A stretch of DNA of 64,000 nucleotides from a virus. Positions 1-64,000 of the stretch are shown here, one piece after another. Made by a program: the position numbers and the translations under genes. The stretch spans positions 5,560 through 69,559 of the IMG/VR virus record IMGVR_UViG_3300009545_000004. One strand, written 5' to 3'. The notes beneath the pieces are model-generated. The model was not told the origin of the DNA and made no database searches. It saw nothing but the letters and a program-made list of their open reading frames with translations. The first letter of the stretch is position 1, and each line of letters opens with the position of its first letter.

Positions 1-1446
1 CACGTGAACAACGTGGTCGGCAACCTGACGATGGCGCACTTCGCGGGCGTGTCCTACCACCGCGGCGACAAGTACCTCGGCGCGCTGAAGGACTTCGTGA
101 TGAAGGGGCCCGGCCTGCAGGAGGCGCGCGACGCGGGCCTCTTCGTCGGGACGCACAGCGACGCCGAGCTGGTGCGGGAGCTGCCCAAGGAGCTGCGCGC
201 GCTCGTGGCGCAGCAGCGCGGCGTGCTCAAGATCGGCGCCGACCTGGCATTCAACATCGCGACGCTCGGCCTCAAGCGCCCGCTGACCGCGCTCTACGGC
301 GCCGAGGACACCTTCTTCAAGTACATGCTCTACAAGGACGCCCGTGGTCGCGGCATGGCACCGGGCGATGCGGTCAACCACGCCGAGCGCTACATCTTCA
401 CCTACGACGACTTGCCGAGCGGCGCGCGCGCGGTCAGCAACACCTTCGTGCCGTTCTTCTCGTGGACGTACAAGGCGGTGCCCGCGCTGCTGCACACCGC
501 GCTCGCGCACCCGGCGCGCTTTGCCGGGCCGATCGCCGTGACCTGGCTGGCCAACGCCATCGGCTACGCGCTGGCGGCCGGCGGCGACGACGACGACTGG
601 TACGAGAAGCTGAAGAAGGCCATCAGCGACCCGGCCTATCGCGCCAAGATGCAGGCGCTGCATGACCAGGAACAGAAGGGCCTGCCGCCCTGGATGCGCC
701 ACAAGTCGGCGCTGTTCGAGACGTATGCGAACGGCATCCCGAAGGCCGCGACGCCGACGACGAGCCTGTTCGATCGCGACAGCGTGATCCGCCTGGGCAA
801 GGACAGCGTGACGCACTTCCCTATGTTCATCGACGTGGGCCGGATGATCCCGGGCGGCGACCTGTTCGACGTGGCGCCGCACGCCGGGGGCATCTCCTTC
901 CCGGCGCCGATCACGCCGAGCAATCCGCTCTTCACGATCGGCTCGGGCATGTTCGGCAACAAGGACTTGTGGACCGGCAAGCCCATCGTGGACGCCAACG
1001 ACACCGGCTGGGAGAAGACCGAGAAGTACGCCGACTGGATCTGGCGCAACACGGCGCCGGCCATCGCGATCGGCGGCCGGCACTGGCAGACCGCGATGAA
1101 CGCGGCGGCGCATGCAGCCGGCGGCACGGCCAACTGGATGCCGACCTTCATGTCCGACAAGTACACCGGTATCCAGAAGAGCGGCCTGCCCGCGCAGCCG
1201 AGCCTCGCCGCTGCCAACATCATGGGCATCAAGATCAACCCGCAGGACTTGCAGCGCTCCGAGCAGATCGACCAGGCCATGAAGCAGAAGGCGATCCGCG
1301 ACATCCTGGCGGAGATGCGCGCGCTCAAGCGCCAGGAGAGCATCGGCGCCGTGCGGCCGGCCGAGGTGCAGCGCGAGATGGTGAAGGCGCGCGAGAAGAT
1401 CCAGAACGTGCAACGGGGGCTGACGGTCAGCGGCGACGAGCGCTGA
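1..1446 (+). CDS. C-terminal part of giant internal virion (polyvalent/DarB-like) protein, 5'-truncated by the window
   Basis: Frame is open from base 1. FVPFFSW...P motif and helical C-terminus resemble LPD38-like ends of large polyvalent proteins. Directly precedes the lysis genes, and the giant ORF at 56933 runs off the other end. Confidence 0.6.
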   Translation, partial: HVNNVVGNLTMAHFAGVSYHRGDKYLGALKDFVMKGPGLQEARDAGLFVGTHSDAELVRELPKELRALVAQQRGVLKIGADLAFNIATLGLKRPLTALYGAEDTFFKYMLYKDARGRGMAPGDAVNHAERYIFTYDDLPSGARAVSNTFVPFFSWTYKAVPALLHTALAHPARFAGPIAVTWLANAIGYALAAGGDDDDWYEKLKKAISDPAYRAKMQALHDQEQKGLPPWMRHKSALFETYANGIPKAATPTTSLFDRDSVIRLGKDSVTHFPMFIDVGRMIPGGDLFDVAPHAGGISFPAPITPSNPLFTIGSGMFGNKDLWTGKPIVDANDTGWEKTEKYADWIWRNTAPAIAIGGRHWQTAMNAAAHAAGGTANWMPTFMSDKYTGIQKSGLPAQPSLAAANIMGIKINPQDLQRSEQIDQAMKQKAIRDILAEMRALKRQESIGAVRPAEVQREMVKAREKIQNVQRGLTVSGDER

Positions 1447-1492
1447 TTCCACAGGCGGGCGCAACAGGCGCGCACCATGACAAGCTGGCCGC

Positions 1493-1918
1493 ATGGATCA
1501 CGATTGGCTCACCACCCTCGCCGGGTGGGCCGTTGCTACCCTGGGGATTGGGGGTGCAGGCCTCGCGGTGCGCAGCCGCATGAGCCGCGACAGCACCCAG
1601 CGCAGGAAGGATCGCGTCGAGTCTGAATTCGTCGGCCTCCTGCTCAAGGAACGCGACGGTGCGCGCGAGGAAGCGCGCCTGGCTCGCGAAGAGCGCCAGC
1701 GCGAACTGGATCGCCTGAAGGACGAGCGCAAGCGGGACGCCGAGCTGGTGGCCCGGCTGCGCGCAGACAACGCCCACCAGGAAGCCGAAATCCAGCGGCT
1801 CATCCGCGAGATGGACTCTTTCCGCCGCCGCGTCGCGCGCATGTTCCCCGAGACGCGCGAGTTCGTTCAAACCAACGTCGCCGACCTCTCCCCCCCTGAA
1901 ACGAAAGGCAAGCCATGA
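1493..1918 (+). CDS. Lysis-cassette membrane protein (N-terminal TM + coiled coil)
   Basis: Hydrophobic WLTTLAGWAVATLGIGGAGLAV followed by a charged coiled coil; first gene of the lysis cluster. Confidence 0.55.
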   Translation: MDHDWLTTLAGWAVATLGIGGAGLAVRSRMSRDSTQRRKDRVESEFVGLLLKERDGAREEARLAREERQRELDRLKDERKRDAELVARLRADNAHQEAEIQRLIREMDSFRRRVARMFPETREFVQTNVADLSPPETKGKP

Positions 1919-2166
1919 CCGAGTCCACGCTCCTCGTGCCGCCTCCGAAGAAGACCTGGGGCGAGAACCTCTCGGCGATGTGGCACCACGTCAGCACCTA
2001 CGTCGCGCTCGGCTACACCACCGCCACGGGCGTCTGGCTGAGCCTCGATCCCGCGACGCAGGCCGCCGCCATCGCTGTCGTGCCAGGCTTGAAGTGGATC
2101 GCGCCAGTGACGGCCGCCGTCGCCTTCATCGCGGCCAAGGGCCTGCCGCAGAAGCCGCGGGAGTAG
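1915..2166 (+). CDS. Putative holin
   Basis: 83 aa, two hydrophobic segments, basic C-terminus, directly upstream of the endolysin. Confidence 0.6.
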   Translation: MTESTLLVPPPKKTWGENLSAMWHHVSTYVALGYTTATGVWLSLDPATQAAAIAVVPGLKWIAPVTAAVAFIAAKGLPQKPRE

Positions 2167-2169
2167 GGC

Positions 2170-2742
2170 GTGGTGACGGTCGTCCAGCTCGTCGCGATCA
2201 TGGGCTGCAGGCCCGAGCGCGCCGTGCTATTCGTGGACGCGATCAACGTCACGTTTGCCGAGTTCGACATCCTCTCGGTGCCGCGCATGTCGGCCTGGTG
2301 CGGCCAGGTCGGCACCGAAAGCGGCGGCCTGACGTACACCCGGGAAATCTGGGGGCCGACCTCGTGGCAGAAGGCCTACGAACCGCCGAGCGCGAAGGCG
2401 ACCGAGCTGGGCAACACGCGGCCCGGCGACGGCCTGCGCTACCGCGGCCACGGCCTGATCCAGACGACGGGCCGCTACAACCACGCGCGAGCCCGCGACG
2501 GCCTGCGCAAGCACTTCCCCGATGCGCCCGACTTCGAGCTGTCGCCCGAGCTGCTGGAGCTGCCGCGCTGGGCCGCGGCGAGCGCTGGCCTCTACTGGGC
2601 GGACAAGGGATTGAACGCGCTCGCGGACCAGGACACGATCGAGAGCTTCACGGCGCTCACCCGGCGCGTCAACCGGGCGATGCTGAAGCTCGACGAGCGC
2701 ATCGCCTACTGGAAGAAGGGCAAGCAGGTTTTCTCAAGCTGA
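2170..2742 (+). CDS. Endolysin, glycoside hydrolase family 19
   Basis: GQVGTESGGLTYTRE and GDGLRYRGHGLIQTTGRYN motifs typical of GH19 phage lysins. Confidence 0.9.
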   Translation: MVTVVQLVAIMGCRPERAVLFVDAINVTFAEFDILSVPRMSAWCGQVGTESGGLTYTREIWGPTSWQKAYEPPSAKATELGNTRPGDGLRYRGHGLIQTTGRYNHARARDGLRKHFPDAPDFELSPELLELPRWAAASAGLYWADKGLNALADQDTIESFTALTRRVNRAMLKLDERIAYWKKGKQVFSS

Positions 2743-3349
2743 TGCCCACCAAGTTCACGATCACCAACTACGGCCTCGCGGCAAGGAGCTGCTGGTGGTC
2801 CTGGTGGATGCGCGTTCGCGCCCACGCCTGAACGCCATCGTGCGGCGCGAAATCGTCGGTGCTCGGTGCCGAGCAGGTGATGATCATCCGGCCGCTGAGA
2901 GGGGATGCGCCTCCCGGAGATCAGCTCTCGGCAGACGAACTGCTGGCGGCGTCCGAAGTCGTTGGCCGTGGTCCTGGTGATCCACCCTTTGACGACGCTA
3001 CGGGGGTCCGACCTGGCTTCGATCAACCCATCGGCCAAGTTGCTGTAGCCGCGCACGGTGTTGGCGGCCGAGTCGATGATTTCGGCCTTGAGGGGGTACT
3101 CGCCGTGATGCACAAGTCCGGGTCTGACGCCACCACGTACTTGCGGCAGACGCTCGGCCGGGCTCGTAGATGGCACCGGTATTGTCGCCATCCTGCAGGC
3201 GGAGAGCCGAAACAGGCGCCAGCAGCGCGATCCAAGCCTGAAGAGCTCCCTGTGGAAAGCTCCGTCCGTTCGCCTTGGCCCGTCGTGATTAGGCGGTATC
3301 CTTCCGGAACTATGACATTGCACGTCATCTACCGCGAGAATCTAAGCGT

Positions 3350-4447
3350 ATGAAGATTATTTCTATATTTAACAATAAGGGTGGCGTTGGGAAGACGACG
3401 CTCACGTTTCATCTTGCTCATGCTTTGGCTGAGCTGGGACATCGCACCCTGATTGTTGACATGGATCCGCAATGCAACGTGACAATTCTGGGGTTGGACG
3501 AGGCCACGTTGGATGAAGTGTGGAAGGCCGAGGAGAGTTATATAGATGATTATGTTGCAGCCAAGGCTGGTTCGACAGGCACTGAGTTTGAAGAACTGAT
3601 AACGTCGCCGCGGTCTGTGCATTTTCTACTGAAGCCAACGGAGGATGGTGCCTCCGATTTGGACCGACTACCCCCTCCTTTCGAAATAACGAAAAATCTA
3701 CATTTGATTCCCGGTCGACTTACGATGCATTTATACGAGGATGCTATTGCCCGTCGATGGAGTGATGTATATCAAGGCGATCCCCTTGCGGTTCGCACCT
3801 TGACAAAACCGAGGGATCTTGCGCTCAGGTATTCTAAGCTCTACAACTATGATTTTGTAATCTTAGACACTTCGCCTAGTTTGGGCACTCTCAACCGAGT
3901 AGTTATATCAACTGCCGACGGGATCGTCGTGCCCTGCATGCCGGATATGTTTTCACTTTACGGGATTAAAAATATTGGAAACGCGCTGGGGACTTGGAAA
4001 AAGCAGTTTGAAACGATTTATCATTTGCTTTCCGACGAAAAACGCAGGCTTTTCCCCGACAATTTTGTGAAACTGCTGGGGTTCACAATCTACAACGCAA
4101 AAAAGTACACGGGGGGGCGGCCGTGGGATTTGGCGACTGCGCACTATAACTACGCTCGAAGGATTCCCGCGCAAATTGAAGCTTACGTGCCGCCGGATCT
4201 GTTGAGCTATTTGCCCAAAGCAACATGGAGTGAGCCTATCGGGGAGACATCAATTATGCATACTCACAACACGCTCCCTACGATGGCGCAAAAGTATCAT
4301 GTGCCCATGTGGAAGGTGCCTTCGCAATCTTTGCGGTCCGAAGATCAAAATACTATTGCTGGCAATCGCTCCGTTTACGAAGAAACGCGATCAAAGTACG
4401 CCGAGTTTGCCGAAGATTTTTTGCGTCGTGTAGCGAAGCTTGATTGA
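3350..4447 (+). CDS. ParA/MinD-family ATPase (low-GC cargo)
   Basis: Deviant Walker A NNKGGVGKTT, VDMDPQCN, ILDTSPSLG; visibly more AT-rich than flanks. Confidence 0.9.
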   Translation: MKIISIFNNKGGVGKTTLTFHLAHALAELGHRTLIVDMDPQCNVTILGLDEATLDEVWKAEESYIDDYVAAKAGSTGTEFEELITSPRSVHFLLKPTEDGASDLDRLPPPFEITKNLHLIPGRLTMHLYEDAIARRWSDVYQGDPLAVRTLTKPRDLALRYSKLYNYDFVILDTSPSLGTLNRVVISTADGIVVPCMPDMFSLYGIKNIGNALGTWKKQFETIYHLLSDEKRRLFPDNFVKLLGFTIYNAKKYTGGRPWDLATAHYNYARRIPAQIEAYVPPDLLSYLPKATWSEPIGETSIMHTHNTLPTMAQKYHVPMWKVPSQSLRSEDQNTIAGNRSVYEETRSKYAEFAEDFLRRVAKLD

Positions 4448-4456
4448 GGAAGCTCC

Positions 4457-5404
4457 ATGCAAGACCCGGTATTTACACAAAATGCGCTTCGAGCATTCGA
4501 CGACTTGCAGCATGAGCTAGCAATCTTCATGGATAGCGTGGCCACATGGTTTCAAACGAATCCGCGGTTGTCACGGGGTTCATTACCGATTGTCCATTCT
4601 GTCAAAAAACGAATGAAGGACAGGGAGCATCTTCGAGAAAAAATAGAGAGAAAGTCTTCGCCAAATCGAATAATCAATGAGAGGTCTCTGTCAAATGAGG
4701 TGACAGACCTTACCGGAGTCCGAGTGCTGCATATTCACCAAGATCAAATGAGTCAGATTCACGCAGAGATTATGAATAAGGTGAATGTAAAAAACGACTG
4801 GCACCTCCATGAACAGCCTCGTGCATACACTTGGGATCAAGAATCTAGCGAATTTTTTCGCACGCTGGATTTGGACGTGGCTCTTAAACCTAGTTCATAT
4901 ACAAGTGTTCACTATGTGGTACGTCCCAAGCCTGATTCGAATATCTGCTGCGAAATTCAGGTAAGAACTTTGTTTGAGGAAGTCTGGGGCGAGGTGGATC
5001 ACGTCCTGAATTATCCCCAAGAAACATTGATTGTCGCGTGCCGGGAGCAACTGCGCGTCTTGGCAAAAGTTGTAGGCGCTGGCACGCGGCTGGTGGATTC
5101 GATATTCCGCAGCATCCCTCCTGCACAGGTAGCCGTGAATCCCGAAGTTCCAGCCGTAGACGCGGGAAGACCAGCTGAGCCGACAGGGGAGTCGGGTGCT
5201 TCCGTTGAAGTGCCCGCAGCGCCTGTTCAAGTGATCCTTCCCACCGTCCATGACCCGGCAGGAGCGGTCGCGGCACGGCCTGCTGAGCTGGAAATGGAGA
5301 AGCCTGACACCGACAAAGTACATGCAACGCCCGGAGCGACACCTCCGGCGGGCGCCGGGCATGTTGTCGACCAGGTCGACGCGGACGTTTCACGCAATGT
5401 CTAA
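4457..5404 (+). CDS. RelA/SpoT-domain small alarmone synthetase-like nucleotidyltransferase with Pro/Ala-rich tail
   Basis: SVKKRMKD..LREKIERK, TDLTGVRVL, YTSVHYVV, EIQVRTLFEEVWGEVDH; RBS GAGGA; 9 bp after parA. Confidence 0.88.
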   Translation: MQDPVFTQNALRAFDDLQHELAIFMDSVATWFQTNPRLSRGSLPIVHSVKKRMKDREHLREKIERKSSPNRIINERSLSNEVTDLTGVRVLHIHQDQMSQIHAEIMNKVNVKNDWHLHEQPRAYTWDQESSEFFRTLDLDVALKPSSYTSVHYVVRPKPDSNICCEIQVRTLFEEVWGEVDHVLNYPQETLIVACREQLRVLAKVVGAGTRLVDSIFRSIPPAQVAVNPEVPAVDAGRPAEPTGESGASVEVPAAPVQVILPTVHDPAGAVAARPAELEMEKPDTDKVHATPGATPPAGAGHVVDQVDADVSRNV

Positions 5405-5440
5405 CTGCTCAGGGGTTCGCCAAATTCAGCGGATAAGACA
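5399..5440 (-). other. Integron recombination-site-like sequence (attI-like, core GTTAGAC)
   Basis: GTCTAAC overlaps the synthetase stop codon; minus strand reads GTCTTATCCG...CAGTTAGAC. Confidence 0.4.
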
Positions 5441-5612
5441 CGACAACGCGGCGTTGCTGCGCGAGCTCGATAGGGTCTTCACATCGGCTTACGCCGTCCG
5501 TCCGCTGGGTAGCGAGAGCAGCCCCCGGACAGCTTGATCGACCGTCCGTTCCCGGCCGGGTGCGTGAATTCGGAGACCAACGCCGACTGACGCCCCCACC
5601 ACAAGCTTCCCG

Positions 5613-6089
5613 TCAGGCCTTGCGGGGGTATGGCTCCCACACCACGATGCCACGGGCGCGCGCATTCCGAACCATGTTCGCAGTGCCGGTGCCGCCGGCA
5701 AACGCAATGCAGACGTGCGCTCCGGCTTCGGCCATTTGCTTGTTCCGCATCGGCCCTGCAGCCTTGCCCCACATCTCCCAGGAAGCCGGATGCAGCTCCG
5801 GCTGGATGCCGTTTTCGCGAGCCCACTCGTCGGCCCAGCGGTCTGCGCCGGCCAGGTTGTGAGTCTTGGGGTCCATGCACGCCCCGTGCACCAGCAGCGT
5901 GATCGGGCGCTTGGCATGCGCTTTGTCGAGGGCGGCGAAGACGCGAGCGCGATCCTGATAGTCGCGGCCACCGCAGCAGATCACCACGAAGCCGGTCGCA
6001 AGGCGTTGGGCTCGCTGCTCGGCTGCGGAGGGCAGCAGTGGCGCGATCCGATCGGGCGGAACGTATGTTCGTTGTTGAGGGTTGCCCAT
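5613..6089 (-). CDS. DUF2493 / YspA-like SLOG family protein
   Basis: VICCGGRDY, LVHGA...GADRWADEWA, GKAAGPMRNKQM, IAFAGGTGTANMV. Confidence 0.88.
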   Translation of the reverse strand: MGNPQQRTYVPPDRIAPLLPSAAEQRAQRLATGFVVICCGGRDYQDRARVFAALDKAHAKRPITLLVHGACMDPKTHNLAGADRWADEWARENGIQPELHPASWEMWGKAAGPMRNKQMAEAGAHVCIAFAGGTGTANMVRNARARGIVVWEPYPRKA

Positions 6090-6109
6090 GCTCGCTCGTT
6101 CTCGTTCGG

Positions 6110-6286
6110 GGCTCAAAACAGCTCCTGGCTGTCGGGAGGCTCCTTGACAACACGCGGCCCCCTTGCGAGGGGAGCGGGCCGACCGTATCACGAGCGTACC
6201 GGTGTGGGCTGACCACGCCTTTGGGGGCTGCTTGAGACTGGGAAGCTGACGCTCACCAACGAGCATTGAACTCGCAGTTTTGACCC
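6110..6286. repeat. Element A, copy 1: ~175-nt non-coding multi-hairpin element upstream of the SLOG gene
   Basis: Near-identical to 8216-8384; several inverted repeats. Confidence 0.9.
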
Positions 6287-6327
6287 GTCACGGACTTTCG
6301 CATAAGCGTCATTTCCGCAAGGCTGTC

Positions 6328-6455
6328 GCTCAGCATTCGAGCGACGCCGTCTACGAGGGCTGACGCTCTGGCCGAGCGAAGCACGATAGACCGGAGGTGC
6401 CCAGTGACCAAGCATGGAGGCCATCGCGGGTCGGTGTTTGAGCGATGGACTAGAC
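6328..6455 (-). other. Degenerate integron attC-like site downstream of the HEPN gene
   Basis: Starts 1 nt after the stop with GTCTAGT (~RYYYAAC), then CCATCGCTCAAACACCGACCCGC..., ends GCTCGAATGCTGAGC (~GCTCGAAC-GTTRRRY); 128 nt. Confidence 0.55.
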
Positions 6456-6456
6456 A

Positions 6457-7848
6457 TTACCGCGCCTTGGCCTCCAGCAGAAGTTGTTCTACTAACTGGT
6501 TGCGGTCAAGTGACCAATCCAGCTTAGCAAGTCTGCCTTGCCACCAAGTTATCACTCCGATGAGGCAGAATAGCGTCCTGTCCGCTTCGTGCGAACCCAG
6601 AGGAATTCGGCTGTTGTGAGATGCTGCATTCCTCCATTTGAGTAATTCATTGAGTCTGTCAGCAACGTTCGCTGGAAATACTGACTTGCGGGATATTGGT
6701 TTCGTCGCCTCATCGATTCTCCTTGAATAGTACTGCCGATCATCGAGCAGCAAAGCGAGCAAGTCTCGTAGGATGGGCTTCAAGGCGTCGGATTCGACAG
6801 CGCTTTCCAGAGCCTTAATTTGATCGTAAACATGATCGGGGGACTTCTGCGTAGGCTTTGGCTGCGACAGGAGTTCTTCGACTCTCTTGTGCAAGCGCTC
6901 AACCGTCTGCCCAAGCGTTAAGCCGCCGGGTAGGGGCTCACGAAGCAAAGTTGTATAGATGCGCTGAAGATAATCTTCGGCAATGAGGCCAAGGGAACTT
7001 ATGCAATGCTGGAAGTCGTCCTCCACGTAGTATGCGAGCGCTTGCTCAAAGACCCTGGAGATCTGCCCATCTTGGACAACCTGGGTTAGTACACTAGAGA
7101 CGAACGGAAAGTACGGCCTAAACAAGTCCTCATCCGGGGCGAAAACGCGACGAAGGGTTGAGTCTGCGACCACACCGAGCCCCAAGTAGAAGTCACTCAA
7201 TGCAACGAGTTCATCGCGTCGCATTGCAACAAGGTGAAGAGTACCCGAGGAGCGAGGGCCCTCAAGCATTGTTACGAGTCCCGTCTTGATCTGATGCGGC
7301 TTTGAGGCGGAGAAGCCAGATAAGTATCCGTCGAAATAGATTCTCTCGGTGAAGACCTTCCAGGCTTCTGGAAACTTGTCAGGGATCTGAGCAAGATCCA
7401 GTTTTCCCATCCACGCATCGTGCTCCGCATACTTTGCTACGGTTCCCTCGGAGCGCCTTGCCACAGCACGGAAGAGTGCGTTAATCGAACTTAATCGATT
7501 CGAAATTTGAAGCAACTCGGCTCGTTTCTCCTCGGACATCCTCCTTGCCGTTGTCAGAGGAGAGAAGTTGGGCGTATCGGTTTCATTTTCAATTTCGGAG
7601 AGCGTGCTCAGCGTTCCAATTAGGTACTTGGCGAACGGAGAGCTTGGGTTCCAAGTTGCTCGAAACTCCCAGAAACCTTTCTCGTATGGCTCCAACAGGT
7701 ATTCAACAATAGGGATCGTGAGCGACTTGGGCAGCGGCGCGCGCGTCGTCCTACGAGGCGTGGCAGATCCAGATTCGCGTTCCGCTTGGGTCTCGACGGT
7801 GCGAATGAGGCGAGCGAGCCTTAGATCATTTAGCAAAGTGTCTCCCAC
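6457..7848 (-). CDS. Cargo protein with C-terminal HEPN-like domain
   Basis: C-terminal WRNAASH (Rx4H) and LIAEDYLQ..TLGQ helix pattern; lower GC. Confidence 0.6.
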   Translation of the reverse strand: MGDTLLNDLRLARLIRTVETQAERESGSATPRRTTRAPLPKSLTIPIVEYLLEPYEKGFWEFRATWNPSSPFAKYLIGTLSTLSEIENETDTPNFSPLTTARRMSEEKRAELLQISNRLSSINALFRAVARRSEGTVAKYAEHDAWMGKLDLAQIPDKFPEAWKVFTERIYFDGYLSGFSASKPHQIKTGLVTMLEGPRSSGTLHLVAMRRDELVALSDFYLGLGVVADSTLRRVFAPDEDLFRPYFPFVSSVLTQVVQDGQISRVFEQALAYYVEDDFQHCISSLGLIAEDYLQRIYTTLLREPLPGGLTLGQTVERLHKRVEELLSQPKPTQKSPDHVYDQIKALESAVESDALKPILRDLLALLLDDRQYYSRRIDEATKPISRKSVFPANVADRLNELLKWRNAASHNSRIPLGSHEADRTLFCLIGVITWWQGRLAKLDWSLDRNQLVEQLLLEAKAR

Positions 7849-8134
7849 GAGATCGAAAATCCGGCTGGCGAGTTCGCCCCAGCCGACAGTCAGAGCGGAA
7901 AGTCGTTAACGCCCGGCTGGCACATCGTCCTTTCCGCGCTCGACGCCAAAGAAGGTGAGCATGCCGTCCGTCCCAGTGACGGGGCGGTAGTTTGAGCATA
8001 TTCGGAGATTATGTCCTGTACTGTCGAACGTCATTTCGGCTGTCCGAAGGCATGCGCCCGTTGAAGCGCGCCCTTCATCTGCGCCGATTGGTACATCATG
8101 CCCTCGGGGGTCTTCACTTCCTGCCCCCCAACGT

Positions 8135-8218
8135 TCAGGCCTTGCTGGGGTATGGCTCCCACACGACGATACCTAGGGTGCGCGCATTGCGAACCATGTT
8201 CGCGGTGCCTGTACCGGC
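8135..8218 (-). pseudogene. 3'-end remnant of a second SLOG (DUF2493) gene
   Basis: Matches 5613-5698 (GTGTANMVRNARTLGIVVWEPYPSKA*); the rest is deleted, so it joins element A copy 2 directly. Confidence 0.9.
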
Positions 8219-8384
8219 TTAAAGCAGCTCCTGGCTGTCGTGAGGCTCCTTGATAACAAGCGGCCCCCTTGCGAGGGGAGCGGGCTGACCGTATCACGAG
8301 CATACCGGTGTGGGCTGACCGCACCTTGGGGCTGCTTGAGACTGGGAAGCTGACGTCCAACTACGAGCATCGCAGTTTCGACCC
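8216..8384. repeat. Element A, copy 2
   Basis: Near-identical to 6110-6286. Confidence 0.9.
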
Positions 8385-8489
8385 AATGCAGCCGCTTGCT
8401 TGTCGGCAAAGCCGACACTCTGCTGCGCCTGTTGTTGAACCCGTTCGGCTATGGGAATGACTTCGCGCCTGGAAGGCCGTGCTTGAACA

Positions 8490-10232
8490 TCAAAATGAAA
8501 AGCTGACTCTCGTCAAGTGTTCATGCAATGCGTCGAACCTTGGAGCCTTCGACAATGCAGCCATTACGCAAGGCTCGCACTGCAATCCCTTAGCGCCGTA
8601 GTCGGCGTGCCATTCACGAAGGATCGCTTCCAGCAAGGTGCCGTCGAACGCGACGCGAGCCGGCGGCGCCCAGAACCTTCCCTGATCACCTGCGACGCGC
8701 TCGGCGTAGCCGAGTGCCAATGCGAGCTCCAGGCGCGCAAACGCCGCATCGAAGGCCTCGGAGTCTCGTAGCTCACGCTTGGCCAGCGGGCGCAGCACAT
8801 CGGCCATCAGCTCGGAACCAGGCAGTCGCTTGTCCTTGTATGCGGGTAGCAGCTTGAAGCGGTCCGCGCCGCCGTCTCTTATGAGAGCTATGACGTTCAG
8901 GCGGTCGCCCAATGCGAAGCTACCTTCGCCCTTGTCATCGATGTCGATCACCTTGCCGGCAAGTAGCCCAATTAGTTGGGGACGCCGACCAATCACGGCG
9001 CCGAGACCAAACGCGTACAAGACTTGCGATGCGGGGAAAGCCCGCAGGTCGACAAGGGGTGTCGGCCCGCTGGCGTTTCGCCGCCGTCGAGCAAGCGCAA
9101 TGACAATGTCAACCCACTGCTGCGTCTGCTGCTCGTTGCACCATAGGCCAGCGGTGTAGGCCAGCGGCAAGAAAGAATCGAGGGCAGCTTGGTACTGCAT
9201 CACGTGGTCCGCAAACGCCTGCGGCGACCATTCACCGATTACGAACTGCGGTTGATCGAGGCGCTCAAGCACGCGGCAGAACTCCGCATTGACAAGGTCC
9301 TGCAGTCGGATCTGGTGGCGTGGCTCGGGCAGGTAATCCTTCATCATCGCCACTGCGATGTCTGCCGACAGAGGGTGTGGCTGCCGCAGCGCTTCAATGG
9401 CTTGCACTCGCTGCGCGAGCACATCGAAGAAGCCGTCCGCGCCGTCGATCGGCACGATACGCGCAAGGCGACGCTCGATCAGCGCCTTTGCTGCCGCACC
9501 CGGCTCGCCGCGTGCGGCCCAGATCATCGGGTAGCGCCTTGATGGCGCACGGTCGATCGCCGCTTTGAGCGCGATGTCCCACTCGCCGGACCAGCCGCAG
9601 ACGATCAAGCCGAACTCATCCAGCACCCGGTCGAGTAGCGCGTCGAGCGCCGGCTCGTAAGCCGACAACTCACCCGTAGTGTTGCGGATGCGCGTATCGA
9701 GGTAGTCGCCGTGCAGTTTGACAATCACCGGACCGGCATGTATCAACGGCACGGCGCCGGTCACATGGTCGGCCGAACTGATGACGGTCGCCTTGATGCC
9801 GAGGTCCGCAAGTGCCTGCTCGAGCAACTGGTCGAAGTTGGTTGTCAGCACCACGCGCACGTAGCCTTTGGCCATCAGGCTTGCAATGGCGCGGTGTGCG
9901 GAGGTAGGCAACTTCTCGCCGCGCGCTCTCTCGCCGTCCGAGGGCTCTATGTAGGGGCGGATCACCTGCTGGCGCAGCGCTGGCGTCGTCGCAAGCCTAT
10001 CGAGCAGCTCCGAGTAGTCCGGCGTCTTGCCGAACGTTGCCGAGTACCAGCCCGCCGGATCTGCGCCTGCGTCCTCATCTTTGAGCACCGCCATCTGGCG
10101 CACCAGATCGAGCGTGATGTCCCAACCTGTGGGGATCTTGGCCGCCCGCGACACGCCCGAGCCGAGCAGTAATGCGAACACTCCTTTGGCCGCCTGTACT
10201 TCGAAGGCTACGGCGCTAACTGGATCAAGCAC
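8490..10232 (-). CDS. SIR2-like (SIR2_2) NADase-domain protein, putative defence
   Basis: LLLGSGVSRAAKIPTGW, LTTNFDQLLE, VKLHGDY, GLIVCGWSGEWD; GTG start with AGGAG RBS. Confidence 0.88.
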   Translation of the reverse strand: MLDPVSAVAFEVQAAKGVFALLLGSGVSRAAKIPTGWDITLDLVRQMAVLKDEDAGADPAGWYSATFGKTPDYSELLDRLATTPALRQQVIRPYIEPSDGERARGEKLPTSAHRAIASLMAKGYVRVVLTTNFDQLLEQALADLGIKATVISSADHVTGAVPLIHAGPVIVKLHGDYLDTRIRNTTGELSAYEPALDALLDRVLDEFGLIVCGWSGEWDIALKAAIDRAPSRRYPMIWAARGEPGAAAKALIERRLARIVPIDGADGFFDVLAQRVQAIEALRQPHPLSADIAVAMMKDYLPEPRHQIRLQDLVNAEFCRVLERLDQPQFVIGEWSPQAFADHVMQYQAALDSFLPLAYTAGLWCNEQQTQQWVDIVIALARRRRNASGPTPLVDLRAFPASQVLYAFGLGAVIGRRPQLIGLLAGKVIDIDDKGEGSFALGDRLNVIALIRDGGADRFKLLPAYKDKRLPGSELMADVLRPLAKRELRDSEAFDAAFARLELALALGYAERVAGDQGRFWAPPARVAFDGTLLEAILREWHADYGAKGLQCEPCVMAALSKAPRFDALHEHLTRVSFSF

Positions 10233-10536
10233 TGTTCTCTCCTGATGAGCTTGTCTGATAAGAAATTGGCGCACCATGCGAGCGAGACGGCCGATTCGTC
10301 TGTTGCGCGGAGCAGAACGATTGTCGCGGTAGGCCGATGGCGGCCGGCGGCTGGCGAGTTCGCGCCAGAAGAACCACCCGTGCATGTCGGTTTCGGCGGG
10401 CCTCACTCACCAGCCGCCGCAACCGCAGCCGCACCTCGGGGTTCTCCGCGTGCAGCTCATCGTCGAGCTTCTGCTCCAGCTCGTCCGCGAATGTGACGAG
10501 ATGGGCGAAGGCGTAATCGAAGCTGCCGCCGCTCAT
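10225..10536 (-). CDS. Phage hypothetical (MSGGSFDY... type), 3' end probably disrupted
   Basis: Overlaps upstream stop; C-terminus loses protein-like character near the cargo junction. Confidence 0.5.
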   Translation of the reverse strand: MSGGSFDYAFAHLVTFADELEQKLDDELHAENPEVRLRLRRLVSEARRNRHARVVLLARTRQPPAAIGLPRQSFCSAQQTNRPSRSHGAPISYQTSSSGENSA

Positions 10537-10901
10537 GGGCTGGCCTCGCGCACCGGCTGGTGCGAGAGCAGGTACAGCAGGTTCGCGGTCAGGAAGACGG
10601 CGTAAGGGATCAGGATCCGGCCGAACGGGCCGAACTGTTCAGGCTTCACCGTCCCCATGACGACAACCCCAAAGCCGCCCAGCAGGAGCAGCAAGTTGAG
10701 CCCCGCGGCAACCGCCCATAGCCAGGCTGGTCGGCGCCCGAAGACGTAGACGGCGACGGCGAGGAACGGGAGCGTCGCGCTGAGCAGAAAGCCCAGGCCG
10801 GGGGCCACGCCGACTCGAAATGGCGCCGAGGAGGCGAGGGCGCCGTAGACCGTCTGCAGGATGTTGCCGACGCCGAAGAGGATCGACCACAGGAGCTTCA
10901 T
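10533..10901 (-). CDS. Multi-TM membrane protein
   Basis: Four hydrophobic segments from MKLLWSILFG; coupled start/stop. Confidence 0.65.
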   Translation of the reverse strand: MKLLWSILFGVGNILQTVYGALASSAPFRVGVAPGLGFLLSATLPFLAVAVYVFGRRPAWLWAVAAGLNLLLLLGGFGVVVMGTVKPEQFGPFGRILIPYAVFLTANLLYLLSHQPVREASP

Positions 10902-11119
10902 AGCACCAGCCCCGGCGGGTAGTCCGATACAGCCAGGCTCGGCGGCTCGTGCTCCTGCAGCTCGCGCTCGAACTCCGTGGTATCGAGCGACTTGTGCACC
11001 GCGGCCCGGGTAATGAAGCAGTGCACCGCGATACCGCTCTCGGTGTGCCCCTCCCATATTCGCGCCGGCACGCCGTCGATTTCGACGAATTTGGTGGTAC
11101 TGGTCAGCGTGAGTTTCAT
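10898..11119 (-). CDS. Phage hypothetical protein
   Basis: MKLTLTSTT...VPARIWEGHT; coupled in operon. Confidence 0.7.
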   Translation of the reverse strand: MKLTLTSTTKFVEIDGVPARIWEGHTESGIAVHCFITRAAVHKSLDTTEFERELQEHEPPSLAVSDYPPGLVL

Positions 11120-11376
11120 CAATGCGCCGCAGGCACGACCACCGCCTCGATCGACACCTTGGTATCCGGGCCGATACTGGGCGCCAGGTAATCCACGATG
11201 TCGCGCTCGGTTTTGCCCCAGCAGATCATTACCTCGCCCAAGCCCGGAGGGCCGCCCATGTCTTCGAGTTTCACGATGATGGGTTTGTTGGAGCGCAGCC
11301 GGAGGATATTTTCGTCAGAGAGCCCGAGCACATAGACCGGGGTATCTCCATTCGTGGTCGCGCGAGCCTTGATCAT
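11119..11376 (-). CDS. Phage hypothetical protein
   Basis: Coupled ORF, LGLSDENILRL motif. Confidence 0.65.
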   Translation of the reverse strand: MIKARATTNGDTPVYVLGLSDENILRLRSNKPIIVKLEDMGGPPGLGEVMICWGKTERDIVDYLAPSIGPDTKVSIEAVVVPAAH

Positions 11377-11597
11377 TTTGGTTCCCTTTCAGGCGAGGGT
11401 AGGTTGCGGAGTTGCCTGGCGGTATCTTCGAGATGGGCGGCGAGTTTGGCCTGGTCGATCGGAGCGACGGACTGCACCGAGAATCCGTCACCGCTGCTGC
11501 CACCGACGACGATCAGCAACACCAGGCTCGCCTCGGTGATCTCGCGGGCAATGCTGCACGCCCCATCGTATTTGCCGGGGCCGTGTGCAGCGGTCAT
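11373..11597 (-). CDS. Phage hypothetical protein
   Basis: GPGKYD...GDGFSVQ; coupled ORF. Confidence 0.6.
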   Translation of the reverse strand: MTAAHGPGKYDGACSIAREITEASLVLLIVVGGSSGDGFSVQSVAPIDQAKLAAHLEDTARQLRNLPSPEREPK

Positions 11598-11859
11598 GAG
11601 TCGGCTTTCGTGGTGTCGATGAAGAGGGCGCCGCGCGTCGTGGATTGCCAGGCCGTGGCCAATGGCCCTCGCCGACGGGCCGGCAATTTCTATTCGGTAG
11701 CGGCCCGCAGCGCTGCCAGGATGGCCTTGCGCGGCCAGTCTGCGCCGATCGCGAAGGCCCAACTTGACGGAAGGTGTGCACGCGATCCGGCGCGCTGTCG
11801 GACAGCATGGCGACCGCAGTTTCGTGGTCGACTAGCTCGCGCTTGTCGGGGACGCTCAT
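11594..11859 (-). pseudogene. Frameshifted phage hypothetical gene
   Basis: Protein-like segments VHTFRQVG / FAIGADWPRKAILAAL / IEIAGPSARAIGHGLAIHD / ALFIDTT lie in different frames. Confidence 0.55.
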
Positions 11860-12050
11860 GTGTGTTCGGCGGCCGGCCTGAGGACTTCAGACAAGCCGTC
11901 GCGCACCAGCTTCAGGATGTAGGGTTTGAATGTGCCGTCGAGTAGCTCGGAGCGCAGGCGGGTCTTCGTTTCCGGGACGCGCAGCGCACCGGCTACGAGG
12001 CCGATCGCGAGCATCAAGTTCGAGTAGGACTCGTCGGACGGGGTAGGCAT
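11856..12050 (-). CDS. Phage hypothetical, first gene of leftward mini-operon
   Basis: GGAG RBS; upstream TAGACT-16-CATAAT promoter-like sequence. Confidence 0.6.
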   Translation of the reverse strand: MPTPSDESYSNLMLAIGLVAGALRVPETKTRLRSELLDGTFKPYILKLVRDGLSEVLRPAAEHT

Positions 12051-12434
12051 TTGAGACTCCCTTGGCGTGTTGATGGGCGGCCATTATGCAGAGAAAACCG
12101 CTCCAGTCTAGAAGAGCCGAGGATAGGGTCTTTTGGCCCAACCCACGGGCTGTTTCAGCTCTATTCACGAGGGGATTTTTCACGTGAACCGCGGTGGTAC
12201 ACATCGTCGTGCGGCGGATCCGCGCCTACCTCGCGTCCGCCACCTCGACGGATAGATGACCCTTGTGTCGTACAGCTCGCCGGCCAACGTCGGCGATCAG
12301 CCCAGGCCGGTGGCAACGATGGAGCAGGTGCGGTCGGCTGCTCCGCTATCGCCAAGGGACAGCGCGAAGCATTGCTCGGAAGGTGCGAAAAAGTGGTTGG
12401 AGGCTAAGCTGTTGATTTGGAAAGGGAAGGTCGA

Positions 12435-12479
12435 ATTGCAAATCCGTCTAGTCCGGTTCGACTCCGGATCGCGCCTCCA
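12435..12479 (+). mobile_element. attP: attP core = 3' half of tRNA-Cys(GCA)
   Basis: ATTGCAAATCCGTCTAGTCCGGTTCGACTCCGGATCGCGCCTCCA: anticodon loop, T-arm, acceptor and CCA, no 5' half; upstream of int. Confidence 0.92.
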
Positions 12480-12508
12480 GAAAAAACCAATAGGAATCAA
12501 TGACTTAG

Positions 12509-12539
12509 AAGCCTCGGCAGCCCCGAGGCTTTTTCTTTT
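12509..12539 (+). terminator. Intrinsic terminator replacing the tRNA terminator after integration
   Basis: AAGCCTCGG-cagcc-CCGAGGCTT followed by T-run. Confidence 0.8.
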
Positions 12540-12675
12540 CCAACCACTTTGAACTGCTCGCGTAGCCCTAGAGGGGGTTGGCCCGAGTGGTTGAACCACT
12601 TCGGTCGCGGACCGTTTGGGCGTCCAGTCGTGTTTAGAATCGCTAGCGAATTCACAAGCGACGACTGGAGCAGCA

Positions 12676-13911
12676 ATGGCATCGATCCGCCGGACACCGA
12701 CAGGCAAGTGGGAAGTGAAGTTCACGAAGCAGGCCCTGTTTCCCAAGCCCATCTATTTCACGTTCGACGACGAAGAGACGGCCCGCAAGTACGGAGCTGA
12801 AGGCGACGCTCTACTCGCCAAGGACATCATCCCCACAGGCTGGGTAGCTGCTCCACTCGACACCAAAACGAAGCACGACACATTGGGGCCGATCATTCGG
12901 GCCTGGCTCAACAGTGGCCACGCCTCGGTATCGGATGACGAGGTGCTGAATCTCGTCTTCAGCGAGAAGGGTGTCACGCCGATGCGCGACATGAATTACA
13001 AGTGGTGCGAGGCTTGGGTGCGCGAAATGAAGGTCGACAAGAACCTGGCGCCGAGCACCATCCGCAAGCGCGTGGGTGCCGTCAGCCGCGCCTTCGGCTA
13101 CTGGGCCCGATCGTTCGAAGAAGTGGAGCCACCGGTGAACTGCTTGGCCCTGCTGCCTCGCGGCTACTCGACGTACACGAAGAAGGACATCGAGCTGGCC
13201 GAGGCCAACGGCAAGAAGGCCAGGCTCGACGAGGTGCGCGAGCGCCGCCTCAACGAAGGCGAGGAAGAGCGCATTCTGGAGACCCTCAACGGCGTCAAGC
13301 GGGCCGATCGCGAGCGCCCCTTCATCGACCCGTCCGACAAGTCGATGCTGAACCTCTACCTCATGATCGTGAACACCGGCGCGCGTCTCATCGAGGCCTA
13401 TACGTTGACCCGCGGGCAGATTGATCTTGCGCAGAGATTCATCCGCATCAAAACCTCGAAGCTGAAGCCAGGCAAACCTCAAGAATGGCGTCACGTGCCC
13501 ATTCGGGCCGAGTTATATGACCCGCTGGTGGCCTGGCTGGAGGCGAGAAATCTGAGCGACGAGAAGTCGATGGCGAAGGCCCTCGTCTTCCCATTTTGGG
13601 ACGGACATCCCGATGATTTGACGCCGGCCGGGAAACGCCTCTCGCAGCGTTTTCGGAAGGCATTCGACTACTCGAACATGCCCGACTTCACTGAGCACGA
13701 CTTGCGCCATGAGGCAACGTGCAGGTGGTTTCAGATGCGATTCGAAGACGGGAGCTGGGTATACCGCGGCGAGGAAATCAACAAGCTGATGGGCTGGAAA
13801 CCGAACTCGACGATGGCGCAGCGCTATGCGTCATTCCAAGCTGAAGAACTCGCGGCGCGGCTGTGGAAGGGTGTTCCCGCCGGCAACCTCAAGCTCGTGC
13901 CAAAGGGCTAG
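12676..13911 (+). CDS. int: Tyrosine integrase
   Basis: NTGAR, HDLRH, LMGW, QRY catalytic motifs; adjacent to attP. Confidence 0.95.
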   Translation: MASIRRTPTGKWEVKFTKQALFPKPIYFTFDDEETARKYGAEGDALLAKDIIPTGWVAAPLDTKTKHDTLGPIIRAWLNSGHASVSDDEVLNLVFSEKGVTPMRDMNYKWCEAWVREMKVDKNLAPSTIRKRVGAVSRAFGYWARSFEEVEPPVNCLALLPRGYSTYTKKDIELAEANGKKARLDEVRERRLNEGEEERILETLNGVKRADRERPFIDPSDKSMLNLYLMIVNTGARLIEAYTLTRGQIDLAQRFIRIKTSKLKPGKPQEWRHVPIRAELYDPLVAWLEARNLSDEKSMAKALVFPFWDGHPDDLTPAGKRLSQRFRKAFDYSNMPDFTEHDLRHEATCRWFQMRFEDGSWVYRGEEINKLMGWKPNSTMAQRYASFQAEELAARLWKGVPAGNLKLVPKG

Positions 13912-14210
13912 ACGATTTGCGGCAGGGGCGGCGGAATCCGTCGCCGGCCGCGCCGCGGTATCTGCGTCGTTTCCTTGAGGGCGCTGCCAGGCAGCGGCGG
14001 CGCCGTGGTAGTCGGCTTCGCCTCGGTCTGCTTCAGCGCCAGGTGGTGCAGGACTTCGAGCACAGCAGTGCGTGGATAAACCCAGGAGCGGCCGAGCTTC
14101 ACGCCGGGTAGCTTGCCGCATCGGGTGTGCTCTTCCACGGCCTGCGGCTCGCAGTGCAGCAGGGCCGCCATGTCTTCAACCGTGAGAATGTCGTCGGTCG
14201 TCATCGTCAC
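13908..14210 (-). CDS. xis: Excisionase (HTH_17-like)
   Basis: ILTVEDMAALL...GKLPGVKLGRSWVY; convergent with int. Confidence 0.8.
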   Translation of the reverse strand: MTMTTDDILTVEDMAALLHCEPQAVEEHTRCGKLPGVKLGRSWVYPRTAVLEVLHHLALKQTEAKPTTTAPPLPGSALKETTQIPRRGRRRIPPPLPQIV

Positions 14211-14257
14211 TCTCCAGGGAGGTGCGAAGGCAGCATGAGCACTTCAAAAAGGGTTTG

Positions 14258-14968
14258 TCAGGCCTCGACGGCGGCCGGTGGTGCATCGGGCCAGGGTTGT
14301 GCGTCCAGCAGCGCCTTGGAGACGGCGCGCAGCCTTTCCAGCTCGCGCATCGCCGCGTCGCCGCCTTCCTCGCGATCCTGCTGCTCGGCCCGCTCGATCA
14401 GCAGGTGCACGCCGCTGGCGATCGACTCGTCGACTTCGGCGCGCGTCGCCTGCCGGCCCTCGGCGTACCACTCGATCGACTCGGGCGGGCCGAATCGGAA
14501 CAGGATGCCGTCGTTGCCCGGGGCACCGCCGCGTCCGGTGCGATAGGCCTTGTAGGTCTTGGTCGTCCACACCGCGATGCAGCCGGGATTGCGCAGGATC
14601 GGCAGGCCCGCTTGCTCGACGTGCGGCTCTTTCACCTCGCGGCGCTTGGCGTGCGGGCGGGTAATGAAGGGGCAGGCCGTGCAAGCGTAGCGGGCGCATT
14701 CGAGGTGCGACGGCGGCTCGGCAATGCTGCCGGTGATCGAGCACATCGGGCCGATCACGAATGACTTGTAGCGGCCGAGGGGGCCGCCGCACTGCCAGCA
14801 CAAGCCCTGGTTCACGGCCAGCGGCAGCTTGCGCGAGTCCATCACGCGGTGATCGGGCTTGCCGTTGATCCACTGCACGAACCACGGCACGGGAAACCCG
14901 CGGTCGTCGATCGGGACGCCGGCCATCTTGGGCGGCAACGGGGGCAGTCCTGCTTTCAGTTCGGCCAT
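14258..14968 (-). CDS. Cys/His-rich phage protein
   Basis: GFPVPWF, CWQCG, EPPSHLEC, CPF motifs. Confidence 0.7.
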   Translation of the reverse strand: MAELKAGLPPLPPKMAGVPIDDRGFPVPWFVQWINGKPDHRVMDSRKLPLAVNQGLCWQCGGPLGRYKSFVIGPMCSITGSIAEPPSHLECARYACTACPFITRPHAKRREVKEPHVEQAGLPILRNPGCIAVWTTKTYKAYRTGRGGAPGNDGILFRFGPPESIEWYAEGRQATRAEVDESIASGVHLLIERAEQQDREEGGDAAMRELERLRAVSKALLDAQPWPDAPPAAVEA

Positions 14969-15192
14969 GCTCTGCCTCCATCGGCGATCGCCTTGCGGCC
15001 CTTCTCCGTGATCTGGCCCTGGTCGTCGATCAGCCCCTTGCGCTGCAACACCTCTATGGTCGACCGCCGGTTGCCGTGGTTGAACATCCCTTCGATGCCC
15101 GTCATCAAGTCTTGCCCCGCCAGTGCCAGCCTGAGCACCTTGTTCTGCGGGGGAGTCAGCAACGGCGCCACTCTCTCCTTCAAGTTGTTCAT
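14956..15192 (-). CDS. Small winged-helix-like hypothetical
   Basis: LTPPQ...LQRKGLI...ITEKG pattern; GGAG RBS. Confidence 0.6.
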   Translation of the reverse strand: MNNLKERVAPLLTPPQNKVLRLALAGQDLMTGIEGMFNHGNRRSTIEVLQRKGLIDDQGQITEKGRKAIADGGRAWPN

Positions 15193-15310
15193 AAAAATGC
15201 TCCAGTCAGTTCACAGAGCGTGGAGCGTAACCTGCTCTACGCGCGTGCTTCATGAGGGACACGGCAATCTCCATTGCCACGTCGGGTGGGAGGAGTAGGA
15301 ACTCTCGCGT

Positions 15311-15553
15311 TCACCACTTCATCCTTTTCACTTCGTCGGCGAGAAACTCGCGCCACGCCGCCTTGACAGCCGGCGGCACGATGTATTCGTCGGGGAGGCC
15401 TGGGCGCCGATGCACCTCGATCAGGCCACGGTCGATCAGCGGCCTGACGGTCTTCGGGAGCGGCGGCAGACGGGTGTGACCGGCTTCCGTCCAGCCGCCC
15501 CCAGCCAGCAGCGCACGCTGCTCGCCGGCCAGGTTGTCGAAGTCGTAGACCAC
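15311..15553 (-). CDS. Phage hypothetical protein
   Basis: ORF in leftward operon. Confidence 0.5.
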   Translation of the reverse strand: MVYDFDNLAGEQRALLAGGGWTEAGHTRLPPLPKTVRPLIDRGLIEVHRRPGLPDEYIVPPAVKAAWREFLADEVKRMKW

Positions 15554-15557
15554 AGCC

Positions 15558-15827
15558 TCATCCGCTGCTTCCGCGCTGCGCCAGCAGGCCGATCGCGTGC
15601 TCGACTTCGGCCTTTGCCTCGCCGTCGAGCAGGGTTTCGAGGTACTGGATCGTGGCCCACTTGCCGTTCAGAAAATCAATGGAGCTGTCGGGCACATGCC
15701 GCAGGCACCGGACGAACCAGGCCAGGCGGTCGCCCTCGATCCAGGCAGTCAGCGGGAACCAGCCGAAGCGGTCGCAGAGGTCCGCAAGAGCGCGGAACGA
15801 GTGCATGTCGCCAATGTGGATGCTCAT
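15558..15827 (-). CDS. Phage hypothetical protein
   Basis: GAGGAG RBS before MSIHIGD. Confidence 0.55.
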   Translation of the reverse strand: MSIHIGDMHSFRALADLCDRFGWFPLTAWIEGDRLAWFVRCLRHVPDSSIDFLNGKWATIQYLETLLDGEAKAEVEHAIGLLAQRGSSG

Positions 15828-15958
15828 GGCGGCTCCTCGGAAGTGTGGGCGCCGACGATCGCCAGGGATGTCATAGAGCAGCAACGCCGGCACGTTGACC
15901 GTGAACTAGCGCGCTGCGCCGAGCCACAGCGTCGTCAGCTCTCGCTCGGTCAGTTCCA

Positions 15959-16348
15959 TCACGCAGCCTCCTTCTCGCAGACGGCCACGACGGCCTGGCA
16001 CTGCGCCACCGTGAACCTGCCGATGTGGCAGTCCTTCACCTCGATGCCGAGCATGCCGGCGAGCCAGGCATAGGCGGGTTTGCGCGCCATCTTGCCGCCC
16101 TGCCACATCGGATCGAAAGCCCTGTGCGCAGCGTTCTTCGCCTTGCGCAGCTCCAGGTTGGCGAGGCGGCCGAGCGGCGTCGTGCCGTCGCCGGCCTTGT
16201 GGCACCCCACGTAGGCCTCGCAGGGCACGCAGCGCCAGAAGCGCAGGTGCGCCAAGTCGTTGCGGTGCGGGTAGATCGTGGCGCCCGTCACCAGCTCGGC
16301 TGGCTTCTGGCAGTAGTCGCAGTCGACGCTCTTGAGGCTCTTTTTCAT
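15959..16348 (-). CDS. DUF3268-like zinc-finger protein
   Basis: CDYC...CVPCEAYVGCH...PLGRLA...HRAFDPMW...CHIGRF. Confidence 0.85.
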   Translation of the reverse strand: MKKSLKSVDCDYCQKPAELVTGATIYPHRNDLAHLRFWRCVPCEAYVGCHKAGDGTTPLGRLANLELRKAKNAAHRAFDPMWQGGKMARKPAYAWLAGMLGIEVKDCHIGRFTVAQCQAVVAVCEKEAA

Positions 16349-16701
16349 AGGAGGCTTTCGTTGTCGGGTGTGGCGAAGTCGTCATCGGGGACGATCACCA
16401 CGTCGCCGCGGATCGGGTGCACGACTCCGGGGATGCAGTTCGCGTGATAGAGCTTCGTCGCCTCGGGATTGATCGGCAGATCCTTGTAGCCGCCGAGGTC
16501 GTCGACCAGCATCACGTGCAGCGGTTCACCCCAATGGCGCAGGCGCACCATGTCGAGCGAATCGGCGACGATCAGCCGGCGGATCACGTCCATCGGCGTC
16601 GCGCGCTGCAGCTCCTTCTCGGAGCCATCGGTGCGGATGAGCTTGCGCACGAGGCGCGCGCCGGGCGGCGGGGTCTGCGGGGGGAGGGTGTGCAGCGTCA
16701 C
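16345..16701 (-). CDS. DUF3846-like phage protein
   Basis: [16 protein letters not shown]...IRGDVVIV. Confidence 0.6.
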
Positions 16702-17120
16702 AGCTCGCTCCCTTCGCCATCCGCTTCCCTCACCTCGATCGGCGCGGCCACAGCTCCGGGGGGCGGGATCAACCAGAAGGCCAGGTGGCCCAGCCTCTGC
16801 GCCATCTCGCCGAAGGCCTCGGCGCTCACTTCGCCCTGTTCGCCGGCCAGCGCGATGCGCTGGATGTCGGCCAGCTCGGCGAGCAGCGCGGTGCGGCCGG
16901 CGCCGAGGTCCGCCGCGGCGCGCTGGCTGACGTTCAACAGGCTGCGAAGGTCGGCGACGGCGCACTCGTAGTGTCCGCGTCCCCAACTCCAGCAGCCGGG
17001 GCCGTGCGTGCCGATGCGGCCGTCACGGTCTTCCTGCCACTTCAGCGCGTCGCGCAGGCGCTCGTTCTCGACGCCCATGGCGAGCAGCTCCGTGTGCTCG
17101 GCCTCGGTGATCATCTTCAT
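16698..17120 (-). CDS. Phage hypothetical protein
   Basis: [15 protein letters not shown] motif; AGGAGG RBS. Confidence 0.65.
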
Positions 17121-17123
17121 GGC

Positions 17124-17384
17124 TTACCTCCTGGGGCGCTGTTGCGCGAGGCGGCGGATGACATGGAATTCGATCAGCCTCGCAAAGCCGTGCGGCTTGC
17201 CGTTGCCCGAGCGGGCATAGCAAGAATCGATGTCGGCTTCGGACAGCATGAGCGGCGGGATCGGGCCGCGCTGCAGCGCGATCCCGCCGAGGTTGATGGG
17301 GTCGCCGGCCCGTACGTTGAGCAGGCAGGCAAGCTCATCGTAGGTCGCTGGAGTCACCTCCAGGACCAACGGTTGGCGGTCCAT
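17124..17384 (-). CDS. Phage hypothetical protein
   Basis: Fits operon spacing. Confidence 0.5.
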   Translation of the reverse strand: MDRQPLVLEVTPATYDELACLLNVRAGDPINLGGIALQRGPIPPLMLSEADIDSCYARSGNGKPHGFARLIEFHVIRRLAQQRPRR

Positions 17385-17386
17385 GA

Positions 17387-17926
17387 TCAGCCCCCGCGAT
17401 GATTGGGGGCAGAGTTCTCGTCGGGCGATAGCCCGTTGTCGGGATCATCGTCGTCGCCTGGATCCGCCTCGGCGATTTTGGTGATCCTTGGGTTGTTTAC
17501 CGGCGGCATCGGCACACCCTTGGCCTCAAGGTAAGCGACGGCTTCACCTTGGAGAAAGCGGTTGAGTGCGTCGAGCGCCTGCTGCATGGTTGGCACCGTG
17601 TTTTGATGCTCTGCCCGGCGTCCAAGGGCGGCCATAAGCGCCCCGTCGATGCCGCCATGCTGCTTCGCTGAGAAGCTGGTCTTCTTTGTCGTTCTGCCGT
17701 CTTGGTAGCCCACGACGACTCGATAGTGCCACTTCAGCGGATCACGATCTGACTCGATCCGCTGAAACCGAATACCGGGGATGCCGCTGGTGTTGTGCAC
17801 CAGCAGCACGCGGTTGTTCTTTCCAGGTGCTGACAACTGTTCCTCTCGCTCTTCTGTCAGTTGCAGTAGCGGCCCCGAGGCCGCGCCTTGTTCTTGTCCC
17901 ACCGGGGCAGCGAAGGCCTGGCTCAC
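17387..17926 (-). CDS. AP2-like DNA-binding protein
   Basis: NTSGIPGI...KKTSFSAKQHGG..AL..A...R pattern. Confidence 0.6.
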   Translation of the reverse strand: MSQAFAAPVGQEQGAASGPLLQLTEEREEQLSAPGKNNRVLLVHNTSGIPGIRFQRIESDRDPLKWHYRVVVGYQDGRTTKKTSFSAKQHGGIDGALMAALGRRAEHQNTVPTMQQALDALNRFLQGEAVAYLEAKGVPMPPVNNPRITKIAEADPGDDDDPDNGLSPDENSAPNHRGG

Positions 17927-18228
17927 GCTGCTTCCACCTCCTTTCCTGGCTTGTCTGTTCGTCGATAGGCGAAATGCGGCTTGATGGTGCGAAGAATGAA
18001 ACTGCCCTTGGACTTCGCGACGTTGAGTTCCTTGAACGTGGCGGGCGGCACGCCGAGGTAGAAATAGGTGTACTGCTCGTGGCTGCTGGCGAACTCCACA
18101 GCCAGCACGCTGTTCGCCTCGTCGTAGCCGTAGCCATGGAGCTGGCTGGAATCGGGCGTCAAACTGAGGGCGATAAGCGGCGCCTTCCTGAGAAATTCGG
18201 TCCTTTGCTCCTTAGATTGTGTCGTCAT
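17923..18228 (-). CDS. KTSC-domain protein
   Basis: SSQLHGYGYD...LAVEF...YFYLGVP...SKGSF. Confidence 0.85.
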   Translation of the reverse strand: MTTQSKEQRTEFLRKAPLIALSLTPDSSQLHGYGYDEANSVLAVEFASSHEQYTYFYLGVPPATFKELNVAKSKGSFILRTIKPHFAYRRTDKPGKEVEAA

Positions 18229-18303
18229 TTTCGGTCCTTCAAGTTAAGAGAATAGGAGGAGTTTTGTGTCACACAAAGAGTCTTTTGTTGTCTTTAGCTC
18301 TCC

Positions 18304-18561
18304 TCAAGGTTTGTCGGCGGCGGCGGACACCTGGTAGGGCATCCAGCCGCATTCGCCGGGCTCAGCCTGGCGGTCCTGCGCCAGCGTGATCTCTTGTTTC
18401 GGTGGCTGGGGCCAGCCCAGCTCATCGGTTACGCTCACGGTGATGCAGTCGTCGCCGTATACGTGGGCAATACCGGCGTCCCAGGGCTGGTCGTGGGCGA
18501 AGGACTTCTCAGAGCTGAGTGGCCAGTACCAGACGCGCCGGCCTACGGTGGGTTTGATCAT
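18304..18561 (-). CDS. Phage hypothetical protein
   Basis: MIKPTVGRRVWYWP...WMPYQ. Confidence 0.7.
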   Translation of the reverse strand: MIKPTVGRRVWYWPLSSEKSFAHDQPWDAGIAHVYGDDCITVSVTDELGWPQPPKQEITLAQDRQAEPGECGWMPYQVSAAADKP

Positions 18562-19319
18562 GTTGGTGCTCCAGTGGAGTGACGCACCTCAGGGGGAGCG
18601 TCAGAGCCTTTTCCGCCCTTGGACTTCTTCATGGCCGAGGACATGCGCGACTTCAGCGTGTGCACCTTGGCCTTCTTGGGTTCGGGCGGCGGGTCGGCCG
18701 GGGCTTCGCCGTGCTGGCCCGCGAAGATGTCGCCGGCATCCGGGCCGGGGCCGGCTTCGGACTTCGCCTTGGCGATGGCTGTGGCGGCTTCCTGCTCCAT
18801 CTGACGGAGCTGTTCGGCGGTCGGCGGGATGAGCTTGCCCTTGATGGTGTGGCGCACCAGCGTGCCGAGCACGCCGAGCGTGTGCTCATCGACGCCCGAG
18901 GCATGGATGCGATAGCGCAGCTCGATGGTGCCGCCCGGGACCAGCTTGACGATCTTGAACTCGTCGAGCTTGCACTCGATCAGGTGGATGTTCGAGTCGC
19001 CGCCGATGCCGTAGTCCACCTCCAGGCGATAGCCCTGGTACTCGGTCTTCAGCACGATCGGCACGCCGATGTCGGACTCGCGCACCTCGGTCATGTCGGT
19101 GACCGGCGCCACGCCGTCGAGTTCGGGGTGCACGTCGGGATGGCCCGAGCGCTTGAACAGCAGGCCCTTCAACGCGGGGTTGATCAGCATCAGCAGCTCG
19201 TTCGAGCAGTCCTGGCTGACATGGACCGTGCAGGCCGGCACGAGGTCTTTGCCGTGCGATTCCGAGCGCGGCTGGAACTGCCGCACGAGTAGGTCGTGGA
19301 ACGTGGTGAGGGCGAACAT
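18558..19319 (-). CDS. Phage hypothetical protein
   Basis: 253-aa ORF with phage codon usage, coupled to next gene. Confidence 0.7.
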   Translation of the reverse strand: MFALTTFHDLLVRQFQPRSESHGKDLVPACTVHVSQDCSNELLMLINPALKGLLFKRSGHPDVHPELDGVAPVTDMTEVRESDIGVPIVLKTEYQGYRLEVDYGIGGDSNIHLIECKLDEFKIVKLVPGGTIELRYRIHASGVDEHTLGVLGTLVRHTIKGKLIPPTAEQLRQMEQEAATAIAKAKSEAGPGPDAGDIFAGQHGEAPADPPPEPKKAKVHTLKSRMSSAMKKSKGGKGSDAPPEVRHSTGAPT

Positions 19320-19346
19320 TGAGAGCCTTCCAAGGGGATGCGCGGC

Positions 19347-19793
19347 CTAGAGGTCGCGCGGGTTGACGGGGAGCATGACCCCTTGCTCAGACGCCGCGTA
19401 GGCGGCGGCCTGATTCAGATACAGCGTCATTTCTTCGACGCTCAGGTCACTCGTCGACATCTCCAGCCGGCGCTCGCCGTTGGGCAGCATCAGCCACTTG
19501 TCGATGCCCTTGGCGCACGTCTCGGGCAGGAAGAGTTCCTTGAGCAACTCGTTCCAGACTTCCGCCTTGAAGCGCGTGCCGCCGACGCTTGCCTGCATCG
19601 CGAGCGGCTCCAGGATGCCCACCCACATGAAGGCGTTCTGTTCGGCGCTGCGCGTGGCCTTATAGTGACTGACGACGGCCTGCAGCGGGCGCTCGTGCTC
19701 GGCCGCGTCCTTCATGTTTGTGCGCATGAACTCGACGAAGCGCACCCAGTCGGAGTGCTCCCGGAATATCCACTTGCGCACCGACTGGCTCAT
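19347..19793 (-). CDS. ninB: NinB/Orf recombination protein
   Basis: RSAEQNAFMW...STSDLSVEEMTLYL..A...GV. Confidence 0.85.
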   Translation of the reverse strand: MSQSVRKWIFREHSDWVRFVEFMRTNMKDAAEHERPLQAVVSHYKATRSAEQNAFMWVGILEPLAMQASVGGTRFKAEVWNELLKELFLPETCAKGIDKWLMLPNGERRLEMSTSDLSVEEMTLYLNQAAAYAASEQGVMLPVNPRDL

Positions 19794-20152
19794 GAGATGA
19801 GCCCCAGTGAGCGTAAGAGCGCGGCCAGTTCGCGATCGAACTGCGCCAGGTCGATCAGGCGTTGGCGCGTCTCACGGCCGGCCTGCTGTTCGAGCGCGCG
19901 GCGCTCGTCGCGCGTGAAGACGCCACCGGCGCCCACGCGGTCGTGGCAACCAGCCACGCCGGGCTGCGTAGCGCAAAGGGGAAAGCACGTCGTGTCATCC
20001 GACTTGATGCCTTCTCCCTTGCCCTCGTCAGCGTGGGCCGCCTGGGAGCGACCCACGGCGCTGCAGAGCCAGCACGGTAGCAGCGCCACATAGCGGCGGT
20101 ACTCCGGACTGCGCACGGCCTGCGCCTTCAAGAAAGTGCGATGCTCGGCCAT
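19790..20152 (-). CDS. DUF968/YbcO-like zinc-binding HNH-like protein
   Basis: VALLPCWLC...QAAH...GKG.GIKSDD..FPLC...CH. Confidence 0.7.
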   Translation of the reverse strand: MAEHRTFLKAQAVRSPEYRRYVALLPCWLCSAVGRSQAAHADEGKGEGIKSDDTTCFPLCATQPGVAGCHDRVGAGGVFTRDERRALEQQAGRETRQRLIDLAQFDRELAALLRSLGLIS

Positions 20153-20162
20153 CGCTCAACCT

Positions 20163-20915
20163 TCAGCGGATCGTCAGGCCGGTCTTCGGGAAGACCTTGA
20201 TGCCGGGCAGCTTGGTGAGCAGGCCCATCATCTTGATGAAACCCTTCATCGGCTTGTCGTCGATCGCGACCAGTACCACCAAGTCGGGGCGCTCGTTGAC
20301 GATGAACTTCAGCAGCGCGAGCTTGTCTTCGACTTCGTAGTCGAGGGTCTTGGGCGTGCTGACGCCCTTGCCGCGGGAGGGCGCCGTGAAAGCCGGCTGC
20401 GCGATGACGACCGCCGCGGTTTGCTCGAGCGCCGATGCTTGCTCTTCGACGCGCGCTGCAGACTCGGGGTCCATCGCGGCGGCTTGCTCGCGCAGCTTCA
20501 TGGCCTCGGCCTGGGCGCGCTCGCGCTCGGCGGCGGCGGCCTTCTCAGCCAGCGCCACGGCCTCGGCCTGGAGCGCGGCCTGCCGATCCAGGAAGCCGGT
20601 CATCTTGGCCTTGATGATCGTCTCGGCGGCCTTGAGCGTCTTCAGGTGCGGCTGGAAGCGCCCGTTGATCTTGTCGAGAATCAGGTTCAACGGCACGGTG
20701 AACGAGGTGCGGTCATCCTCCATCGCCTGCCAGGCGGCCTTGAGGTCCTTCACCTCGTCGAGGGCCATGTCGTAATCCATCTGCGACTCGACGACCATCG
20801 ACTCGACGAGCGTCAGGCAGGCATTGGCCTTGCGCGCGTTGGCCGCGTCCGTGGGCAGCGGCTTCCCGAGGGCCGTGCCGATGTCGGCACTGACCAGTTC
20901 AACTACGGCGTTCAT
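20163..20915 (-). CDS. Coiled-coil protein in recombination cluster
   Basis: Ala/Glu-rich helix, C-terminal LPGIKVF. Confidence 0.7.
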   Translation of the reverse strand: MNAVVELVSADIGTALGKPLPTDAANARKANACLTLVESMVVESQMDYDMALDEVKDLKAAWQAMEDDRTSFTVPLNLILDKINGRFQPHLKTLKAAETIIKAKMTGFLDRQAALQAEAVALAEKAAAAERERAQAEAMKLREQAAAMDPESAARVEEQASALEQTAAVVIAQPAFTAPSRGKGVSTPKTLDYEVEDKLALLKFIVNERPDLVVLVAIDDKPMKGFIKMMGLLTKLPGIKVFPKTGLTIR

Positions 20916-21541
20916 AGAGCGTTTCTTTCTTTCCAGGTACGGAGGGTGAGCAGGGACATGAAGACGGGCCAGTCTTGCGGGCTGGCCCATTCGAGGAGGC
21001 GATAGGTGCCGTCGGCGCGAAGCTGGCAGGTGAAGCGGCGGCGGCCTTCCTTGCCGGCGGCCTTGTCGTAGGCGATCGTCTGCACGCCCCACACGGGATG
21101 CGAGTCGACGGCCGTCTTGATGTCGACCTGGCAGTCCGCCACGCGCTCGCCTCTGAGCGTGATGTCGCCCCGGCGATCAGGCGTGCCGGCGTACAGCAGC
21201 ACCGGGTGGGCGATCGGTACCTCGATGGCCGTCCACTCGGGATCGGTGTCGAGCGTGAAGCGCGACCACGCCTTGAGGTAGCCGCGCGTCTGCTCGTCGA
21301 GCGAGCTGATGTCGAGGTCGCCCTCGTCGAAGTAGTGCGTCGCCGAGTGCACATGGGTGCCGCGCTCGCGCGCCGCTTCAAGCACCTCGTGCGAGACGCC
21401 CGCGAAGCTGTGCAGGCCGCTCAGCAGTTGCGTGACGCTCGGCAGCACCTTGCCGCGATAGACGTACTTGTGCGCCTCTTCGTCGAAGGTCAGTTCGGCG
21501 GGATCGAAGACCGCGGGAACGGCCCGCAGTACCGCGCTCAT
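20912..21541 (-). CDS. PD-(D/E)xK exonuclease
   Basis: PSVTQLL, RGTHVH, YAGTPDR, DIKT, QTIAY. Confidence 0.8.
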   Translation of the reverse strand: MSAVLRAVPAVFDPAELTFDEEAHKYVYRGKVLPSVTQLLSGLHSFAGVSHEVLEAARERGTHVHSATHYFDEGDLDISSLDEQTRGYLKAWSRFTLDTDPEWTAIEVPIAHPVLLYAGTPDRRGDITLRGERVADCQVDIKTAVDSHPVWGVQTIAYDKAAGKEGRRRFTCQLRADGTYRLLEWASPQDWPVFMSLLTLRTWKERNAL

Positions 21542-22365
21542 GTCATCGCCTTTGTTGCGCGATCCAGCTCAGCCTTGACGGCCTTCCACTCGTCGAGCGA
21601 CATGCTGGCGTCGAAGCGCTCGATGCCGAGGCGCGCCAGCATCGCGTCAACCGCGCTCTCGGGCATTTCGAGGGCGGTGATCTTGGCGCGCAGATTGTTG
21701 AACTGGCCGGCGCTGATGCCCACGGCGGCCGGGCCTGCGGCGGGTGCGGGCGTTGCCGCTGGTGCGGGAGCTGCAGCGGGAGCCGGCGCGGCGCTGCGGC
21801 GCACAGGCGCCTTCTTTGCCGCCGGGTAGTCGCGGCGATCGTCGGTGTCGCCATACCCGGGCTTGTTCGGGTCGTCGTTCAGGTCGTCATCGGAGGCGAG
21901 CGACAGCATCGCGTTGACCATGTAGCGGCGCACGAAGGTCAGCGAGCCGCCGAACTCCTTCAGCTCGTCAGTCGGGTTTGGCGCCTTCAGGGTCGACAGC
22001 AGCACGCCGCCATCCTTGTGCAGCAGCGCGGTCACGAGCCAGGCCTGGCCGAGGCCATCGGTGATGACCGGCTGCACGAGCCCGAGGCCCTGGGCGCGCA
22101 GCACGGGCTTCACCTTGTCGAGGATTTGCTCCAGCTCGGCGTATTGAAAACTGTAGGCGGACTTCGAGGTGTCGCGCGGCCGGATCGTGGCCGTCTTGTC
22201 CTTCACGATCTTGGGGAAGTCGCACATCGATACCGCGACGTAGAGCGCCGGCATCGAGGTCGGCGTGGTGCACATCAAGCCGTGCAGCGCAAGCGCGTCG
22301 TACATCGCCTTGGAGCCGCGGTCGGTCGCCGTGTCGAGGGCTTGCTGGGTGAGGCCGTCAGTCAT
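21538..22365 (-). CDS. erf: ERF-family ssDNA-annealing protein
   Basis: YSFQYAELEQI..VKPVL..GL...GGSLTFVRRY...DDD. Confidence 0.88.
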   Translation of the reverse strand: MTDGLTQQALDTATDRGSKAMYDALALHGLMCTTPTSMPALYVAVSMCDFPKIVKDKTATIRPRDTSKSAYSFQYAELEQILDKVKPVLRAQGLGLVQPVITDGLGQAWLVTALLHKDGGVLLSTLKAPNPTDELKEFGGSLTFVRRYMVNAMLSLASDDDLNDDPNKPGYGDTDDRRDYPAAKKAPVRRSAAPAPAAAPAPAATPAPAAGPAAVGISAGQFNNLRAKITALEMPESAVDAMLARLGIERFDASMSLDEWKAVKAELDRATKAMT

Positions 22366-22519
22366 TGCAGTCTTTCGGTGCGGCGGTGCTGGCGCCGGAT
22401 TTCTGGATTTCGTCGCTGGTATCGAGGTCAGTCTGACTCTCCTGTGACTCCCGGGGACTACCTTGCGGCAGACCGAGGGACTGCAGGATTTCCGTGAACA
22501 GAGGGTGTAGGGTTGGCAT
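22358..22519 (-). CDS. Small first gene of leftward early operon
   Basis: AGGAG RBS before MPTLHPLF. Confidence 0.55.
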   Translation of the reverse strand: MPTLHPLFTEILQSLGLPQGSPRESQESQTDLDTSDEIQKSGASTAAPKDCND

Positions 22520-22534
22520 AACGCTCCTGGTTGA

Positions 22535-22793
22535 GAGTGGAGTAGTTATGGTGGCGTCTATGCTGCTGCACCGCAATGGAAAAGGCAAGGGCCCACCCAA
22601 TTGAAGGGGTATTTGGTCACGCTTCGCCCAATTAGTGGAGTCGGAAATGGTCCACTGTTCGCACCTACTCCACTCGAAGATCAGCATTAACACCCACTTG
22701 AATCGCCAGCGTCCCTCGTCTAAGGAGTAGGTGCTTGACGAAGCGTGAACCCCGGCGCGGTTCGCGCGACCCGTTTCCGAAAGAGTGGAGTAG
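22535..22793. promoter_or_regulatory. Divergent early control region with AGTGGAGTAG/CTACTCCACT motif copies
   Basis: Copies at 22535-45, 22634-43 (variant), 22665-75 (inverted), 22724-30 (partial), 22783-93. Confidence 0.7.
22617..22748. ncRNA. Putative three-stem structured RNA in the immunity region
   Basis: Closing stem TCACGCTTCG/CGAAGCGTGA; inner stems AGTGGA/TCCACT and GCACCTACTCC/GGAGTAGGTGC. Confidence 0.45.
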
Positions 22794-22803
22794 AGAAATC
22801 TTC

Positions 22804-22832
22804 TTGATAGGGTTTTTTGCGCTCGGCACACT
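22804..22832 (+). promoter_or_regulatory. Sigma70-like rightward promoter for cro
   Basis: TTGATA-17-CACACT, 7 nt before the cro ATG (possibly leaderless mRNA). Confidence 0.55.
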
Positions 22833-22839
22833 GCCGCGC

Positions 22840-23094
22840 ATGGACACCAAAACCGCTATTGCAAAAGCTGGCGGTCGTGAGCGCTTAGCTCTTCTGCTCG
22901 AAGTCTCGGCAGTCACGACATATGCCTGGAAAGTCGAGTTGCCACGCAAGCACGAGCGCTTCCTGCGATTGAAACGCCCGGACTGGTTTCAGGGTGAGCC
23001 GCCGTTGCGGCCCGCCCCCAAGACGCTCTCGCCGCAGCAGCGACAGCGCCTCAAGCAAGGCCTCGGCCTGATGCAGCCCGCCGGGGTGGCGTGA
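22840..23094 (+). CDS. cro: Cro-like HTH protein
   Basis: AIAKAGGRERLALLLEVSAVTTYAW...RPDWF. Confidence 0.75.
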   Translation: MDTKTAIAKAGGRERLALLLEVSAVTTYAWKVELPRKHERFLRLKRPDWFQGEPPLRPAPKTLSPQQRQRLKQGLGLMQPAGVA

Positions 23095-23200
23095 TGCCCC
23101 CCGGGGAGCTGGCCGAGCGCCCCACGGCGCGGGTCTACGACATGCGGGTCTTCGCCGACCGCCTGGACTACGGGCGCGCCGACGAGGTGATCGTGCGGCG

Positions 23201-24328
23201 ATGGCTGAACCGCAAGGGGCATTGGGTGACAGCATGAAGGCCGACACTGAGCCGCCCAGCAAGGGCAAGGCCCCGAGCCGCTATCGCAAGGTGGAGGTGC
23301 GCACCTGGGGTGACGAGAAATTCCGCAGGCTCTCCGCGCTGCCGCCGTCCGGGAAAGGCTTGTGGCTGTACCTGATCACCGGCCCGCACACCGGCCCGAT
23401 ACCCGGGCTCTTTCGGGCCAGCCGCGCCGCGATGGCCGAAGAGCTGGGATGGACGACGGAACAGTTCGGGGAACGGTTTGCGGAACTGTTTCGAGAGGGT
23501 ATGGCAACGGCCGATTTCGAGGCCCGCGTGATGTGGATTCCGCAGGCCATCAAGCACAACCGGCCGGACAACCCGAACGTCGTCAAGAGCTGGGCCGCGG
23601 AGTTCGACTTGATCCCCGAGAGCGCCCTCAAGGTGGAAGCCTGGAATGCCCTGAGAGCCAGTGTTTACGCGCTTGGTGAGCAATTCGGCAAGGCGTTCGA
23701 CGACAGTTTGCCGAACCCTTCGTTCAACGGTTCGACGAACGGTTCGGCAAACGGTTTCGGCAACGGTAGGCCAAACCAGGAACAGCAACAGCAACAGCAA
23801 CCCAAAGAACAGGCGCCGTTGGCGCCCGTATCGTCCGCTGACGCGGACTCGTCATCGGCTACGCCGACGACCGATCCGCCGACCGAAGACTTGGAAAGCG
23901 GACAGCCTCAACTCCCGTCGATACCTCCATCGCAGAGGGTCAAAGCCAAGAAGCCGCGCGCGACGCCAACCATCCCGTGTCCCTACGCCGCGATCTACGG
24001 TGCGTATCACGAGCTGCTGCCCGATCTGCCGCGCGTGCGCCTCATGGACAACGACCGGCGCCACGCGGCGATGCGCAAGGTGTGGGGCTGGGTGCTGTCG
24101 AGCAAGAAGACTGACGGCACGCCCCGCGCGAGCAACGCCGACGAGGGCATCCAGTGGTTCCGTGAGTTCTTCGAGCGCGCCTCGCACAACGATTTCCTGA
24201 TGGGCCGCACCAAGCGACCCGAGTCGCACGCCAACTGGTTCTGCGACTTCGATTTCCTGCTGACCGATCGCGGCATCAAGCACGTGATCGAGCGCACCGA
24301 CCCCCACCCGAGAGGACACGCAGCATGA
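23201..24328 (+). CDS. Phage replication initiator
   Basis: N-terminal WGDEKFRRLS..LWLYL..GLF, internal iterons, C-terminal DFDFLL; precedes DnaB. Confidence 0.8.
   Translation: MAEPQGALGDSMKADTEPPSKGKAPSRYRKVEVRTWGDEKFRRLSALPPSGKGLWLYLITGPHTGPIPGLFRASRAAMAEELGWTTEQFGERFAELFREGMATADFEARVMWIPQAIKHNRPDNPNVVKSWAAEFDLIPESALKVEAWNALRASVYALGEQFGKAFDDSLPNPSFNGSTNGSANGFGNGRPNQEQQQQQQPKEQAPLAPVSSADADSSSATPTTDPPTEDLESGQPQLPSIPPSQRVKAKKPRATPTIPCPYAAIYGAYHELLPDLPRVRLMDNDRRHAAMRKVWGWVLSSKKTDGTPRASNADEGIQWFREFFERASHNDFLMGRTKRPESHANWFCDFDFLLTDRGIKHVIERTDPHPRGHAA
23702..23767 (+). repeat. Iteron-like AACGGTT(C)G repeats, putative origin
   Basis: 12-bp periodic repeats; related copies at ~23459-23493. Confidence 0.6.
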
Positions 24329-24531
24329 TGAGTTTCACGCCCGACATCGGCACAACGAAGGCGGCACAGGAGTTGCCGAGCCTGGCCTGGCTCGACGACG
24401 CCGCGGCGCCGCTCGACATCGCGCCGCCGCCCTCGGCCCTGCGCGAGTGCGCCGCATCGGCCGCGCTCGCCGTCGCGATCTTTGCGACCTGGACGCTGTG
24501 CATGTGGATCACGTCGGGAGCGCAGCCATGA
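24325..24531 (+). CDS. Small membrane protein
   Basis: C-terminal TM; ATGA overlaps on both sides. Confidence 0.55.
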   Translation: MMSFTPDIGTTKAAQELPSLAWLDDAAAPLDIAPPPSALRECAASAALAVAIFATWTLCMWITSGAQP

Positions 24532-25898
24532 TTGACCCCGAGCTGCTGCCCTGGAGCGAATCGGCCGAGCAGTCCGTGCTCGGCGCGCTGCTGCTCGACA
24601 ACGAGGCCTGGGATCGGGTGGCCGACATCCTCGAAGTGCGCAGCTTCTTCGCGCACAAGCACGGCGCGATCTACGCGGCGATCGGCATGCTGGTCAACGC
24701 CTGCAAGGTCGCCGACGTGATCACGGTCTTCGAGCGCCTGCGCGACGCCGGCAAGGACGAGGACGTGGGCGGCCTGAAGTACCTCAACCAGCTCGCGCAG
24801 AGCGTGCCGAGTGCGGCCAATGCGCGGCGTCACGCCGAAATCATCGCCGAGCGCTACACCGACCGCGCGTTGCGGCAGACGGCCGACGAAGCGCTGGCGA
24901 TAGCCCTCGGCAAGGGCGAGGCGCAGCAGCGCCTCTCGGCCATCATCGCGAGCTTCGACAAGCTGGAGCGCCGCGCCGTGCGCTCGATGCCGATCGGCCT
25001 AGAGACGGTGATGGTGCGCCGGCTCGACGCGCTGACCGACATGGCGACGCGCGGCGATGAGCCGCAGTGCTGGTCGACTGGCTTCGAGGAACTCGACACG
25101 GTGCTGCTCGGCGGTTTGTACCCGGGGCGGGTCTACCTGGTCGCAGGCCGGCCCTCGGTCGGCAAGAGCGCCTGGGCGCACTGGGTGGCGCTCAATGCGG
25201 CGATCGAGCAAGGCGCCGTGTGCGAGTACCTGTCGCAGGAGATGCCGGCCGACGAACTCGGCGATCGTTCGCTCGCGATGGTCGGCAGGATCGAGTACGA
25301 GCGCATCCAGCTCGGCCGGCTCGACAACGACGACTGGCGCGACCTTTCGAACGCGTTCGACACGTGCTCGAAGGCACCCTTCATGGTCGACGATCAGCCG
25401 GCCCTGCGCAGTAACGACATCCGCGTCAAGGCGCGGTTCGTGAAGGGGCTGAACATCCTGGTCATCGACTATGTGCAGCTCTGCCAGGGCGCCGAGGAAG
25501 GCGAGCCGAATCGCAATGCCGAGCTGGAGGTCATCAGCCGGGCGATCAAGACGCTCGCGAAGACCATGAACGTCGCGGTGCTGGTGCTGTCGCAGCTCGC
25601 GCGCCGCGTCGAGGAGCGCGCCAACAAGCGCGCCATCCCGAGCGATCTGAAGGACTGCGGCGGCCTGGAGCAGGACGCCGACGTGATCCTGTCGCTGTTC
25701 CCGATCCAGCTCAATCGCGGGGACGGCTATAGCCTGATCGGCTGCGACGTGCTGAAGAACCGCCAGGGCAGGAAAGGGCAGTCCATCGCGCTGGAGTTCC
25801 ACGAGCACCGCCTCGGCTGGAAGCAGAGCCAGTACAAGGTCGCCGAACTGCTCAAGCCGACCGCGACCGAGCGGCGCGGCTCAGCCAAAGAGCTGTGA
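24528..25898 (+). CDS. dnaB: DnaB-like replicative helicase
   Basis: AEQSVLGALL, AGRPSVGKS, VIDYVQL, LSQLAR, LEQDAD, KNRQG. Confidence 0.95.
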   Translation: MIDPELLPWSESAEQSVLGALLLDNEAWDRVADILEVRSFFAHKHGAIYAAIGMLVNACKVADVITVFERLRDAGKDEDVGGLKYLNQLAQSVPSAANARRHAEIIAERYTDRALRQTADEALAIALGKGEAQQRLSAIIASFDKLERRAVRSMPIGLETVMVRRLDALTDMATRGDEPQCWSTGFEELDTVLLGGLYPGRVYLVAGRPSVGKSAWAHWVALNAAIEQGAVCEYLSQEMPADELGDRSLAMVGRIEYERIQLGRLDNDDWRDLSNAFDTCSKAPFMVDDQPALRSNDIRVKARFVKGLNILVIDYVQLCQGAEEGEPNRNAELEVISRAIKTLAKTMNVAVLVLSQLARRVEERANKRAIPSDLKDCGGLEQDADVILSLFPIQLNRGDGYSLIGCDVLKNRQGRKGQSIALEFHEHRLGWKQSQYKVAELLKPTATERRGSAKEL

Positions 25899-26596
25899 TG
25901 GCGATGACAGCCGAAGCCTTCCGGCGCATGCAGCTCGCGGCGAAGGAGTTGCTTCGGCTGCAGGCGCGCGGGCACGATGTGGACCCGCTGAGCTGCGAGT
26001 GGGCGCGCTCGATCAGCAAGCAGGTGTGGAACGCGCCGCCGCCACAGAAGGCCTACCGCCAGGATCGCATCTACGAGGCGATGCAGGCGCATGGCTCGAT
26101 GGGCATGCTGGCCTCGGAGATTGCCGAGCGCTCGGGCCTGACGCCACGCATGTGCGCGCAAGCGCTCTGTTATATGGTGCAGCACGAGCAGCTCTACATG
26201 GTGAAGGTGCAGAGCCGCTCGCGCTACTTCCTGACGGCCGCGCTGATGGTGGCCGGCCGCGCGCTCATCGAGGCCGAGGAGGAGGCCAGAAAGGCGGCGA
26301 AGAAGGTGCGCCGCCGCCGCCGGCTGCCCGCCGAGCCCAAGTCCGTGAAGGCCAAGCCAGTGAAGCACGCGCGCCCGAAGGTCGCCGCGCCGCGCCGCGC
26401 CGCGCGCAAGGCTGCGATGCTGATCAACCCGCGCGATCAGGGTGTGCTGACGGCTGACATGCTGCCGGCGAACGTGCGCATCGAGGTGTTGCCGGGCCCG
26501 AGGGATCGCTTCGAGGTGGTGCCGCCGGTGCGCGGCATCGGCGCCATGGCCGACTGGAAGAAGCGGCTGCGCGCCCGCGTGAAGGCCAAGGGATGA
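25895..26596 (+). CDS. Basic HTH-containing hypothetical
   Basis: LASEIAERSGL wHTH-like segment; coupled ORF. Confidence 0.55.
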   Translation: MMAMTAEAFRRMQLAAKELLRLQARGHDVDPLSCEWARSISKQVWNAPPPQKAYRQDRIYEAMQAHGSMGMLASEIAERSGLTPRMCAQALCYMVQHEQLYMVKVQSRSRYFLTAALMVAGRALIEAEEEARKAAKKVRRRRRLPAEPKSVKAKPVKHARPKVAAPRRAARKAAMLINPRDQGVLTADMLPANVRIEVLPGPRDRFEVVPPVRGIGAMADWKKRLRARVKAKG

Positions 26597-27069
26597 ACAT
26601 CTCGGGGCTGGTGCTGCCGTATCCGGTTTCGGCGAATCGCTACTGGGCCACGCGCTGCTACCGCGTCAAGGGCACACGCAACACGTGGCGGTCGATGACC
26701 TACGTCACCAAGGAGGCCGAGGCCTATCGCGAGCAGGTGAAGGCGATCGTGCGCGCCTACGGCGTGACGACTCCGATCGAGGGCCGCGTCACGGTCGGCA
26801 TCCGCCTCTACCCGCATCGACCGCTCGACTGGAAGCTGCGCATGCGCAAGTACGGCGACTGCTGGGACGACACGGTGCAGTGCATCGACGCCGGCAACTG
26901 CGAGAAGGTCATGAGCGACGCGCTGCAGGGCGTGGCGATCAGCAACGACGCGCTGTTCCGCAAGCTCGTCATCGAGCGCATGGAGCCCGATGGCGGTGGC
27001 AAGCGCCTCGTGCTGTGGGTGGAGGCGATTGCGCCTCGGGTCTACCAACAAGAACTGCTGGAGGCGTGA
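26593..27069 (+). CDS. rusA: RusA Holliday junction resolvase
   Basis: LPYPVSANRYW, IDAGNCEKVMSDALQG..ND. Confidence 0.88.
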   Translation: MNISGLVLPYPVSANRYWATRCYRVKGTRNTWRSMTYVTKEAEAYREQVKAIVRAYGVTTPIEGRVTVGIRLYPHRPLDWKLRMRKYGDCWDDTVQCIDAGNCEKVMSDALQGVAISNDALFRKLVIERMEPDGGGKRLVLWVEAIAPRVYQQELLEA

Positions 27070-27278
27070 TGCAGACGGGCCAGATGGTGAAGCTGTGCGA
27101 CGGCCGCGAGGTGCCGAGCAGTTCGCCGGAATTTGCGATGGAGTGCCTCGCCCGCTGGGTGATGCGCATGGAGCCCGCCAAGCGCAAGGCCTGGATGGCC
27201 GGCTGTAGCGAACAGATGCAGAGCCGAGTGAGCACCGAAATCACGCGCATCAAGCAGAGTCACCCCGCGAATGAGTGA
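27069..27278 (+). CDS. Small phage hypothetical
   Basis: DGREVPSSSPE..ECLAR; TGATG overlap. Confidence 0.6.
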   Translation: MQTGQMVKLCDGREVPSSSPEFAMECLARWVMRMEPAKRKAWMAGCSEQMQSRVSTEITRIKQSHPANE

Positions 27279-27349
27279 AAAAAGTACTCCATACGGTGCA
27301 TTGTGTAAGAACACAATAACTACTCCACTAACTAGGAGCTTCAAAGCCC

Positions 27350-28593
27350 ATGAAACGTACCCTCGCAACCATCATCGTCATGCTCGTCGCGGTGTCGGCC
27401 CAGGCCGGCGACCTGGAGGCCGTCAAGGCCGCGAACGCGCAGATTGCCGCCGCGAAGGCGGCCAAGAAAGAAGCGCTCAAGGGGCTGACGAGGCTCCAGC
27501 GCGCCGAACTTCGTGTCGCCGAAGCCAACGCTGCCTTGCTCAAGGCGCGCGAAGCCGAGGCCAAGAAGGAGGAGTGACATGCACACGCTCAAGCTGATCG
27601 CATCGAAGAGCTTCACCAGCATGCTCTACGAGCAAGGTTCCTGGGGCGCGCGCCGGCTGGGCATGACGGAAAGCTCGATGGATCTGTTCCAGGTCGACGG
27701 CGACGACACCCGATTGGAAATCGAGTGGGACATCCCCGCGGCGATGGACTGCGAGCACATCGGGCTGACCGTCGAAACGCACGAAGGCCGGCGCACCCTG
27801 GTCGACTTCGACGGCGTGATGGACCTGCCCGCGCAGGCAGTCGACATGCTCGAAGCCCAGGGCATCGTCGTCGACGACGAGTTCAAGGAGTAAGCCATGC
27901 TTGACGACGAAGAGCTGGCCTGGCTCGCCTTCGCTCGCGATCGGCGCGACGCGGGCGACCCGGAGCCGATCCCACGGCCCGAGGTGTTCGAGCTGCGCAT
28001 GTGCCCCGAGTGCAACGGCACCGGCGTCGAAGTCTTCAGCCTCGAAGAACGCTGCGAGCGTTGCCAGGGCCGAGGCGAAGCATGACGGACGCCGAACACC
28101 TCATCGCGTGTGTGCAGCAGGCCAAGGACTCCGGGCTCGCCTGGTGCCCGGTCTTCATCGACGTGCGCGACGCCGAGGGCAACAAGCACGGGCACCTCGC
28201 CTCGGACGGCTACACGCACAGCGTGTGGCGCTTCTATCCGGCGTGGCCGGGCCGCCGCGTGCTGATGACCGACGTGCGCCTCTTCGGCCGAGCCGAAATC
28301 AGCCCGGCCGAACTGCTGCCCAAGTGGGCGCTGCCCGCGACCTTCGACAACTGGCGCGTCGGCCTCCCGGAAGGCGGCGCGCCCTGAGCCTCCGGTTCAA
28401 CCCATCCCCGTTCCCATCCCCATTACCTCACCGTCGAACCATGAAGACCATCATCACCATCGCCGCGCTCTCCTTCGCCTTCGCCTTCGCGTCGCTCGCT
28501 CAGGCCAAAGGCCACGCCAAGGGCGGCTTGCAAGGCACCACGCACACCGGCCACGCCTTCCCGAGCAAGGGACCGAAGGCGGGCGGCAAGTAG
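27350..28593 (+). other. Operon of five small ORFs (27350-27577, 27579-27893, 27897-28085 zinc-finger, 28082-28387, 28441-28593)
   Basis: RBSs and coupling; first and last have signal-peptide-like N-termini; AT-rich promoter with CTACTCCACT at 27320. Confidence 0.65.
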
Positions 28594-28619
28594 ACCCGCG
28601 GCTAGCCGGCCGCCCCGAC

Positions 28620-28648
28620 AAAAAAAGGCCCCCCTCGCGGGGCCTTTT
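28620..28648. terminator. Bidirectional terminator
   Basis: A-run, GGCCCC/GGGGCC stem, T-run, between convergent operons. Confidence 0.8.
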
Positions 28649-28830
28649 CACTTTCGGTGAGCGGCGTGCCAATCGCGCGCTGCTTTGGCGGGGTCCTTGT
28701 CTTGGTCCACGAGCCATTGCTTCGCAGCGACGAGCCGAGCGAATTTGATGGGGTACGCCGGCTTGATGTGCAGCACCAGCTCGTTCACGAATCTCACGAG
28801 CCAGTCTTCCTTCGGTATCGGTGGCGGCAT
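28648..28830 (-). CDS. 60-aa hypothetical between two similar terminators
   Basis: Clean ORF ending at the terminator. Confidence 0.55.
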   Translation of the reverse strand: MPPPIPKEDWLVRFVNELVLHIKPAYPIKFARLVAAKQWLVDQDKDPAKAARDWHAAHRK

Positions 28831-28884
28831 GGTGCGTCGGTCGATGAAGAGGTGCCGGGTGTCGTCCCTGATTGTCCTACCGTG

Positions 28885-28909
28885 AAAAAAGGCCCCGCGA
28901 GGGGCCTTT
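28885..28909 (-). terminator. Intrinsic terminator
   Basis: AAAAAAGGCCCC-gcga-GGGGCCTTT. Confidence 0.75.
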
Positions 28910-28926
28910 GTCGTTCCTGGGCCTGG

Positions 28927-29361
28927 CTATTCCCAGTTGGCCCGGCAACAGGCGATGGCCGGATCGTCGGGGGGCACGCCATTCGCGACCGCCATGGCGC
29001 GATAGCTCTCGTGCAGCTCGTGGCCGCCGTCGCTCACCTCGTTGAGATTGATGTCGCCCGCGCTTTGGCGGATGCGAACCGCGAGGTTGTGCGCCGAGTT
29101 GCGCAGCAGGAACCCGGCGCACGTGGCCGGTGTTTTCTGGCCCGACTCATGGCAGGCGAAGCTGTGCATGGATGCATCGAAGGCGGTGCCGGCCGAGTGC
29201 CTGAAGGCCTCGGCCGGGAAGTCGCCGGTGTTCGCGACGATCCACGGGCATCCGTCGCAGGGCGTGCGCCGGTAGAGCGACAGGCCGCCGCGCAGCTCGA
29301 TGACCGCGTGATCGGGGCCCGCCATGCGCCGATTGTGTTGGGTGACGGGTCGGCGCGGCAT
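28927..29361 (-). CDS. DUF6283-like Cys-rich protein
   Basis: PCDGCPW...FACHES...CAGFLL...HNLAVR. Confidence 0.7.
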   Translation of the reverse strand: MPRRPVTQHNRRMAGPDHAVIELRGGLSLYRRTPCDGCPWIVANTGDFPAEAFRHSAGTAFDASMHSFACHESGQKTPATCAGFLLRNSAHNLAVRIRQSAGDINLNEVSDGGHELHESYRAMAVANGVPPDDPAIACCRANWE

Positions 29362-29687
29362 CAGTGCTTTCTCCCCGGGCAAAGGGCGGACGCGAGGTCA
29401 TCGAAGTTCATGTGCACGATGGTGTCGCTGCCGTTTATGGCCGTGTCGCTGCCGTTCATGGCCATGAGCATCACCTTGCCGGCGACGTTCGCGAGGATCT
29501 TGCGCGCCGCCGAGTGCCGCTGATGATTGCGGCTCAGCGAATGCAGCGTGACCGCTGCGCGCTTGGCGTTGGCGTTGGGTAGCTCCCTGATGAGTACGAT
29601 CGCGAGCGCGTTGGCCGTCTCTTGCATCACGCGCGCTGACTCTTCGAGTACCTCACGGCGCATTTTGCGAAGCTGTTTCCTTTTCAT
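29361..29687 (-). CDS. Hypothetical protein
   Basis: GAGGA RBS, coupled. Confidence 0.55.
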   Translation of the reverse strand: MKRKQLRKMRREVLEESARVMQETANALAIVLIRELPNANAKRAAVTLHSLSRNHQRHSAARKILANVAGKVMLMAMNGSDTAINGSDTIVHMNFDDLASALCPGRKH

Positions 29688-29946
29688 TTCCTCTTCTCCT
29701 GGTGGTTGGTGCCGTCCCGGGGCGGCAGTTGGTGGTGGTCGACGGAGTGATACCAGCCGTCAGGGATGCAGCGCGCACGGCTTTGGCGAGCCAGTCGCTG
29801 TCGAGGCGTTCGAGGGCTTCGAACGCGCGCAGGTCGGCCGGGATAAGGCCGATCGACTTGCGAACACGCCGCTCGTGGGCCGGCTTCGTGGGCCGGCCCC
29901 GGGGGCGCTTGGTCGTGGGGTTGGATGTGGCGGCGATGGTGGACAT
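29653..29946 (-). CDS. Small DNA-binding protein (RGRP + RHH-like)
   Basis: KRPRGRP...VRKSIGL...WLAKAV. Confidence 0.55.
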   Translation of the reverse strand: MSTIAATSNPTTKRPRGRPTKPAHERRVRKSIGLIPADLRAFEALERLDSDWLAKAVRAASLTAGITPSTTTNCRPGTAPTTRRRGNEKETASQNAP

Positions 29947-29963
29947 GGGACTCTCCGGTTGGA

Positions 29964-30935
29964 TCAGTGGGGCCGAGGCAGCAGCCCCGACAAGGTTTCC
30001 CGCAACTGGTTGACGCCGCCCGCCTGATGGATCAGGTTCACGGCGCGGTGCTTGGTCGACTCGTAGATCGAGTGGCTGATGTGGTCGGTCATCGCGATGA
30101 CGGTTTCGGCGGCCGAGACTCGGGTGCGCAAGGCGTCCTTGCTCTCGTCCGTCGAATAGAACCGCAAGTCGAATTGGTTGCGGAATTGCTCCTCGATCAG
30201 AGTGCGCCAGTTCGTCTTCAGCCCGACGACCAGCAGTGAAGGCTTACGCGCCGGGCTTGGCGCGCGTTGAAAAACAATGCGCTTGTCTCCCTGTTCATCG
30301 GCGACCGCGATTTGCTGCGGCTGCAGCAGGGTCGACCCGATGGCCTTGAGACCGGCTTCGACGAGGATCGAGGCCAGCTCATCGACCAGCAGGCCGCGCA
30401 GGTTGTGCCACGCCAGCGCGATGCCAGCGGGAACGGGCGGGATCGCCGCCGTGGGCGCGTCGACGGACAAGGCGGCGGGGGTAGGCGCGGTAACGGACTC
30501 CGGGGCCTCCTGGGCCGCTTTGGCGGCTTCGAGTCTCGCGAGCCCTTCCCGGACACTCTGTGCCGCTTCGACCTCCTTGCGCTCGGCTGCGGCCTTGCGC
30601 TCGGCGATGGCCGCAGCGCGCCGCTGCCGCGCCGCATCGAGCGCCGCAGGTATCCAAACCTCCATCGGCGTCGAGTAGACCGAGCGACGCCGCTCGGCGG
30701 GGAGCGCGTCCTGGGCCTGCTTCAGCGCCTTCGGCAGCGACATGGGTGGGTCGCCGTCAAGCAGCGGGAGCATCGTGTCCGCCAAGAGCGCGTGCTCTTC
30801 CGGTCGCCAATACACTTTCGGCAGACCGTCCTTGCGCGCCGAGCCGGCGCCGATGAGTTGCAGTGGCTGCTTCGGGATAGGCTGCGGCTCCGCAACGGCC
30901 GCCAGCTTGGGTGGGACTTTCTTCATCGTGGGCAT
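29964..30935 (-). CDS. Protein with C-terminal DUF2325-like domain
   Basis: LLVVGL...VIAMTDHISHS...GGVNQL. Confidence 0.65.
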   Translation of the reverse strand: MPTMKKVPPKLAAVAEPQPIPKQPLQLIGAGSARKDGLPKVYWRPEEHALLADTMLPLLDGDPPMSLPKALKQAQDALPAERRRSVYSTPMEVWIPAALDAARQRRAAAIAERKAAAERKEVEAAQSVREGLARLEAAKAAQEAPESVTAPTPAALSVDAPTAAIPPVPAGIALAWHNLRGLLVDELASILVEAGLKAIGSTLLQPQQIAVADEQGDKRIVFQRAPSPARKPSLLVVGLKTNWRTLIEEQFRNQFDLRFYSTDESKDALRTRVSAAETVIAMTDHISHSIYESTKHRAVNLIHQAGGVNQLRETLSGLLPRPH

Positions 30936-31043
30936 GTGTCGTCCTGTGGGGTGGTGGAAACGGGTCGATATCGCTGATTCGCTCGAGCATGCGCACCCAG
31001 GGATGCGCATGGGCTGGCGTCATCGGGTCGGCGTGCTGGCGCT

Positions 31044-33455
31044 TCAGGCCTTTGAGTTGATGGGGCTGCGCGGATCGCCAGCAGGCACGTGCCAGCCGAA
31101 CATCGAGCCGTTCAACATGGCCGAGGCCTGCGCGGGCGTGACGCCTGCGGCCTCGTTCAGCTCGCGTGCCGAGAGGTTGGTGACGACGGGGTGGTAGCCG
31201 AGCACGCCACGCTTGATGGCGACGACCTTCGCCTCCGGCGTGAGCGCGTGGTCGACGTAGGCGATCGGGGGCAGACCCATCGCCTCGAGCATGGCGTCGC
31301 TCATGACGCTGTCGACGGCCTGGATCGTGTCCGGGTGCTGGTAGGTGCCCGAGGGGTACACGCGGTACGGCCAGGGCGACTTGTGGCCGGCGTTGAAGCC
31401 TTGCGCTGCGCTGAGTGCGCCGGCATGGCTGGTGCCGCGGATGGTGATGTGCCCGGTGGGCGTGTAGACGACATCGAAGGTGGTGTTCATGATCAGAATC
31501 TCGGGGTGGAGCCGGGTTCACGCCTTGAGAAGGTGGAAGCCGATACCCGGGCCGGTGTTGAGGCCGTGGCAGGTGGTGATGCGGCCGTCGTCGAACTCGA
31601 TGACCGCGTGCGCGCCCCAGCGGTCGACCACGTGCGCGGTGCACGCGCCCGGGTTGTCGCTGGGGAACACGCCCGGGCCGTCGACGCTGCCCACGCGCGC
31701 GCCCAGGGGCGGCAGCACGCGGCGCGCGACGGGAAGGGGATTGCGCTTGCCCATCAGCCGGCCATCCATTCTTCGGCGATGGCGCACGCCACGGCGCGCG
31801 CTTCGGTCATCGTGTCCGCATGGCCGAGGCATTTGATGCCGAGCGCGCTATCGAACAGCTCGTACACCTCGGCGGACGGGTCCCACTTGATCCAGACTTC
31901 GCGGCCCATGTCCGGGAAGCGCAGCAGGAGGGTGATGTCGCCTCGGTGCTTGGCGGTCTTCGTCATGTGTGTTGCCATGGTCACCAGTCTCCAAAGGTGC
32001 AGATGGGCATGCAGCGCGTGGCCTTGCAGTCGTGCGCGCGGATGTCCGCGAGTCGTTGGGCGGCAGCGCTGACGCGCTGGTTGCGCCACTGGCGCGCGGG
32101 CATGCCGAAGGCCAGCTCGATGCAGCGCGGGCAGCCGTCGACCTTGCGGCCGAAGACCACGGCGTGCGTGTGCTTGGTGGCCGCGTGCATCAGTTGCCCC
32201 CTTCTACGTCGCGAGCGTGGTACGGGCACGGCTCGTTGTGGTCGTCGTCGCCCTCGATGCAGTCCCAGCCCTTCGGCGCGGGCTGCGATGCGAGCACGGT
32301 GTCGAAGTCGAAGGGCGAGCCGTCAGGCAGTTCGATCGAGGCGCAGCTCGGGAAGTGGGCGTTGCACTCGCGTTCGTCGTAGAGAGCCATCGCGAGGCGC
32401 TTGCGCAGCTTCTCCAGGCTCGCGACCGGGGAGGCCATGGGCCAAGGGCAGGTGTCGCCGTCGCCAGCGTCGTAGCGGCGGATCAGGAGGCTCGGCTCGG
32501 CTTTGTCGCCGTAGCTTCCCCCGTGGGGGAAGAACAGCATGCCCTCGTCGGCGATCAGCCGGATGGTGATGGGGCTCATCGCTTCAGGCCTTTCGAGTTC
32601 GCGAGGTGGATCGCGTTGCGGATGGACGAGGCATCGAGGTGGGCGCCGTGCGTGACGCGGATGACGCCGTGCACCGCATCGAGCTTCGCGACCTTGAGTC
32701 TCAGATACAGCGCGGTGACTTGAACTGCCTCGGCCTCGGTGCAGCGGGAGAACTGCTGGACGATCGCCGCGAACGACGTGTAGGCTCGCTCGATGCGCTC
32801 GGCAATCTGCTGGGTGTGCTTGGCGGTGCTGGCCCAGTCGCTGTCGCGGCGGATGGGCATCGTGGTGGTGTTCATGTTCACAGGGCGATGAGCGAGAAGG
32901 CGCGCGCGGCACAGCGGGCGTGGATGGTGGCGACAAGCATCAGGTTCTGCACGGCGTCGAGCCCTTCGGGTGTGTCGACGGGGATGCGGTGCGTCCGCGC
33001 GGTGTGCCAAGCCCACGAGCGCGCGTGCTGTTGCGCCTCGCCCTTGTCGGCGGTGTGGTAGTCCGCATCAGCCTGCAGAGTGCCGCAGATGTAGTGGCGC
33101 ACGCGCCATTCCTGCCACTCCGCGTCGCGATAGACCTTGGCAACTCGGCCGGTCGATTTCGACTCGACGGTTTCCAGTCTGCGCAATGTCATGGTCATTG
33201 CCCCTTGCGCGCGTTGAAAGCGTCGATCGTCGCGGCATTGATCGCGTCCATCCGGGCCGCAATCATGGCCATGTCGAACACGCTGTGAGCGAGGTTGGCA
33301 TGGGTGCCTTCGAGGCCGTGCGCCATGCACAGGACGCCCTTCAGCATCATGAACTCGTCACGGTTGACGGCGAAGCTGCAGAGTAGGGCAGTCGTGCGAC
33401 GTTGTGCGGCGGTCTGTTGAGATGATTGAAGGCCCGGAGTGGTGTCGGTTTGCAT
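31044..33455 (-). other. Leftward operon of ~8 small coupled hypothetical ORFs
   Basis: Chained start/stop overlaps from 33455 to 31044; AT-rich promoter at ~33485-33540. Confidence 0.65.
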
Positions 33456-33774
33456 GAAATCCGCTCGTGGTTGGTGGAGCCTTTATTGTGCAACCTTAAT
33501 TCTCTTCTACTCCACTCTAGTGACGTAAAAAAGACCAATTTGTGAGCGCATGTTGCGCTCTGCAGATGGATCGGCCAAAGGGTGTAGGCTGTCTATGCCA
33601 AAGGGGTCGTTGTTGGGACTCTGAGGCAGTTGTCGTCATTGCCGCTGGTCGCTCAATCCCCCACTCAGCCACCAGTCTTCCAGCGGGTCGGCAGTCGTCC
33701 GCCGCTGGTTCTTACGGCACTCGTGTCGCACTGGCGTGCGCAACAGGCAGTGCCGCGCATAGGCTGCTGTGTCC

Positions 33775-34563
33775 ATGGCAGCGACGAATCGAAGACAGGT
33801 AGGCCGACCACGGCTGGAGCCGATTACAGCCCCAGGCAACGCCGATCGCATGGCATCCATAGAGCGCGACGTGCGTGCTGGCGTCCTCACGACTCGTGAG
33901 ATCGCGAGGCGCTACGGGTGCTCGCACACGTCGGTGATGAACTGGAAGGCCAAGTACGGATGGCACCAGGATCTGAATGCGCGGATCCGAGAGAGGGCGG
34001 ACCGAATCGTCGCGAGGGCCGCGCTTTTTTCGCCCCACGAGGGATTGCGTGATTCGGACGACTTGGCAATGGTGCTTGCGAACGGCTCGATGCTGGCGAG
34101 CGTGCGCTTGGAGCACCACAAGGCGATTGCGAAGCTGCGGCGCATGGCGGTGTCGCTGATGCACGAGCTGGACGCCACGCAGGAGCATCCCGAGGCGGTG
34201 GCGATGGTGTACGACGCCTTGAGCCTGCGCGATGGCAGGACCGAGGAGGCGCTGCTCGAAGCTGCCAAGCTGGTAGCCAGCATCCCGCAGCGCTCGCTCG
34301 TGCTGAAGACTCTGAGCGAGACGATGCGCAACATCGTGGGCATGGAGCGCGAGGCCTTCGGGCTCGACACCAGCAACGGCACAGACGGTCGACCGACCGT
34401 GATCATCCGGGACTTCACCGGCCGAGGCGATCCCGACTCGCCACGCGCCAGGGAGCAACGACCCGAGCCCGACGTGCCCGTAGCACAAGAGGTGAGCGCC
34501 GCCGAGCCCGAACCCGAGGCGAGCGTCGACCCCGAGGTACAAGAGTCGAGTGTCGAACCATGA
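33775..34563 (+). CDS. terS: Terminase small subunit (putative)
   Basis: HTH REIARRYGCSHTSV..W..KYGW; first late gene. Confidence 0.7.
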   Translation: MAATNRRQVGRPRLEPITAPGNADRMASIERDVRAGVLTTREIARRYGCSHTSVMNWKAKYGWHQDLNARIRERADRIVARAALFSPHEGLRDSDDLAMVLANGSMLASVRLEHHKAIAKLRRMAVSLMHELDATQEHPEAVAMVYDALSLRDGRTEEALLEAAKLVASIPQRSLVLKTLSETMRNIVGMEREAFGLDTSNGTDGRPTVIIRDFTGRGDPDSPRAREQRPEPDVPVAQEVSAAEPEPEASVDPEVQESSVEP

Positions 34564-34813
34564 CAGTGCCGCAGTGGATCAAGAACAGGCTCGCCTCGGC
34601 ACAGCCCACGCAGCCGCCACGTTCACACGCACGCCAAGGGGGTAGCCAGGGCCAAGTCATGAGCCCGATCGCCAAAAGCCGACCCCCCACCCCCCACCCC
34701 CGGGCCCTCAAAGCGCCCCCCGGGGCCCCCAGGCAAAAGACAGATGACCCCAGCGAAAAAAGTAGCCTCTCTCGCCAAAAAAAAATTGGCACGCCCGGAG
34801 AGTCTCTGGAAAT

Positions 34814-34976
34814 CTCTCGCACAGCCTCTCGCACGCGCGCGGCAGCACCCTCCGAATCTCTCGCACCGGCCCCTGCACCTCTCGCACAGCCGGCGAAAAC
34901 TCTCGCACAGCCACCTAAACCTCTCGCACAGGCTCTCGCACAGGTCGGCGAATCTCTCGCACAGAACCTCTCGCAC
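34814..34976 (+). repeat. Nine CTCTCGCAC direct repeats, candidate packaging site
   Basis: Starts at 34814, 34826, 34858, 34879, 34900, 34921, 34933, 34954, 34968. Confidence 0.85.
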
Positions 34977-35097
34977 GCGCAGCACTGCAAGACGTGGCGC
35001 GAGAAGCACGGTGTTGCAGCCCGAGCGGCCAACCGCGAGCGCATGAAGAAGAAGCGCGCCGCCGCGCGCCAGAAGGCCGCCGCGGAGGCGCACTGAC

Positions 35098-36588
35098 ATG
35101 CTCACCGAAGGCCAGCGCGTCGAGTACAGCTACAAGCCGCAGGGGCCGGTGCTCGCGAAGTACCTCGCGAACCGCGATCAGCGGGCCTTCATCTGCGGCC
35201 CGCTCGGCTCTTCGAAGACCAACGCCTCGTGCTGGAAGGCGTTTCGCGTCATGTGCGACCAAAAGCCCGATCGCGAGGGCATTCGGCGCACGCGCCTGGT
35301 CGCGATCCGCAACACCTACGGCGACTTGCTCTCGACGACGGCGAAGGACTGGCTGGAGATGTTCGAGCCGCTCGGCCGCTGGGTCGCGGGAGGCCGCGAG
35401 CCGCCGCAGCACACGCTCGACTTCTTCCTGCCACCCGAGAAGCCCGGCGACAAGCCGACGCGCGTGCTGTCCGAGCTGATCTTCCTTGCGCTCGATCGCG
35501 AAGAGCATGTGCGCAAGCTCCGCGGCATGCAGCTCACCGCGGCGATGCTGTCCGAGGCCAAGGAGCTGCCGTTCGCGGTGCTGCAGATGGTCGACTTGCG
35601 CATCGGCCGCTACCCGCAGGGCGAAATCGAGCCGACCTGGTACGGCATCTTCGGCGACACGAACGCGCCCGACACCGATCACTGGTACTACCGGCTCGCC
35701 GAAGAGCGCCGGCCCGAGGGGTGGACCTTCTTCAAGCAGCCCGGCGGCCTGATCCGCGAGTCGCGCGAGGCGCCGTGGCGCGAGAACCCGGACGCCGAGA
35801 ACCTGCGCAACCTGCCGCCCGGCTACTACGTCAAGGGCGCGCAGGGCAAGGACGAGGACTGGATTCTCGTCAATCTCGCCAACGAGTACGGCTTCGTCGC
35901 GGACGGCAAACCGGTCTATCCGGACTATCGCGACTCGGTGATGTGCAAGCCCTTCGAGCTGGTGAAGGAGGTGGGCATCTACGTCGGACTCGACTTCGGA
36001 CTGACGCCCGCGGCGCTCATCGGACAGCAGGGATTCACCGGCCAATGGCGCTTCCGCCACGAGCTGGTGACCGAGAGCACTGGCATCCTGCGCTTCGCCG
36101 ACGAGCTGAACCTCTTCATGGCGCGCCACTACCAGGGCTGGCCGATCCTCGGCATCTTCGGCGACCCGGCCGGCGGCCAGCGCCAGGCCGGCGACGTGGA
36201 CGAGCGCACGACGTTCCAGCTCCTCGGCCACAAGGGCATCTACGCGACTCCGGCGCCCGGGAACAACGACTTCGTGCTGCGCGCCGAGGCCTTCAGCGCG
36301 CCGATGAAGCGGTTCATCGACGGCGAGCCCGGCATGCTGATCCATCCGGACTGCCGCGTGACCCGCAAGGGCCTGCAGGGCGGCTACGCCTACAAGCGCA
36401 TCAAGGTCGCCAACTCCGATAGGTGGCGCGATCTGCCCGACAAGAACCAGTATTCGCACCCCTGCGAAGCCGGCCAGTACCTGGTGCTCGGCGCCGGCGA
36501 GGGGGTGACGGTGCTGACCAGCACGACAAACACGCGCGACCGGGACATCGACGGCTTTCGCCGCCGCATGGGTTACGCGACTCACTGA
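35098..36588 (+). CDS. terL: Terminase large subunit
   Basis: ICGPLGSSKT, LSEAKE, GDTNAP, GLDFGLTP, GDPAG, SHPCEAGQY. Confidence 0.92.
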   Translation: MLTEGQRVEYSYKPQGPVLAKYLANRDQRAFICGPLGSSKTNASCWKAFRVMCDQKPDREGIRRTRLVAIRNTYGDLLSTTAKDWLEMFEPLGRWVAGGREPPQHTLDFFLPPEKPGDKPTRVLSELIFLALDREEHVRKLRGMQLTAAMLSEAKELPFAVLQMVDLRIGRYPQGEIEPTWYGIFGDTNAPDTDHWYYRLAEERRPEGWTFFKQPGGLIRESREAPWRENPDAENLRNLPPGYYVKGAQGKDEDWILVNLANEYGFVADGKPVYPDYRDSVMCKPFELVKEVGIYVGLDFGLTPAALIGQQGFTGQWRFRHELVTESTGILRFADELNLFMARHYQGWPILGIFGDPAGGQRQAGDVDERTTFQLLGHKGIYATPAPGNNDFVLRAEAFSAPMKRFIDGEPGMLIHPDCRVTRKGLQGGYAYKRIKVANSDRWRDLPDKNQYSHPCEAGQYLVLGAGEGVTVLTSTTNTRDRDIDGFRRRMGYATH

Positions 36589-36596
36589 GGTCTGCC

Positions 36597-38843
36597 ATGG
36601 CCAAAATGCTTATTCCATCGAACGTGAGCACCATCACGCCGATCAAGGACGACACGCCCGCCTCGTCGCGCGGCATGGACGAGGCGGGCGCAGGCGCCTT
36701 CAACCTCACGCGGCTGATGGCCCTGGTGTCGGACTGCGAAGACCAGCCGAATTGGCGCGAGCGCGCCGACCTGGCCGCCGCCTATGTCGACGGCAAGCAG
36801 TTCACGCCCGAGCAGATGGACACCGCGCGCAAGGAAGGCCTCGGCGAGGTGCGGCCGACTAACCTGATCGGCCGTGTGATCCGCTCGGTGTGCGGCACCG
36901 AGGCGAAGACGCGCACCGACGTGAAGATCGAATCGGACGACGACGACATCGAGGACGTGTCCGACGTGCTCAACCTGCGCATGAAGGAGGCGCAGCGCGA
37001 GACGTATGCCGACATGGCGGTCTCGAACGCCTATTTCGGCCAGGCGACGACCGGCATCGGCTGGGTGGAGGTCGCGCGCAACGCCGATCCGCTCGACTAC
37101 CCGTACCGGGTGAAAGACATCCATCGCTCCGAGATGTGGTGGGACTGGAAAGACCCGGACTTGGTGCTGCGCGGCGCGCGCTGGGTCGCGCGCAAGCGCT
37201 GGGGCGATCTGGACGAACTCGAAGCCGCGATGCCGCGCTTCAAGGAGCTGTTTCGCATGATGGCCAACGGCTGGAGCGGCTTCATGTGGGACAACACCCT
37301 CGACGAGACGATGATCCAGCAGTACGACGCCGACCAGAGGTATCGCAACTACCGCGGCCGGGCCGAGTGGATCGACGGCGCGAGGAAGCGCGTCAAGCTC
37401 TACGAGATTTGGTACAAGATTCCGGCCGACGCGCTGGTCATCAGCTTCTCGCCGACGCGCCGCATGCTGCTCGATCAGCGCAACCCGGCGCACATGCTCG
37501 CTATCAGCCAGGGCCGCGCCATGGTGAGCCGCTCGATCACGCGCCAGGTGCGCATGGCGCTCTTCGCCGGGCCGCATCGGCTGGTCGACATTGGCACGAA
37601 GCGGCGCAATTTCCCCTACGTGCCGTTCTTCGCCTACCGCGACGACGCCGACCAGTCGCCCTATGGACTGGTGGAGGGCATGATCGGCCCGCAGGACGGC
37701 TACAACAAGCGCCGCCTGCGCATCGAGTGGATGCTGAAGGCACGCCAGATCCAGGTCGACAACGACGCGCTCGACACGAAGGCCAACTCCCTCGCCGAGA
37801 TTGCCGACGCGGTGATGCGGCCCGACTTGACGATCGTGCTCGACGCGAACCGAAAGAATCGCGACGGCATCAAGATCGGCGCCGACTTGCAGCTTCAGAA
37901 GGAGCAGATCGACGTGATGCAGGATGACAAGCAGCTCATCCAGGACGTGCCGGGCGTCTACGGCTCGCAGCTCGGCCAGGCCGCCTCGGGCGTCACCTCT
38001 GGTATCGCGAACTCGCTGCTGATCGAACAGGGCGCGGTCGCGATGGGCGACCTGAACGACAACTACCGGCACTCGCGCCGCATGGTGTTCGAGAACCTGC
38101 TCGACTTGATCGTCGAAGACTGGTCGATGCCGAACATGCAGGCCAAGATCGGCCGCGGCAGCTCGCGCCGCGTGGTGACGCTCAACACGATCGATCCGCA
38201 GACCGGCGACATGGTGAACAACGTGGCGGACGCGCCGATGCGCGTCGGCCTCGGCGACGTGCCGAACACGCCCAGCTACCGCATGCAGCAGCAGCAGAAC
38301 ATCGCGACCATCGTGCAGGCGCTCGCGCAGGCCTCGCCGCAGGCCGCCGCGGTGCTCGCGCCGAGCTTCATCGAGCAGACCGACTTGCCCGATCGCATGG
38401 AGCGCGCCGACGACGTGCGCCACGCCCTCGGCCTGCCGACTTCCGGCGACCGCGCGCAGCAGAAGCAGCAGCAGGCAGTCGCCGAGCAACAGGCGCAGGA
38501 AAAAGCCGCGATGGACAAGCAGGCCGCGATGCAGCAGCTCGAAGCGCAGGCTGCGAACATCGAGAAGACGCGCAGCGACACCGAGCTGAACAAGGCCAAG
38601 GTGATCCAGCTCGGCCACGGCATGGCGACCGACTCGATCGCGACCGCCGACAGCGGGTTGCAGGGCCACGCGCAGACTGCCGTCGCGGCGCAGCAGGCTA
38701 ACGCGCTGGCGGCGCAGCAGGCCGCCGACGAGGCCGATCGCTCGATCATCGATGCGCAGAACAAGATGATCGCGGACGCCTTGAACGAGGCCAAGGCGCG
38801 CGGCGTGGCACCCGCCCCCGCGCCTGTTTTCGCTCAGGCGTGA
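36597..38843 (+). CDS. Portal protein (podovirus type)
   Basis: YVDGKQF, PTNLIGRVI, FPYVPF, PYGLV..MIGPQDGYNKR; follows terL. Confidence 0.9.
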   Translation: MAKMLIPSNVSTITPIKDDTPASSRGMDEAGAGAFNLTRLMALVSDCEDQPNWRERADLAAAYVDGKQFTPEQMDTARKEGLGEVRPTNLIGRVIRSVCGTEAKTRTDVKIESDDDDIEDVSDVLNLRMKEAQRETYADMAVSNAYFGQATTGIGWVEVARNADPLDYPYRVKDIHRSEMWWDWKDPDLVLRGARWVARKRWGDLDELEAAMPRFKELFRMMANGWSGFMWDNTLDETMIQQYDADQRYRNYRGRAEWIDGARKRVKLYEIWYKIPADALVISFSPTRRMLLDQRNPAHMLAISQGRAMVSRSITRQVRMALFAGPHRLVDIGTKRRNFPYVPFFAYRDDADQSPYGLVEGMIGPQDGYNKRRLRIEWMLKARQIQVDNDALDTKANSLAEIADAVMRPDLTIVLDANRKNRDGIKIGADLQLQKEQIDVMQDDKQLIQDVPGVYGSQLGQAASGVTSGIANSLLIEQGAVAMGDLNDNYRHSRRMVFENLLDLIVEDWSMPNMQAKIGRGSSRRVVTLNTIDPQTGDMVNNVADAPMRVGLGDVPNTPSYRMQQQQNIATIVQALAQASPQAAAVLAPSFIEQTDLPDRMERADDVRHALGLPTSGDRAQQKQQQAVAEQQAQEKAAMDKQAAMQQLEAQAANIEKTRSDTELNKAKVIQLGHGMATDSIATADSGLQGHAQTAVAAQQANALAAQQAADEADRSIIDAQNKMIADALNEAKARGVAPAPAPVFAQA

Positions 38844-38905
38844 GCAAGCAGGCATGAACGCGCCGCCGGACACGTCTTCGCTGCCGTTCCGCTTTTTGCG
38901 GCGCC

Positions 38906-39134
38906 GAAAAGACACGAGCCCCGCACAGAGGAGGGTGTGCGGGGCTCGGCTCCCATGCGTTTGGCCGCGATTCATCGGCCTTCGTGCCCCTTCGGCGGTC
39001 CCCCTACGCTGGGTGAAGGGCAAGTACACCGTCAAGCACGACGGCGGGCACGCGGACACCCGCATTGTGCCTCGGCGGCGGGGGCGTAATCTCCTACGCG
39101 GGCCTTCATCGACGCGCAGAACCGGATGATCGCC
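38906..39134 (-). ncRNA. Element B, copy 1: putative sRNA with anti-SD-loop terminator, plus portal 3'-end copy
   Basis: Diverged repeat of 39715-39948 with covarying hairpin. Confidence 0.5.
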
Positions 39135-39289
39135 AAGTCGTTTGGCAGGTCCCTTCGCAAGGCGACATCGCCAGCCGCATACTTTCAGGCGACCGACGGC
39201 GACCGTAGTGCGGGCTGACTCATCGGCAGGGCGACTTCAGGCGGTTCAGCTCTGGGCCGTGAGCGAGAAACCCGAAGTCTGCCCCAGCC

Positions 39290-39526
39290 GGTCTGGGGCT
39301 GCCGTGCGACCTCGAGATCGGGCGGCAGTCGATCTTCATGGTCAACGGGTTCGCGGGGCAGCTCCTGAAGCTCGACCAGAACGGCAAGGTGATTGCGGTG
39401 CTCGGCAAGCCCGGGGCTGCGCTCGGCGAGTTCGGCGAAGCGCACATGGTGGCCGTGAGTCCGAAGGGCGACGTCTACGTGGCCGACACCGTGAACGCAA
39501 CGCTGACGAAGTTCGTCGCGAAATAG
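39290..39526 (+). pseudogene. 3' fragment of a bacterial NHL-repeat beta-propeller gene
   Basis: GKPG...GEFGEAHMVAVSPKGDVYVADTVN. Confidence 0.7.
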
Positions 39527-39584
39527 CGAGAGCGTTAGACGACGAACCGGCGCGCGAGCTTCGACGCGGTGGTGCTGGACACGA

Positions 39585-39690
39585 CTTGGCTCAGGGGCGA
39601 ACTCCGCGACGCGATGCACGCCATCCTGCGCGGCGGCGCCGGGCACAACCTGCTGATCCGAGCGCACCTGAGGGTGCATCTGTTGGTCCT
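39585..39690 (+). pseudogene. C-terminal fragment of an IS5-family transposase
   Basis: WLRGELRDAMHAIL..GAGHNL.IRAHLRV resembles the IS5 Tnp C-terminus. Confidence 0.55.
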
Positions 39691-39714
39691 TTTCGGTAGG
39701 CCATTGCTGTGCCT

Positions 39715-39948
39715 GAAAGGCACGGGCCCCAGCACGGAGGAGGTTCGTGCGGGGCCCGGCCCCGTCGTGCGGCCTGCCGCTACGAGTCAGCAGACCTTCG
39801 TGCTCCTTCGGCGGTCCCCTTACGACGGGAGAGGGGCAAGTGCACCGTGGTGATCCAACCCCGGCGAGCACGCAGACAGCATCCATTGTGCGTTGGCGGG
39901 GATGCAATTCTGCTACTCGGGCCGTCATCGCGCCAGAACCTGGTGATC
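39715..39948 (-). ncRNA. Element B, copy 2
   Basis: Diverged repeat of 38906-39134. Confidence 0.5.
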
Positions 39949-40149
39949 CTCCGGCGTAGGTGGGCATCCGCGTGGCGATGTCGCTGATTCCGCCCTTGGC
40001 AGATGGCAGAGTGAAGAAGATGGCAAGCGCCGTCTCGCAAGCTACATACAGCCTGTATACAGCCTGTATAAAACTCTGCCTGTACGGTTCTCCATCACAG
40101 AGTCAAATCGTGTAGAATTGCGCCATGATCACAGTCAGGAGCGACTTCC

Positions 40150-40626
40150 ATGAGCACAAGAATTACCGTTGGCGGAGTCGTGATAGAGCTGGACTCCGTG
40201 GCATATCTTGGCGAGGCGATGAAGCAACTTGCTCCATACTTGTCGTTGCCAACTGTGGCCCGCGCGACAGAGGCTGCACCGGCACCGGCACCAGCACCAG
40301 CACCAGCACCTGCACCTGCACCCGCTGAGTCGACCAGGCAGAGCGCACTGAAACTCTTGCGCCTTCTGCGAGATTACCGCGCATCCGGCGGCGCACGGTC
40401 CGAAGAAGTAATGAAAGTCCTTGGCGCAGCGCACGCTAAGGGCATCGGCTCAAAAATGACACCGGTTAACGCCTACCTCCAGCTTCTGGATTTTGAAGTG
40501 GCAGAGGTCTACAAGAACGACAGGGATGCCACTGGAAACAGGATGTGGATCCCGGGCGAGAGGTTTGACGAAGCGCTACAAAAGATCTCCGATTCGAGAG
40601 CCGAAGACATTGGCGATCTTCTTTGA
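40150..40626 (+). CDS. Moron gene, hypothetical with (PA)n linker
   Basis: Own -10 TAGAAT and AGGAG RBS; lower GC. Confidence 0.7.
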   Translation: MSTRITVGGVVIELDSVAYLGEAMKQLAPYLSLPTVARATEAAPAPAPAPAPAPAPAPAESTRQSALKLLRLLRDYRASGGARSEEVMKVLGAAHAKGIGSKMTPVNAYLQLLDFEVAEVYKNDRDATGNRMWIPGERFDEALQKISDSRAEDIGDLL

Positions 40627-40660
40627 AAGGAGGGAGCGCCACTACGTGGGCGCAATAAAC

Positions 40661-40697
40661 GACAAAGGCCGCCGGTTATGAGCCAGCGGCCTTGGTC
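40661..40697 (-). ncRNA. Hairpin with tRNA(CAU)-type anticodon loop CUCAUAA; terminator of a possible antisense sRNA
   Basis: Minus strand AAGGCCGCTGG-CTCATAA-CCGGCGGCCTT then U-rich tail. Confidence 0.5.
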
Positions 40698-40807
40698 TGG
40701 TTCTGAGGCTGAGCCACCATCACCATGTCTTGGTCGACTTGGGCAGTGTACACCTGCATGATGGGCAGCCCCGCCTCAGTGTTCTCCTAGCACTTCGAGG
40801 GCTTGAT

Positions 40808-40933
40808 ATGCACTTCTGCGCATATCCCAGGAGCGTTCACGTTCGCGACTACGTTCGATTCCGGTACGGCCGGCTTGAGCACGTTTGCGAGCATTGCCGG
40901 TCGCTTCCCGGCCAACTGACCTTGTTCGGTTGA
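40808..40933 (+). CDS. 41-aa basic small protein
   Basis: GAGGG RBS; VHVRDYVRFRYGRLEHVCEHCRSLP; own terminator. Confidence 0.6.
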   Translation: MHFCAYPRSVHVRDYVRFRYGRLEHVCEHCRSLPGQLTLFG

Positions 40934-40948
40934 TCATTCCATGACCGC

Positions 40949-40984
40949 GGCCCCGGGCGTCAGATGCCGGGGCCTTTTCTTCTT
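40949..40984 (+). terminator. Intrinsic terminator
   Basis: GGCCCCGG...CCGGGGCC-TTTTCTTCTT. Confidence 0.8.
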
Positions 40985-41295
40985 GCCGCCACGCCCGATC
41001 GAAAGTGCCATTGCTCGTCGGCATTCATGCCACGATGTGCTCGACTCCGCCCTTCAGGCCGGCGTACTGGCTTGCGGCTTGAGCGGGTTACGGTCTTGTC
41101 CGCCGTCGACTCGTAAGCGACGGTATGGGTTTCGCGAACTGATTGAGATGCCGTTTCTTTGTCGAGCCATCCCCGGTCGACGTTGAGAAGGGCGTAGCCG
41201 CGCATGCACCTCTGGCGCCAGCATGCCGACCAAGGGACACAGGCATGCGACCTCTCGCGCCGGCCGCGACTCCTGCATATCCTTTCTGCAATAGC

Positions 41296-41439
41296 CCAGT
41301 GCAATTTGGTCGCTCTATTGCACTGGCGAGTGAGAGAGCGACAGCCAGTTGCGAGGACTCGTCCCACTCGCGACTGCGGATGCGGGGGACGGTGGGCCGC
41401 AGGGCCCTCGGGACGCCACCCGTATGAATGGCCGAGGGC
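41296..41439 (+). promoter_or_regulatory. Structured leader of scaffold gene (tandem hairpins / possible pseudoknots)
   Basis: Two 10-bp stems with 11-nt loops complementary to downstream sequence; third stem abuts the RBS. Confidence 0.55.
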
Positions 41440-41450
41440 AAGGATCAGCG

Positions 41451-42377
41451 ATGGAAGACTCACGAGCCGAGTTCAACAAGGACGACATGGAGCTGCTGGC
41501 CCAGGCGCAACGGGAAACCGATGCGCAAGAGGCGGCGGCTGCTGCGGCGGCCCAACAAGCCGAAGGGACCGATCCGCCAGCGCCTGCGCCGGCACCGACC
41601 CCTGCTGAAGCACCCGCTGCCCCGGCGCCAGCCCCGGCACCTGCTGATGCACCTGCAGCCCCTGCAGCACCGGCCCCGGCACCCGCCGAGGCGAAGGATG
41701 GTGGCTCGCCCAAGGCTGCGCTTCGCGCTGGCCGGCAAGCCGAACGCCGTCTGCGTCAGGAGAACGAGGCTTTGCGCCGGCAACTGGAAGCGAGCAGCGC
41801 GGCTGCGACCGACCAGACGCCCAAGGAGCCCGACGAAACCCAGCTCAACGACGTTCGAGAGTACGCGCCAGAAGTCGGAGCGCACATCGAGCGGCAGAAA
41901 GCCGAGATTGAACGACTCCGCGCACTCGTGCCGCCCGCGCCACCGCCAGCCAAGGCCTACGTGCCTGACGTGCTGGACGATACGGTGCAGGAAGCTGTGG
42001 ACGAGAACGAAACGCTGTCCGACTGGCATACGTTGGCTGAACACCGCGACAAGTGGGAACAAGCCGTCGCGTTCGACACCGCACTTCGGCAAAAACCGGA
42101 GTGGAAGGATCGACCGCTGAAGGATCGTCTCGCTGCAGTCGTCGCGCTTGTGCAGACACCGCTTGCAGACCCCTCGAAGGCACCGGCTCCGGCCCCTGCC
42201 CTCGATGCGGCCCAACGGGCCATCGCCGCCGCCGCTGCTTCCCCTGCAGCGCCGGTGACGCTCGGGGACTTGAGGGGCGGGGCCACACCCGCATCCGTCT
42301 CTCCCATGGACCCCTACCAGATGGTGAAGGCAGGCAAAACCGACGAGGAGATCATGGCCTCGCTGCCCCAGCTCTGA
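41451..42377 (+). CDS. Scaffolding protein
   Basis: Pro/Ala-rich, coiled coil, immediately upstream of capsid gene. Confidence 0.75.
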   Translation: MEDSRAEFNKDDMELLAQAQRETDAQEAAAAAAAQQAEGTDPPAPAPAPTPAEAPAAPAPAPAPADAPAAPAAPAPAPAEAKDGGSPKAALRAGRQAERRLRQENEALRRQLEASSAAATDQTPKEPDETQLNDVREYAPEVGAHIERQKAEIERLRALVPPAPPPAKAYVPDVLDDTVQEAVDENETLSDWHTLAEHRDKWEQAVAFDTALRQKPEWKDRPLKDRLAAVVALVQTPLADPSKAPAPAPALDAAQRAIAAAAASPAAPVTLGDLRGGATPASVSPMDPYQMVKAGKTDEEIMASLPQL

Positions 42378-42412
42378 AGTAGCCATGGGGGAGTCCCTTC
42401 GAGGACTTCACC

Positions 42413-43711
42413 ATGTCAGTGACCACCGTTGCAAGCGGCGCAGGAATCGCCGTCAAGCAGTACAGCAAGGCCCTGTCGGCAATGGCCGTGCGCCAGCCGA
42501 CCCCGCTCAAGTCCCTCATGGGCCCGATGCCCAGCGAGGACGCCGCGCTGCGCAAGCTGCGGCAGCAGAGCACCATCGAAATGCCCGTCGTGCGTGTCGA
42601 CGAGCTGTCGAAAGGCCCGGGTGACACCGTGCAAGTCGACTGCGCACACGTGGTGAAGCTGCGCCCGATCATGGGCGACCAGAACGCCGAAGGCAAAGGC
42701 GCTGCGCTGAAGTACAGCTCGCAGGACATCAAGATCGACATGGCGACGCTCCCGGTGTCGGCTGGCGGCAAGATGACTCAGCAGCGAACGAGCCACTCGA
42801 TGCGCCAGAACGCCCTGATGCAGCTCAAGGGCGGCATGCCGCGCTTTCGGTGGCAGCGGGCGCTCGCGATGTTGGCGGGCGCCCGCGGCGTGCAGGACGG
42901 CACCGACTGGATCCTTCCGCTCGCGACCGACCCCGAGTTCGCCGAGATGATGATCAACAGCGTCAAGGCACCCACCTACAACCGCCACTGGGTGGTGTCG
43001 GGCGCGAGCCTGGTGCAGGGCGGCCAGCAGCTCGGCGCGATCGTCTCGACGGACACGATGAAGCTCGGCGTGATCGACGAGTTCGCGGCCATCTGGGCCG
43101 AGATGAGCACGCGCATGGCGCCCGTCTCGATCCCGGGCGACCCGGCGGCCGGCGATGACCCGATCAAGGGCATCCTGTTCGTCGACGAACTGGTGTGGAA
43201 CGACCTGGTGACCGACACCAGTGCCACCAACCTGCGCACGTTCGAGACGAACGCGATGAAGCGGGCCAACTACGGCGACCTGAAGAGCCATCCGCTCTTC
43301 TCGGGCGAGCCGATCATGTGGCGCAACATCCTGGTCCGCAAGATGAGCACCGCCGTGCGCTTCAACGCGAGCGACAGCGTGAACATCGTGACCGCGGCCA
43401 ACCGGCTGACGGGCACCGAGAGCGCGCAAGTGGTCAACGCGGCCATCACCGCGAACTACCAGGTGTCGCGCATGCTGTTCCTGGGCGCCCAGGCGCTCGC
43501 CTCGGCGTCGGGCGCGAACCAGACGAGCGAAGAGACGTACTCGCTGCTGGAGCACCGCACGAACTTCGACCGCAACCTGGAGTTCGCGGGCGAAATCATC
43601 GGCTCGGAGCAAAAGCTGCGGTGGTCGCTGCCGAACTTCAACGGCGACCTGGAGCCCACCGACTTCGGCGTGGCCGTGATCGACACCGTGGTGCGCAAAC
43701 GCATCGTCTGA
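42413..43711 (+). CDS. Major capsid protein, N4-gp56/DUF4043 type
   Basis: ELSKGPGDTV, PIMGD..AEGKG, GGKMTQQRT, HPLFSGE..MWRNILVRK. Confidence 0.9.
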   Translation: MSVTTVASGAGIAVKQYSKALSAMAVRQPTPLKSLMGPMPSEDAALRKLRQQSTIEMPVVRVDELSKGPGDTVQVDCAHVVKLRPIMGDQNAEGKGAALKYSSQDIKIDMATLPVSAGGKMTQQRTSHSMRQNALMQLKGGMPRFRWQRALAMLAGARGVQDGTDWILPLATDPEFAEMMINSVKAPTYNRHWVVSGASLVQGGQQLGAIVSTDTMKLGVIDEFAAIWAEMSTRMAPVSIPGDPAAGDDPIKGILFVDELVWNDLVTDTSATNLRTFETNAMKRANYGDLKSHPLFSGEPIMWRNILVRKMSTAVRFNASDSVNIVTAANRLTGTESAQVVNAAITANYQVSRMLFLGAQALASASGANQTSEETYSLLEHRTNFDRNLEFAGEIIGSEQKLRWSLPNFNGDLEPTDFGVAVIDTVVRKRIV

Positions 43712-43776
43712 TGCCCTGAGCGGGCCGCGCTGCCCGCTCGTGCACCTCCCCACAAGCCAACCGAGGACATCTCACC

Positions 43777-44217
43777 ATGGCATCAGTCAAAGCTCTCAAG
43801 GCCCTCGCACCGCAGATCATGCGGGTCGACGGCACCGCGGCCTTCGTCACCGACAAGATCGTGCTCGCCGCAGCCCCCGCGGCGGCCGACACGCTGGACT
43901 TCCTCCTGCCTGCCGGCTCGCAGCTCTGCCAACTGGAGTTCTTCCTGGACGACAGCGACACCGGCGCGGCCTTCGTCTTCAGCGTCGGCTATCGGCCCGT
44001 CAACGCGGCCAGCTCGCTCGCAGCGGCGCCGGCCTACTTCGCGGCGGCTGGTCAAACCACCGGCCAGGCCGGCGGCCGCCTCGAATGCGCCTTCAAGCCG
44101 ATCAGGTTCGAGGAAGACGTTTACATCATGTTGACGGTCGGCGTCGCGCCGGCCGGGATCGCGGGCAACCCCGAGATTCACATGATCGCGGGCATCAACC
44201 AGGTCGGTCCGAAGTAA
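43777..44217 (+). CDS. Capsid decoration/cement-like protein
   Basis: Follows MCP; Ala-rich beta character; UUCG hairpin downstream. Confidence 0.6.
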   Translation: MASVKALKALAPQIMRVDGTAAFVTDKIVLAAAPAAADTLDFLLPAGSQLCQLEFFLDDSDTGAAFVFSVGYRPVNAASSLAAAPAYFAAAGQTTGQAGGRLECAFKPIRFEEDVYIMLTVGVAPAGIAGNPEIHMIAGINQVGPK

Positions 44218-44260
44218 GCACCGGCGGGCCTTCGGGCCCGCCCTTCAAGGAGCCGCACAC

Positions 44261-44710
44261 ATGAGCGAGCAAACCGTCCGCGTCGAGCTGGTTTGGCCCG
44301 AAGAACGCGGCGCGAAGGACGATTGCCGCGCCGGCACCGGCGTCGTCTGGAGCGGCAAGGGCGACATCCAGGACTATCCGGCGGCGCTGTGGCCGAGGCT
44401 CGCGCCGCACCCGGACGTGTGGCGCCTGGTCGATACCCCGAAAGAGCCCCCGAGCGCTGACGAAGAGGCGCGCATCGACGCTGAGCGTGCGCGCAGCGCA
44501 GGCGCGGAAATCGGCGCCGACACGGTGCTCGTGGGGCTGGCCGGCCCCGGCTCGACGCCGCCCCGGATGCTGAGCGTCGATGAACTCGCCGACATGAGCG
44601 ACGAGGCCGTCTACAGCGAGGGCGCGGCACGCCGCTACCGGCTGCATCCGCGTCTGAACCCGGTGAACCTGCGCGCCAAGTTCCTGGAACAGCAAGGCGG
44701 CGTCGAATGA
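44261..44710 (+). CDS. Virion-cluster hypothetical
   Basis: AGGAG RBS; GTGVVW...HPDVW. Confidence 0.65.
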   Translation: MSEQTVRVELVWPEERGAKDDCRAGTGVVWSGKGDIQDYPAALWPRLAPHPDVWRLVDTPKEPPSADEEARIDAERARSAGAEIGADTVLVGLAGPGSTPPRMLSVDELADMSDEAVYSEGAARRYRLHPRLNPVNLRAKFLEQQGGVE

Positions 44711-45351
44711 CCATCCTCGTCAGCGACGTGATGAGCGCGGTGCGCAAGCAGCTCCGCGACCCGCTGCCCGGCATCGTCTGGTCGGATGCCGACTTGCTGA
44801 ACTTCGCCAACGAGGCGCAGCGCACGTGCTGCGGGCTGCGGCAGGACTTGTTCACGAAGCGCGGCCCGATCCCGCTGGTCGCCGGGGTGCTGCAGTCGAT
44901 TCCGGCCAATGGCACAGTCTTCATGCGCCTGGACGGCAATGTCGGTGGCCCGCGCGTGCGCCTGGTCGACTCCGCGGTGCTCGATTCGGCGCTGCTGGCC
45001 TGGCCGAGCGTGACGCCCACGGTGATGGTGAGCGAGTATTGCGCCGACGCGAAGGACCGCAAGCACTTCAGCGTCTATCCGCCGAACAACGGCACCGGCT
45101 CGGTCGTCGGGCTCTACGGCATCAGCCCGGTGGTGCTCGCCGCGCCCGCCGACGCGCTGACGATCGATGACGACTTCGAGACCGCCATCAAGGAGCTGAT
45201 GCTCGCGCAGTGCTTCGGCTTCGTCACGCCCAAGCAGGACTTGCAGCGCGCGGCGATGCACCGCAAGAACGCCGAGACGACGCTCGGCGTGAACAAGCAG
45301 AGCGAGGCCGAGAGCAAACCCAAGTACGGCGCGACGCCGGGAGGTGCATGA
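44707..45351 (+). CDS. Head-tail adaptor (DUF6682-like), paralog 1
   Basis: QLRD..VWSDADLLNFANEAQ...LVAGVLQSIP...FSVYPP. Confidence 0.7.
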   Translation: MTILVSDVMSAVRKQLRDPLPGIVWSDADLLNFANEAQRTCCGLRQDLFTKRGPIPLVAGVLQSIPANGTVFMRLDGNVGGPRVRLVDSAVLDSALLAWPSVTPTVMVSEYCADAKDRKHFSVYPPNNGTGSVVGLYGISPVVLAAPADALTIDDDFETAIKELMLAQCFGFVTPKQDLQRAAMHRKNAETTLGVNKQSEAESKPKYGATPGGA

Positions 45352-45352
45352 C

Positions 45353-46030
45353 ATGGCCCAGGTGCCGATTGCCGAGCTGCTCACCGACATCACGCTGCTC
45401 TGTCGCGAAGCCCCCGGCATCGTGCTCCAGGGCGCCTACCTGCGCGCCGCACGCATGTTCTGCGGCAAGACGCGCTGGCTGCAAAAGCCGTCCGCCTTCA
45501 CCACCGAGGCCGACAAGGTGGTCTACACCATCCCGCCGCCCGACGAATTCACCGACGTGATCGGCATCCATGCGGCCTCGCTGACCGAAGACGGCCGCAA
45601 GGTCGACGTGCTGACCGAAGGCTACTCCGGCGAGTGGGACCCGAACCAGGTCACCGACACGCCGCGCGTCCCCGACAGCTACCAGTACGTCCCCGAGGGG
45701 CAGATGGCGCTCTATCGCACGCCGAATCAGGCCTGGCAGGTGAATCTGACGGCAGTCGTGCAGCCCAAGCGCGACGCCCCGAGCATCGACGCGACGCTGG
45801 TGATCGCCTGGGACTATGCGCTGCAGGCCGGCGCGCTGATGTACCTGCTGAACCTGGCGCGCACGCCCTGGACCGACAAGGTGGAGGCCCGCGCGCAGGA
45901 AGCGAAGTTCGTCGGCCTGTGCAACCAGGCGCACATGAGCATGCAGCGCGGCTTCAACGCGGGCGCGCAGACCACCGACCGCGCGGGCAGCTCCTCCGGG
46001 GCGATCCGCACCCGCATCCTTCCCATCTGA
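45353..46030 (+). CDS. Adaptor/tail tubular-like virion protein
   Basis: LRAARMFC..TRW...GALMYL...PWTD. Confidence 0.65.
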   Translation: MAQVPIAELLTDITLLCREAPGIVLQGAYLRAARMFCGKTRWLQKPSAFTTEADKVVYTIPPPDEFTDVIGIHAASLTEDGRKVDVLTEGYSGEWDPNQVTDTPRVPDSYQYVPEGQMALYRTPNQAWQVNLTAVVQPKRDAPSIDATLVIAWDYALQAGALMYLLNLARTPWTDKVEARAQEAKFVGLCNQAHMSMQRGFNAGAQTTDRAGSSSGAIRTRILPI

Positions 46031-46037
46031 GGCGCCC

Positions 46038-46478
46038 ATGTCGCACCGAGCCTGGCCCCTGGTCGCCCCACCGCCGCCTCTCGGCCCGCCGATCGGATGG
46101 GCTCAGCCGGGCAACAACCCGGCCGGCACGATCGCCCAAAGTAATGCCGGGAGCGTCGACCCCTACGGCCAGGCGCTCGGGCAGTTCCTCTATGCCGGCG
46201 TCGTCGGCTACAGCGAGGGTGACCTGGCCTGGTCGGCCGCCTGGTCGCCGCTGTTCGATCCGCAGGATGTTGCCCAGCCGGTGCTCACGCCGATGGCCGG
46301 CGGCCGGGTATCCGTCACGCTCGGCCAGCCGCTCGCCGAAGGCAGCTCGATCTTCAAGTACTGGCAGGGCCTGGTGACGATTTCAGCCACGGTCGATGGC
46401 GCCGTGTGCTCGAACTCCATCGAGTACACCTGCGGCGACGCCTTCTACGGCCCGATCGCCTGGGACACCGCGTCATGA
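46038..46478 (+). CDS. Virion-cluster hypothetical
   Basis: Coupled ORF. Confidence 0.55.
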   Translation: MSHRAWPLVAPPPPLGPPIGWAQPGNNPAGTIAQSNAGSVDPYGQALGQFLYAGVVGYSEGDLAWSAAWSPLFDPQDVAQPVLTPMAGGRVSVTLGQPLAEGSSIFKYWQGLVTISATVDGAVCSNSIEYTCGDAFYGPIAWDTAS

Positions 46479-47038
46479 GCATCACCGCCATCGTCCTGTC
46501 GGCGCAGCCGTACACGCCGACTTTCGTGGGCATCGAGGTGCTCACGCACCGCTCGATCATCCGCAACGCCGCCGAGCTGCAGGCCGCGCGCTACGCCGCT
46601 GTCGCGCGAGTGCGGACCTCGCATTTCTTCTTCCTCGACGATGACGACGAGTTGCTCGCCGATCACGTCGCGACGCTGGATCAGTGCGTGGCCGCCGATC
46701 AGGCGCTCGCCTACACCGACGAGCTGATCCGGTATGTCGACGGCACCGAGAAGACGACGGCGCGCCAGGCCTACAGCCAGGCCGCGCATCGCGCCGATCC
46801 GATGCTGGTGCATCACCTCGCGCTGTGCCGCACCGCCGAGGCGCTGGACGCGATCAAGCGCGTGCCGCGGGGCCACTTCTGTCCCGAGCTGCTGCTGTAC
46901 TGGGAGCTGGCGAAGGCCGGCGCCGCCTACGTGCCCGCGGTCGGCTACGTGTGGAACAAGGGCCACGGCATGCACACCTGGCCGCTGACGGCCATCAGCC
47001 AGGTGCGCTCGGCGCTCTGGTGCAAGGAGCACCCATGA
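46475..47038 (+). CDS. GT-A (family 2-like) glycosyltransferase-like protein
   Basis: AAR..AVARVRTSHFFFLDDDDELL..LAYTDE; DxD motif. Confidence 0.65.
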   Translation: MSITAIVLSAQPYTPTFVGIEVLTHRSIIRNAAELQAARYAAVARVRTSHFFFLDDDDELLADHVATLDQCVAADQALAYTDELIRYVDGTEKTTARQAYSQAAHRADPMLVHHLALCRTAEALDAIKRVPRGHFCPELLLYWELAKAGAAYVPAVGYVWNKGHGMHTWPLTAISQVRSALWCKEHP

Positions 47039-47667
47039 CACTCGCGCAAGTGCTGGTCGATCGTTCGCGCCTCACGCTGATCGACGCGGCAAAGGTGACC
47101 TGGGCCGATGACGAGCTGCTGGGCTACCTCAACGCGGGCATCGCGCAGGCCTGCGGCACGCTGCTCGACATCTACGTCAAGGCGCAGATGACCAACCTCG
47201 TCGCCGGGGTGCGTCAGACACTGCCGGCCGGTGGCCTGGTGCTGATCGACATCCCGCGCAACGGGGCCGGTGGCGCGGTGCAGCAAGCGCAGAGCAGCGA
47301 GTTCGGCCGCACCACGGAGAACTGGGCCGCTGCCGCCGCCAGCGCGAACGTCGGCTACTACTTCTTCGATCCGCGCAACCCGGCGAGCTTCCTGGTGTCG
47401 CCGCCCGCGACGGCGGGAGCGTCCGTCGAGCTGGTCTTCGGCGCGGTGCCTGATCCGATCGCCCTCGGCGCCCAGGTGCCCATCTCGCCGGCCTTCGACA
47501 CCGCGCTGTGGGCCTACACGAACGCGCTGGCCTACGCGAAGAGCACCAAGCGCCAGGACTTGACGAAGACGAACGCCTTCCTCGGGCTCTACAACGGCGT
47601 GCTCGACACCTGGAAGAAGGGCCGGGCGACGACGGTGAAGCCGCCCGACGCCAAGGGGGTCTTCTGA
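47035..47667 (+). CDS. Head-tail adaptor (DUF6682-like), paralog 2
   Basis: TWADDELLGYLNAG...LVAGVRQTLP...FLVSPP; similar to 44707. Confidence 0.7.
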   Translation: MTLAQVLVDRSRLTLIDAAKVTWADDELLGYLNAGIAQACGTLLDIYVKAQMTNLVAGVRQTLPAGGLVLIDIPRNGAGGAVQQAQSSEFGRTTENWAAAAASANVGYYFFDPRNPASFLVSPPATAGASVELVFGAVPDPIALGAQVPISPAFDTALWAYTNALAYAKSTKRQDLTKTNAFLGLYNGVLDTWKKGRATTVKPPDAKGVF

Positions 47668-50024
47668 TGCGGATCGCCGCAGAGACATTCCGCGGAGAGT
47701 CTCCGAAGACTTCCCCGAGACTGCTGCCCGACAACGCCGCGCAACTCGCGATCAACTGCCGGCTGCAGACCGGCGACCTGGAGAGCTGGCGCCAGTTCCT
47801 GCTGGCCAAGACGCTCGCCAACGCCGGCACCGTGCAGACGATCTACCTGCTCAACGGCGCCTGGTTGAGCTGGAACGCCCAGGTCGACGTGGCGCGCGGC
47901 GTGATACCCGGCGACGACACCTTTCGGACCTACCTCACGAGCCCGGGCTTCTATGCGACTCCCCGGTTTACGAACTACGCGATGGCGACGACTGGGGTGG
48001 AACCTTTTCCGGTGGCGACACGCCCGCTCGGTGTTCCACCCCCCGATACCGCACCCACGCTCACCGTGGGCACCGACCCGAATCCGCTGACCTTTTCGGT
48101 CGACGTGACGGACGCAGGCGACGGGCTCGGCCAGAACTGGATCGTCTCGTCCGGACAGGAGAACAGCAGCGACCACACGCGCCTGGTGTTCCAGGACGCC
48201 GGCCAGGGGAACCCGGCGCCGAGCTACACCCTGCAGTGCGAGAACAACGAAGGCAACGCCGTCTACTTCTATCGGGACTTCGGCATCGCGAACACCATGG
48301 TGGCGACCATCTCGGTCGACGTGATGGTGCAGGACTCGGGCGGCAACGATCGCTCGGACATCGCGATCGTCTTCGGCGCCGACGCCGGTGGCTCGGGGTG
48401 CAGGATCGGCATCACCGGCCAGACGGGCACGAACCTGGGCCTCTACATCAACACCGGCTCCGAATGGGCGCAAGGGCAGGGCAGCAGCGTCGCGCAGGCG
48501 GTGTGCTCCGGCACGATCCAGCACGGCTTCTGGTACACGATCAAGGCGACGAAGACAGCCAAGTCCGATGGCACCTCGACGGTGGCCGCCGAGCTGTACT
48601 ACGGTGCCACGCTGCTCGGCACCTGCACCGCGACGAACAACTTCGACAACGGGGGCTACTGCGGGGCGGCGTACACGCGCAGCGATGACCGCTTCAACCT
48701 GTTCTTCGACAACTTCCACATCAAGGGCAGCGGCAGCACCAACTACGTCGCGCAGAACGTCGCGACGAGCTACGTCTACACCTTCGTGAACGACCTGGCC
48801 GAAGAGTCCCCGCCGTCCCCGGCGAGCGCGACGGTGCTGCGCCCGGACGGCATCGCGGTCAACGTCACCACGCCAACCACGACGCCCGCGGGCACCGATG
48901 CGGCCTACGGCATCGCCACCAAGCGCATCTATCGGGCGGTCACCGGTGCGACGGGCACGATCTACGTGCTGGTCGACGAGATTGCGCTCTCGCTGGCTGT
49001 CTACGTCGACACGAAGGACGACTCGGACATCGCCAGTTCGGACCCGCTGGCGTCCGACGACTGGGATCTTCCGCCGCCCGACTTGCAAGGCATCATCGCG
49101 CTGCCCAACGCGGTGATGGCGGGCTTTCGGCGCAACCAGCTCTGCCTGTCGGCCGCCGGCCGACCGCACGCCTGGCCGGTGGCCTACCGGCTCAACGTCG
49201 ACACCGACATCGTGGCGATCGCCAACATCGACAACACGATTGTCATCGGCACGAAGAGCTTCCTCTACACCGCCACCGGCAACGCGCCCGAGAGCTACTC
49301 GATGAGCAAGCCAGGCGACCCACAGGCCTGCGTCTCCAAGCGCTCGATGACCTTCATGCCCGACGTGGGCGTGGTCTACGCGAGCCCGGACGGCCTGATG
49401 GTCTGCGGTGGCTCGGCCGGCCAGGTCACCAACGTGACGGCGGGCATCTTCACGAAGCGGCAGTGGCAGGCGCTGCAGCCCTCGTCGCTGATCAGCGCGG
49501 TGCACGACGGCGTGCTGTTCTTCTTCGTCGCCGGCCCGACGCCCGACGCCGGCTATGCGCTCGACACGAAGCAGGGCGGCTTCGGCCTGATCCGGCTCTC
49601 CTGGCACGCCAACGCCGTGCACGTCGACCCGCTGACCGATGCCCTCTATGCGCTGCTCGACGTGAACAGCGAGCCGACCGACAGCAACCTGCCGCTGGCG
49701 AGCACCGCGGTCGCCCCGAGCAGCGTGCGCGTGTACCAGTTCGACGCCGGCGCGAGCGACATGGTGTTCCTGTGGCGCGGCAAGCTCAACCTGATGGCGA
49801 TCCCGACAGCGATGCAGGTGATGCAGGTGCGCGCCGCCGGCTTCGAGAACGTCCTGGTGCGCCTCTATGGCGACGGCTTGATGCTGCACGAGCAGGTGCT
49901 CAGCGACATGCGCGAGTTCACGATCCCGACGCTCGATGCACATGACGACTTCGAGCTGGAGCTGATGGGCACGTCGACCGTGCGCGGCGCGCAGGCCGCC
50001 GAGGAAGTCGAGGAGCTGCGCTGA
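47667..50024 (+). CDS. Tail nozzle/stabilisation protein with inserted beta-sandwich domain
   Basis: FRGESP..PRLLP, YVYTFV, LPPPDLQG, PHAWP, VYASPDGL. Confidence 0.7.
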   Translation: MRIAAETFRGESPKTSPRLLPDNAAQLAINCRLQTGDLESWRQFLLAKTLANAGTVQTIYLLNGAWLSWNAQVDVARGVIPGDDTFRTYLTSPGFYATPRFTNYAMATTGVEPFPVATRPLGVPPPDTAPTLTVGTDPNPLTFSVDVTDAGDGLGQNWIVSSGQENSSDHTRLVFQDAGQGNPAPSYTLQCENNEGNAVYFYRDFGIANTMVATISVDVMVQDSGGNDRSDIAIVFGADAGGSGCRIGITGQTGTNLGLYINTGSEWAQGQGSSVAQAVCSGTIQHGFWYTIKATKTAKSDGTSTVAAELYYGATLLGTCTATNNFDNGGYCGAAYTRSDDRFNLFFDNFHIKGSGSTNYVAQNVATSYVYTFVNDLAEESPPSPASATVLRPDGIAVNVTTPTTTPAGTDAAYGIATKRIYRAVTGATGTIYVLVDEIALSLAVYVDTKDDSDIASSDPLASDDWDLPPPDLQGIIALPNAVMAGFRRNQLCLSAAGRPHAWPVAYRLNVDTDIVAIANIDNTIVIGTKSFLYTATGNAPESYSMSKPGDPQACVSKRSMTFMPDVGVVYASPDGLMVCGGSAGQVTNVTAGIFTKRQWQALQPSSLISAVHDGVLFFFVAGPTPDAGYALDTKQGGFGLIRLSWHANAVHVDPLTDALYALLDVNSEPTDSNLPLASTAVAPSSVRVYQFDAGASDMVFLWRGKLNLMAIPTAMQVMQVRAAGFENVLVRLYGDGLMLHEQVLSDMREFTIPTLDAHDDFELELMGTSTVRGAQAAEEVEELR

Positions 50025-52327
50025 TGGCGACGACCGGCGGCCGGATCGTTCCGTACCAGACGCCGAACAAGCTGGAGCTGCGGGCGCTGCAAAATGCGCT
50101 CGACAACATCCGCGAAAGTCTCGGGCGCATCGACAGCCAGGTCACCGGCACCAGCAAGCTCGCCGGCCAGACGGCGCTCACGAGCGGCCAGGGCGCGGCG
50201 AAGACGGCGGCGCTGCAGCAACAGGTGTTCAACCTGCAGGCCGACCTCGATGCGCTCGCGAAGCTCGTCGCCGACGAGGCCGCCGTGCCGACGCCCGAGC
50301 ACCTGGTGGTGCTCTTCGGCGACGACGTGGAGGACGGCGAAGACGGCCCGCCTGGCCTGCGGGGCCGCGACGGCACCATGGGCATCAATGGCCGGCCGGG
50401 CATCTCGCTGTTCATCGATGGCGAAGACGGTGACGACAGCTTCCCGATTCCCGGGCGCGCTGGCGCCGCTGGCACGAACGGCATCGATGGCGCCGCAGGC
50501 CGACCCGGCATGTCTATTTTTCTGGATCCGGAAGAGGCCGAAGACGGCTTTCCGCTTCCTGGACGGCCCGGCACAAACGGAACAAACGGCACGAACGGCA
50601 TTGACGGCGCGCGCGGCCCGATAGGCATCTCGTTCGGTGTCGACGGCGACGACGGCGAGGACGGCCAGTTCGTCGGCTTCGGCCGCACGCTCGGCTCGAT
50701 GGCCTTTCTGAGCGACACGCTCTTCGTGCGCAAGGCCGGCGACACGATGACCGGGCCACTGCTGAACACACAGAACGAGGCGTTGCGCATCGTCGCCAAC
50801 AGCGCCTTTGTCAGCGGCTACGAGTCGACCAACACCACGCGCACCGGCTACCTGCAGTTCGCCGCCGGATCGCAGGCGTTGCTGCGCGCCGAGGGCGGCA
50901 CGAACCTCACGCTGCAGACCGACAACGGCTCGTTCTCGATCCTCGGCAGCACCGGCATTGCGGCCGTCTCGACGCGCCTGGGCATCGGCAAGACGGCCGG
51001 CGCGGTGACCGATGTGCTCGATGTCGTCAGCACCGGCCGGGCCTACCTGGTGCTCACCGCCGGTGGCGCCTCCACCACCGCGGGCATCAGCCTGTCGGCC
51101 ACCGCGGGCCCCTCGGCCTGGACAATCGACGCCGGCATCGGCTCGGCGCACAGCCTGCGCATCTACGACGCCACCAACGCCGCGGAACGCCTGCGCATCG
51201 ACAGCGCCGGCCAGCTCGGCATCGGCGCCAGCCCCACCGCCACGTCGGGCAGGCTGCAGGTGATCGGCGTCGGATCGCCCGATTCGAGCGTGCGCATCAG
51301 CAACACGACCTACGGCGTGAACCTGCGGCTCGCCGCGAGCACCGGCGTGACGGACTCGGCGGTGATCTACACCGAGGGCGCGCACGCGCTGCGCTTCGGC
51401 ACGAACAACACCGAAAACGTGCGCATCGACAGTGCGGGCAACGTCGGCATCAACTCGACGGCGCCGCAGAACTACGGCGTCAACTACGCCACGCTCGAAG
51501 TCAAAGGTGGCACGACATCCACGGGCGGCGTCATTCAGAGCGTCAGCTCGGACTCCAGCGTCAAGCTCAGACTGTTCGTCGACTCCGGACTGGGCATCGT
51601 GGGCACCAGCTCAGCCAGTGCCCTTCTCTTTCAGACCAACGGGGTTGAGCGTGCGCGTTTCGACACCAGCGGCCAGTTCGGCATCGGCACGAACTTGCCG
51701 GGATTCACGCTCGACGTGCAGGCCGCCGCCGCGAAGATCGTCGCGAAGTCCACGACCGGCACCAACGTCGCCTACCTGCGCGCCGACAACACCGGGGGCA
51801 GCTTCTATCTCGGCCAGGACAGCTCGGTCGGCAGCATCACCGGGACGGCCTACGCGACGATGGTGTGGGGCATCAGTACGACGGGGCCGATGCTCTTCGG
51901 CACCGGCAGCACCGAGCGCATGCGCATCGACACGAGCGGCAATGTCGGGATCGGCATGACGCCGAGCGGCAAATTCGACGTGAGCGGCGTGGTTCGCGCG
52001 ATGGGCGCCAGCACGGCGACCACGGGCTCAGGCGTCGAGCTGGAGCTGACGGGGGGAATCGGCTACGTGACGGCCTACAACCGCACCGGCGCGGCCTTCC
52101 TGCCGCTGATCGTGCGCGGCTCGACGCTCACTTTCAACATTGGAGCCACCGCACGCATCGCGGTCGCCGCCGCCGGCACCGTGACGCTGAGCGCCGGCCT
52201 GGGCATCAACGGCAAGGCGGCCGTCGCCAACGTCGCCGCGCCGCCCGCCGCGACGGTCCTGGCCGACACGATCACCCTGGTCAACGACATCCGCACTCGC
52301 CTCATCAACTTCGGCATCTACACCTGA
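50024..52327 (+). CDS. Tail fibre with collagen-like segments and ERxRIDxxGxxGIG repeats
   Basis: G-X-Y runs; KAGDTMTG; four RID/RFD..G.(V/L/F)GI repeats. Confidence 0.8.
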   Translation: MATTGGRIVPYQTPNKLELRALQNALDNIRESLGRIDSQVTGTSKLAGQTALTSGQGAAKTAALQQQVFNLQADLDALAKLVADEAAVPTPEHLVVLFGDDVEDGEDGPPGLRGRDGTMGINGRPGISLFIDGEDGDDSFPIPGRAGAAGTNGIDGAAGRPGMSIFLDPEEAEDGFPLPGRPGTNGTNGTNGIDGARGPIGISFGVDGDDGEDGQFVGFGRTLGSMAFLSDTLFVRKAGDTMTGPLLNTQNEALRIVANSAFVSGYESTNTTRTGYLQFAAGSQALLRAEGGTNLTLQTDNGSFSILGSTGIAAVSTRLGIGKTAGAVTDVLDVVSTGRAYLVLTAGGASTTAGISLSATAGPSAWTIDAGIGSAHSLRIYDATNAAERLRIDSAGQLGIGASPTATSGRLQVIGVGSPDSSVRISNTTYGVNLRLAASTGVTDSAVIYTEGAHALRFGTNNTENVRIDSAGNVGINSTAPQNYGVNYATLEVKGGTTSTGGVIQSVSSDSSVKLRLFVDSGLGIVGTSSASALLFQTNGVERARFDTSGQFGIGTNLPGFTLDVQAAAAKIVAKSTTGTNVAYLRADNTGGSFYLGQDSSVGSITGTAYATMVWGISTTGPMLFGTGSTERMRIDTSGNVGIGMTPSGKFDVSGVVRAMGASTATTGSGVELELTGGIGYVTAYNRTGAAFLPLIVRGSTLTFNIGATARIAVAAAGTVTLSAGLGINGKAAVANVAAPPAATVLADTITLVNDIRTRLINFGIYT

Positions 52328-52337
52328 AGGAGCAGAC

Positions 52338-53705
52338 ATGCCCGACTACCGATCCAGCACCGAGGAGGCCACGACGCATCGCAGGGCCTTCGCCGTGCAC
52401 TTGCAGAACCCCTATGGCGACCCGGCAGGCAGCGGCATCCTGTTCGAGGAAGAGGACGTGATGGTGATCGGGGACCGCACCATCAAGATCACCACCGGCA
52501 ACGTTGGCTCGGGCTTCATGCCAGGCGAGACCTTTGCGCTGCTCGATCCCACCACCGGCGCGCCCACGGGGGCGACGGCTTCGCACCTCGATATCTACGT
52601 GCTGCTCAACAGCCTCTACATCGACCTTGCGCTCAAGCGCGACGCGGCCGAAGCCGCGACGGCCGCACCCCCACCTGCACCCTGAAAGGACGCATGCAAT
52701 GGACGACAAACTGGCCCAGGCCACCCTCAACGCGCTCGCCCGCCAGCGCGAGGCCGCCCTCAACGGCTGCGCCCAGCTCGAAGCGCAGCTCGAACTCGTC
52801 AACGCCGAGAACAGGGCGCTGAAAGACCAGCTCGCGAAGCTGCAGCCGCTCGATGTCGACCCGGAACACCTCAAGGCCGACGGCCAGGCGCTCAGCAACG
52901 GCCAAGCCCCGGCCCTCAACTGATCCCAGGAGCCTCTCATGGCAACGAACAAGCAATTCCGCTTCGGCCCCGTCCTGCTCACCAACGTGTTGACGACGAA
53001 CCTGCTGAATCCGCCGACTGCGGCCGGTGGCGTGAATGCCGGTGCATCGCCGAACTTCATCACGCTCAAGCACCTGCGCGTCACGAACAAGACGGGTGCG
53101 GTCGCCACCGTCTCGCTGTGGGTCGGTGCCACGGGCGCCAACGCGGCGGGCACCGAGTTCGTGTGGCAGAGCGCGAACGTGCCGGCGAACGACTCGATCG
53201 ACTGGTACAGCAGCGGCGCGCGACTCGCGTCGACCGACTTCCTGGTCGGCGGCTCGAACACCGCGAACGCACTGACGATCAGCGGCGAGGGCGAAATCGG
53301 CGTGGCGTGATGATCGCCGGAACGGACTTCGTGTTCGCCGACCTCGACGAATGTCTGCCGCTCGTGCTCAAGCGCTGGGGCCGCACGCGCTCGGTGAGGG
53401 CCGTGATGGACGAGTTCGTGACGCGCTGCCGCGCCGAGGGGGCGACCTTCATGCGCTGCCCGGACGGCGTGGTGCTGATCACCGCGATCGGACTCGAAGG
53501 CGGCGGCTTCGAGATGCGCGTCCTGCTCGCCGTGTCGACCTGTCCGTCAGGTGCATTCAATAAGCGAGAGAGTGACATGCTCACTATCGCGAAAGAACTC
53601 GGCGCGAGTCGCATGAGCTTTCAGACGGACAGGCCCGGCTGGAGCAAGTTGCTCGGTCCCGAGTGGAGCTGGAGCAGGGGGGTTTTCAACAGGAGCGTTC
53701 CATGA
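52338..53705 (+). other. Four small tail-associated ORFs (52338-52685, 52699-52923, 52939-53310, 53310-53705)
   Basis: RBSs (AGGAG) and coupling. Confidence 0.65.
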
Positions 53706-55184
53706 GCAAGGGTGGCGGCCAGGTGCAAGAGACATCGAAGGAGCGCGCGCTGGCCGAAGTCGGCGTGCAGCAGATGCAGGACTTCAAGGCGCGATGGCTC
53801 CCGGTGCAACAGCGCTTCGCCAAGAGCGTGACCGAGGCCGGTGCCCCGGACTCCTTCCAGCGGCGCCAGGCCGTCTCCAAGGCCGCGATCGACACGACGG
53901 CCCGCTTCGGCCAGGCCGCCGACAGGCTCGACGCCACGGCCGCCACTTCCGGCCAGCTCGGCAGCAGCAAGCAGAAGCTCGGCCTCACCGGACTGCAGAG
54001 CGACCGCGCGACTTCGATGGGACTCGCCGAGACTGCGGCCAATTCCGCGGTCGACGATGCGTATGTCTCGGGACTCAATGCCGTCACGGCACTCGGTCGC
54101 GGCGAGAAGTCGACGGCCATCGGCGGACTGCAGACATCCGCAGCGCTCAGTGGGCGCCAGGCCGCCGCTGATGCTGACCAGGCGCTGGCCGATCGGGCCG
54201 GCCAGTACCAGCTCGCCGGCACGCTCGCGGGCGCGGCCGGCTACGGCTACGCGAGCAGCTTGAGGCCTGCCCAACCAGGCCTCTCCGGCACGCTGCCGAG
54301 CGGCGGCTCCTCCGTGGTGCTCGGTGCGCAGGACGACGAATTCGTCACCAATCCACAAGCGGGGTATTGATCATGAGCGGATTCTTTGGCGGCAGCGCCG
54401 AGTACCTGTGGAACCCTGATGCGGCGGGGCGGCAATTTCTTCAGCCCAAGCTGAAGGGCCTCTTCGGCGGCGACGACGCAAGCACCTCCAACACCGCCAA
54501 CGATATGTTCGCGCAGCTCACGCGCGACCAGTGGCAGAGCTACGTGACGAACTACGTGCCCTACGAGAACGACCTCATCAAGTACGCGATGAGCACGACA
54601 GCGGTCGACGATGCGATGAAGAGCGCGAGCGCCGACGTGAACAGCGCGTTCGACAACAGCACAGCGGCGACGCAGCGCCGCCTCGCCGGCCTCGGCCTCA
54701 CGCTCAGCCCGGACGAGCAGGCGGCATCGACCCGCTCGACAGGCCTGGCCCGAAGCCTCGCCGACGTGAACGCGCAGAACACCGCGCGCGATGCCACGGT
54801 GGCGCGCCAGCAGTCGATCCTCGGCAACCCCACGCCACGCATCGGCGGCCTCTCGGGAGTCTCGTGATGATGGACAGCGGCACCTACGGACTCGGCACCA
54901 GCATCCGCGGCCCGGCAGCGGCAGGCCCGGGGCTCGCCTCGCTCGGCCAGCAGCAGGAGGGCCTCGCCACCAAGTTGCTCGGCCAGGCCGCCGACGAAGA
55001 GCAGCGGCGCAACCTGGAGAACCAGCAGCGCGCGCAGCAGGAGAAGCAGGCCAAGACGCAGCTCGGCACGACGGTCGGCGCGGTCGGCGGTGCGGCGCTC
55101 GGCGCCCAGTACGGCTCGGTCGGCGGCCCGTGGGGCATGGCGATCGGCGCGCTCGTCGGAGCCCTCGGCTCGCAACTCTTCTAG
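53702..55184 (+). other. Three small internal virion/ejection proteins (53702-54370, 54373-54867, 54867-55184)
   Basis: Gly/Ala/Gln-rich, Gly-zipper C-termini; position before large ejection proteins. Confidence 0.65.
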
Positions 55185-55193
55185 GAGGCGGAC

Positions 55194-56930
55194 ATGCCTT
55201 CAGCATGGCAAGGAGCAGCGCAAGGCCTCGAATCCGGCTTCCGGATGGCGATGCAGCTCGATCAGCAGCAGCGCTCGAACCGGCGCCAGGACGCCGCCGA
55301 CGCGCGCCAGGCCGGGCTCGATGCGCAGGCGCAGGAAGACCGCCAGCGCACCTTCGAGCGCCAGCAACTCTCCGACACGGCCGGTGCGGTGCAAGCGCAG
55401 GGGGCCGACCTGGTGTCGAGCCTGCAAGCGCGCATCAACCGCGGCGAGACGCTGACGAAGGCTGAGCAAGCCGACTGGGCGGCAAGCTACAAGGCCAACC
55501 AGGAAGCCCGGCAGCAGGTGCTGACGCAGCGCGGCGCGCCCGACTTGGACGCGATCAAGGCCGCACGCGCCGAACGCGCGCAGAAGGTTGCCGCGGGCAC
55601 CGCAACGCCCGACGAGCTGGCGACCTACCTCAAGGAGGGCACCGGCATCAACGCGGCCGACTGGGTGCGGCCCGCGCCGGATCAGCCGTCGCCCATCGAG
55701 GCCAACGGCGGCCGGATGATCCAGGCCTTCGACAAGGGCGACCAGGCCGGCATCATCAAGGGCCTCAACTACGCGCTGGCGCCACAGATCAACCAGGGCG
55801 TGGGCGAGCAGACCGGGCGCGGCAAGGTGCTGAAGAAGGAAATCGACAGCGTGGTCCCGGTGCCCACGGTCGGCCCCGATGGTCAGCCGACGCCCCCCGG
55901 CCAGGACGCCGGCCCGCCGACGCACGGCATCGTCAACCTCAAGGTGTGGGTGAACAACGGCAAGGCCGGCCCGACGCTGCCGCCCGAGTCCGGCGCGCCG
56001 CCCGGCGTCACCGGCTACTACATCGCGCCGCTCACCGAAGGGCGCGGCAGCGGCCCGGACGCCAGGCCGCTGCCGGTGTCGTTCGACAAGGTGAAGGACT
56101 ACATCTCCAACCAGATGCAGCTCGCGCAGCACCTCAACGAGAGCCCGGACGCACAGGCCAAGCTGCAGGAGTACGTTGACACACACGGTGACGATGAGAA
56201 CTTCTCGAAGCTGGCCGCGAGCGCCGGCATCACGCCGCGCAAGAAGCAGTTCGAGGACGTGACGATCAAGGCAGGCGAGAAGCGCCTGCGCTACCAGGTC
56301 GAAGCGGACGGCAACCGCATCGGCGAGCCGCAGGTGCTCGACAACCCGAAGGAGTTCCGCGACCCGCTGGATGCCGCCCGGCAGATCATGGAAGACAACC
56401 CCGGCATGTCGCTGGTGGACGCTGCCGCGCTGGCGCAGCGCGTCGGCCTCGCGCGCCAGCCGACGAAGTACAGCGGCGGCGGCCTCGCGGGCCCGGGTGG
56501 TGGCGGTGGCGCCGGCGGTGGTGGTGCCGGCAGCGGCAGCGTCGGGCTCGACAGCTTCACGCCCGGCCAGCGCCGCTACTACCAGACGACCAAGGAGCTG
56601 ATCGACAAGAAGGAAGAGCAGATCGCCAAGCGCGAGGCCGAAGCCGATCAGAACTACCGGGCCGAGCTGACGACCCTCAAGGACGATCCGCTCACCTCCA
56701 CCGACGAGTCGCGCGCTCAGAACAAGGCCGATCGCGCGGCGCTGAAGAAGGAGTACGAGGCACGTCGGGCGAAGTTCGATCAGGACCGCGAAGGCATCGC
56801 GCAGAACCGTGCCGACCTGGAGCGCCGCACCGGCCTGAAGGGCACCGACGACGTGAAGGCCAGCAAGCCCCAGCAGCCGGGCAAGGGCAAGCTCACCGCT
56901 GACGCGGCGGCCACGAAGTTCGGCTTCTAG
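55194..56930 (+). CDS. Internal virion (ejection) protein
   Basis: 578 aa, AGGAGG RBS, Gln/Ala-rich N-terminus. Confidence 0.7.
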   Translation: MPSAWQGAAQGLESGFRMAMQLDQQQRSNRRQDAADARQAGLDAQAQEDRQRTFERQQLSDTAGAVQAQGADLVSSLQARINRGETLTKAEQADWAASYKANQEARQQVLTQRGAPDLDAIKAARAERAQKVAAGTATPDELATYLKEGTGINAADWVRPAPDQPSPIEANGGRMIQAFDKGDQAGIIKGLNYALAPQINQGVGEQTGRGKVLKKEIDSVVPVPTVGPDGQPTPPGQDAGPPTHGIVNLKVWVNNGKAGPTLPPESGAPPGVTGYYIAPLTEGRGSGPDARPLPVSFDKVKDYISNQMQLAQHLNESPDAQAKLQEYVDTHGDDENFSKLAASAGITPRKKQFEDVTIKAGEKRLRYQVEADGNRIGEPQVLDNPKEFRDPLDAARQIMEDNPGMSLVDAAALAQRVGLARQPTKYSGGGLAGPGGGGGAGGGGAGSGSVGLDSFTPGQRRYYQTTKELIDKKEEQIAKREAEADQNYRAELTTLKDDPLTSTDESRAQNKADRAALKKEYEARRAKFDQDREGIAQNRADLERRTGLKGTDDVKASKPQQPGKGKLTADAAATKFGF

Positions 56931-56932
56931 CC

Positions 56933-59900
56933 ATGGCAAAACAATGGGCCGACATCGCGAAGTCCCCCGACTTCGCGAGCCTTGCCGACGACGACAAGGA
57001 CACCGTTCGCCAGGCGTTCTTCGATAAGGTCGTCGCGCCCGAGCTGGCGCCCGATCAGATCGACACGACGCGCTCGCGCTTCTATGGCGCCTCGGGCTAC
57101 GGCAAGCACGCGCTGCCGGCCGACATGAAGCCGTCCGACGCCGGCCCGGGTCGCGGCAGCGGCGACGCGCGCTACCAGCCGCCGCTGGCCGACACCACGG
57201 CACCCGCTCCGGCGGCGCCCGCAGCACCCGCCTCGGTCGGCCTGGCCGGCCCGCGTGGCCGCTTCGGCGGCACCTGGAGCGGCGTCGACGCGACCCCCGA
57301 CAGCGGCTCGGTGCTCGATCGCGTGACGCAGCAGCCGACACGCAACCCGGCCGGCGACGGCGCGCTCTCTGACGACTTCATCGCGGCCTTCCGCTCGAAG
57401 CTCGCCGAGGCGCCGCCCGAAAAGCGCCTGGCCGCGCTGCAGGCCTACGCCGCGAGCCCCGGCATCTACGGCCGCGCCGCCCAGTCGATCCTGGCCGACG
57501 TGAACCGCCAGAACGCCACCCCGATCAACCCGGACGACGAGGCGCTGGCCGGCAAGCTGATCAACGCGCCGCACGTGGTGCCCGCGCCGCAGCCGCAGCC
57601 GCTGGCTCCCGCGCAGTCCGTGCTGGCACGCGACACGGCGCGCTTCCCCGACATCACGCCGACCTATGGCGACGTGATGGACCGCACCACGCCCGAGGAC
57701 ATCGCCAAGCGCCGCGACCTGGCCGCCGGCCTCGGCGACGAGCGCGCCAAGCAGGCGCTCGAAGACCCGCAGAAGGGCCTCGACGACATCGAGAGCGCCC
57801 GCCGCCAGCGCTGGGCCGAGGCGCACCCGATCGCCAGTGCGTTCGGCTCGGGCGGCGCGCAGGCCATGAGTCTGCTGAACGCGCCGGCTGCGGCCTCGGA
57901 ATGGCTCAACACGATTGCCGTCAACCCGGTGCTGACGAACCTCGGCTTCAAGGCGCTCGCGCGTACCGCCAACGTGCCCGGCACCGAGTACTTCGCCCGC
58001 GCCGCAGCCGACTACATGCCAGCGGCGGCCGGCGGTGGCGGCGACAAGGGCATGAAGGAGGCCTGGGACAACGACAAGTTCATCCCGTGGCTGACCATCA
58101 ACATGGCCGCGCAGGCGCCGCAGATGGGCCAGCAGTTGCTCGCGGCGATGGCACCCGAGCTGCGTGCGGTGATGCTGCCCGCGATGGGCGCGCAGCAGGC
58201 CGGCAGCAGCTACCAGCAGGGCGACAGCGGCACGGCCGCAGTGACGAAGGGCGGCATCGAGTGGGCCACCGAGCACCTGCCGTTGCACGTCTTCGACAAG
58301 CTGAAGGACGCGCTCAAGGCGCTTCCCGAACCGCTGCGCGGCGCGGCCATCACCGAGACGTTCAAACGCCTGATCGCTGGCGGCGGCGCGATCACGGCGT
58401 CGGCGCTGGCCGAGGGCGGCGAGGAAGTGGCCTCGCAGTTCGGCCAGAACATCGTCGACAAGTACGTGCAGAAGCAGGACACGCCGCTGACGAAAGACCT
58501 GGCGTCGTCCGGTTTGCTCGGCGCGGCGATGGGTGTCAGCATGTCCGGGCCGCACCTGGTGCACATCGCCAAGGGCCACGAGACGGCCGGCCCGGCGCGC
58601 GAAATCGCCGCCGCGATCGACGCCGCGAACCTGCGCAACCCGACGCCCTGGCAAGTGGCCGACATCGCAGGGTTTCACGTGGAGCCGGTGCTGGCCGACG
58701 AGCCGCCCGACATGCAGCGCAAGCAGCGCGACAAGGTGTTCGAAGGCCTCGCCTCGCAGTACGGCGTCAATCCCAACGCGGTGAAGGAGGCCAAGAAAAC
58801 GGCCGCCGGCATGCCGCTCTACGACGTGGGCCCGTTCTACAAGCGCTTCATCGGCGCGCTCGATGCGCGCGGCGGCGTGGCCGGCCATGTCGACCCGCAC
58901 GCACTCAACACGCTCGACGCCGCACCGGCCGTTGCACCCCCGCCGGTCGACCCGGCCACCGCGCCGCTGTCGGCCAAGGAGCTGAACCGCATCGAGGTGC
59001 TCGGCCGCAAGGCCCGCGGGGCGCCCGCCACCACGATCAAGGACTTGGACGGCAACACCATCCAGGTCGCCGCGCAGGAACCCCAGCCGCTGACGCACGA
59101 CGAGGCGCGCGAGTTCCTCGGCCTGATGGAGCGCATGCGTGGTGCCGAATCTGGCACCGAAGTGACGACAGGGGCCCCAAAAGAGACGACAGGGGCCCAG
59201 GAAGAGACGAAACCCCCGGAATCCGAGACGAATCAGGCCGCGGAAGTGACGACGCCGGCTCCCGCGCCCGCCACCCCGCAGGACGCCGCGGTTGACCGCA
59301 TCGCCGAGCTGTTCGGCAAGAAGCCCGCGGAAGTCACACCGAGCGACATCGCCGCGCACGACTCGGCCACCTCTCCGACCAACGATCGCCCCGAGCCGAC
59401 CGACGCGCAGAAGGACGCCGGCAACTACAAGATGGGGCACCTGAAGCTCGGCGTGCTGAACCAGTCCGTCGAGAACGCGCAGGGCAGCGAGCGCAAGTCG
59501 AAGACCGACGCGCCGGAGCAGTGGACATCGGAGATGGTGGGCGGCCACTACGGCTACCTGGTGGGCATCAAGGGCCGCGACGGCCAGCCCCTGAAGGGCA
59601 TGGACAAGGAGCGCATGGACGTGCTGTCCAAGCCCGACACGCCCGAGAACTACGACGGCGTGGCCTTCGTCGTCGACCAGGTGAAGGAGGACGGCACGCC
59701 CGACGAGCACAAGGTGCTGGTGGGCTACGACAACGAGGCCGAGGCGAAGGCCGCGTACCTCTCGAACTACCCGAAGGGCTGGAAGGGCCTCGGCCACATC
59801 AGCACGACGACGATGGACGGCCTGCACACCTGGCTGACCACCGGCGACACCTCGAAGCCGTTCTACCAGCCCGCTGCCGCGCCGGCCGAGGCACCCGCGG

Positions 59901-62900
59901 CCCGCGTCATGGGCTACGCCGGCCCCACGCCGAAGAGCAAGAGCGCCATCGAGCTGCGACCGAACGAGGACGGCACGCTGACCCCCTGGCATGAGGGCCA
60001 CGAGCTGCTCGACTTCGACTCGGGCGATCCGGTGCGCGTGCCCGCCGCCGCGACGAATGCGCAGGCCGCCGACGCGATCCGCGCGGCCGGCTCCTTCGGC
60101 AAGTCGATGAAGCTCTACGGCGTCGAGGAGGACGCGCCGGCCGCGAATGCAAGCAGTCCCCAGGGCGTGACGTCGCCCATGTCGGCGCCCCCAGGGAAAT
60201 CATCCGCTGCGACGCCAGCCTCCACCGAGGAGGAGCGGACGAAAGTGCCTGCGCCGGCTCCCGCGTCGTCCACTGCGCCGAGCGTGGCCGACATCCACGC
60301 GATGGCGGACCAGAAGGGCATCAAGTGGAGCCGCGACCGGAAGTTCATGGCGCTGAGCAAGCTGATCACCGGCAAGCCGCACCTGGACGATCTGAACGCG
60401 GCGGAGCGGCATGCGGTGTTCGAGCGCCTGAGCCGCGAGCCCGACAAGGCGCCCGAGCCAGCGCCGATCAACGGCGAGAAGGCGACCCGCGACGAAGTGG
60501 TGGCGCAGCTCGAAGCCGGCGGCAAGGTGATGCGCTTCGGCGAGGTGACGTGGATCGAATACAGCGACGCACGCGACACGTGGGTCGTCAAGAAGCAGTC
60601 GGATGGTGCGACCACGACGGTCGGCCCGGCCGGTGGGCGTCCGGGCCAGGAAAAGCAGGCCGCCATCGAGCGCGCGATCGTCTCGTGGGATTTCGGGGCA
60701 GGCGAACCCGCCATCGCCGACGTAGCCAAGCGCACGGGCGTCCCGCTCGACTGGCTCGAAACCCGCAAGCACGCGCTGACCGAGGGCTGGAGCGACGCGA
60801 AGATTCGAGCGCAACACGCCTGGGAGCTTGCCGATCGCAACGTCAAGGCGGCCTACAAGTACAAGCCGACCGGCTACGACAAGCAGGAGGAAATCAAGTC
60901 TCAGCTCGTTACCGAGTTCGGCGGCGAGGCCGCCGTGGCGAAGCGGCCGACTGCGTTCGCGATGGAGCTGGCGAAGCGCTTCAACGCCGAGGCCGATCGC
61001 GTCAACGCAGCCGCCGAGACGCCGGGCACGCTGGAAAACGCGCGGGCCGAACGCGATGACGCGAAGAAGGCGGACGAGCGCATGGGCCACATGCACAAGG
61101 CCAATCTGGAAGAAATCAGCCTGGCCGCCGAAGAGCTGAAGCGAATGGAGCGGCAGGGCCGGCTCACCGACGAGGACCAGCAGGCCATCCTCGACATCGA
61201 GCGCACCTCGAAGGACTCATACGAGACGGCCTGGCGCCTGCACAAGCTGCTGCAATCGAAGAAGGCCGCCGGCAACGACACGCTGCCGGTCGGCAACCGG
61301 GGCGAGGCCGCCAACGAGGCGGCACCTGCCGCGCAGAAGCCGGCCGACGACGACCTGGGCGCGATGTTCGACGAGCTGCTGGCCGAAGAGACAGCCGCCG
61401 CCGCGCCACCGGCACCCGCGCCGGCGCCGCGCAAGCCCGCGACGCCGCAGGTGCCCAACGAGCCGGGCACGAAGTACGTGCTGCCGAGCTTCGTCACCCA
61501 GCAGCAGCGCAAGAAGAGCCAGCCAGGCGAGCGCACCGCGACGCAGGCCGCCGCGAGCGCCGCGCTCAACAGCGCCAAGGCCCTCGGCAACGCGATCGAC
61601 GGCCTCGGCGAGCTGTTCGGCGGCCCTGGCAAGCTGGGATCTGGCCCGGCCTTCGACGAGAAGACCTACGCCAAGGCCAAGCCGTATTTCCAGGCGGCCA
61701 TCGCCAACCTGCAGGACGCCGGCAGCGACATCCGCGAGGCGATGCGCGCCGTCATCAAGCTGGTTCTCGACAAGTTCGGCGCGGACACGGCCGCCCGGAT
61801 GCGGCCCTACGTGATCCGTTTCGTGGAAGAGATGCGCAACAATGCGCAGCAGCAGCAGCAGGAGCAGCAGCAGCAGGAGCCGACGAATGAACCAGGCCGA
61901 CGCGACCCTCGCGCAGTGGACAATGGCCAAGAGCCGGGAAATCAGCCAGGAGTGGCCGATGGGGGGCATGGCGGAGCAGGATCTGATCGACACCTGGCGC
62001 CGACGCCGGCCGAAGATGGTCGCGCGCCTGGAGCGGCTGAAGATCCTTCAGGAAATGGCCCACGTCCTGTGGAACCTGAAGGCGGACGCGGCGCACGCCT
62101 ACCGGAAGGCGGGGATGGGGCCAACGGACGCCCGGGAGCAGGCGGAACGGGAGTGGCTGCTGAACGAGCCGGAGACCGAGGACTCGCCCGAAGTGGACCC
62201 GCTCGATCAAATTACCACGTTGCCGACCCCGAGCAACTGATCGGCGGCACGCCGAAGGTTCGTTTCGCCCGCAACCGGGCCGCCATCGAGGCGCTGAACG
62301 CGCTGCAGGCCGAGGGCCGCGCGCCCACGCCGACCGAACTCGACGCGATGGCCAGCTACATCGGCTGGGGCTCGTTCGGCCAGGAACTCTTCAACGGGAG
62401 CTGGGACCGCCCGGCGCCCAAAGCCGCGTGGGAGAAGGAAGACGCCTGGCTGCGCGAGCACCTCGGCAAGGAAGCCTGGCAGGCGGCGCAGAACTCCATC
62501 ATCAATGCCCACTACACCGACCCGATCACGGTCGGCACGATGTGGGACATGGTGCGCGCGCTCGGCTTCACCGGCGGCCGGGTGCTGGAGCCGAGCCTCG
62601 GCATCGGCAACTTCTACGGGATGATGCCGCGCGACCTGATGGCGCAGAGCCAGCTCACCGGCATCGAACTCGATCCCACCACGGGCGCGATGGCGCAGTA
62701 CCTCTACCCCGAGGCGAACATCCAGATCAAGGGCTACCAGGACAGCAAGACGGCGGACGGCTTCTATGACCTGGTGATCGGCAACTGGCCGTTCGCGAAG
62801 GACGGGCCGCCCGGGGATCGGCGCTACGCCAAGCTCAACCCGTCGCTGCACGACTACTTTTTCCTGAAGGCGCTCGATCAGACGCGGCCGGGCGGCATCG

Positions 62901-64000
62901 TCATCGGTGTCACCAGCGCCGGCACGATGGACAAGAAGGGCCGCGCGACGCGCATGGAGCTGGCGAAGAAGGGCGAGCTGCTGGGCGCCTTCCGCCTGCC
63001 CTCCGGGGCCTTCGAGAAGTACGCCGGCACGTCCGTCGTGACCGACATCCTGGTGTTTCGCAAGCGCGAGGCGCCGCTGGCCGATGTCACGAAGGAGCCC
63101 TTCATCAACCTCGGCGAGCACATGACGCCGGCCGGCTCGACGATCCACGTCAACGAGTACCTGCTGGCGCACCCCGAGAACGTGCTCGGCACGCTCAACT
63201 TCGGCAGCGGGTCGACCTACGGGCGCCCTTCGATGATCGTGGACCGCCCGGCCAACCTGCAGGAGCGCATGGGCGAGCTGGCTGCGCGCATGCCGAGCGA
63301 CGGCTACCAGCAGCGCGAGAACAGCGTCGACACGCAGCACTTCATCACGAACAACACCAGCGACCGCCAGGGTGCGATCACGCTGGACGACAAGGGCGGC
63401 CTCTTCGTCGTCAACGGCGAGCACCTGATCCCGCTCGAACAGGCCGTCAAGTACAAGCTGAAGGACGCCGCGAAGACCAAGGCGCGCGAGCAGCAGCTCA
63501 AGGAACTCGTCGGCATCCGCCGCGCCTATGGCGCGCTGATCGATGCCGAGCGCGCCGCCGCCGACAACGTGGAGACGCTGCGCACCGCGCTGCGCGAGAA
63601 GTACCAGGCCTTCGTCGCCGCGCACGGCCCCATTGCCGACTCGCAGGGCCTCGCGATCCTGGATCGCGCCAAGGACCCATTCCACTCGACGCTCGACGCG
63701 CTGGAGCACAACGGCAAGCCGGCGCGTGTCTTCACCGAGTCGACGGTGCGCGGCAAGAAGCGCTCGGCCACGCCCAGCGTGCGCGAGGCCTTCGTCGCCG
63801 CGCGCAACGAAAGCCTGCAGATCGACCCCGAGAAGATCGCTGCCGCCGCCCGCAAGAGCGTGGCCGACACCGTGGCCGAACTCGAAAAGTCCGATGCGAT
63901 CTTCAAGACGCCGGTCGGCAACTACGAGGTCAGCGATGTCTACCTGTCGGGCAATGTGCGGCGCAAGCTGCGCGAGGTGCAGGACGCGCTCGCCGCGGGC
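56933..64000 (+). CDS. Giant DarB-like polyvalent virion protein (InPase + N6-adenine MTase), 3'-truncated by the window
   Basis: ATG at 56933 is in frame with InPase PTDAQKDAGNYKMGH..DEHKVLVGY (~59351-59863) and MTase NAHYT, VLEPSLGIGNF, GNWPF, LHDYFF (~62243-63070). Absent from the ORF track, consistent with no in-window stop. Confidence 0.88.
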   Translation, partial: MAKQWADIAKSPDFASLADDDKDTVRQAFFDKVVAPELAPDQIDTTRSRFYGASGYGKHALPADMKPSDAGPGRGSGDARYQPPLADTTAPAPAAPAAPASVGLAGPRGRFGGTWSGVDATPDSGSVLDRVTQQPTRNPAGDGALSDDFIAAFRSKLAEAPPEKRLAALQAYAASPGIYGRAAQSILADVNRQNATPINPDDEALAGKLINAPHVVPAPQPQPLAPAQSVLARDTARFPDITPTYGDVMDRTTPEDIAKRRDLAAGLGDERAKQALEDPQKGLDDIESARRQRWAEAHPIASAFGSGGAQAMSLLNAPAAASEWLNTIAVNPVLTNLGFKALARTANVPGTEYFARAAADYMPAAAGGGGDKGMKEAWDNDKFIPWLTINMAAQAPQMGQQLLAAMAPELRAVMLPAMGAQQAGSSYQQGDSGTAAVTKGGIEWATEHLPLHVFDKLKDALKALPEPLRGAAITETFKRLIAGGGAITASALAEGGEEVASQFGQNIVDKYVQKQDTPLTKDLASSGLLGAAMGVSMSGPHLVHIAKGHETAGPAREIAAAIDAANLRNPTPWQVADIAGFHVEPVLADEPPDMQRKQRDKVFEGLASQYGVNPNAVKEAKKTAAGMPLYDVGPFYKRFIGALDARGGVAGHVDPHALNTLDAAPAVAPPPVDPATAPLSAKELNRIEVLGRKARGAPATTIKDLDGNTIQVAAQEPQPLTHDEAREFLGLMERMRGAESGTEVTTGAPKETTGAQEETKPPESETNQAAEVTTPAPAPATPQDAAVDRIAELFGKKPAEVTPSDIAAHDSATSPTNDRPEPTDAQKDAGNYKMGHLKLGVLNQSVENAQGSERKSKTDAPEQWTSEMVGGHYGYLVGIKGRDGQPLKGMDKERMDVLSKPDTPENYDGVAFVVDQVKEDGTPDEHKVLVGYDNEAEAKAAYLSNYPKGWKGLGHISTTTMDGLHTWLTTGDTSKPFYQPAAAPAEAPAARVMGYAGPTPKSKSAIELRPNEDGTLTPWHEGHELLDFDSGDPVRVPAAATNAQAADAIRAAGSFGKSMKLYGVEEDAPAANASSPQGVTSPMSAPPGKSSAATPASTEEERTKVPAPAPASSTAPSVADIHAMADQKGIKWSRDRKFMALSKLITGKPHLDDLNAAERHAVFERLSREPDKAPEPAPINGEKATRDEVVAQLEAGGKVMRFGEVTWIEYSDARDTWVVKKQSDGATTTVGPAGGRPGQEKQAAIERAIVSWDFGAGEPAIADVAKRTGVPLDWLETRKHALTEGWSDAKIRAQHAWELADRNVKAAYKYKPTGYDKQEEIKSQLVTEFGGEAAVAKRPTAFAMELAKRFNAEADRVNAAAETPGTLENARAERDDAKKADERMGHMHKANLEEISLAAEELKRMERQGRLTDEDQQAILDIERTSKDSYETAWRLHKLLQSKKAAGNDTLPVGNRGEAANEAAPAAQKPADDDLGAMFDELLAEETAAAAPPAPAPAPRKPATPQVPNEPGTKYVLPSFVTQQQRKKSQPGERTATQAAASAALNSAKALGNAIDGLGELFGGPGKLGSGPAFDEKTYAKAKPYFQAAIANLQDAGSDIREAMRAVIKLVLDKFGADTAARMRPYVIRFVEEMRNNAQQQQQEQQQQEPTNEPGRRDPRAVDNGQEPGNQPGVADGGHGGAGSDRHLAPTPAEDGRAPGAAEDPSGNGPRPVEPEGGRGARLPEGGDGANGRPGAGGTGVAAERAGDRGLARSGPARSNYHVADPEQLIGGTPKVRFARNRAAIEALNALQAEGRAPTPTELDAMASYIGWGSFGQELFNGSWDRPAPKAAWEKEDAWLREHLGKEAWQAAQNSIINAHYTDPITVGTMWDMVRALGFTGGRVLEPSLGIGNFYGMMPRDLMAQSQLTGIELDPTTGAMAQYLYPEANIQIKGYQDSKTADGFYDLVIGNWPFAKDGPPGDRRYAKLNPSLHDYFFLKALDQTRPGGIVIGVTSAGTMDKKGRATRMELAKKGELLGAFRLPSGAFEKYAGTSVVTDILVFRKREAPLADVTKEPFINLGEHMTPAGSTIHVNEYLLAHPENVLGTLNFGSGSTYGRPSMIVDRPANLQERMGELAARMPSDGYQQRENSVDTQHFITNNTSDRQGAITLDDKGGLFVVNGEHLIPLEQAVKYKLKDAAKTKAREQQLKELVGIRRAYGALIDAERAAADNVETLRTALREKYQAFVAAHGPIADSQGLAILDRAKDPFHSTLDALEHNGKPARVFTESTVRGKKRSATPSVREAFVAARNESLQIDPEKIAAAARKSVADTVAELEKSDAIFKTPVGNYEVSDVYLSGNVRRKLREVQDALAAG
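61887..62240 (+). CDS. Nested +1-frame gene (117 aa) inside the giant ORF
   Basis: AGGAG 7 nt upstream; globular-looking helical sequence while the main frame is a low-complexity linker. Confidence 0.6.
   Translation: MNQADATLAQWTMAKSREISQEWPMGGMAEQDLIDTWRRRRPKMVARLERLKILQEMAHVLWNLKADAAHAYRKAGMGPTDAREQAEREWLLNEPETEDSPEVDPLDQITTLPTPSN

What the first reader, a model, noticed from the sequence alone, without database searches (positions are those of the whole stretch)
3350..5404. ParA ATPase + RelA/SpoT synthetase operon: candidate defence or toxin-antitoxin system
Seen: an AT-rich two-gene operon 9 bp apart, with no recognisable parB and no hydrolase gene; synthetase motifs are present and followed by a ~95-aa disordered tail. 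Established: toxSAS enzymes (FaRel, PhRel, CapRel) make (p)ppApp or pyrophosphorylate tRNA and can be anti-phage. Inference: a ParA-fold ATPase acts as sensor or antitoxin gating an alarmone synthetase. I know of no named system with this pair. It sits beside HEPN and SIR2 cargo.
Basis: partly seen in the sequence, partly recalled or inferred. Interest (0 to 1): 0.8.

Follow-up and report, generated by a model that had tools for sequence, protein, structure and literature searches.

The report
Phage-borne ParA-ATPase / alarmone-synthetase defence candidate
A complete temperate phage carries a tightly linked gene pair, an enlarged ParA-type ATPase and a small RelQ-like alarmone synthetase, that travels as a unit through many bacterial phyla and prophage defence hotspots, so it is probably an untested anti-phage or growth-arrest system.

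Summary
3350-4447(+) encodes a 365-aa ParA/MinD-type ATPase and 4457-5404(+) a 315-aa RelA/SpoT synthetase-only protein, 9 bp apart, at 47-48% GC in a 66% GC window. The last ~90 residues are a disordered acidic tail.

The pair is a self-contained mobile cassette:
- A ParA homologue lies directly upstream of the synthetase in 78 of 80 genomes from many phyla.
- The synthetase follows the ATPase in 29 of 29 testable viral contigs.
- No third gene recurs.

The window is part of a complete 69.6-kb temperate phage. There the pair sits in a cargo region between the lysis genes and the integrase, beside HEPN-like and SIR2 genes. In E. coli it occupies the P2 gpA-gpQ anti-phage hotspot.

Distant long ParA relatives pair just as tightly with SIR2 enzymes, so the ATPase looks like a regulator with exchangeable effectors. 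The synthetase is closest to RelP/RelQ and has the guanosine-type acceptor signature.

Best reading (about 0.55): an uncharacterised abortive-infection system. No function was shown, and no named system or paper describing the pair turned up. This scan had already flagged the same cassette in at least 9 other genomes.

The parts
3350..4447 (+). Enlarged ParA/MinD-type P-loop ATPase, 365 aa (P0001)
   Evidence: Pfam gives AAA_31 at 4.2e-31. The AlphaFold2 model has pLDDT 94.5. Foldseek's top hit is 3pg5 (DIP2308), followed by Soj/ParA. The protein is conserved over its full length at 48-71% identity in 52 homologues.
3371..3400 (+). Deviant Walker A, NNKGGVGKTT (residues 8-17), with signature Lys10 and P-loop Lys15
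   Evidence: N8, N9, K10, G11, G12, V13, G14, K15 and T17 are invariant in 53 of 53 sequences.
3857..3880 (+). Walker B region, VILDTSPS (residues 170-177)
   Evidence: D173, S175 and P176 are invariant in 53 of 53 sequences. D37 and D39 (3458-3466) are also invariant.
3992..4444 (+). C-terminal extension of the ATPase (residues ~215-365), absent from ~250-aa Soj/ParA
   Evidence: The region is modelled with confidence. W216, F220, K231, P236, T308, Q314, P319, W321 and P324 are invariant. In the ESM Atlas it matches only other long ParA-family clusters.
4446..4456 (+). Junction: a GAGGA ribosome-binding site overlapping the ParA stop, within the 9-bp spacer
   Evidence: Read directly from the sequence. 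In 57 related loci the two ORFs are between -32 and +14 nt apart in 55, and 17 show a 4-nt overlap (starts taken by the longest-ORF rule).
4457..5131 (+). Small alarmone synthetase core, residues 1-225 of P0002
   Evidence: Pfam gives RelA_SpoT at 2.3e-16. pLDDT is above 90. Foldseek ranks 1-22 are RelP/RelQ-type SAS structures. The family profile matches RelP/RelQ at 5e-10 to 2e-8 and CapRel at 0.63.
4595..4654 (+). ATP-binding basic motif, HSVKKRMKDREHLREKIERK (residues 47-66)
   Evidence: R52, K54 and K62 are invariant. H47, S48, K50, H58, L59, R65 and K66 are at least 90% conserved.
4706..4723 (+). DxxGVR motif (residues 84-89; syn2-type)
   Evidence: D84 and R89 are invariant, and G87 and V88 at least 90% conserved. 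This matches the AVR-type consensus that PMC12226406 gives for guanosine 3'-pyrophosphokinases (passages read).
4898..4915 (+). YTSVHY acceptor-nucleotide motif (residues 148-153; syn3 'SxH')
   Evidence: Y148, T149, S150, H152 and Y153 are invariant. PMC12226406 states that SxH recognises guanosine, while (p)ppApp synthetases of the Apk2 type carry GxN.
4952..4969 (+). Catalytic EIQVRT motif (residues 166-171; syn4)
   Evidence: E166, Q168, V169, R170 and T171 are invariant. The motif aligns to EIQIRT of RelQ-type structures (alignment printed).
5132..5404 (+). Disordered Pro/Ala-rich acidic tail (residues 226-315) plus stop codon
   Evidence: pLDDT falls to about 42-64 (block means; under 50 in five segments). 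Beyond residue 220 the net charge is -9 and Pro+Ala make up 35%. The tail is absent or very short (11 aa or fewer) in 9 of the 23 aligned relatives. Its GC is 63.5% against 46.8% for the core.
1493..2831 (+). Context: phage lysis genes on the left (hol-like 1493-1918; endolysin/chitinase-like 1980-2831)
   Evidence: PHROG phrog_2658 at 1.5e-8. There is blastn similarity to lysin A and chitinase genes of phages at 2273-2492.
5613..10406 (-). Context: further cargo on the opposite strand (GTP-binding/SLOG-like 5613-6266, HEPN-motif protein 6457-7848, SIR2 protein 8490-10406)
   Evidence: PHROG phrog_289 at 3.6e-24. The RNAASH motif was read. Pfam gives SIR2_2 at 6.2e-9.
12616..13911 (+). Context: phage integrase closing the cargo region
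   Evidence: PHROG phrog_1 (integrase) at 1.5e-25.

Best explanation
The two genes form a mobile two-component anti-phage (abortive-infection or superinfection-exclusion) module that this temperate phage carries as cargo.

The downstream protein is the effector. It is a RelP/RelQ-like small alarmone synthetase with a complete active site and a guanosine-type acceptor site. When switched on it probably floods the cell with (p)ppGpp-type nucleotides at the expense of ATP and GTP, and so arrests growth.

The upstream protein is the regulator. It is an enlarged ParA-type ATPase that should form ATP-dependent dimers, as ParA and Soj do. I infer that it reads a DNA-linked cue of infection, such as the state of the nucleoid or the presence of foreign DNA, and then licenses or releases the synthetase.

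Shown here:
- the identity of both genes and their intact catalytic motifs;
- strict pairing and co-inheritance across phyla;
- the foreign base composition of the pair;
- its location in phage cargo and in the P2 hotspot;
- the pairing of related long ParA proteins with SIR2 effectors.

Inferred:
- the anti-phage role;
- the product of the synthetase;
- whether the ATPase activates or inhibits;
- the trigger.
For: 1. Strict, reciprocal pairing. The scan of 185,579 species genomes found 332 relatives of the synthetase. In the best 80 loci a ParA homologue lies immediately upstream on the same strand in 78. Of the other two, L034 has only 311 nt upstream and L080 has no hit. Starting from ParA in IMG/VR, 34 loci hold a homologue at 47% identity or more. 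29 of the 29 that extend past the gene hold the synthetase next, and 5 end at the contig edge.

2. Self-contained cassette. No other ORF family recurs in more than 3 of the 80 loci. No small upstream ORF recurs in more than 2 of 59 loci.

3. Co-inheritance. Pairwise identities of ParA and the synthetase core correlate at r=0.74 over 1378 pairs. The maximum over 1000 label permutations is 0.19.

4. Foreign composition. The pair is at least 5 GC points below its flanks in 59 of 73 loci and never above them. Here it is 47-48% against 66%.

5. Defence context.
- The window is part of a complete 69.6-kb phage with terminal repeats.
- The pair lies between the lysis genes and the integrase, beside a SIR2 gene and a HEPN-motif gene.
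- 7 of 5426 complete E. coli genomes carry the pair.
- In the one I inspected it lies between the replication endonuclease (gpA) and the portal (gpQ) of a P2-like prophage. Rousset et al. define that interval as an anti-phage hotspot (PMC9122126, section 10).
- Among 89 ORFs flanking the pair in 23 viral loci, 6 are portal proteins, 5 are gpA-type nickases and 4 are large terminases.

6. Exchangeable effectors. Distant long ParA proteins (25-33% identity, 323-366 aa) are followed by a ~290-aa SIR2_2 protein in 15 of 45 viral loci, often with a 4-nt overlap. Starting from the SIR2 side, 21 of 23 loci have the long ParA directly upstream.

7. Other sensor arrangements for the same core. Relatives of the synthetase core occur fused to TPR repeats (P0178, P0220).

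8. Likely product.
- The nearest sequence and fold neighbours are the (p)ppGpp synthetases RelP and RelQ.
- The SxH, GVR and VR signature positions are of the guanosine type.
- The core has a net charge of -2.

9. Precedent. In the PANGU preprint a DNA-bound sensor activates a small alarmone synthetase to make pppGpp and abort infection (10.64898/2026.04.06.716658; sections 3, 11 and 12 read).
Against: - No experiment exists for this pair, and none was found in print.
- In bacterial chromosomes the nearest flanking genes are heterogeneous. They include plain housekeeping genes such as alanyl-tRNA synthetase, G6PD and malate:quinone oxidoreductase. No Pfam or PADLOC family occurs in more than 2 of the 138 flanking ORFs scanned. 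A classical defence-island signal was therefore not seen there.
- PADLOC 2.0.0 does not recognise either protein beyond weak partial hits.
- The nearest characterised relatives, RelP and RelQ, are housekeeping enzymes. Jimmy et al. report them as non-toxic (PMC7229694, passage).
- The P2 hotspot also holds non-defence cargo, including putative partition systems (PMC9122126, section 10).
- The pair is rare in isolated phages: 3 distant hits among 50,697 records.
- PMC12226406 reports that swapping the signature motifs did not convert substrate specificity. The product call is therefore weak.
Confidence: 0.55

Rival explanations
1. Classical toxin-antitoxin (addiction) pair. The synthetase is constitutively toxic and the ParA-like protein is its antitoxin. 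The module stabilises the prophage or island that carries it and does not sense phage.
For: The arrangement is bicistronic, often overlapping and upstream-partner-first, as in toxSAS TA operons. Jimmy et al. state that conserved TA-like arrangements of SAS genes indicate toxicity (PMC7229694, passage). The cassette is mobile, low in GC, and inserted singly among housekeeping genes.
Against: A 365-aa ATPase with invariant Walker A, A' and B residues and a conserved 150-aa extension is unlike known toxSAS antitoxins. The same ATPase family is paired with SIR2 enzymes. The synthetase is nearest to non-toxic RelP/RelQ, not to the CapRel structure. In the closest experimental precedent, PANGU, neither gene alone was toxic and the partner is an activator.
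Confidence: 0.2
2. Phage-serving regulator. The phage uses the synthetase to adjust host alarmone levels for its own lysogeny, induction or host-takeover programme, with ParA as a localisation or timing factor.
For: The pair is encoded on a complete temperate phage next to the lysis genes and the integrase. It occurs in 34 IMG/VR contigs. The enzyme looks like a genuine (p)ppGpp synthetase.
Against: Most of the 80 genome loci show no phage genes next to the pair. Its position in cargo and hotspot regions, its foreign GC and its patchy spread across phyla are those of accessory genes, not of core phage regulation. The parallel ParA-SIR2 pairs are hard to read as lysogeny regulators.
Confidence: 0.12
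3. DNA partition or cargo-positioning system, in which the ParA ATPase segregates the element or positions the synthetase on the nucleoid.
For: The protein has a ParA fold and a deviant Walker A. NCBIfam's best hit is 'ParA family partition ATPase', though far below cut-off at 83 bits against 180. Rousset et al. note putative partition systems in about a quarter of P2-like hotspots.
Against: There is no ParB_N gene in the 69.6-kb record. The invariable downstream partner is an enzyme with an intact active site, not a centromere-binding protein. The carriers are integrated elements and chromosomes. Only one close plasmid hit appears among 72,556 plasmid records.
Confidence: 0.03

Closest known systems
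PANGU type I (Pag1A YejK-like nucleoid-associated protein + Pag1B GRel toxSAS; bioRxiv 10.64898/2026.04.06.716658; abstract, passages and sections 3, 11, 12 read)
   Same: Both are two-gene operons in which a DNA-associated protein is paired with a small alarmone synthetase effector. In PANGU the effector makes pppGpp, neither gene is toxic alone, and the partner activates the enzyme. Both are spread across phyla and have exchangeable effectors.
   Different: The partner here is a ParA/MinD-type ATPase, not a YejK-like protein: Pfam gives only P-loop families. The synthetase family has no folded C-terminal 'DNA-mimic' domain. Most members end near residue 225, and the tail in this copy is disordered. 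Whether this synthetase belongs to the GRel subfamily was not tested.
toxSAS toxin-antitoxin modules FaRel, FaRel2, PhRel, PhRel2, CapRel (PMC7229694, passages read; CapRel structure 7ZTB)
   Same: Both involve a stand-alone RelA/SpoT synthetase in a conserved, often overlapping operon with a specific partner, carried on mobile elements and phages.
   Different: The family profile matches CapRel only at E=0.63 and matches no other toxSAS structure at E<=10. The fold ranks CapRel 40th, behind RelP/RelQ. The partner is a large ATPase rather than a small antitoxin or a hydrolase.
RelP/RelQ (SAS2/SAS1) housekeeping small alarmone synthetases (PDB 6EWZ, 6FGJ, 5DEC, 2BE3)
   Same: These are the best matches in sequence profile and fold, with the same catalytic motifs and the SxH acceptor motif.
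   Different: Identity is only ~20%. The NCBIfam YjbM equivalog scores 38.8 bits against a cut-off of 320. The family studied here is a horizontally mobile cassette that is always tied to a ParA-like gene.
Soj/ParA partition ATPases and the uncharacterised long ParA DIP2308 of Corynebacterium diphtheriae (PDB 3PG5)
   Same: Same P-loop fold and deviant Walker A. 3PG5 is the best sequence match (1.9e-26, residues 1-325) and the best fold match, and is of similar length at 361 aa.
   Different: There is no ParB partner. The protein has a ~50-residue helical insertion and a ~150-residue C-terminal extension relative to ~250-aa Soj. Identity to 3PG5 is only 23-26%.
P2-like prophage hotspot cargo (Rousset et al. 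2022, PMC9122126). Earlier notes of this scan cite arrangement #110 'ParA/AAA_31 | RelA_SpoT' in Table S5B.
   Same: I confirmed that an E. coli homologue of the pair sits between gpA and gpQ of a P2-like prophage. The paper's section 10 defines that locus as the hotspot.
   Different: The main text does not mention the pair. The table is a supplement that I could not open. By the earlier notes the entry is only a listed arrangement, neither tested nor named. In this window the carrier is a different kind of temperate phage, and the site is the region between the lysis genes and the integrase.
ATPase-plus-exchangeable-effector defence systems such as Lamassu and PARIS (recalled from my own knowledge, not from a call)
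   Same: It would work alike: an NTPase partner controls one of several unrelated toxic enzymes. The SIR2 partner of the related ParA proteins hits the PADLOC models ThsA, PDC-S25, Dsr and LmuA.
   Different: The ATPases belong to different classes (SMC-like or ABC-like against ParA/MinD). No sequence relationship was found.

Membership tests
toxSAS toxin-antitoxin modules | Stand-alone RelA/SpoT synthetase domain with an intact active site and no hydrolase domain | tested here: met
   Pfam finds RelA_SpoT only. The catalytic motifs are invariant in 53 sequences. HD_4 is absent from the record.
toxSAS toxin-antitoxin modules | Conserved bicistronic arrangement with a cognate partner gene | tested here: met
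   The partner is present in 78 of 80 genome loci and 29 of 29 testable viral loci. The genes are tightly spaced or overlap.
toxSAS toxin-antitoxin modules | Membership of a validated toxic subfamily (FaRel, FaRel2, PhRel, PhRel2, CapRel) | tested here: inconclusive
   Only solved structures could be compared. CapRel matches at E=0.63 and no other toxSAS at E<=10, while RelP/RelQ match at 5e-10. The subfamily HMMs of Jimmy et al. are in supplements that I could not open.
toxSAS toxin-antitoxin modules | Synthetase toxic when expressed alone and neutralised by the partner | not testable with these tools
   This needs expression assays.
PANGU type I | Sensor is a YejK-like nucleoid-associated protein | tested here: not met
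   The partner matches only ParA/MinD-type P-loop families.
PANGU type I | Effector synthetase carries a folded acidic C-terminal domain that binds the sensor | tested here: not met
   Most family members end near residue 225. The tail here is acidic (net -9) but disordered and limited to a sub-clade.
PANGU type I | Two-gene operon conferring abortive infection | not testable with these tools
   The operon structure is met. The phenotype is untested.
ParABS partition systems | ParA-type deviant Walker A ATPase | tested here: met
   KGGVGKT is present with both lysines invariant, and the fold matches Soj/ParA.
ParABS partition systems | Adjacent ParB or other centromere-binding partner | tested here: not met
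   The downstream gene is the synthetase in all testable loci. ParB_N has 0 matches in the record. The NCBIfam partition equivalogs score far below cut-off.
RelP/RelQ housekeeping SAS | Scores above the curated equivalog threshold | tested here: not met
   NF053588 (YjbM) scores 38.8 bits against a cut-off of 320.
Named systems in PADLOC-DB 2.0.0 | Full-length match of both proteins to the models of one system | tested here: not met
   ParA matches only the Walker A region of PDC-M28B (6.8e-7, residues 4-39). The synthetase matches PDC-S33 at 1.4e-3.

The most novel reading that the evidence does not exclude
Enlarged ParA-type ATPases may be a previously unrecognised class of infection sensors. 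As ATP-dimers that ride on DNA, they would report damage to the nucleoid or the arrival of foreign DNA, and would then license one of several exchangeable killing enzymes. Here that enzyme is a RelQ-like synthetase giving a (p)ppGpp burst. In sister systems it is a SIR2 NADase. This would be a second, independent invention of the 'relocating chromosome-bound sentinel' logic reported for PANGU, with chromosome-segregation machinery turned to immunity.
Probability: 0.3. Interest if true: 0.8.

Novelty: new variant of a known kind. Interest (0 to 1): 0.6.

Why it matters
If the pair protects against phage, it would add a widespread system: at least 332 species genomes, many phyla, and prophage hotspots including that of E. 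coli P2. Its sensor would belong to the ParA/MinD family, which is otherwise known for DNA segregation and for positioning cell components.

It would also be a second case, after PANGU, of an immune effector that makes (p)ppGpp rather than (p)ppApp or modified tRNA. The parallel ParA-SIR2 pairs would tie two effector chemistries to one sensor family, which makes the sensing step testable by swapping partners.

Practically, the operon is 2.1 kb, E. coli homologues exist, and the mutations needed to test it are obvious from the invariant residues.

Tried and rejected
Complex prediction. ParA (alignment A4) was folded with synthetase residues 1-225 (alignment A5). The result was 'no answer' (score 0.28, mark 0.32). 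It counts neither for nor against binding.

Expression. The look-up of sequencing runs listed 16 DNA holders, all rhizosphere or root metagenomes, and no RNA holder. This is no evidence either way, and read laying was not used.

Fusions. I looked for ParA-synthetase fusions. Ten longer relatives from the representative search had no ParA domain. A word-based search among proteins of 553-2000 aa found none (weak evidence).

Third gene. Earlier notes of this scan describe a three-gene variant with a small DNA-binding protein. In this clade no upstream ORF family recurs. The ORF 2859-3353(+), which ends 4 nt into ParA, translates to low-complexity sequence with no family hit, and I take it as spurious.

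Promoters and terminators. The scan found no more sites than in shuffled sequence: 3 against 2.0, and 3 against 3.5.

Defence-island tally. I scanned the nearest flanking ORFs of the genome loci, 138 of the 187 collected. 12 were dropped to meet the residue limit, and 37 fell beyond the 150-sequence limit. The tool lists only the 25 commonest families, and none had more than 2 members. No enrichment could be shown or excluded.

Isolated phages and plasmids. Phages gave only 3 distant hits. Plasmids gave one close hit, on a Caballeronia megaplasmid, and otherwise ~35% relatives on large Bacillus cereus-group plasmids. I did not follow these up.

Selection of rows:
- Alignments A4 and A5 use 52 of the 57 loci in which both ORFs were called. 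L038, L057, L066, L074 and L077 were left out because the called ParA start disagreed with the tblastn match or the gene was broken.
- For about 15 other loci (among them L001, L002, L012-L014, L016, L019-L021) I set the ParA start to the start of the tblastn match.
- Alignment A6 uses 89 of 111 flanking ORFs. The duplicate loci L091, L103, L104, L105, L110 and L114 were dropped.

Papers:
- For PMC12691689, PMC13064643 and PMC11806420 I saw only passages, and none bore on the pair.
- Supplements of PMC9122126 and PMC7229694 were not seen. They may hold the listing of this arrangement and the subfamily assignment.


Full report
WHAT IS THERE

The window holds two same-strand ORFs. ORF 3350-4447 encodes 365 aa (P0001) and ORF 4457-5404 encodes 315 aa (P0002).

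P0001 is a ParA/MinD-type P-loop ATPase:
- Pfam gives AAA_31 at 4.2e-31 and CbiA at 1.8e-15.
- PHROG calls it a 'ParA-like partition protein' at 4.8e-41.
- It carries the deviant Walker A NNKGGVGKTT.

P0002 carries only a RelA_SpoT synthetase domain (2.3e-16, residues 51-189).

The genes are 9 bp apart, and a GAGGA ribosome-binding site overlaps the ParA stop codon.

Base composition marks the pair as foreign. ParA is 48.2% GC and the synthetase core 46.8%, against 65.6% for the window.

That includes the absence of ParB_N and HD_4 genes from the whole record.

THE CARRIER

The window is bases 5560-69559 of a 69,559-bp IMG/VR virus record. That record has direct terminal repeats and a CheckV completeness of 100%, so the pair sits on a complete temperate phage.

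To its left lie:
- a weak tail-fibre-like ORF;
- a hol-like gene (1493-1918);
- an endolysin/chitinase-like gene (1980-2831).

To its right, on the other strand, lie:
- a GTP-binding/SLOG-like gene (5613-6266);
- a 463-aa protein whose only recognisable feature is a C-terminal RNAASH motif (6457-7848);
- a SIR2_2 protein (8490-10406);
- then the integrase (12616-13911).

This layout is that of an accessory cargo region between the late genes and the attachment/integration module.

THE PAIR IS A CONSERVED MOBILE UNIT

The synthetase belongs to a large family:
- 3120 proteins score E<=0.001 in the word-based search.
- 1751 50%-identity representatives score E<=0.001, and 90 of them reach 1e-30 or better.
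- A pattern scan of one genome per species found 332 relatives among 185,579 species.

Pairing from the synthetase side (best 80 loci):
- tblastn with P0001 finds a homologue immediately upstream on the same strand in 78.
- 76 of these are at 43-71% identity. L042 and L059 are at 26-28%.
- L034 has too little upstream sequence, and L080 has no hit.

Pairing from the ATPase side (IMG/VR): 34 loci hold a ParA at 47% identity or more. All 29 that extend beyond the gene hold the synthetase next.

No other gene belongs to the unit. All-against-all clustering of the ORFs in the 80 loci yields no other family in more than 3 loci. No small upstream ORF recurs.

Spacing is tight. In 57 loci, 55 have a gap between -32 and +14 nt, and 17 have a 4-nt overlap.

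The two proteins co-vary: r=0.74, with a permutation maximum of 0.19.

The pair is at least 5 GC points below its flanks in 59 of 73 loci and never above them.

By record title the hosts span Pseudomonadota, Acidobacteriota, Bacillota, Bacteroidota, Chloroflexota, Poribacteria, Elusimicrobiota and others.

THE TWO PROTEINS

The ATPase:
- It is conserved over its whole length. Walker A (K10, K15), D37/D39 and D173 are invariant, as are many residues of the C-terminal 150 aa.
- Its AlphaFold2 model is confident (pLDDT 94.5).
- It is closest to DIP2308, an uncharacterised 361-aa ParA-like protein (3PG5), and then to Soj and ParA, including DNA-bound forms.
- The extension resembles nothing but other long ParA proteins.

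The synthetase core (residues 1-225):
- It is confidently modelled.
- Its nearest neighbours are RelP and RelQ, both by family profile (5e-10 to 2e-8, against 0.63 for CapRel) and by fold (ranks 1-22, with CapRel at rank 40).
- All catalytic motifs are invariant.
- Three signature positions, GVR, SxH and VR, are of the type that PMC12226406 gives for guanosine 3'-pyrophosphokinases. They differ from the RYT/GxN/YH type of (p)ppApp synthetases. The same paper reports that swapping these motifs did not convert specificity (passages read).
- The core has a net charge of -2.

Together this points, weakly, to a (p)ppGpp-type product rather than tRNA modification or (p)ppApp.

The tail (residues 226-315):
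- It is disordered, acidic (net -9) and rich in Pro and Ala.
- Nine of the 23 aligned relatives have no tail or one of 11 aa or fewer, while the closest, mostly Burkholderiales, relatives keep one.
- Its codons have the GC content of the resident DNA (63.5%) rather than of the cassette.

I read the tail as a lineage-specific extension, not a core part of the system.

DEFENCE CONTEXT ELSEWHERE

Using the Edwardsiella copy as a DNA probe, 7 of 5426 complete E. coli genomes carry the pair. There it is annotated 'ParA family protein | RelA/SpoT domain-containing protein'.

In NZ_CP053787.1 the pair lies between the replication endonuclease and a DinI-family gene on one side and the portal gene of a P2-like prophage on the other. 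Rousset et al. describe exactly this gpA-gpQ interval as a hotspot of anti-phage systems. They also warn that it holds other cargo, such as putative partition systems (PMC9122126, section 10).

Among 89 ORFs flanking the pair in 23 non-duplicate viral loci, 6 are portal proteins, 5 are gpA-type nickases and 4 are large terminases. The same hotspot is therefore used in other taxa.

In bacterial chromosomes the picture is less clear. The 138 nearest flanking ORFs are heterogeneous and include housekeeping genes.

EXCHANGEABLE EFFECTORS

The viral scan also returned 45 loci with distant long ParA proteins (25-33% identity, 323-366 aa).

- In 15 of them the next gene is a ~290-aa SIR2_2 protein (Pfam 3e-21), often overlapping by 4 nt. 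These SIR2 proteins hit the PADLOC models for ThsA, PDC-S25, Dsr1/2 and LmuA.
- Starting from these SIR2 proteins, which are only ~30% identical to one another, 21 of 23 loci have the long ParA directly upstream.
- One long ParA overlaps a full-length PglZ gene.
- L042 and L059 pair the synthetase with yet another long-ParA clade.
- Synthetase relatives also occur fused to TPR repeats.

This is the pattern of a regulator family with swappable toxic enzymes. It argues that the ATPase is the sensing or controlling part and the synthetase the effector.

COMPARISON WITH WHAT IS KNOWN

No named system fits.
- PADLOC 2.0.0 gives only a Walker-A-limited hit to PDC-M28B and a 1.4e-3 hit to PDC-S33.
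- Eight full-text searches found no paper that describes a ParA-type ATPase with a RelA/SpoT or SIR2 partner.

The closest mechanism in print is PANGU type I. There a YejK-like nucleoid protein leaves the degraded nucleoid and activates a GRel synthetase to make pppGpp. The logic may be the same here, but the sensor family is different and the synthetase lacks PANGU's C-terminal domain.

The toxSAS TA modules share the operon logic, but not the subfamily or the kind of partner.

EARLIER NOTES OF THIS SCAN

The scan had already reported the same cassette in at least 9 other genomes. Those notes reach the same reading and cite an untested listing of the arrangement in Table S5B of Rousset et al..

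From those notes I tested three things myself:
- the P2-hotspot location;
- the pairing of the ATPase with other effectors;
- the three-gene variant, which is absent in this clade.

VERDICT

This is a real, strictly conserved, horizontally mobile two-gene module. It is most likely an uncharacterised anti-phage or abortive-infection system, with a ParA-type regulator and a RelQ-like alarmone synthetase as effector (confidence 0.55).

The rivals are a plain toxin-antitoxin/addiction pair (0.2), a phage-serving alarmone regulator (0.12) and a partition system (0.03).

Function, product, trigger and the sign of regulation are all inferred. The complex prediction gave no verdict, and no RNA data were found (see Tried and rejected).

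Noticed in passing
L131:4977-6919 (IMG/VR); also L134, L136, L141-L145, L147, L149, L152, L156-L159, L166-L183: A second conserved two-gene module: a long ParA-like ATPase (~330-357 aa) followed, often with a 4-nt overlap, by a ~290-aa SIR2_2 protein. The pairing holds from both sides (15 of 45 loci, and 21 of 23), although the SIR2 proteins are only ~30% identical to one another. PADLOC 2.0.0 has no model for the ATPase.
   Followed up: partly
L122:5001-8293 (IMG/VR): A 326-aa long ParA-like gene overlaps by 4 nt the start of a full-length PglZ gene (PADLOC PglZ 1.9e-281). A member of the same ATPase family is therefore embedded in a BREX-like locus.
   Followed up: no
P0178 (619 aa), P0220 (813 aa): Relatives of the synthetase core (42-44% identity) are fused to long TPR-repeat arrays. 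This would be a sensor attached to the same enzyme in cis.
   Followed up: no
window 5117-5404: The codons for the disordered tail have 63.5% GC, like the resident phage DNA, while the catalytic core has 46.8%. The tail may have arisen by extension of the reading frame after the cassette entered high-GC hosts.
   Followed up: partly
window 1-13911 (virus record 5560-19470): The window is part of a complete 69.6-kb temperate phage with terminal repeats. About 9 kb between its lysis genes and its integrase is a cargo region with at least four candidate defence genes: ParA-synthetase, a GTP-binding/SLOG-like gene, a HEPN-motif protein and a SIR2 protein.
   Followed up: partly
window 6457-7848 (-): This 463-aa protein has a C-terminal RNAASH (Rx4H) motif but no Pfam or PHROG family. 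The HEPN assignment rests on the motif alone.
   Followed up: partly
L045:3490-5983 (genome contigs): The ParA gene of this cassette is split into two pieces about 1.4 kb apart (residues 3-270 and 270-364), as if interrupted by an insertion. The synthetase downstream is intact.
   Followed up: no
L042:4908-5918 and L059:4940-5953: Two genomes pair a typical synthetase (50-53% identical to the window's) with a long ParA of a different clade. That ParA is 26-28% identical to the window's, and the two are 40% identical to each other. This suggests partner replacement within the ATPase family.
   Followed up: partly
plasmid hits H6-H33: Distant relatives of the synthetase (~34-38% identity over the core) are annotated on large Bacillus cereus-group plasmids. 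Their neighbours were not examined.
   Followed up: no

Follow-up and report, generated by a model that had tools for sequence, protein, structure and literature searches.

Two diverged copies of a non-coding unit with a conserved CCUCCUC-loop hairpin downstream of the portal gene of a temperate phage: a candidate small RNA locus

The 64-kb stretch of DNA analyzed here (the window) belongs to a complete virus record of 69.6 kb that has direct terminal repeats. Its source is a temperate phage, complete and with a head module of the P22 type, in which terS, terL, the portal gene, and the major head gene are all encoded on the plus strand. The bacterial genomes found with related portals are Burkholderiales, namely, Piscinibacter, Rhodoferax, and one betaproteobacterial MAG. 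The portal gene is followed by ~1.3 kb of non-coding DNA before the next gene begins, and this DNA holds two copies of a unit together with host-gene debris (Table 1). The distance from portal to capsid gene varies among relatives: it measures 3.57 kb here, 3.59 kb in the related locus L003, and 1.13 to 1.4 kb in most others. Contigs from three further DNA runs (X2, X4, and X5; two dated 2025) carry the identical sequence with 0 differences, so that no variants could be used.

The two copies agree at 189 of 259 ungapped columns (73%) over ~250 nt, and their bodies align with a local score of 59, compared to 9.7 +/- 1.4 for 300 shuffles (z 34). Their flanks are unrelated, although the units themselves keep this identity, and the whole 69.6-kb record has exactly two copies. 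On the minus strand each unit consists, in this order, of the antisense of a 28-nt stretch of the portal gene, a body of ~160 nt, a GC-rich hairpin whose loop contains CCUCCUC, and finally a short U-run. An earlier, sequence-only reading of this DNA had described two diverged copies of ~230 nt; the duplication is borne out far above the shuffles, but the length is nearer 250 nt, and the 28-nt portal-gene copy at the right end had been omitted. The best-kept parts are the central block of the body (46 of 53 columns) and the hairpin (31 of 35), with other body parts at 61 to 72%. The 25-nt core motif and the CACAAT box that the same reading had listed as shared are present in both copies.

Table 1. 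Features of the portal-distal interval and the integrase gene (window positions)
Feature	Positions	Strand	Remarks
Tyrosine integrase	13246-13839		
Portal 28-nt core	38746-38773	+	Inside portal gene, 70 nt before stop; repeat family D5
Copy 1	~38900-39150		
Hairpin 1 and T-run	38905-38948	-	Stem 38915-38948, 13 bp perfect, GC-rich; terminator-like
Small ORF, copy 1	38937-39089	+	GTG start, in hairpin 3' arm
Body, copy 1	38949-39105	-	Central block 38979-39032; C/U-rich stretch 39011-39024; repeat family D1
Core motif GGGGACCGCCGAAGGRGCACGAAGG, copy 1	38979-39003	-	25 nt
CACAAT, copy 1	39064-39069	-	
Core'	39106-39133	+	25/28 identical to portal core; score 22, reached by 0/2000 shuffles
Spacer after core'	39134-39294		
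NHL-repeat gene, 3' end	39295-39536	+	Host-like debris; Pfam NHL E 4.5e-5, above cut-off
DDE transposase, C-terminal fragment	39569-39700	+	IS debris
Copy 2	~39712-39965		
Hairpin 2 and weak T-run	39713-39758	-	Stem 39723-39758, 13 bp, one bulged base
Small ORF, copy 2	39747-39959	+	GTG start, in hairpin 3' arm
Body, copy 2	39759-39924	-	Central block 39795-39848; repeat families D1, D13
Core motif GGGGACCGCCGAAGGRGCACGAAGG, copy 2	39795-39819	-	25 nt
CACAAT, copy 2	39885-39890	-	
Core''	39925-39948	+	More decayed, two 1-nt gaps; score 12, reached by 1/2000 shuffles

The stretch that forms the right end of each unit is copied from the 3' end of the portal gene, where it encodes part of an IIDAQNKMIA stretch. 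A second match to this portal core at <=3 mismatches arose in 0 of 100 shuffles, and the window has no further match at that level beyond those described. The similarity of core' to the portal gene is sharply bounded at 28 nt, with both flanks unrelated. The frame running past core' (stop at ~39216) may represent another 3' end of the portal gene, now decayed, but the similarity is not significant: a blastx search of 38844-40120 against 120 portal homologues matched in the core region alone (E 0.043), and the spacer compared with the portal 3' end gave z -0.8. The possibility that the body itself is decayed portal sequence was rejected, with z values of 1.5 and 0.4 for portal positions 38450-38745 against bodies 1 and 2, respectively. 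Two pieces of gene debris separate the copies. One of them, the transposase fragment, has a blastn match in genome G160 (75% over 85 nt, E 3.3e-8), and 21 of 40 residues are identical by BLASTP to the C terminus of a 489-aa ORF with a Pfam DUF772 transposase domain.

Their setting amid gene debris and the stretch of portal sequence within them fit the units equally well as scars of repeated recombination between related phages at the conserved 28-nt portal island. By this main rival explanation there would be no discrete RNA, host fragments would have been carried along, and the hairpins would simply terminate or insulate against transcription from the right, or would have done so until recently. 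Three portal-core copies bracket the units, the NHL-gene and transposase fragments lie between them, and the interval is variable, as such a history would leave it; the searches described below, moreover, found neither a promoter nor a homologue. On the other hand, the portal similarity ends abruptly, with no gradual decay, the body is unrelated to the portal, the region is identical in four samples, and a leftward terminator would have no obvious purpose if nothing were transcribed leftward.

A related proposal concerns origin and is compatible with a small RNA (sRNA). The units may have arrived as a miniature integrative cassette of ~360 nt, comprising a replacement portal 3' end, spacer, hairpin, body, and core, that entered site specifically at the 28-nt core with a recombinase acting in trans, like elements that target gene 3' ends. 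We regard this as decidedly improbable. The phage does encode a tyrosine integrase, the 28-nt repeat is sharply bounded between unrelated flanks, and the portal 3' end is intact at the left with a possible old one after core'; however, the similarity of that old 3' end falls short of significance, and no free or otherwise placed copy was found in the viral, genome, and metagenome searches. Nor does any contig in the three DNA runs join across a unit, and the portal-core direct repeat occurs in 0 of 32 related loci, which yielded two short inverted matches (L027 and L030).

The hairpin carries the clearest sign of selection. Between the two stems there are two double changes (GAGC/GCTC versus GGGC/GCCC and ACA/TGT versus ACG/CGT) and no one-sided ones, so that the covariation claimed by the sequence-only reading holds, with no change breaking a pair; the helix extends outward by 3 bp, and this extension contains a third double change. 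A drift simulation (15 to 27% per site, 400,000 runs) left 13 pairs intact with at least 2 double changes in ~0.1% of runs. Given the compensatory changes and this rarity, we judge the hairpin to be under selection for pairing. Neutral junk would not be expected to retain 13 of 13 stem pairs through two double changes. We consider the recombination-debris explanation somewhat unlikely. The window contains 56 stems of >=10 bp, hairpin 1 among them, and no more than three exceed its length.

Hairpin 1 has 13 pairs, 10 of them G-C, and the tail TGTCTTTTCG. It was scored terminator-like on the minus strand, where the GC-rich stem-loop runs directly into a T-run as in an intrinsic (Rho-independent) terminator, and it looks like the terminator of leftward transcription. 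Copy 2 retains the stem, but with just 4 T among the 8 letters of its tail TGCCTTTCAG it did not score as terminator-like; the U-rich tail ascribed to both copies is clear in copy 1 and weak in copy 2, with the T-run on the minus side of the hairpin in each. The loops read GAGGAGGG on the plus strand and CCCTCCTC on the minus strand (38928-38935) in hairpin 1, and GAGGAGGTT and AACCTCCTC (39737-39745) in hairpin 2. The conserved minus-strand loop CCTCCTC noted earlier is thus found in both copies, as CCUCCUC in a minus-strand RNA. Its conservation is by itself not improbable at such divergence (~0.1 by our own estimate), and a hairpin scan of the whole window gave no further GGAGG/CCTCC-loop hairpin within either unit.

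The hairpin alone does not settle the strand. Both compensatory changes are A-T to G-C and are compatible with either strand, and plus-strand folding of the hairpin is just as good (z -6.28). There the loop shows GAGGAGG, a strong Shine-Dalgarno (SD) sequence in the portal-to-head spacer. The hairpin could be a cis element of the late mRNA: a standby or decoy site for ribosomes, a site of mRNA processing or stabilization, or the ribosome-binding site of a small ORF. A homologous GTG does lie a few nucleotides past the loop SD in both copies, and the frames stay open for 50 and 70 codons, but they are shared for only ~35 codons and lack a synonymous excess, and their peptides are rich in Arg, Pro, and Gly. 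A homologue search, made with a different 91-aa plus-frame ORF and aimed at homologous DNA, was empty: it gave 3 candidates, none of which scored. The T-run is on the opposite strand, and the plus-strand fold signal is absent from the body, all of which makes a plus-strand cis element improbable.

The units are non-coding, judging from the absence of a synonymous excess between the copies in every frame and from the gap lengths (6, 2, 2, 1, 4, 4, 2, 1, 1, and 2). A protein-coding unit was ruled out, with no frame conserved between copies. A type I toxin-antitoxin locus was likewise rejected, there being no conserved frame and no hydrophobic peptide among the six-frame translations, which are Arg/Pro/Gly-rich.

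The fold of the body points modestly to the minus strand. The consensus fold there has z values of -2.25 and -2.89 (reached by 5 and 2 of 300 column shuffles), compared to -0.85 and -1.60 on the plus strand (63 and 20 of 300). Folded singly, copy 1 gives z -3.42, with 0 of 200 shuffles as good, and copy 2 is equaled by 9 of 200. Covariation within the body is weak and comes from two sequences only; double changes at 5/43, which 22 of 500 shuffles reach, refer to a structure predicted from the same two sequences. The T-run on the minus side in both copies and the minus-only fold signal make the minus strand the better candidate for an RNA.

Searches for relatives covered RNA families, phage records, bacterial genomes, and metagenomes. 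Rfam 15 gave 0 matches in the 64-kb window at the gathering threshold, and at E <=10 gave 3 matches of 12 to 14 bits within 38500-40300, against thresholds of 42 to 45. An existing Rfam match had been named beforehand as grounds for refutation; with none reaching its threshold, that objection does not apply. No homologue of the units was found by blastn in 50,697 GenBank phage records, by scanning contigs of viruses, genomes, and metagenomes for the exact core motif, or by the hairpin-loop pattern in viral contigs. A two-anchor pattern picked out 6 viral loci and at least 117 metagenome stretches, 80 of which were screened, with a best covariance-model match of 14.8 bits. Both copies compared by blastn with 30 related viral loci gave a best E of 0.012, and model R1 found no homologue in 37 sources and matched 0 of 30 whole related viral records.

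The bacterial side comprised 552 Burkholderiales genomes in all. A blastn search of 38844-40100 against 401 genomes of the order of G001 gave 2 matches, both in the debris between the copies. Model R1 gave 6 weak matches (17 to 21 bits) in 151 genomes of G001's family, which we judged to be due to chance because the hairpin is absent in the 3 alignments viewed of the 6. Three genomes with related prophages gave chance matches of 30 to 40 nt only, and when 32 related loci were searched for hairpin counterparts past the portal gene, one weak 8-bp hairpin turned up. The elements of the non-coding interval are thus found in no relative; covariation can be compared between the two paralogues only, and the conservation across genomes that marks an sRNA gene is not seen. 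The proposed phage sRNA family accordingly shrinks to two copies in one phage, with no third member in any search.

Several known classes were considered and set aside. A glycine-riboswitch-like CCGAAGG motif and a group II intron 5' end, both judged by eye, have no Rfam match; the same is true of an IscB/TnpB guide RNA and an IS110 bridge RNA, and the adjoining transposase fragment is of the DDE type. A CRISPR mini-array around the 28-mer was dismissed by eye, the 28-mer having no flanking repeats.

Evidence for transcription was sought in promoters, RNA runs, and targets. No sigma-70-like promoter reached the 9/12 threshold on either strand of 38500-40400. The relaxed scan, also of sigma-70 type, gave at best 7/12, at non-homologous places in the two copies; CACAAT, which had been read as a -10-like box, has a 3/6 partner at -35 in copy 1 but lacks one in copy 2, and so makes no convincing sigma-70 promoter. 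Only one RNA run (X24) shares words with the stretch. Its 3 contigs, which carry no strand information, span 38681-38731 and 39295-39536 and do not reach either unit; those at the NHL debris match with 0 differences (115 nt) and 7 differences (143 nt) and continue into unlike sequence on both sides. The target prediction suggested earlier singled out no specific mRNA: duplex scans with the loop regions gave trivial cis-antisense sites only. The duplex predicted between unit 1 and this phage's portal mRNA has an energy of -49 kcal/mol. The phage's genes carry SD sequences of the AGGAG, GAGGA, and GGAGG types, an SD-strong example being the gene that starts at 27579, with AAGGAGGAG just before it.

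Taken together, we tentatively favor, with somewhat less than even confidence, a reading of the units as stacked leftward morons of the sRNA type that end in intrinsic terminators. Each cassette would be a short leftward non-coding transcription unit of ~150 to 240 nt ending at its own terminator, and recombination at the conserved 28-nt portal core would account for their stacking. The RNA, if transcribed, would be a perfect antisense of whatever late transcripts read through the spacer, and its terminator loop, mimicking the 16S anti-SD sequence, could occlude ribosome-binding sites of the AGGAG/GAGGA type. Transcription itself, the start of the RNA, its targets, and, by analogy, an anti-SD mode of action are what we infer, and the locus is best called an orphan candidate whose single well-supported feature is the hairpin.

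A more elaborate version, which we hold to be highly improbable, has the cassette colonizing the portal 28-nt island, bringing a replacement gene end, and encoding a dual-acting sRNA. Its 5' antisense segment would pair with the portal mRNA of this phage or of superinfecting relatives, and its loop would damp the translation of SD-strong mRNAs; the prophage-borne sibling sRNAs would then act in competition between phages. If the units are transcribed, as in the simpler reading of leftward sRNA-type morons, the stacked portal 3'-end copies would show concretely how small units of this kind are acquired at a single site of a head operon. Otherwise, the locus would be a commonplace hot spot of recombination in which relics of terminators remain, a minor finding.

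Among known systems, the LhrC sRNAs, some copies of which reportedly lie in tandem, resemble the units in having several diverged copies and a C-rich motif in the terminator loop. LhrC1-5 of Listeria monocytogenes are multicopy chromosomal sRNAs of ~100 nt with three UCCC sites and with proven expression and targets, in which the C-rich motif in hairpin loops, including the terminator loop, binds the G-rich SD of the target mRNA (PMC4132741). The predicted loops here expose a C-rich, SD-complementary motif as that functional class does. The differences are that LhrC belongs to a low-GC Gram-positive chromosome, whereas the present units are in a phage, have one CCUCCUC loop per copy, show no sequence similarity to LhrC, and are known from sequence, in contrast to the proven expression there.

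The Cuckoo/RSs0680 (CcsR)/alpha-r14 family shares a fixed CCUCCUC-type anti-SD loop on stems that vary by compensatory changes. Cuckoo RNAs (RF02344) are described as rows of 2 to 4 hairpins, every one of which carries the full 9-mer CCUCCUCCC in its loop, and as occurring in alphaproteobacteria in a preserved gene context with several copies per genome (PMC4615179). Here there is a single hairpin per unit, the loops CCCUCCUC and AACCUCCUC match 7 of the 9 letters of CCUCCUCCC, and a long unrelated body lies in the head module of a Burkholderiales-type phage with no Rfam match. Membership in RF02344 was therefore rejected on hairpin number, loop 9-mer, and alphaproteobacterial context.

Prophages of E. 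coli reportedly encode anti-sRNAs. The Pas sRNAs of E. coli are also prophage-encoded (bioRxiv 10.64898/2026.05.13.724894). Like the present candidates, these are sRNA genes of temperate phages with copy numbers that vary by repeated acquisition, fast divergence, and narrow lineages; they differ in being experimentally detected RNAs with known partners in enterobacterial hosts, and no relation to them in sequence or structure is expected.

Phage morons and the antisense RNAs oop of lambda and sar of P22 offer a further comparison. A classical moron has a recognizable promoter and usually a protein gene, and the target genes overlapped by oop and sar are defined. In the present units the promoter scans found nothing convincing, and the plus-strand partner would be a non-coding spacer. 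The likeness lies in a self-contained unit with its own putative terminator, placed between late genes in the opposed orientation, that would yield an antisense RNA. The anti-SD-loop design is known mainly from Gram-positive bacteria and alphaproteobacteria, and, to our knowledge, almost no phage sRNAs have been described for Burkholderiales-type phages. If transcribed, the two units would represent a phage-borne sibling pair of sRNAs with an anti-SD terminator loop in a betaproteobacterial phage of this type.

The virus record, of which the window spans bases 5560-69559, is 69,559 bases long, has direct terminal repeats, and is rated complete; because it encodes a tyrosine integrase, the phage is temperate. 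The two units considered here, diverged cassettes lying 3' of the portal gene, are located between the portal and major head genes, and the "late operon" setting given to them by the sequence-only reading is apt. Related portals are found in Burkholderiales genomes, namely, Piscinibacter sakaiensis, two Rhodoferax MAGs, and one betaproteobacterial MAG. The portal ORF (806 codons) overlaps the large terminase ORF (35098-36588); the identical protein in the databases, P0002, is 748 aa long, and so the real start is probably near 36597.

Coordinates of the units and of neighboring phage features
Feature	Position	Strand	Remarks
Tyrosine integrase	13246-13839		
Small terminase	33769-34563	+	
Large terminase	35098-36588	+	Weak match
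P22-type portal (ORF)	36423-38843	+	Pfam P22_portal, 7e-84
Portal core, 28 nt	38746-38773		Inside portal gene, 70 nt before stop
Hairpin 1	38915-38948		GC-rich; plus-strand start of copy 1; 13 perfect pairs
Core copy, unit 1 right end	39106-39133		25/28 match to portal core
NHL-repeat gene 3' end, last ~240 nt	39295-39536		Pfam NHL; between units
DDE transposase C-terminal end			Between units
Hairpin 2	39723-39758		GC-rich; plus-strand start of copy 2; 13 pairs and one bulge
Core copy, unit 2 right end	39925-39948		More decayed; score reached by 1/2000 shuffles
Major head protein	42413-43711	+	

The copies (~38900-39150 and ~39712-39965) can be aligned over ~250 nt and are identical in 189 of 259 ungapped columns. 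Aligned with each other, the bodies, i.e., the parts between the hairpin and the portal-core copy, score 59, compared to 9.7 ± 1.4 for 300 shuffles. About 160 nt attached to the hairpin are still alignable, and the sequence beyond the unit is unrelated. The two diverged copies described from the sequence are thus borne out, with exactly two in the entire phage; the 25-nt core motif within the body and CACAAT are present at the positions claimed, and the unit observation as a whole is confirmed.

Judged from their sequences, the units are noncoding. Alignment gaps between the copies have lengths of 6, 2, 2, 1, 4, 4, 2, 1, 1, and 2, no excess of synonymous over nonsynonymous differences was found in any frame on either strand, and the translations are rich in Arg, Pro, and Gly. 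A GTG a few nucleotides past the plus-strand loop GAGGAGG opens 50 and 70 codons in the two copies; the two frames diverge after ~35 codons, and we do not take these ORFs for a gene.

The hairpin is the sole firmly supported feature of the candidate. Between the two stems, two pairs have switched from A-T to G-C with both partners altered, and there is no one-sided change, as the proposal of a covarying hairpin had it, and a third double change lies in the 3-pair outer helix. When the copy 1 stem was mutated at 15 to 27% per site in a drift simulation, only ~1/1000 trials retained 13/13 pairs while acquiring two or more double changes; the hairpin was therefore maintained by selection while the copies diverged by a quarter.

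Other hairpins occur in the window. Two near-identical canonical ones (AAAAGGCCCC ... GGGGCCTTTT type), at 28623-28648 and 28886-28911, 263 nt apart, exemplify ordinary terminators in this phage; the first is flanked on both sides by A- and T-runs and looks bidirectional. The longest stem, in a scan permitting at most one mismatch, is at 23706-23752 (18 pairs, 11-nt loop), with GGTTCG-type repeats nearby; an origin or a structure resembling an operator is one possibility.

The compensatory changes are compatible with both strands. In each copy the hairpin is followed by a T-run on its minus side, and neither copy has one on the plus side. The U-rich tail of the sequence-only reading stands in copy 1 (TGTCTTTTCG, terminator-like by scan) but is weaker in copy 2 (TGCCTTTCAG), which received no terminator score. 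We compared the body consensus fold, without the hairpin, with 300 column-shuffled alignments: the minus strand gave z values of -2.25 and -2.89 (reached by 5 and 2 shuffles), against -0.85 and -1.60 for the plus strand (63 and 20 shuffles). The minus strand is favored by this minus-only signal and by the side of the T-run, and a plus-strand role of the SD-bearing loop, although compatible with the hairpin changes, is improbable. Structure beyond the hairpin is suggestive: the single-sequence fold of copy 1 has a z value of -3.42, that of copy 2 only -1.61, and the RNAalifold structure has double changes in 5 of 43 pairs, with every cell pairing, a covariation level equalled by 22 of 500 shuffles in a structure derived from the same two sequences.

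The simplest account, which we hold tentatively, is an sRNA-type moron in two copies, each a short noncoding unit transcribed leftward, since the hairpin is selected and its orientation suits stopping leftward transcription, the body is still alignable, and neither hairpin has a leftward protein gene upstream of it. Its RNA would be complementary over its whole length to late read-through transcripts of the spacer. In the terminator loop (minus-strand loops CCCTCCTC and AACCTCCTC) it would display CCUCCUC, which mimics the 16S anti-SD; the SD sites of the phage's own genes are of the AGGAG/GAGGA type. An RNA starting upstream of the 28-mer would pair with the portal mRNA too, the predicted duplex for unit 1 being -49 kcal/mol (1% tail of random 28-mers, -28). 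This predicted RNA, its antisense role, and its anti-SD mechanism are what we infer from the analysis.

Each unit ends at the right in a copy of the portal core. For that of unit 1, a second match arose in 0 of 100 window shuffles, and its score was reached by 0 of 2,000 local shuffles. The portal likeness ends abruptly at the cores, downstream of which the sequences are also unrelated, and blastx against 120 portal homologues matched the core region alone. Of 32 relatives, 0 had a direct repeat of their own portal 3' end downstream of it, with two short inverted matches. The association of the units with repeated portal 3' ends is informative but unexplained. The main rival reading takes the units as recombination scars at a conserved portal island, with the hairpins mere terminators; the core copies are in keeping with it, and we consider it somewhat less likely than the sRNA-type moron. 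A site-specific cassette origin, which is compatible with the sRNA-moron reading, is improbable.

Derivation of the bodies from the portal was rejected (portal upstream of the core against the bodies, z = 1.5 and 0.4). Two low-depth contigs from DNA runs X2 and X4 joined 39206 and 39873 back to 38308-38311, with 20 to 28 foreign letters between; these are probably other organisms' contigs matched at 80% likeness to the alanine/glutamine-rich portal tail.

The portal-to-capsid interval (38843-42413 here) is a fast-evolving or accessory spot. Among the closest relatives read, the next gene comes much sooner after the portal: it overlaps the stop in one related viral locus (L003), follows within ~25 nt in another (L004), and lies beyond ~190 nt of noncoding sequence in a third (L005). 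Measured in 27 relatives, the portal-to-capsid distance is mostly 1.13 to 1.4 kb; it is 3.57 kb here and 3.59 kb in L003; the spot is therefore variable, and ~38844-40100 is extra noncoding DNA. Small genes at 40150, 40730, 40941, and 41428 had no tblastn match in any of 30 related viral loci (L003-L032) at E = 1e-4. The NHL fragment showed 0 differences in 115 nt from a soil metatranscriptome contig, and the contigs then continue into unlike sequence, so that the fragment may have been captured recently from a genome like the host's. A palindrome, ATACAGCCTGTAT, occurs as two overlapping copies at 40046-40069, in a lower-GC stretch (39950-40150; ~0.67 falling to ~0.55) and ~80 nt ahead of the gene that begins at 40150. 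It resembles an operator or other regulatory site within the head operon, without a scored sigma-70 promoter.

A consensus scan of both strands of 38500-40400 found no sigma-70-like promoter, and a relaxed scan gave best matches of only 7/12. For CACAAT, proposed as a -10-like box, copy 1 offers a 3/6 partner at a 15-nt spacing and copy 2 no -35 partner; that assignment is not supported. The single RNA run matching any part of the stretch gave contigs over the debris between the units and not over the units themselves, and contigs carry no strand information. In three further DNA runs the region is identical (0 differences), so they contribute no variation; extra depth from other organisms lies on two host-like fragments and is absent from the units.

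No homologues of the units were found in GenBank phages, among 30 related viruses (searched as loci or as entire records), through a protein-space search, or in samples of the order (401 genomes) and family (151 genomes) around the Piscinibacter genome. Exact or two-anchor patterns found none in viral, genome, and metagenome collections, the large ones being scanned by exact patterns, with 80 of at least 117 metagenome matches screened. Rfam likewise gave no match, and so the objection of an existing family, raised with the sequence-only reading, does not apply; its "phage sRNA family" shrinks to two copies in one phage, a third member being absent from all collections searched. The sRNA interpretation keeps the hairpin selection, minus-side T-run, minus fold signal, and noncoding character, with no promoter at threshold and no relatives in the collections searched.

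The units are thus partly supported as an orphan sRNA candidate of a known kind. The loop motif is similar to that of the cuckoo/RF02344 family of alphaproteobacteria, described as having 2 to 4 adjacent hairpins, each with CCUCCUCCC (PMC4615179); membership is ruled out by the single hairpin, 7/9 letters, phage context, and absence of a model match. The Pas sRNAs of E. coli are described as prophage-borne and variable in copy number (bioRxiv 10.64898/2026.05.13.724894). The unit design is similar to that of LhrC, in which a C-rich motif in the terminator loop is described as binding an SD region (PMC4132741).

Follow-up and report, generated by a model that had tools for sequence, protein, structure and literature searches.

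A candidate antisense-RNA-guarded small-protein cassette of temperate phages

A segment at positions 40627-40984 of a 64,000-nucleotide stretch of viral DNA (the window; positions 5,560 to 69,559 of IMG/VR virus record IMGVR_UViG_3300009545_000004) is, in our judgment, probably a self-contained cassette of temperate phages. The best explanation, which we favor with real room for doubt, is a small-protein gene guarded by an antisense small RNA (sRNA), with a hairpin upstream of the gene serving as the Rho-independent terminator of that minus-strand sRNA. The plus strand would encode a basic, beta-rich protein of about 40 residues with its own terminator, and the minus strand a small RNA gene of about 80-100 nt within the gene's leader of about 180 nt. 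The coordinates of the features are collected in Table 1.

Several elements proposed in an earlier sequence-only reading of this DNA are indeed present: the 11-bp minus-strand hairpin with its 7-nt loop CUCAUAA and U-rich tail, the folded leader closed by CTGAGGC and GCCTCAG, the plus-strand terminator, and the 41-aa basic open reading frame, the last of which proves to be a real and conserved gene. The same reading had taken the hairpin loop for a mimic of the tRNA(CAU) anticodon loop, and this idea is rejected below.

Table 1. Features of the cassette and its left flank (window coordinates)
Feature	Position	Strand	Basis
Upstream 158-aa orphan ORF with (PA)n linker, outside the conserved cassette	40150..40626	+	ORF list
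AAGGAGGG block, left edge of the conserved cassette	40627..40634	.	alignments A3, A4
Second small hairpin, GCGCCAC-TAC-GTGGGCGC on the plus strand	40636..40653	-	read by eye
Intrinsic-terminator-like hairpin with T-rich tail	40655..40693 (stem-loop 40665-40693, tail 40655-40664)	-	terminator scan
Predicted ~84-nt antisense sRNA body, three stem-loops	40655..40738	-	fold; 5' end presumed ~7 nt past the -10 box
Folded leader of the peptide mRNA, with CTGAGGC and GCCTCAG as its closing arms	40704..40780	+	fold
-10-like box TACACT of the putative antisense promoter	40745..40750	-	TAnACT invariant in 12 aligned sequences
Translation start region	40797..40826	+	GAGGG 40797-40801, 6 nt, ATG 40808-40810
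41-aa basic protein MHFCAYPRSVHVRDYVRFRYGRLEHVCEHCRSLPGQLTLFG, PHROG 21154 member	40808..40933	+	profile match, tblastn, codon comparison
Intrinsic terminator of the peptide mRNA	40949..40984	+	stem 40949-40974, tail TTTTCTTCTT at 40975-40984

Results

The small protein and its relatives

The frame runs from ATG 40808 to TGA 40931-40933 and specifies 41 residues with a pI of 9.1 and a charge of +2.8. Its match to PHROG 21154 (E 1.4e-6) aligns residues 35-60 of the 67-aa frame with profile positions 20-45 of 47, and columns V10, V12, Y15, R17, R19, E24, V26, H29 and R31 are conserved among 117 sequences. The tBLASTN search proposed with the sequence-only reading returned 56 phage records, and a profile search of 1.84 billion (1.84e9) representatives returned 376 clusters, defined at 50% identity, with E<=1e-3, among them 27 with E<=1e-10. 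Homologues are found in Ralstonia, Salmonella and Shiga-toxin (Stx) phages as well as in Burkholderiales prophages. Of 5,426 complete E. coli genomes, 234 have a copy that lies within a Shiga-toxin phage, in its cI-N immunity region; the copy is unannotated in the one RefSeq record of E. coli O157:H7 examined.

Two homologues, protein H0092 of VT2-Sa (UniProt Q9KXF6) and gp51 of Salmonella phage vB_SosS_Oslo, share 62-66% identity over the core and, like the window gene, are small ORFs followed by a plus-strand terminator. The enterobacterial copies differ from the window in lying between cI-orf22 and N and in having no clear minus-strand terminator under the relaxed rule described below. An AlphaFold2 model of the peptide (pLDDT 89.8) predicts four short beta strands and no helix. 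The structural search of BFVD with this model returned H0092, the E. coli homologue, as its best and only match (TM 0.65, 62% identity, but E 0.057).

Other resources gave the protein no name. Pfam, NCBIfam and PADLOC hold no family for it, a word-indexed protein search found no match, and the ESM Atlas returned unnamed clusters below 0.9 alone and nothing among its named clusters. A profile search of the PDB returned nothing at E<=10, Foldseek against the PDB nothing at E<=1e-3 (the weak top rows were ribosomal chains, E>2), and VIA-align wide no chain reaching Z>=2. Searches of the literature for EHVCEHY, VCEHCRS and LEHVCEH found none, and supplementary tables of small ORFs and sRNAs of EHEC may list the E. 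coli copy.

A PYIRTRRGKFEHVKGY-like motif also recurs in the MuF polyvalent virion protein P0039 (1840 aa; domains Phage_Mu_F, ART-PolyVal, PolyA_pol and HD), where it is repeated between domains and six copies of Y-x-R-x-R-x-G-x-x-E-x-V-x-x-[YH] correspond to profile positions 10-26. The motif of P0039, unlike the peptide, is embedded in a giant protein, and either homology or convergence could account for the likeness. No description or function of the repeated MuF motif was found in the available portion of PMC5512222.

Leader and translation start

The arms CTGAGGC (40704-40710) and GCCTCAG (40774-40780) pair in folds of both strands. The start codon of the window gene lies inside a local hairpin formed by GATATGC (40805-40811) and GCATATC (40820-40826), with a probability of an unpaired AUG of 0.01, and the AUG is equally buried (<=0.07) in 7 of 21 lineages against about 2.4 expected from shuffles. 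Downstream, 10 of 22 lineages (0.65 expected) have a plus-strand terminator-like site no more than 110 nt past the stop codon. Two candidate upstream frames were rejected as conserved coding sequence: a plus-strand mini-ORF beginning MSW is open in the window and L005, shortened in L154 and absent from L153, and a 6-codon ORF with a strong Shine-Dalgarno sequence is found in L005, L006 and L154 only.

The upstream hairpin across related loci

The minus-strand hairpin (40693..40665) has 11 pairs, including 8 G-C and one G.U, a CTCATAA loop and the tail TGTCGTTTAT. It has the form of an intrinsic terminator, a G+C-rich stem-loop with a U-rich tract directly 3', and its plus-strand version is weaker and without a U tail. 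Taken in isolation the hairpin is not beyond chance, the region 38500-42000 holding 6 terminator-like sites against 2.8 +/- 1.8 in shuffles; it is more than chance because it is conserved in related loci. On the minus strand the second small hairpin (40636-40653), which has a counterpart in L153, lies beyond the main terminator, and TCCCTCCTTTC comes next.

The sequence-only reading had suggested looking for covarying stems upstream of homologous genes, and the stem does covary. The covariation score is 0.38 against 0.25 in shuffles, a value that 0 of 500 shuffles reach, with both-sided changes in 5 of the 11 stem pairs. In alignment A8 the helix is asymmetric between strands: read on the minus strand, 94 of 110 cells are paired and 21 of these pairs are G.U, and read on the plus strand the figures are 75 of 110 and 2. 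We regard covariation and strand asymmetry as shown by these comparisons. A wider sRNA alignment (A6) gave no consensus and no predicted pairs in RNAalifold because its hairpins are out of register.

A strict first version of the terminator rule found minus-strand sites in 8 of 22 lineages and plus-strand sites in 5 of 22, low counts that arise because tails are consumed by A/T pairs. The rule was relaxed after this version and then tried on new loci, an independent metagenome set of 18 lineages. With it, minus-strand terminator-like sites lie upstream of the ORF in 13 of 22 lineages of the first set (1.85 expected) and 10 of 18 of the metagenome set (1.45 expected), and plus-strand sites in 9 of 22 and 3 of 18, respectively; lineages share ancestry, and these counts are not counts of independent events. 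T-rich tails favor the minus strand at 19 of 26 loci; the energy of the single best hairpin per locus is lower on the minus strand at 14 of 26 and on the plus strand at 12. A generic terminator scan missed the upstream hairpins of L156 and L163 because A/T pairs lengthen the stem and consume the tail. Nine of the 22 lineages, including the E. coli/Salmonella and Ralstonia-phage forms, have no minus-strand terminator under the relaxed rule, and the sRNA may therefore be confined to part of the family.

Antisense promoter and predicted small RNA

The minus strand of related loci carries a sigma-70-like promoter motif, which we searched for as TTGnnn-16..18-TAnnnT or TGnTAnnnT. Of 15 lineages, 14 have it on the minus strand and 1 has it on the plus strand (about 4 expected on the plus strand); in a validation set of 18 the counts are 17 and 9 (6.75 expected on the plus strand), respectively. 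In 8 of the first 15 lineages and 9 of the 18 in the validation set, the -35/-10 form begins 36-50 nt ahead of the ATG, and the T-A-n-A-C-T box is invariant across the 12 aligned sequences. These comparisons show an antisense promoter motif conserved among relatives. The window copy is the sole lineage of the 15 without it. The TACACT box that had been read as a -10 element is present, and no sigma-70-like match, even at 8 of 12, was found around it on the minus strand of 40600-41060. The other 9 rows of A8 read TTGnCC-17-TAnAnT; the window promoter appears decayed because its -35 is CTGCCC and because all 9 aligned relatives have 5 nt more of spacer. An intact -35 is present in L172 and L153, and strains with an intact cassette include Achromobacter agilis LMG 3411, Paraburkholderia kururiensis and strains of Caballeronia. 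A generic promoter scan under a 9 of 12 rule listed none of the proposed promoters in the window, L156 or L163, and a generic promoter and terminator scan of L012 did not list the proposed sites.

The predicted sRNA of the window folds at -39.3 kcal/mol (z = -5.2), and a plan of three hairpins is common to the predicted sRNAs of six lineages, the window and five relatives (z -3.1 to -6.6). The ribosome binding site lies outside the span of the predicted sRNA, whose complementarity to the translation start is no better than in shuffles (z -0.75 to +1.85). Rfam has no family at E<=1 at the locus in the window and no match in the leaders of 12 related loci; across these 13 sequences neither sRNA nor leader shows a sequence relation to any Rfam family. 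No RNA sequencing run carrying the phage was found in a search with the window sequence. Four rhizosphere or root DNA runs have contigs that carry the same phage, and no contig joining across the cassette, as expected of a variant without it, was seen among them.

The hairpin goes with the peptide gene, its stem covaries, its G.U pairs are asymmetric, its tail is T-rich and a promoter motif precedes it; it is therefore read as the terminator of an antisense sRNA. Most likely, on this comparative evidence, it is the stop signal of a small cis-antisense RNA of about 80-100 nt over the peptide leader. The minus-strand RNA of about 85 nt that had been proposed for the window is thus favored by comparison, with the reservation that the promoter of this copy looks decayed.

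Genomic setting

Similarity to related loci starts at AAGGAGGG (40627-40634; alignments A3 and A4). The 158-aa protein encoded upstream has no Pfam, NCBIfam or PADLOC family above cut-off and a single homologue cluster (61% identity), and BLASTP found it not alignable with the upstream genes of related loci. The C-terminal ends of this protein and of the relatives' upstream gene products are alike in being acidic. Among 10 loci the gene upstream of the hairpin is Peptidase_M78 in four, a gene with a weak, sub-threshold Mrr_N-like match in two, DHFR in one and without a family in three; the hairpin belongs to the cassette irrespective of the upstream gene.

The window cassette sits between portal and scaffold genes in a structural gene block. 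Its relatives are found in prophages, often beside repressor or ImmA-type genes. A blastn search with 38850-41350 had no match in the phage collection. The DNA pattern CCATGTCTTGGNNGAC occurs in 117 stretches of viral contigs, only one of which has the peptide (L121, which is the same as L006); the others are therefore taken as chance matches.

Alternative explanations

The cassette may be a true type I toxin-antitoxin module, in which a toxic or growth-arresting mini-protein and an sRNA antitoxin would stabilize the prophage or abort infection. The layout is the one expected, in that the ORF is small, the predicted sRNA is antisense to it in cis, its leader is folded and its AUG is buried, and the modules are prophage-borne, often with a repressor or ImmA-type gene as neighbor. 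One locus (L007) has two paralogous cassettes, and paralogous double copies are frequent in type I loci. The peptide itself is a poor fit, with a GRAVY of -0.31, no hydrophobic segment and no PADLOC match, and an intact ORF in the window is awkward beside an antisense promoter that looks decayed, unless the ORF is used in the lytic phase only. The type I layout suggested by the sequence-only reading is favored by comparison in its small ORF and predicted antisense arrangement and not in the nature of the peptide, whose toxicity is conjectural. We hold this explanation to be possible and on the unlikely side.

An ordinary terminator or insulator that stops transcription of the upstream gene or shuts out stray antisense transcripts, with no dedicated sRNA and with incidental promoter motifs, is improbable in our estimation. 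Such a role would suit the position of the hairpin 39 nt past the upstream stop codon, the bidirectional appearance of the hairpins of L005, L154 and L169, the lack of a canonical minus-strand promoter in the window and the silence of the generic scans on promoters. Against it stand the constant presence of the hairpin beside the peptide gene under a changing upstream neighbor, the excess of G.U pairs on the minus strand, the preference of T-rich tails for that strand and the fixed place of the minus-strand promoter motif in part of both sets of lineages.

It is very improbable that the ORF is untranslated and that the conserved unit is a structured RNA of the plus strand. The segment 40627-40990, with leader and ORF, does fold well (z = -3.1), and the E. 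coli copy is unannotated in RefSeq, but synonymous codon differences exceed non-synonymous ones in 11 of 11 close pairs tested (for example 10 vs 2 and 19 vs 9), conservation at the amino-acid level extends from AT-rich Psychrobacter to GC-rich Burkholderiales, the Shine-Dalgarno sequence and start codon are kept among relatives, and the family yields a confident predicted fold. The codon comparisons show the 41-aa ORF to be a real gene under purifying selection.

The proposal that CUCAUAA mimics the anticodon loop of tRNA-Met, tRNA-fMet or tRNA-Ile2, as a decoy or target for anticodon nucleases, is scarcely credible and is rejected because the loop is confined to the nearest relatives and unrelated elsewhere. 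The likeness consists of the 7-nt loop C-U-C-A-U-A-A of the window and a shared pattern C-U-CAU-A-N in 2 of the 9 lineages of the closest leader group, the window (CTCATAA) and L172 (CTCATAC); in tRNA numbering both loops have U33, CAU at 34-36 and a purine at 37. The other seven differ (in L177 the loop is TTCATAACG, in L153 and L171 it is TTCGTAC), loops are unrelated in L175, L178, L005/L006, L154 and L174, and the loops of all more distant lineages differ as well; even close relatives show a rate of change in the loop that is no lower than in the stem. With 11 bp the stem is unlike the 5 bp of an anticodon arm, the context is not tRNA-like, ARAGORN found no tRNA gene in the window, and Rfam gave no match at E<=1. 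Lack of loop conservation among homologous loci was the observation set beforehand as refuting this idea.

Discussion

The preferred explanation, a small-protein cassette guarded by an antisense sRNA, can be drawn as follows. The leader shows no promoter on the plus strand, and the peptide mRNA therefore probably begins upstream and reads through the hairpin. The sRNA would match the leader base for base over a stretch some 60-145 nt ahead of the AUG, and its pairing there may block ribosome loading or trigger cleavage and so keep the small protein off. The start codon itself would be hidden in its local hairpin. The loop sequence of the hairpin would have no special role. The window copy has presumably lost its -35 element and 5 nt of spacer, and its sRNA may be weak or silent and its hairpin a relic. 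We infer both transcription of the sRNA and its effect on the peptide from comparison of related loci.

Two kinds of known system invite comparison. In tisB/istR-1 and zorO/orzO the sRNA binds the 5' leader at a site a long way ahead of a sequestered start codon, and the toxins of type I loci are mostly hydrophobic and membrane-active, which is typical and not universal. The cassette resembles both systems: its ORF is likewise below 60 aa, its predicted sRNA would be short, encoded in cis or divergently and equipped with a terminator, the leader is long and folded, a hairpin hides the start codon, and the location is a prophage or island. The cassette is unlike them in that its peptide is basic and predicted to be beta-rich rather than hydrophobic, and in that its predicted sRNA is fully antisense to the intergenic leader of an apparent operon. 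Antisense control is also known in regulatory operons of temperate phages, as for the sar RNA of P22 over arc-ant and the OOP RNA of lambda over cII. Here the likeness lies in a short antisense RNA, predicted in the case of the cassette, that originates inside an operon, ends at an intrinsic terminator and acts on a downstream gene, and the setting next to a repressor region is often that of the relatives' cassettes. Unlike these RNAs, the cassette has a 40-aa protein as its target, its predicted sRNA is clear of the ribosome binding site, and the window copy lies in a structural block.

The zorO/orzO locus is the subject of PMC3919570. The phage sRNAs in the available part of PMC4104026 map 3' of PR' and stx2 and not at the cassette locus, and the accessible text of the Pas sRNA preprint (10.64898/2026.05.13.724894) does not mention the locus.

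In the Stx, Salmonella and Ralstonia phages the cassette adjoins repressor genes and may therefore bear on lysogeny control or superinfection exclusion. More speculatively, and with doubt on our part, it could represent a temperate-phage module of a new class, under antisense-RNA control, whose soluble, arginine-rich beta mini-protein, with a core motif that recurs as inter-domain repeats in injected MuF polyvalent proteins, would arrest growth, exclude other phages or tune lysogeny by binding a nucleic acid or a factor of host or phage. The case also carries a caution, that an anticodon-like hairpin loop is meaningless until its conservation has been checked. If the preferred explanation is true, the locus would add an sRNA family without an Rfam entry and a widespread family of small proteins, of 376 clusters at 50% identity, without a described function, and a type-I-like layout built around a non-membrane peptide would broaden what such modules encode.

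Features of the locus and its genomic setting

The window covers 64 kb of a 69,559-bp virus record that has direct terminal repeats, and the G+C content of this phage is 66-68%. Approximately 2.5 kb of odd material separates the portal gene from a putative scaffold gene; this gap holds an NHL-repeat fragment, and its G+C content drops to 0.572 at 40001-41000, where the peptide and hairpin cassette sits. The same phage, almost identical, is present in DNA contigs from rhizosphere and root metagenomes. Position 40788 is C in all four metagenome runs compared and T in the window, the sole difference inside the cassette, and the contigs of these runs end at a hexanucleotide repeat that encodes a Pro-Ala dipeptide run in the 158-aa upstream protein.

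All features listed by the sequence-only reading were confirmed, namely a minus-strand hairpin and TACACT box, a folded leader closed by the helix CTGAGGC/GCCTCAG, an ORF for a basic 41-aa peptide (pI 9.1; GAGGG stands 6 nt before its ATG) and a plus-strand terminator. There are six terminator-like sites in the 3.5 kb around the hairpin vs 2.8 +/- 1.8 in shuffles, and the hairpin, taken alone, is within chance expectation.

Coordinates of features in the window and at related loci (L-numbers)
Feature	Sequence	Position	Strand	Remarks
P22-type portal gene	window	36423-38843
Further strong terminator-like hairpin	window	38915-38948	-	13 pairs; loop with CCTCCTC; directly after portal gene
Upstream protein	window	40150-40626
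(GCACCA/GCACCT)n repeat	window	40266-40331
Conserved unit	window	40627-40984
Hairpin	window	40693..40665	-	11 pairs; loop CTCATAA; tail TGTCGTTTAT
TACACT	window	40745-40750	-
Peptide ORF	window	40808-40933	+	41 codons
Terminator	window	40949-40984	+
Putative scaffold gene	window	41349-42377		PHROG 479
Capsid gene	window	42413-43711
Upstream protein	L005	2217-2792
Upstream protein	L154	1739-2293
Upstream protein	L007	1949-2500
Upstream protein	L153	1761-2303
Mini-ORF	L005	2868-2888		6 codons
Peptide gene, two copies	L007	2666-2776; 4855-4968
Locus of 40-aa homologue	L170	1521-2090

A widespread family of small proteins

The peptide frame matches PHROG 21154, of unknown function (E 1.4e-6), and the tBLASTN check proposed for it recovered relatives in 56 phage records, including Stx-converting and other E. 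coli phages, Salmonella phage Oslo (gp51) and four P2-like Ralstonia phages. Homologues occur at 31 viral loci, at 42 metagenome loci and in 17 species genomes, mostly Burkholderiales, plus Psychrobacter and Thiothrix. A search of 1.84 billion representatives with a profile of ten members gave 376 clusters at E<=1e-3. Almost all of them are free-standing proteins 30-55 residues long, and the few named clusters all carry the label 'hypothetical protein'. In each of the 11 pairs compared, more codons differ synonymously than non-synonymously (L005/L006, 10 vs 2; L012/L015, 6 vs 1; window/L153, 19 vs 9). Comparative sequence evidence indicates that the ORF is a real, widespread gene. The locus is present in 234 of 5,426 complete E. 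coli genomes; in the one record examined, a RefSeq E. coli O157:H7 entry (L170), PGAP leaves the 40-aa homologue (UniProt H0092 of VT2-Sa) unannotated, and in NC_000902 a GeneMark ORF is annotated over it on the opposite strand.

The family consensus is K-x-V-H-V-R-x-Y-x-R-x-R-x-G-x-x-E-x-V-C-x-H-x-R-S-x-P, and a zinc site is unlikely because the cysteines vary. The peptide is hydrophilic, and an AlphaFold2 model from 117 sequences (pLDDT 89.8) predicts four short beta strands; searches of solved and predicted structures returned nothing resembling this model except the E. coli homologue H0092. The core motif Y-x-R-x-R-x-G-x-x-E-x-V-x-x-Y/H also stands six times between the domains of P0039, an 1840-aa MuF / ART-PolyVal / CCA-adding-enzyme-like / HD polyvalent phage protein, where it may be a linker, processing site or binding module; the searched passages of PMC5512222 do not describe this repetition.

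Limits of the cassette and neighboring genes

From AAGGAGGG, just past the stop codon of the upstream gene, the nearest relatives resemble the window at nucleotide level across the leader and the peptide ORF. Among ten loci scanned, the gene directly upstream encodes a Peptidase_M78 in four, a DHFR in one, a protein of no family in three and, in the other two, a protein whose Mrr_N-like match is weak and below threshold; the window's own upstream protein is an orphan with one homologue cluster. These similarity limits, together with the changing upstream gene, argue that the conserved unit consists of leader, ORF and terminator. The order in VT2-Sakai and Salmonella phage Oslo is cI, a ~173-aa ORF, the peptide gene and N, with a terminator after the peptide gene. 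In Ralstonia phage YO034_1 a Peptidase_M78 gene and a putative HTH-protein ORF (read by eye) lie directly 5' of the peptide gene, and at L005 this gene is convergent with a putative cI-like repressor gene, likewise assigned by reading.

Five upstream proteins (see table), although not mutually alignable, share a plan of helical N-terminal part, low-complexity linker and acidic C-terminal end ...D-[DE]-D-L-[AL], and may constitute one fast-evolving family; the weak Mrr_N-like winged-helix match is confined to L005 and L154. Directly before the hairpin, L005, L006 and L154 have a mini-ORF (products MRNWLT, MRGWLT and MLSWYK) with a strong AAGGAGG site; in the window and L153 a small hairpin takes its place. 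The viral contig L007 carries two diverged peptide-gene copies ~2.2 kb apart, and a separate minus-strand terminator and promoter motif precede each copy. The hairpin after orf22, ~125-160 nt 5' of the peptide ATG, has the same stem in L012 and L015 (copies of E. coli and Salmonella phages), but its loop is inverted between them, reading CCAACTCCCCAGTC vs its reverse complement.

Conservation and strand of the hairpin

The hairpin had been proposed as a mimic of the tRNA(CAU) anticodon loop, or a decoy for nucleases. Similar minus-strand loops do recur (window CTCATAA, L172 CTCATAC, L177 TTCATAACG, L153/L171 TTCGTAC), but these four lineages have the stem core GCCGCT[AG]G in common as well, and their resemblance is thus a matter of close kinship. 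Among the nine closest-group lineages the loop is not conserved, being unrelated in L175, L178, L005/L006, L154 and L174; within this group its sequence changes no more slowly than the stem does, and more distant lineages have loops of 4-8 nt of other sequence. Lack of loop conservation was what the sequence-only reading had named as its refutation, and we therefore rejected both mimic and decoy.

A hairpin stands at the equivalent place in related loci, 110-220 nt 5' of the ATG, with differing stem sequences. Across ten sequences of the closest leader group, 85.5% of cells in the 11-pair helix are paired vs 77.3 +/- 2.0 in shuffles (0/500 reach this value). The proposed check for covarying stems was borne out, with 5 of 11 pairs changing on both sides (covariation score 0.38 vs 0.25 in shuffles; slid controls <=0.15). 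Of the 110 cells, 94 pair when read on the minus strand and 75 when read on the plus strand, with 21 and 2 G.U pairs, respectively.

Terminator-like sites were defined by a G-C-closed stem of at least 6 pairs followed by at least 5 T in 9 nt, within -320..-20. They occur on the minus strand in 13/22 lineages (1.85 expected) and on the plus strand in 9/22 (1.17 expected), three of the latter being the minus-strand hairpin read both ways. With the rule fixed in advance, a validation set of 18 new leaders from a metagenome scan, unused in forming the idea, gave 10 on the minus strand (1.45 expected) and 3 on the plus strand (0.89 expected). Other results speak against a minus-strand reading. For the single best hairpin per locus, energy is lower on the minus strand in 14/26 and on the plus strand in 12/26, although the T-rich tail still favors the minus strand in 19/26. 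The rule found no minus-strand terminator in the E. coli/Salmonella, Ralstonia-phage, L009, L011 and L168 forms, and a generic scan tool did not detect several of these upstream hairpins. Taken together, these comparisons indicate that the hairpin belongs to the cassette and probably works on the minus strand.

A putative antisense promoter and predicted sRNA

A promoter motif (TTGnnn-16..18-TAnnnT or TGnTAnnnT) was sought between hairpin and ORF. Lineages bearing the terminator have it on the minus strand in 14/15 and on the plus strand in 1/15 (~4 expected per strand); the corresponding validation counts are 17/18 and 9/18 (6.75 expected). The -35/-10 form begins 36-50 nt 5' of the ATG in 8/15 and 9/18 lineages, with a spacer of 17 nt throughout except at one L187 site, and the -10 box T-A-n-A-C-T, variable at its third base, is unchanged in 12/12 aligned sequences. 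These promoters score just 8/12 against consensus, which falls below the stricter rule of the generic scan and explains their omission from it. Promoter and terminator signals set the ends of a predicted sRNA of ~80-100 nt, and six such sRNAs follow a common plan of 5' hairpin, middle hairpin and terminator (z -3.1 to -6.6).

The window's own copy is an exception for the antisense promoter. It retains TACACT with CTGCCC as -35, all nine aligned relatives have a spacer 5 nt longer, and the minus strand of 40600-41060 has no sigma-70-like match even at 8/12. This copy sits among structural genes and not close to a repressor, where an antisense promoter might be disfavored.

Proposed mechanism and relation to known systems

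Since the leader has a plus-strand promoter motif in only one of the 15 lineages, transcription of the peptide mRNA probably begins farther upstream and continues through the hairpin, a structure that is weaker on that strand and lacks a U tail there. A leader segment ~60-145 nt 5' of the AUG would then be complementary to the predicted sRNA, which shows no extra complementarity to the translation start region. Folding predicts a paired AUG (P unpaired <=0.07) in 7 of 21 lineages including the window (~2.4 expected), with pairing codons that vary among lineages; this buried-AUG signal is modest and limited to Burkholderiales forms. In the type I loci tisB/istR-1 and zorO/orzO the start region is closed and the sRNA acts at a site well upstream of it, and the cassette may work in a like manner.

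The sequence-only reading is thus partly supported: comparative evidence favors its antisense layout and does not support its tRNA mimic or decoy. The best explanation, which we consider fairly probable, is that the hairpin is the terminator of a cis-antisense sRNA over the leader of a small protein. No Rfam family matched the sRNA region in the window or related loci, and the peptide motif strings had no match in the literature text searched, although supplementary tables might list the locus; the passages on EHEC phage sRNAs consulted in PMC4104026 and 10.64898/2026.05.13.724894 concern other loci. A cis-antisense sRNA before a small ORF on a prophage is a kind of system already known; the sRNA itself, the kind of protein and their association appear to be new.
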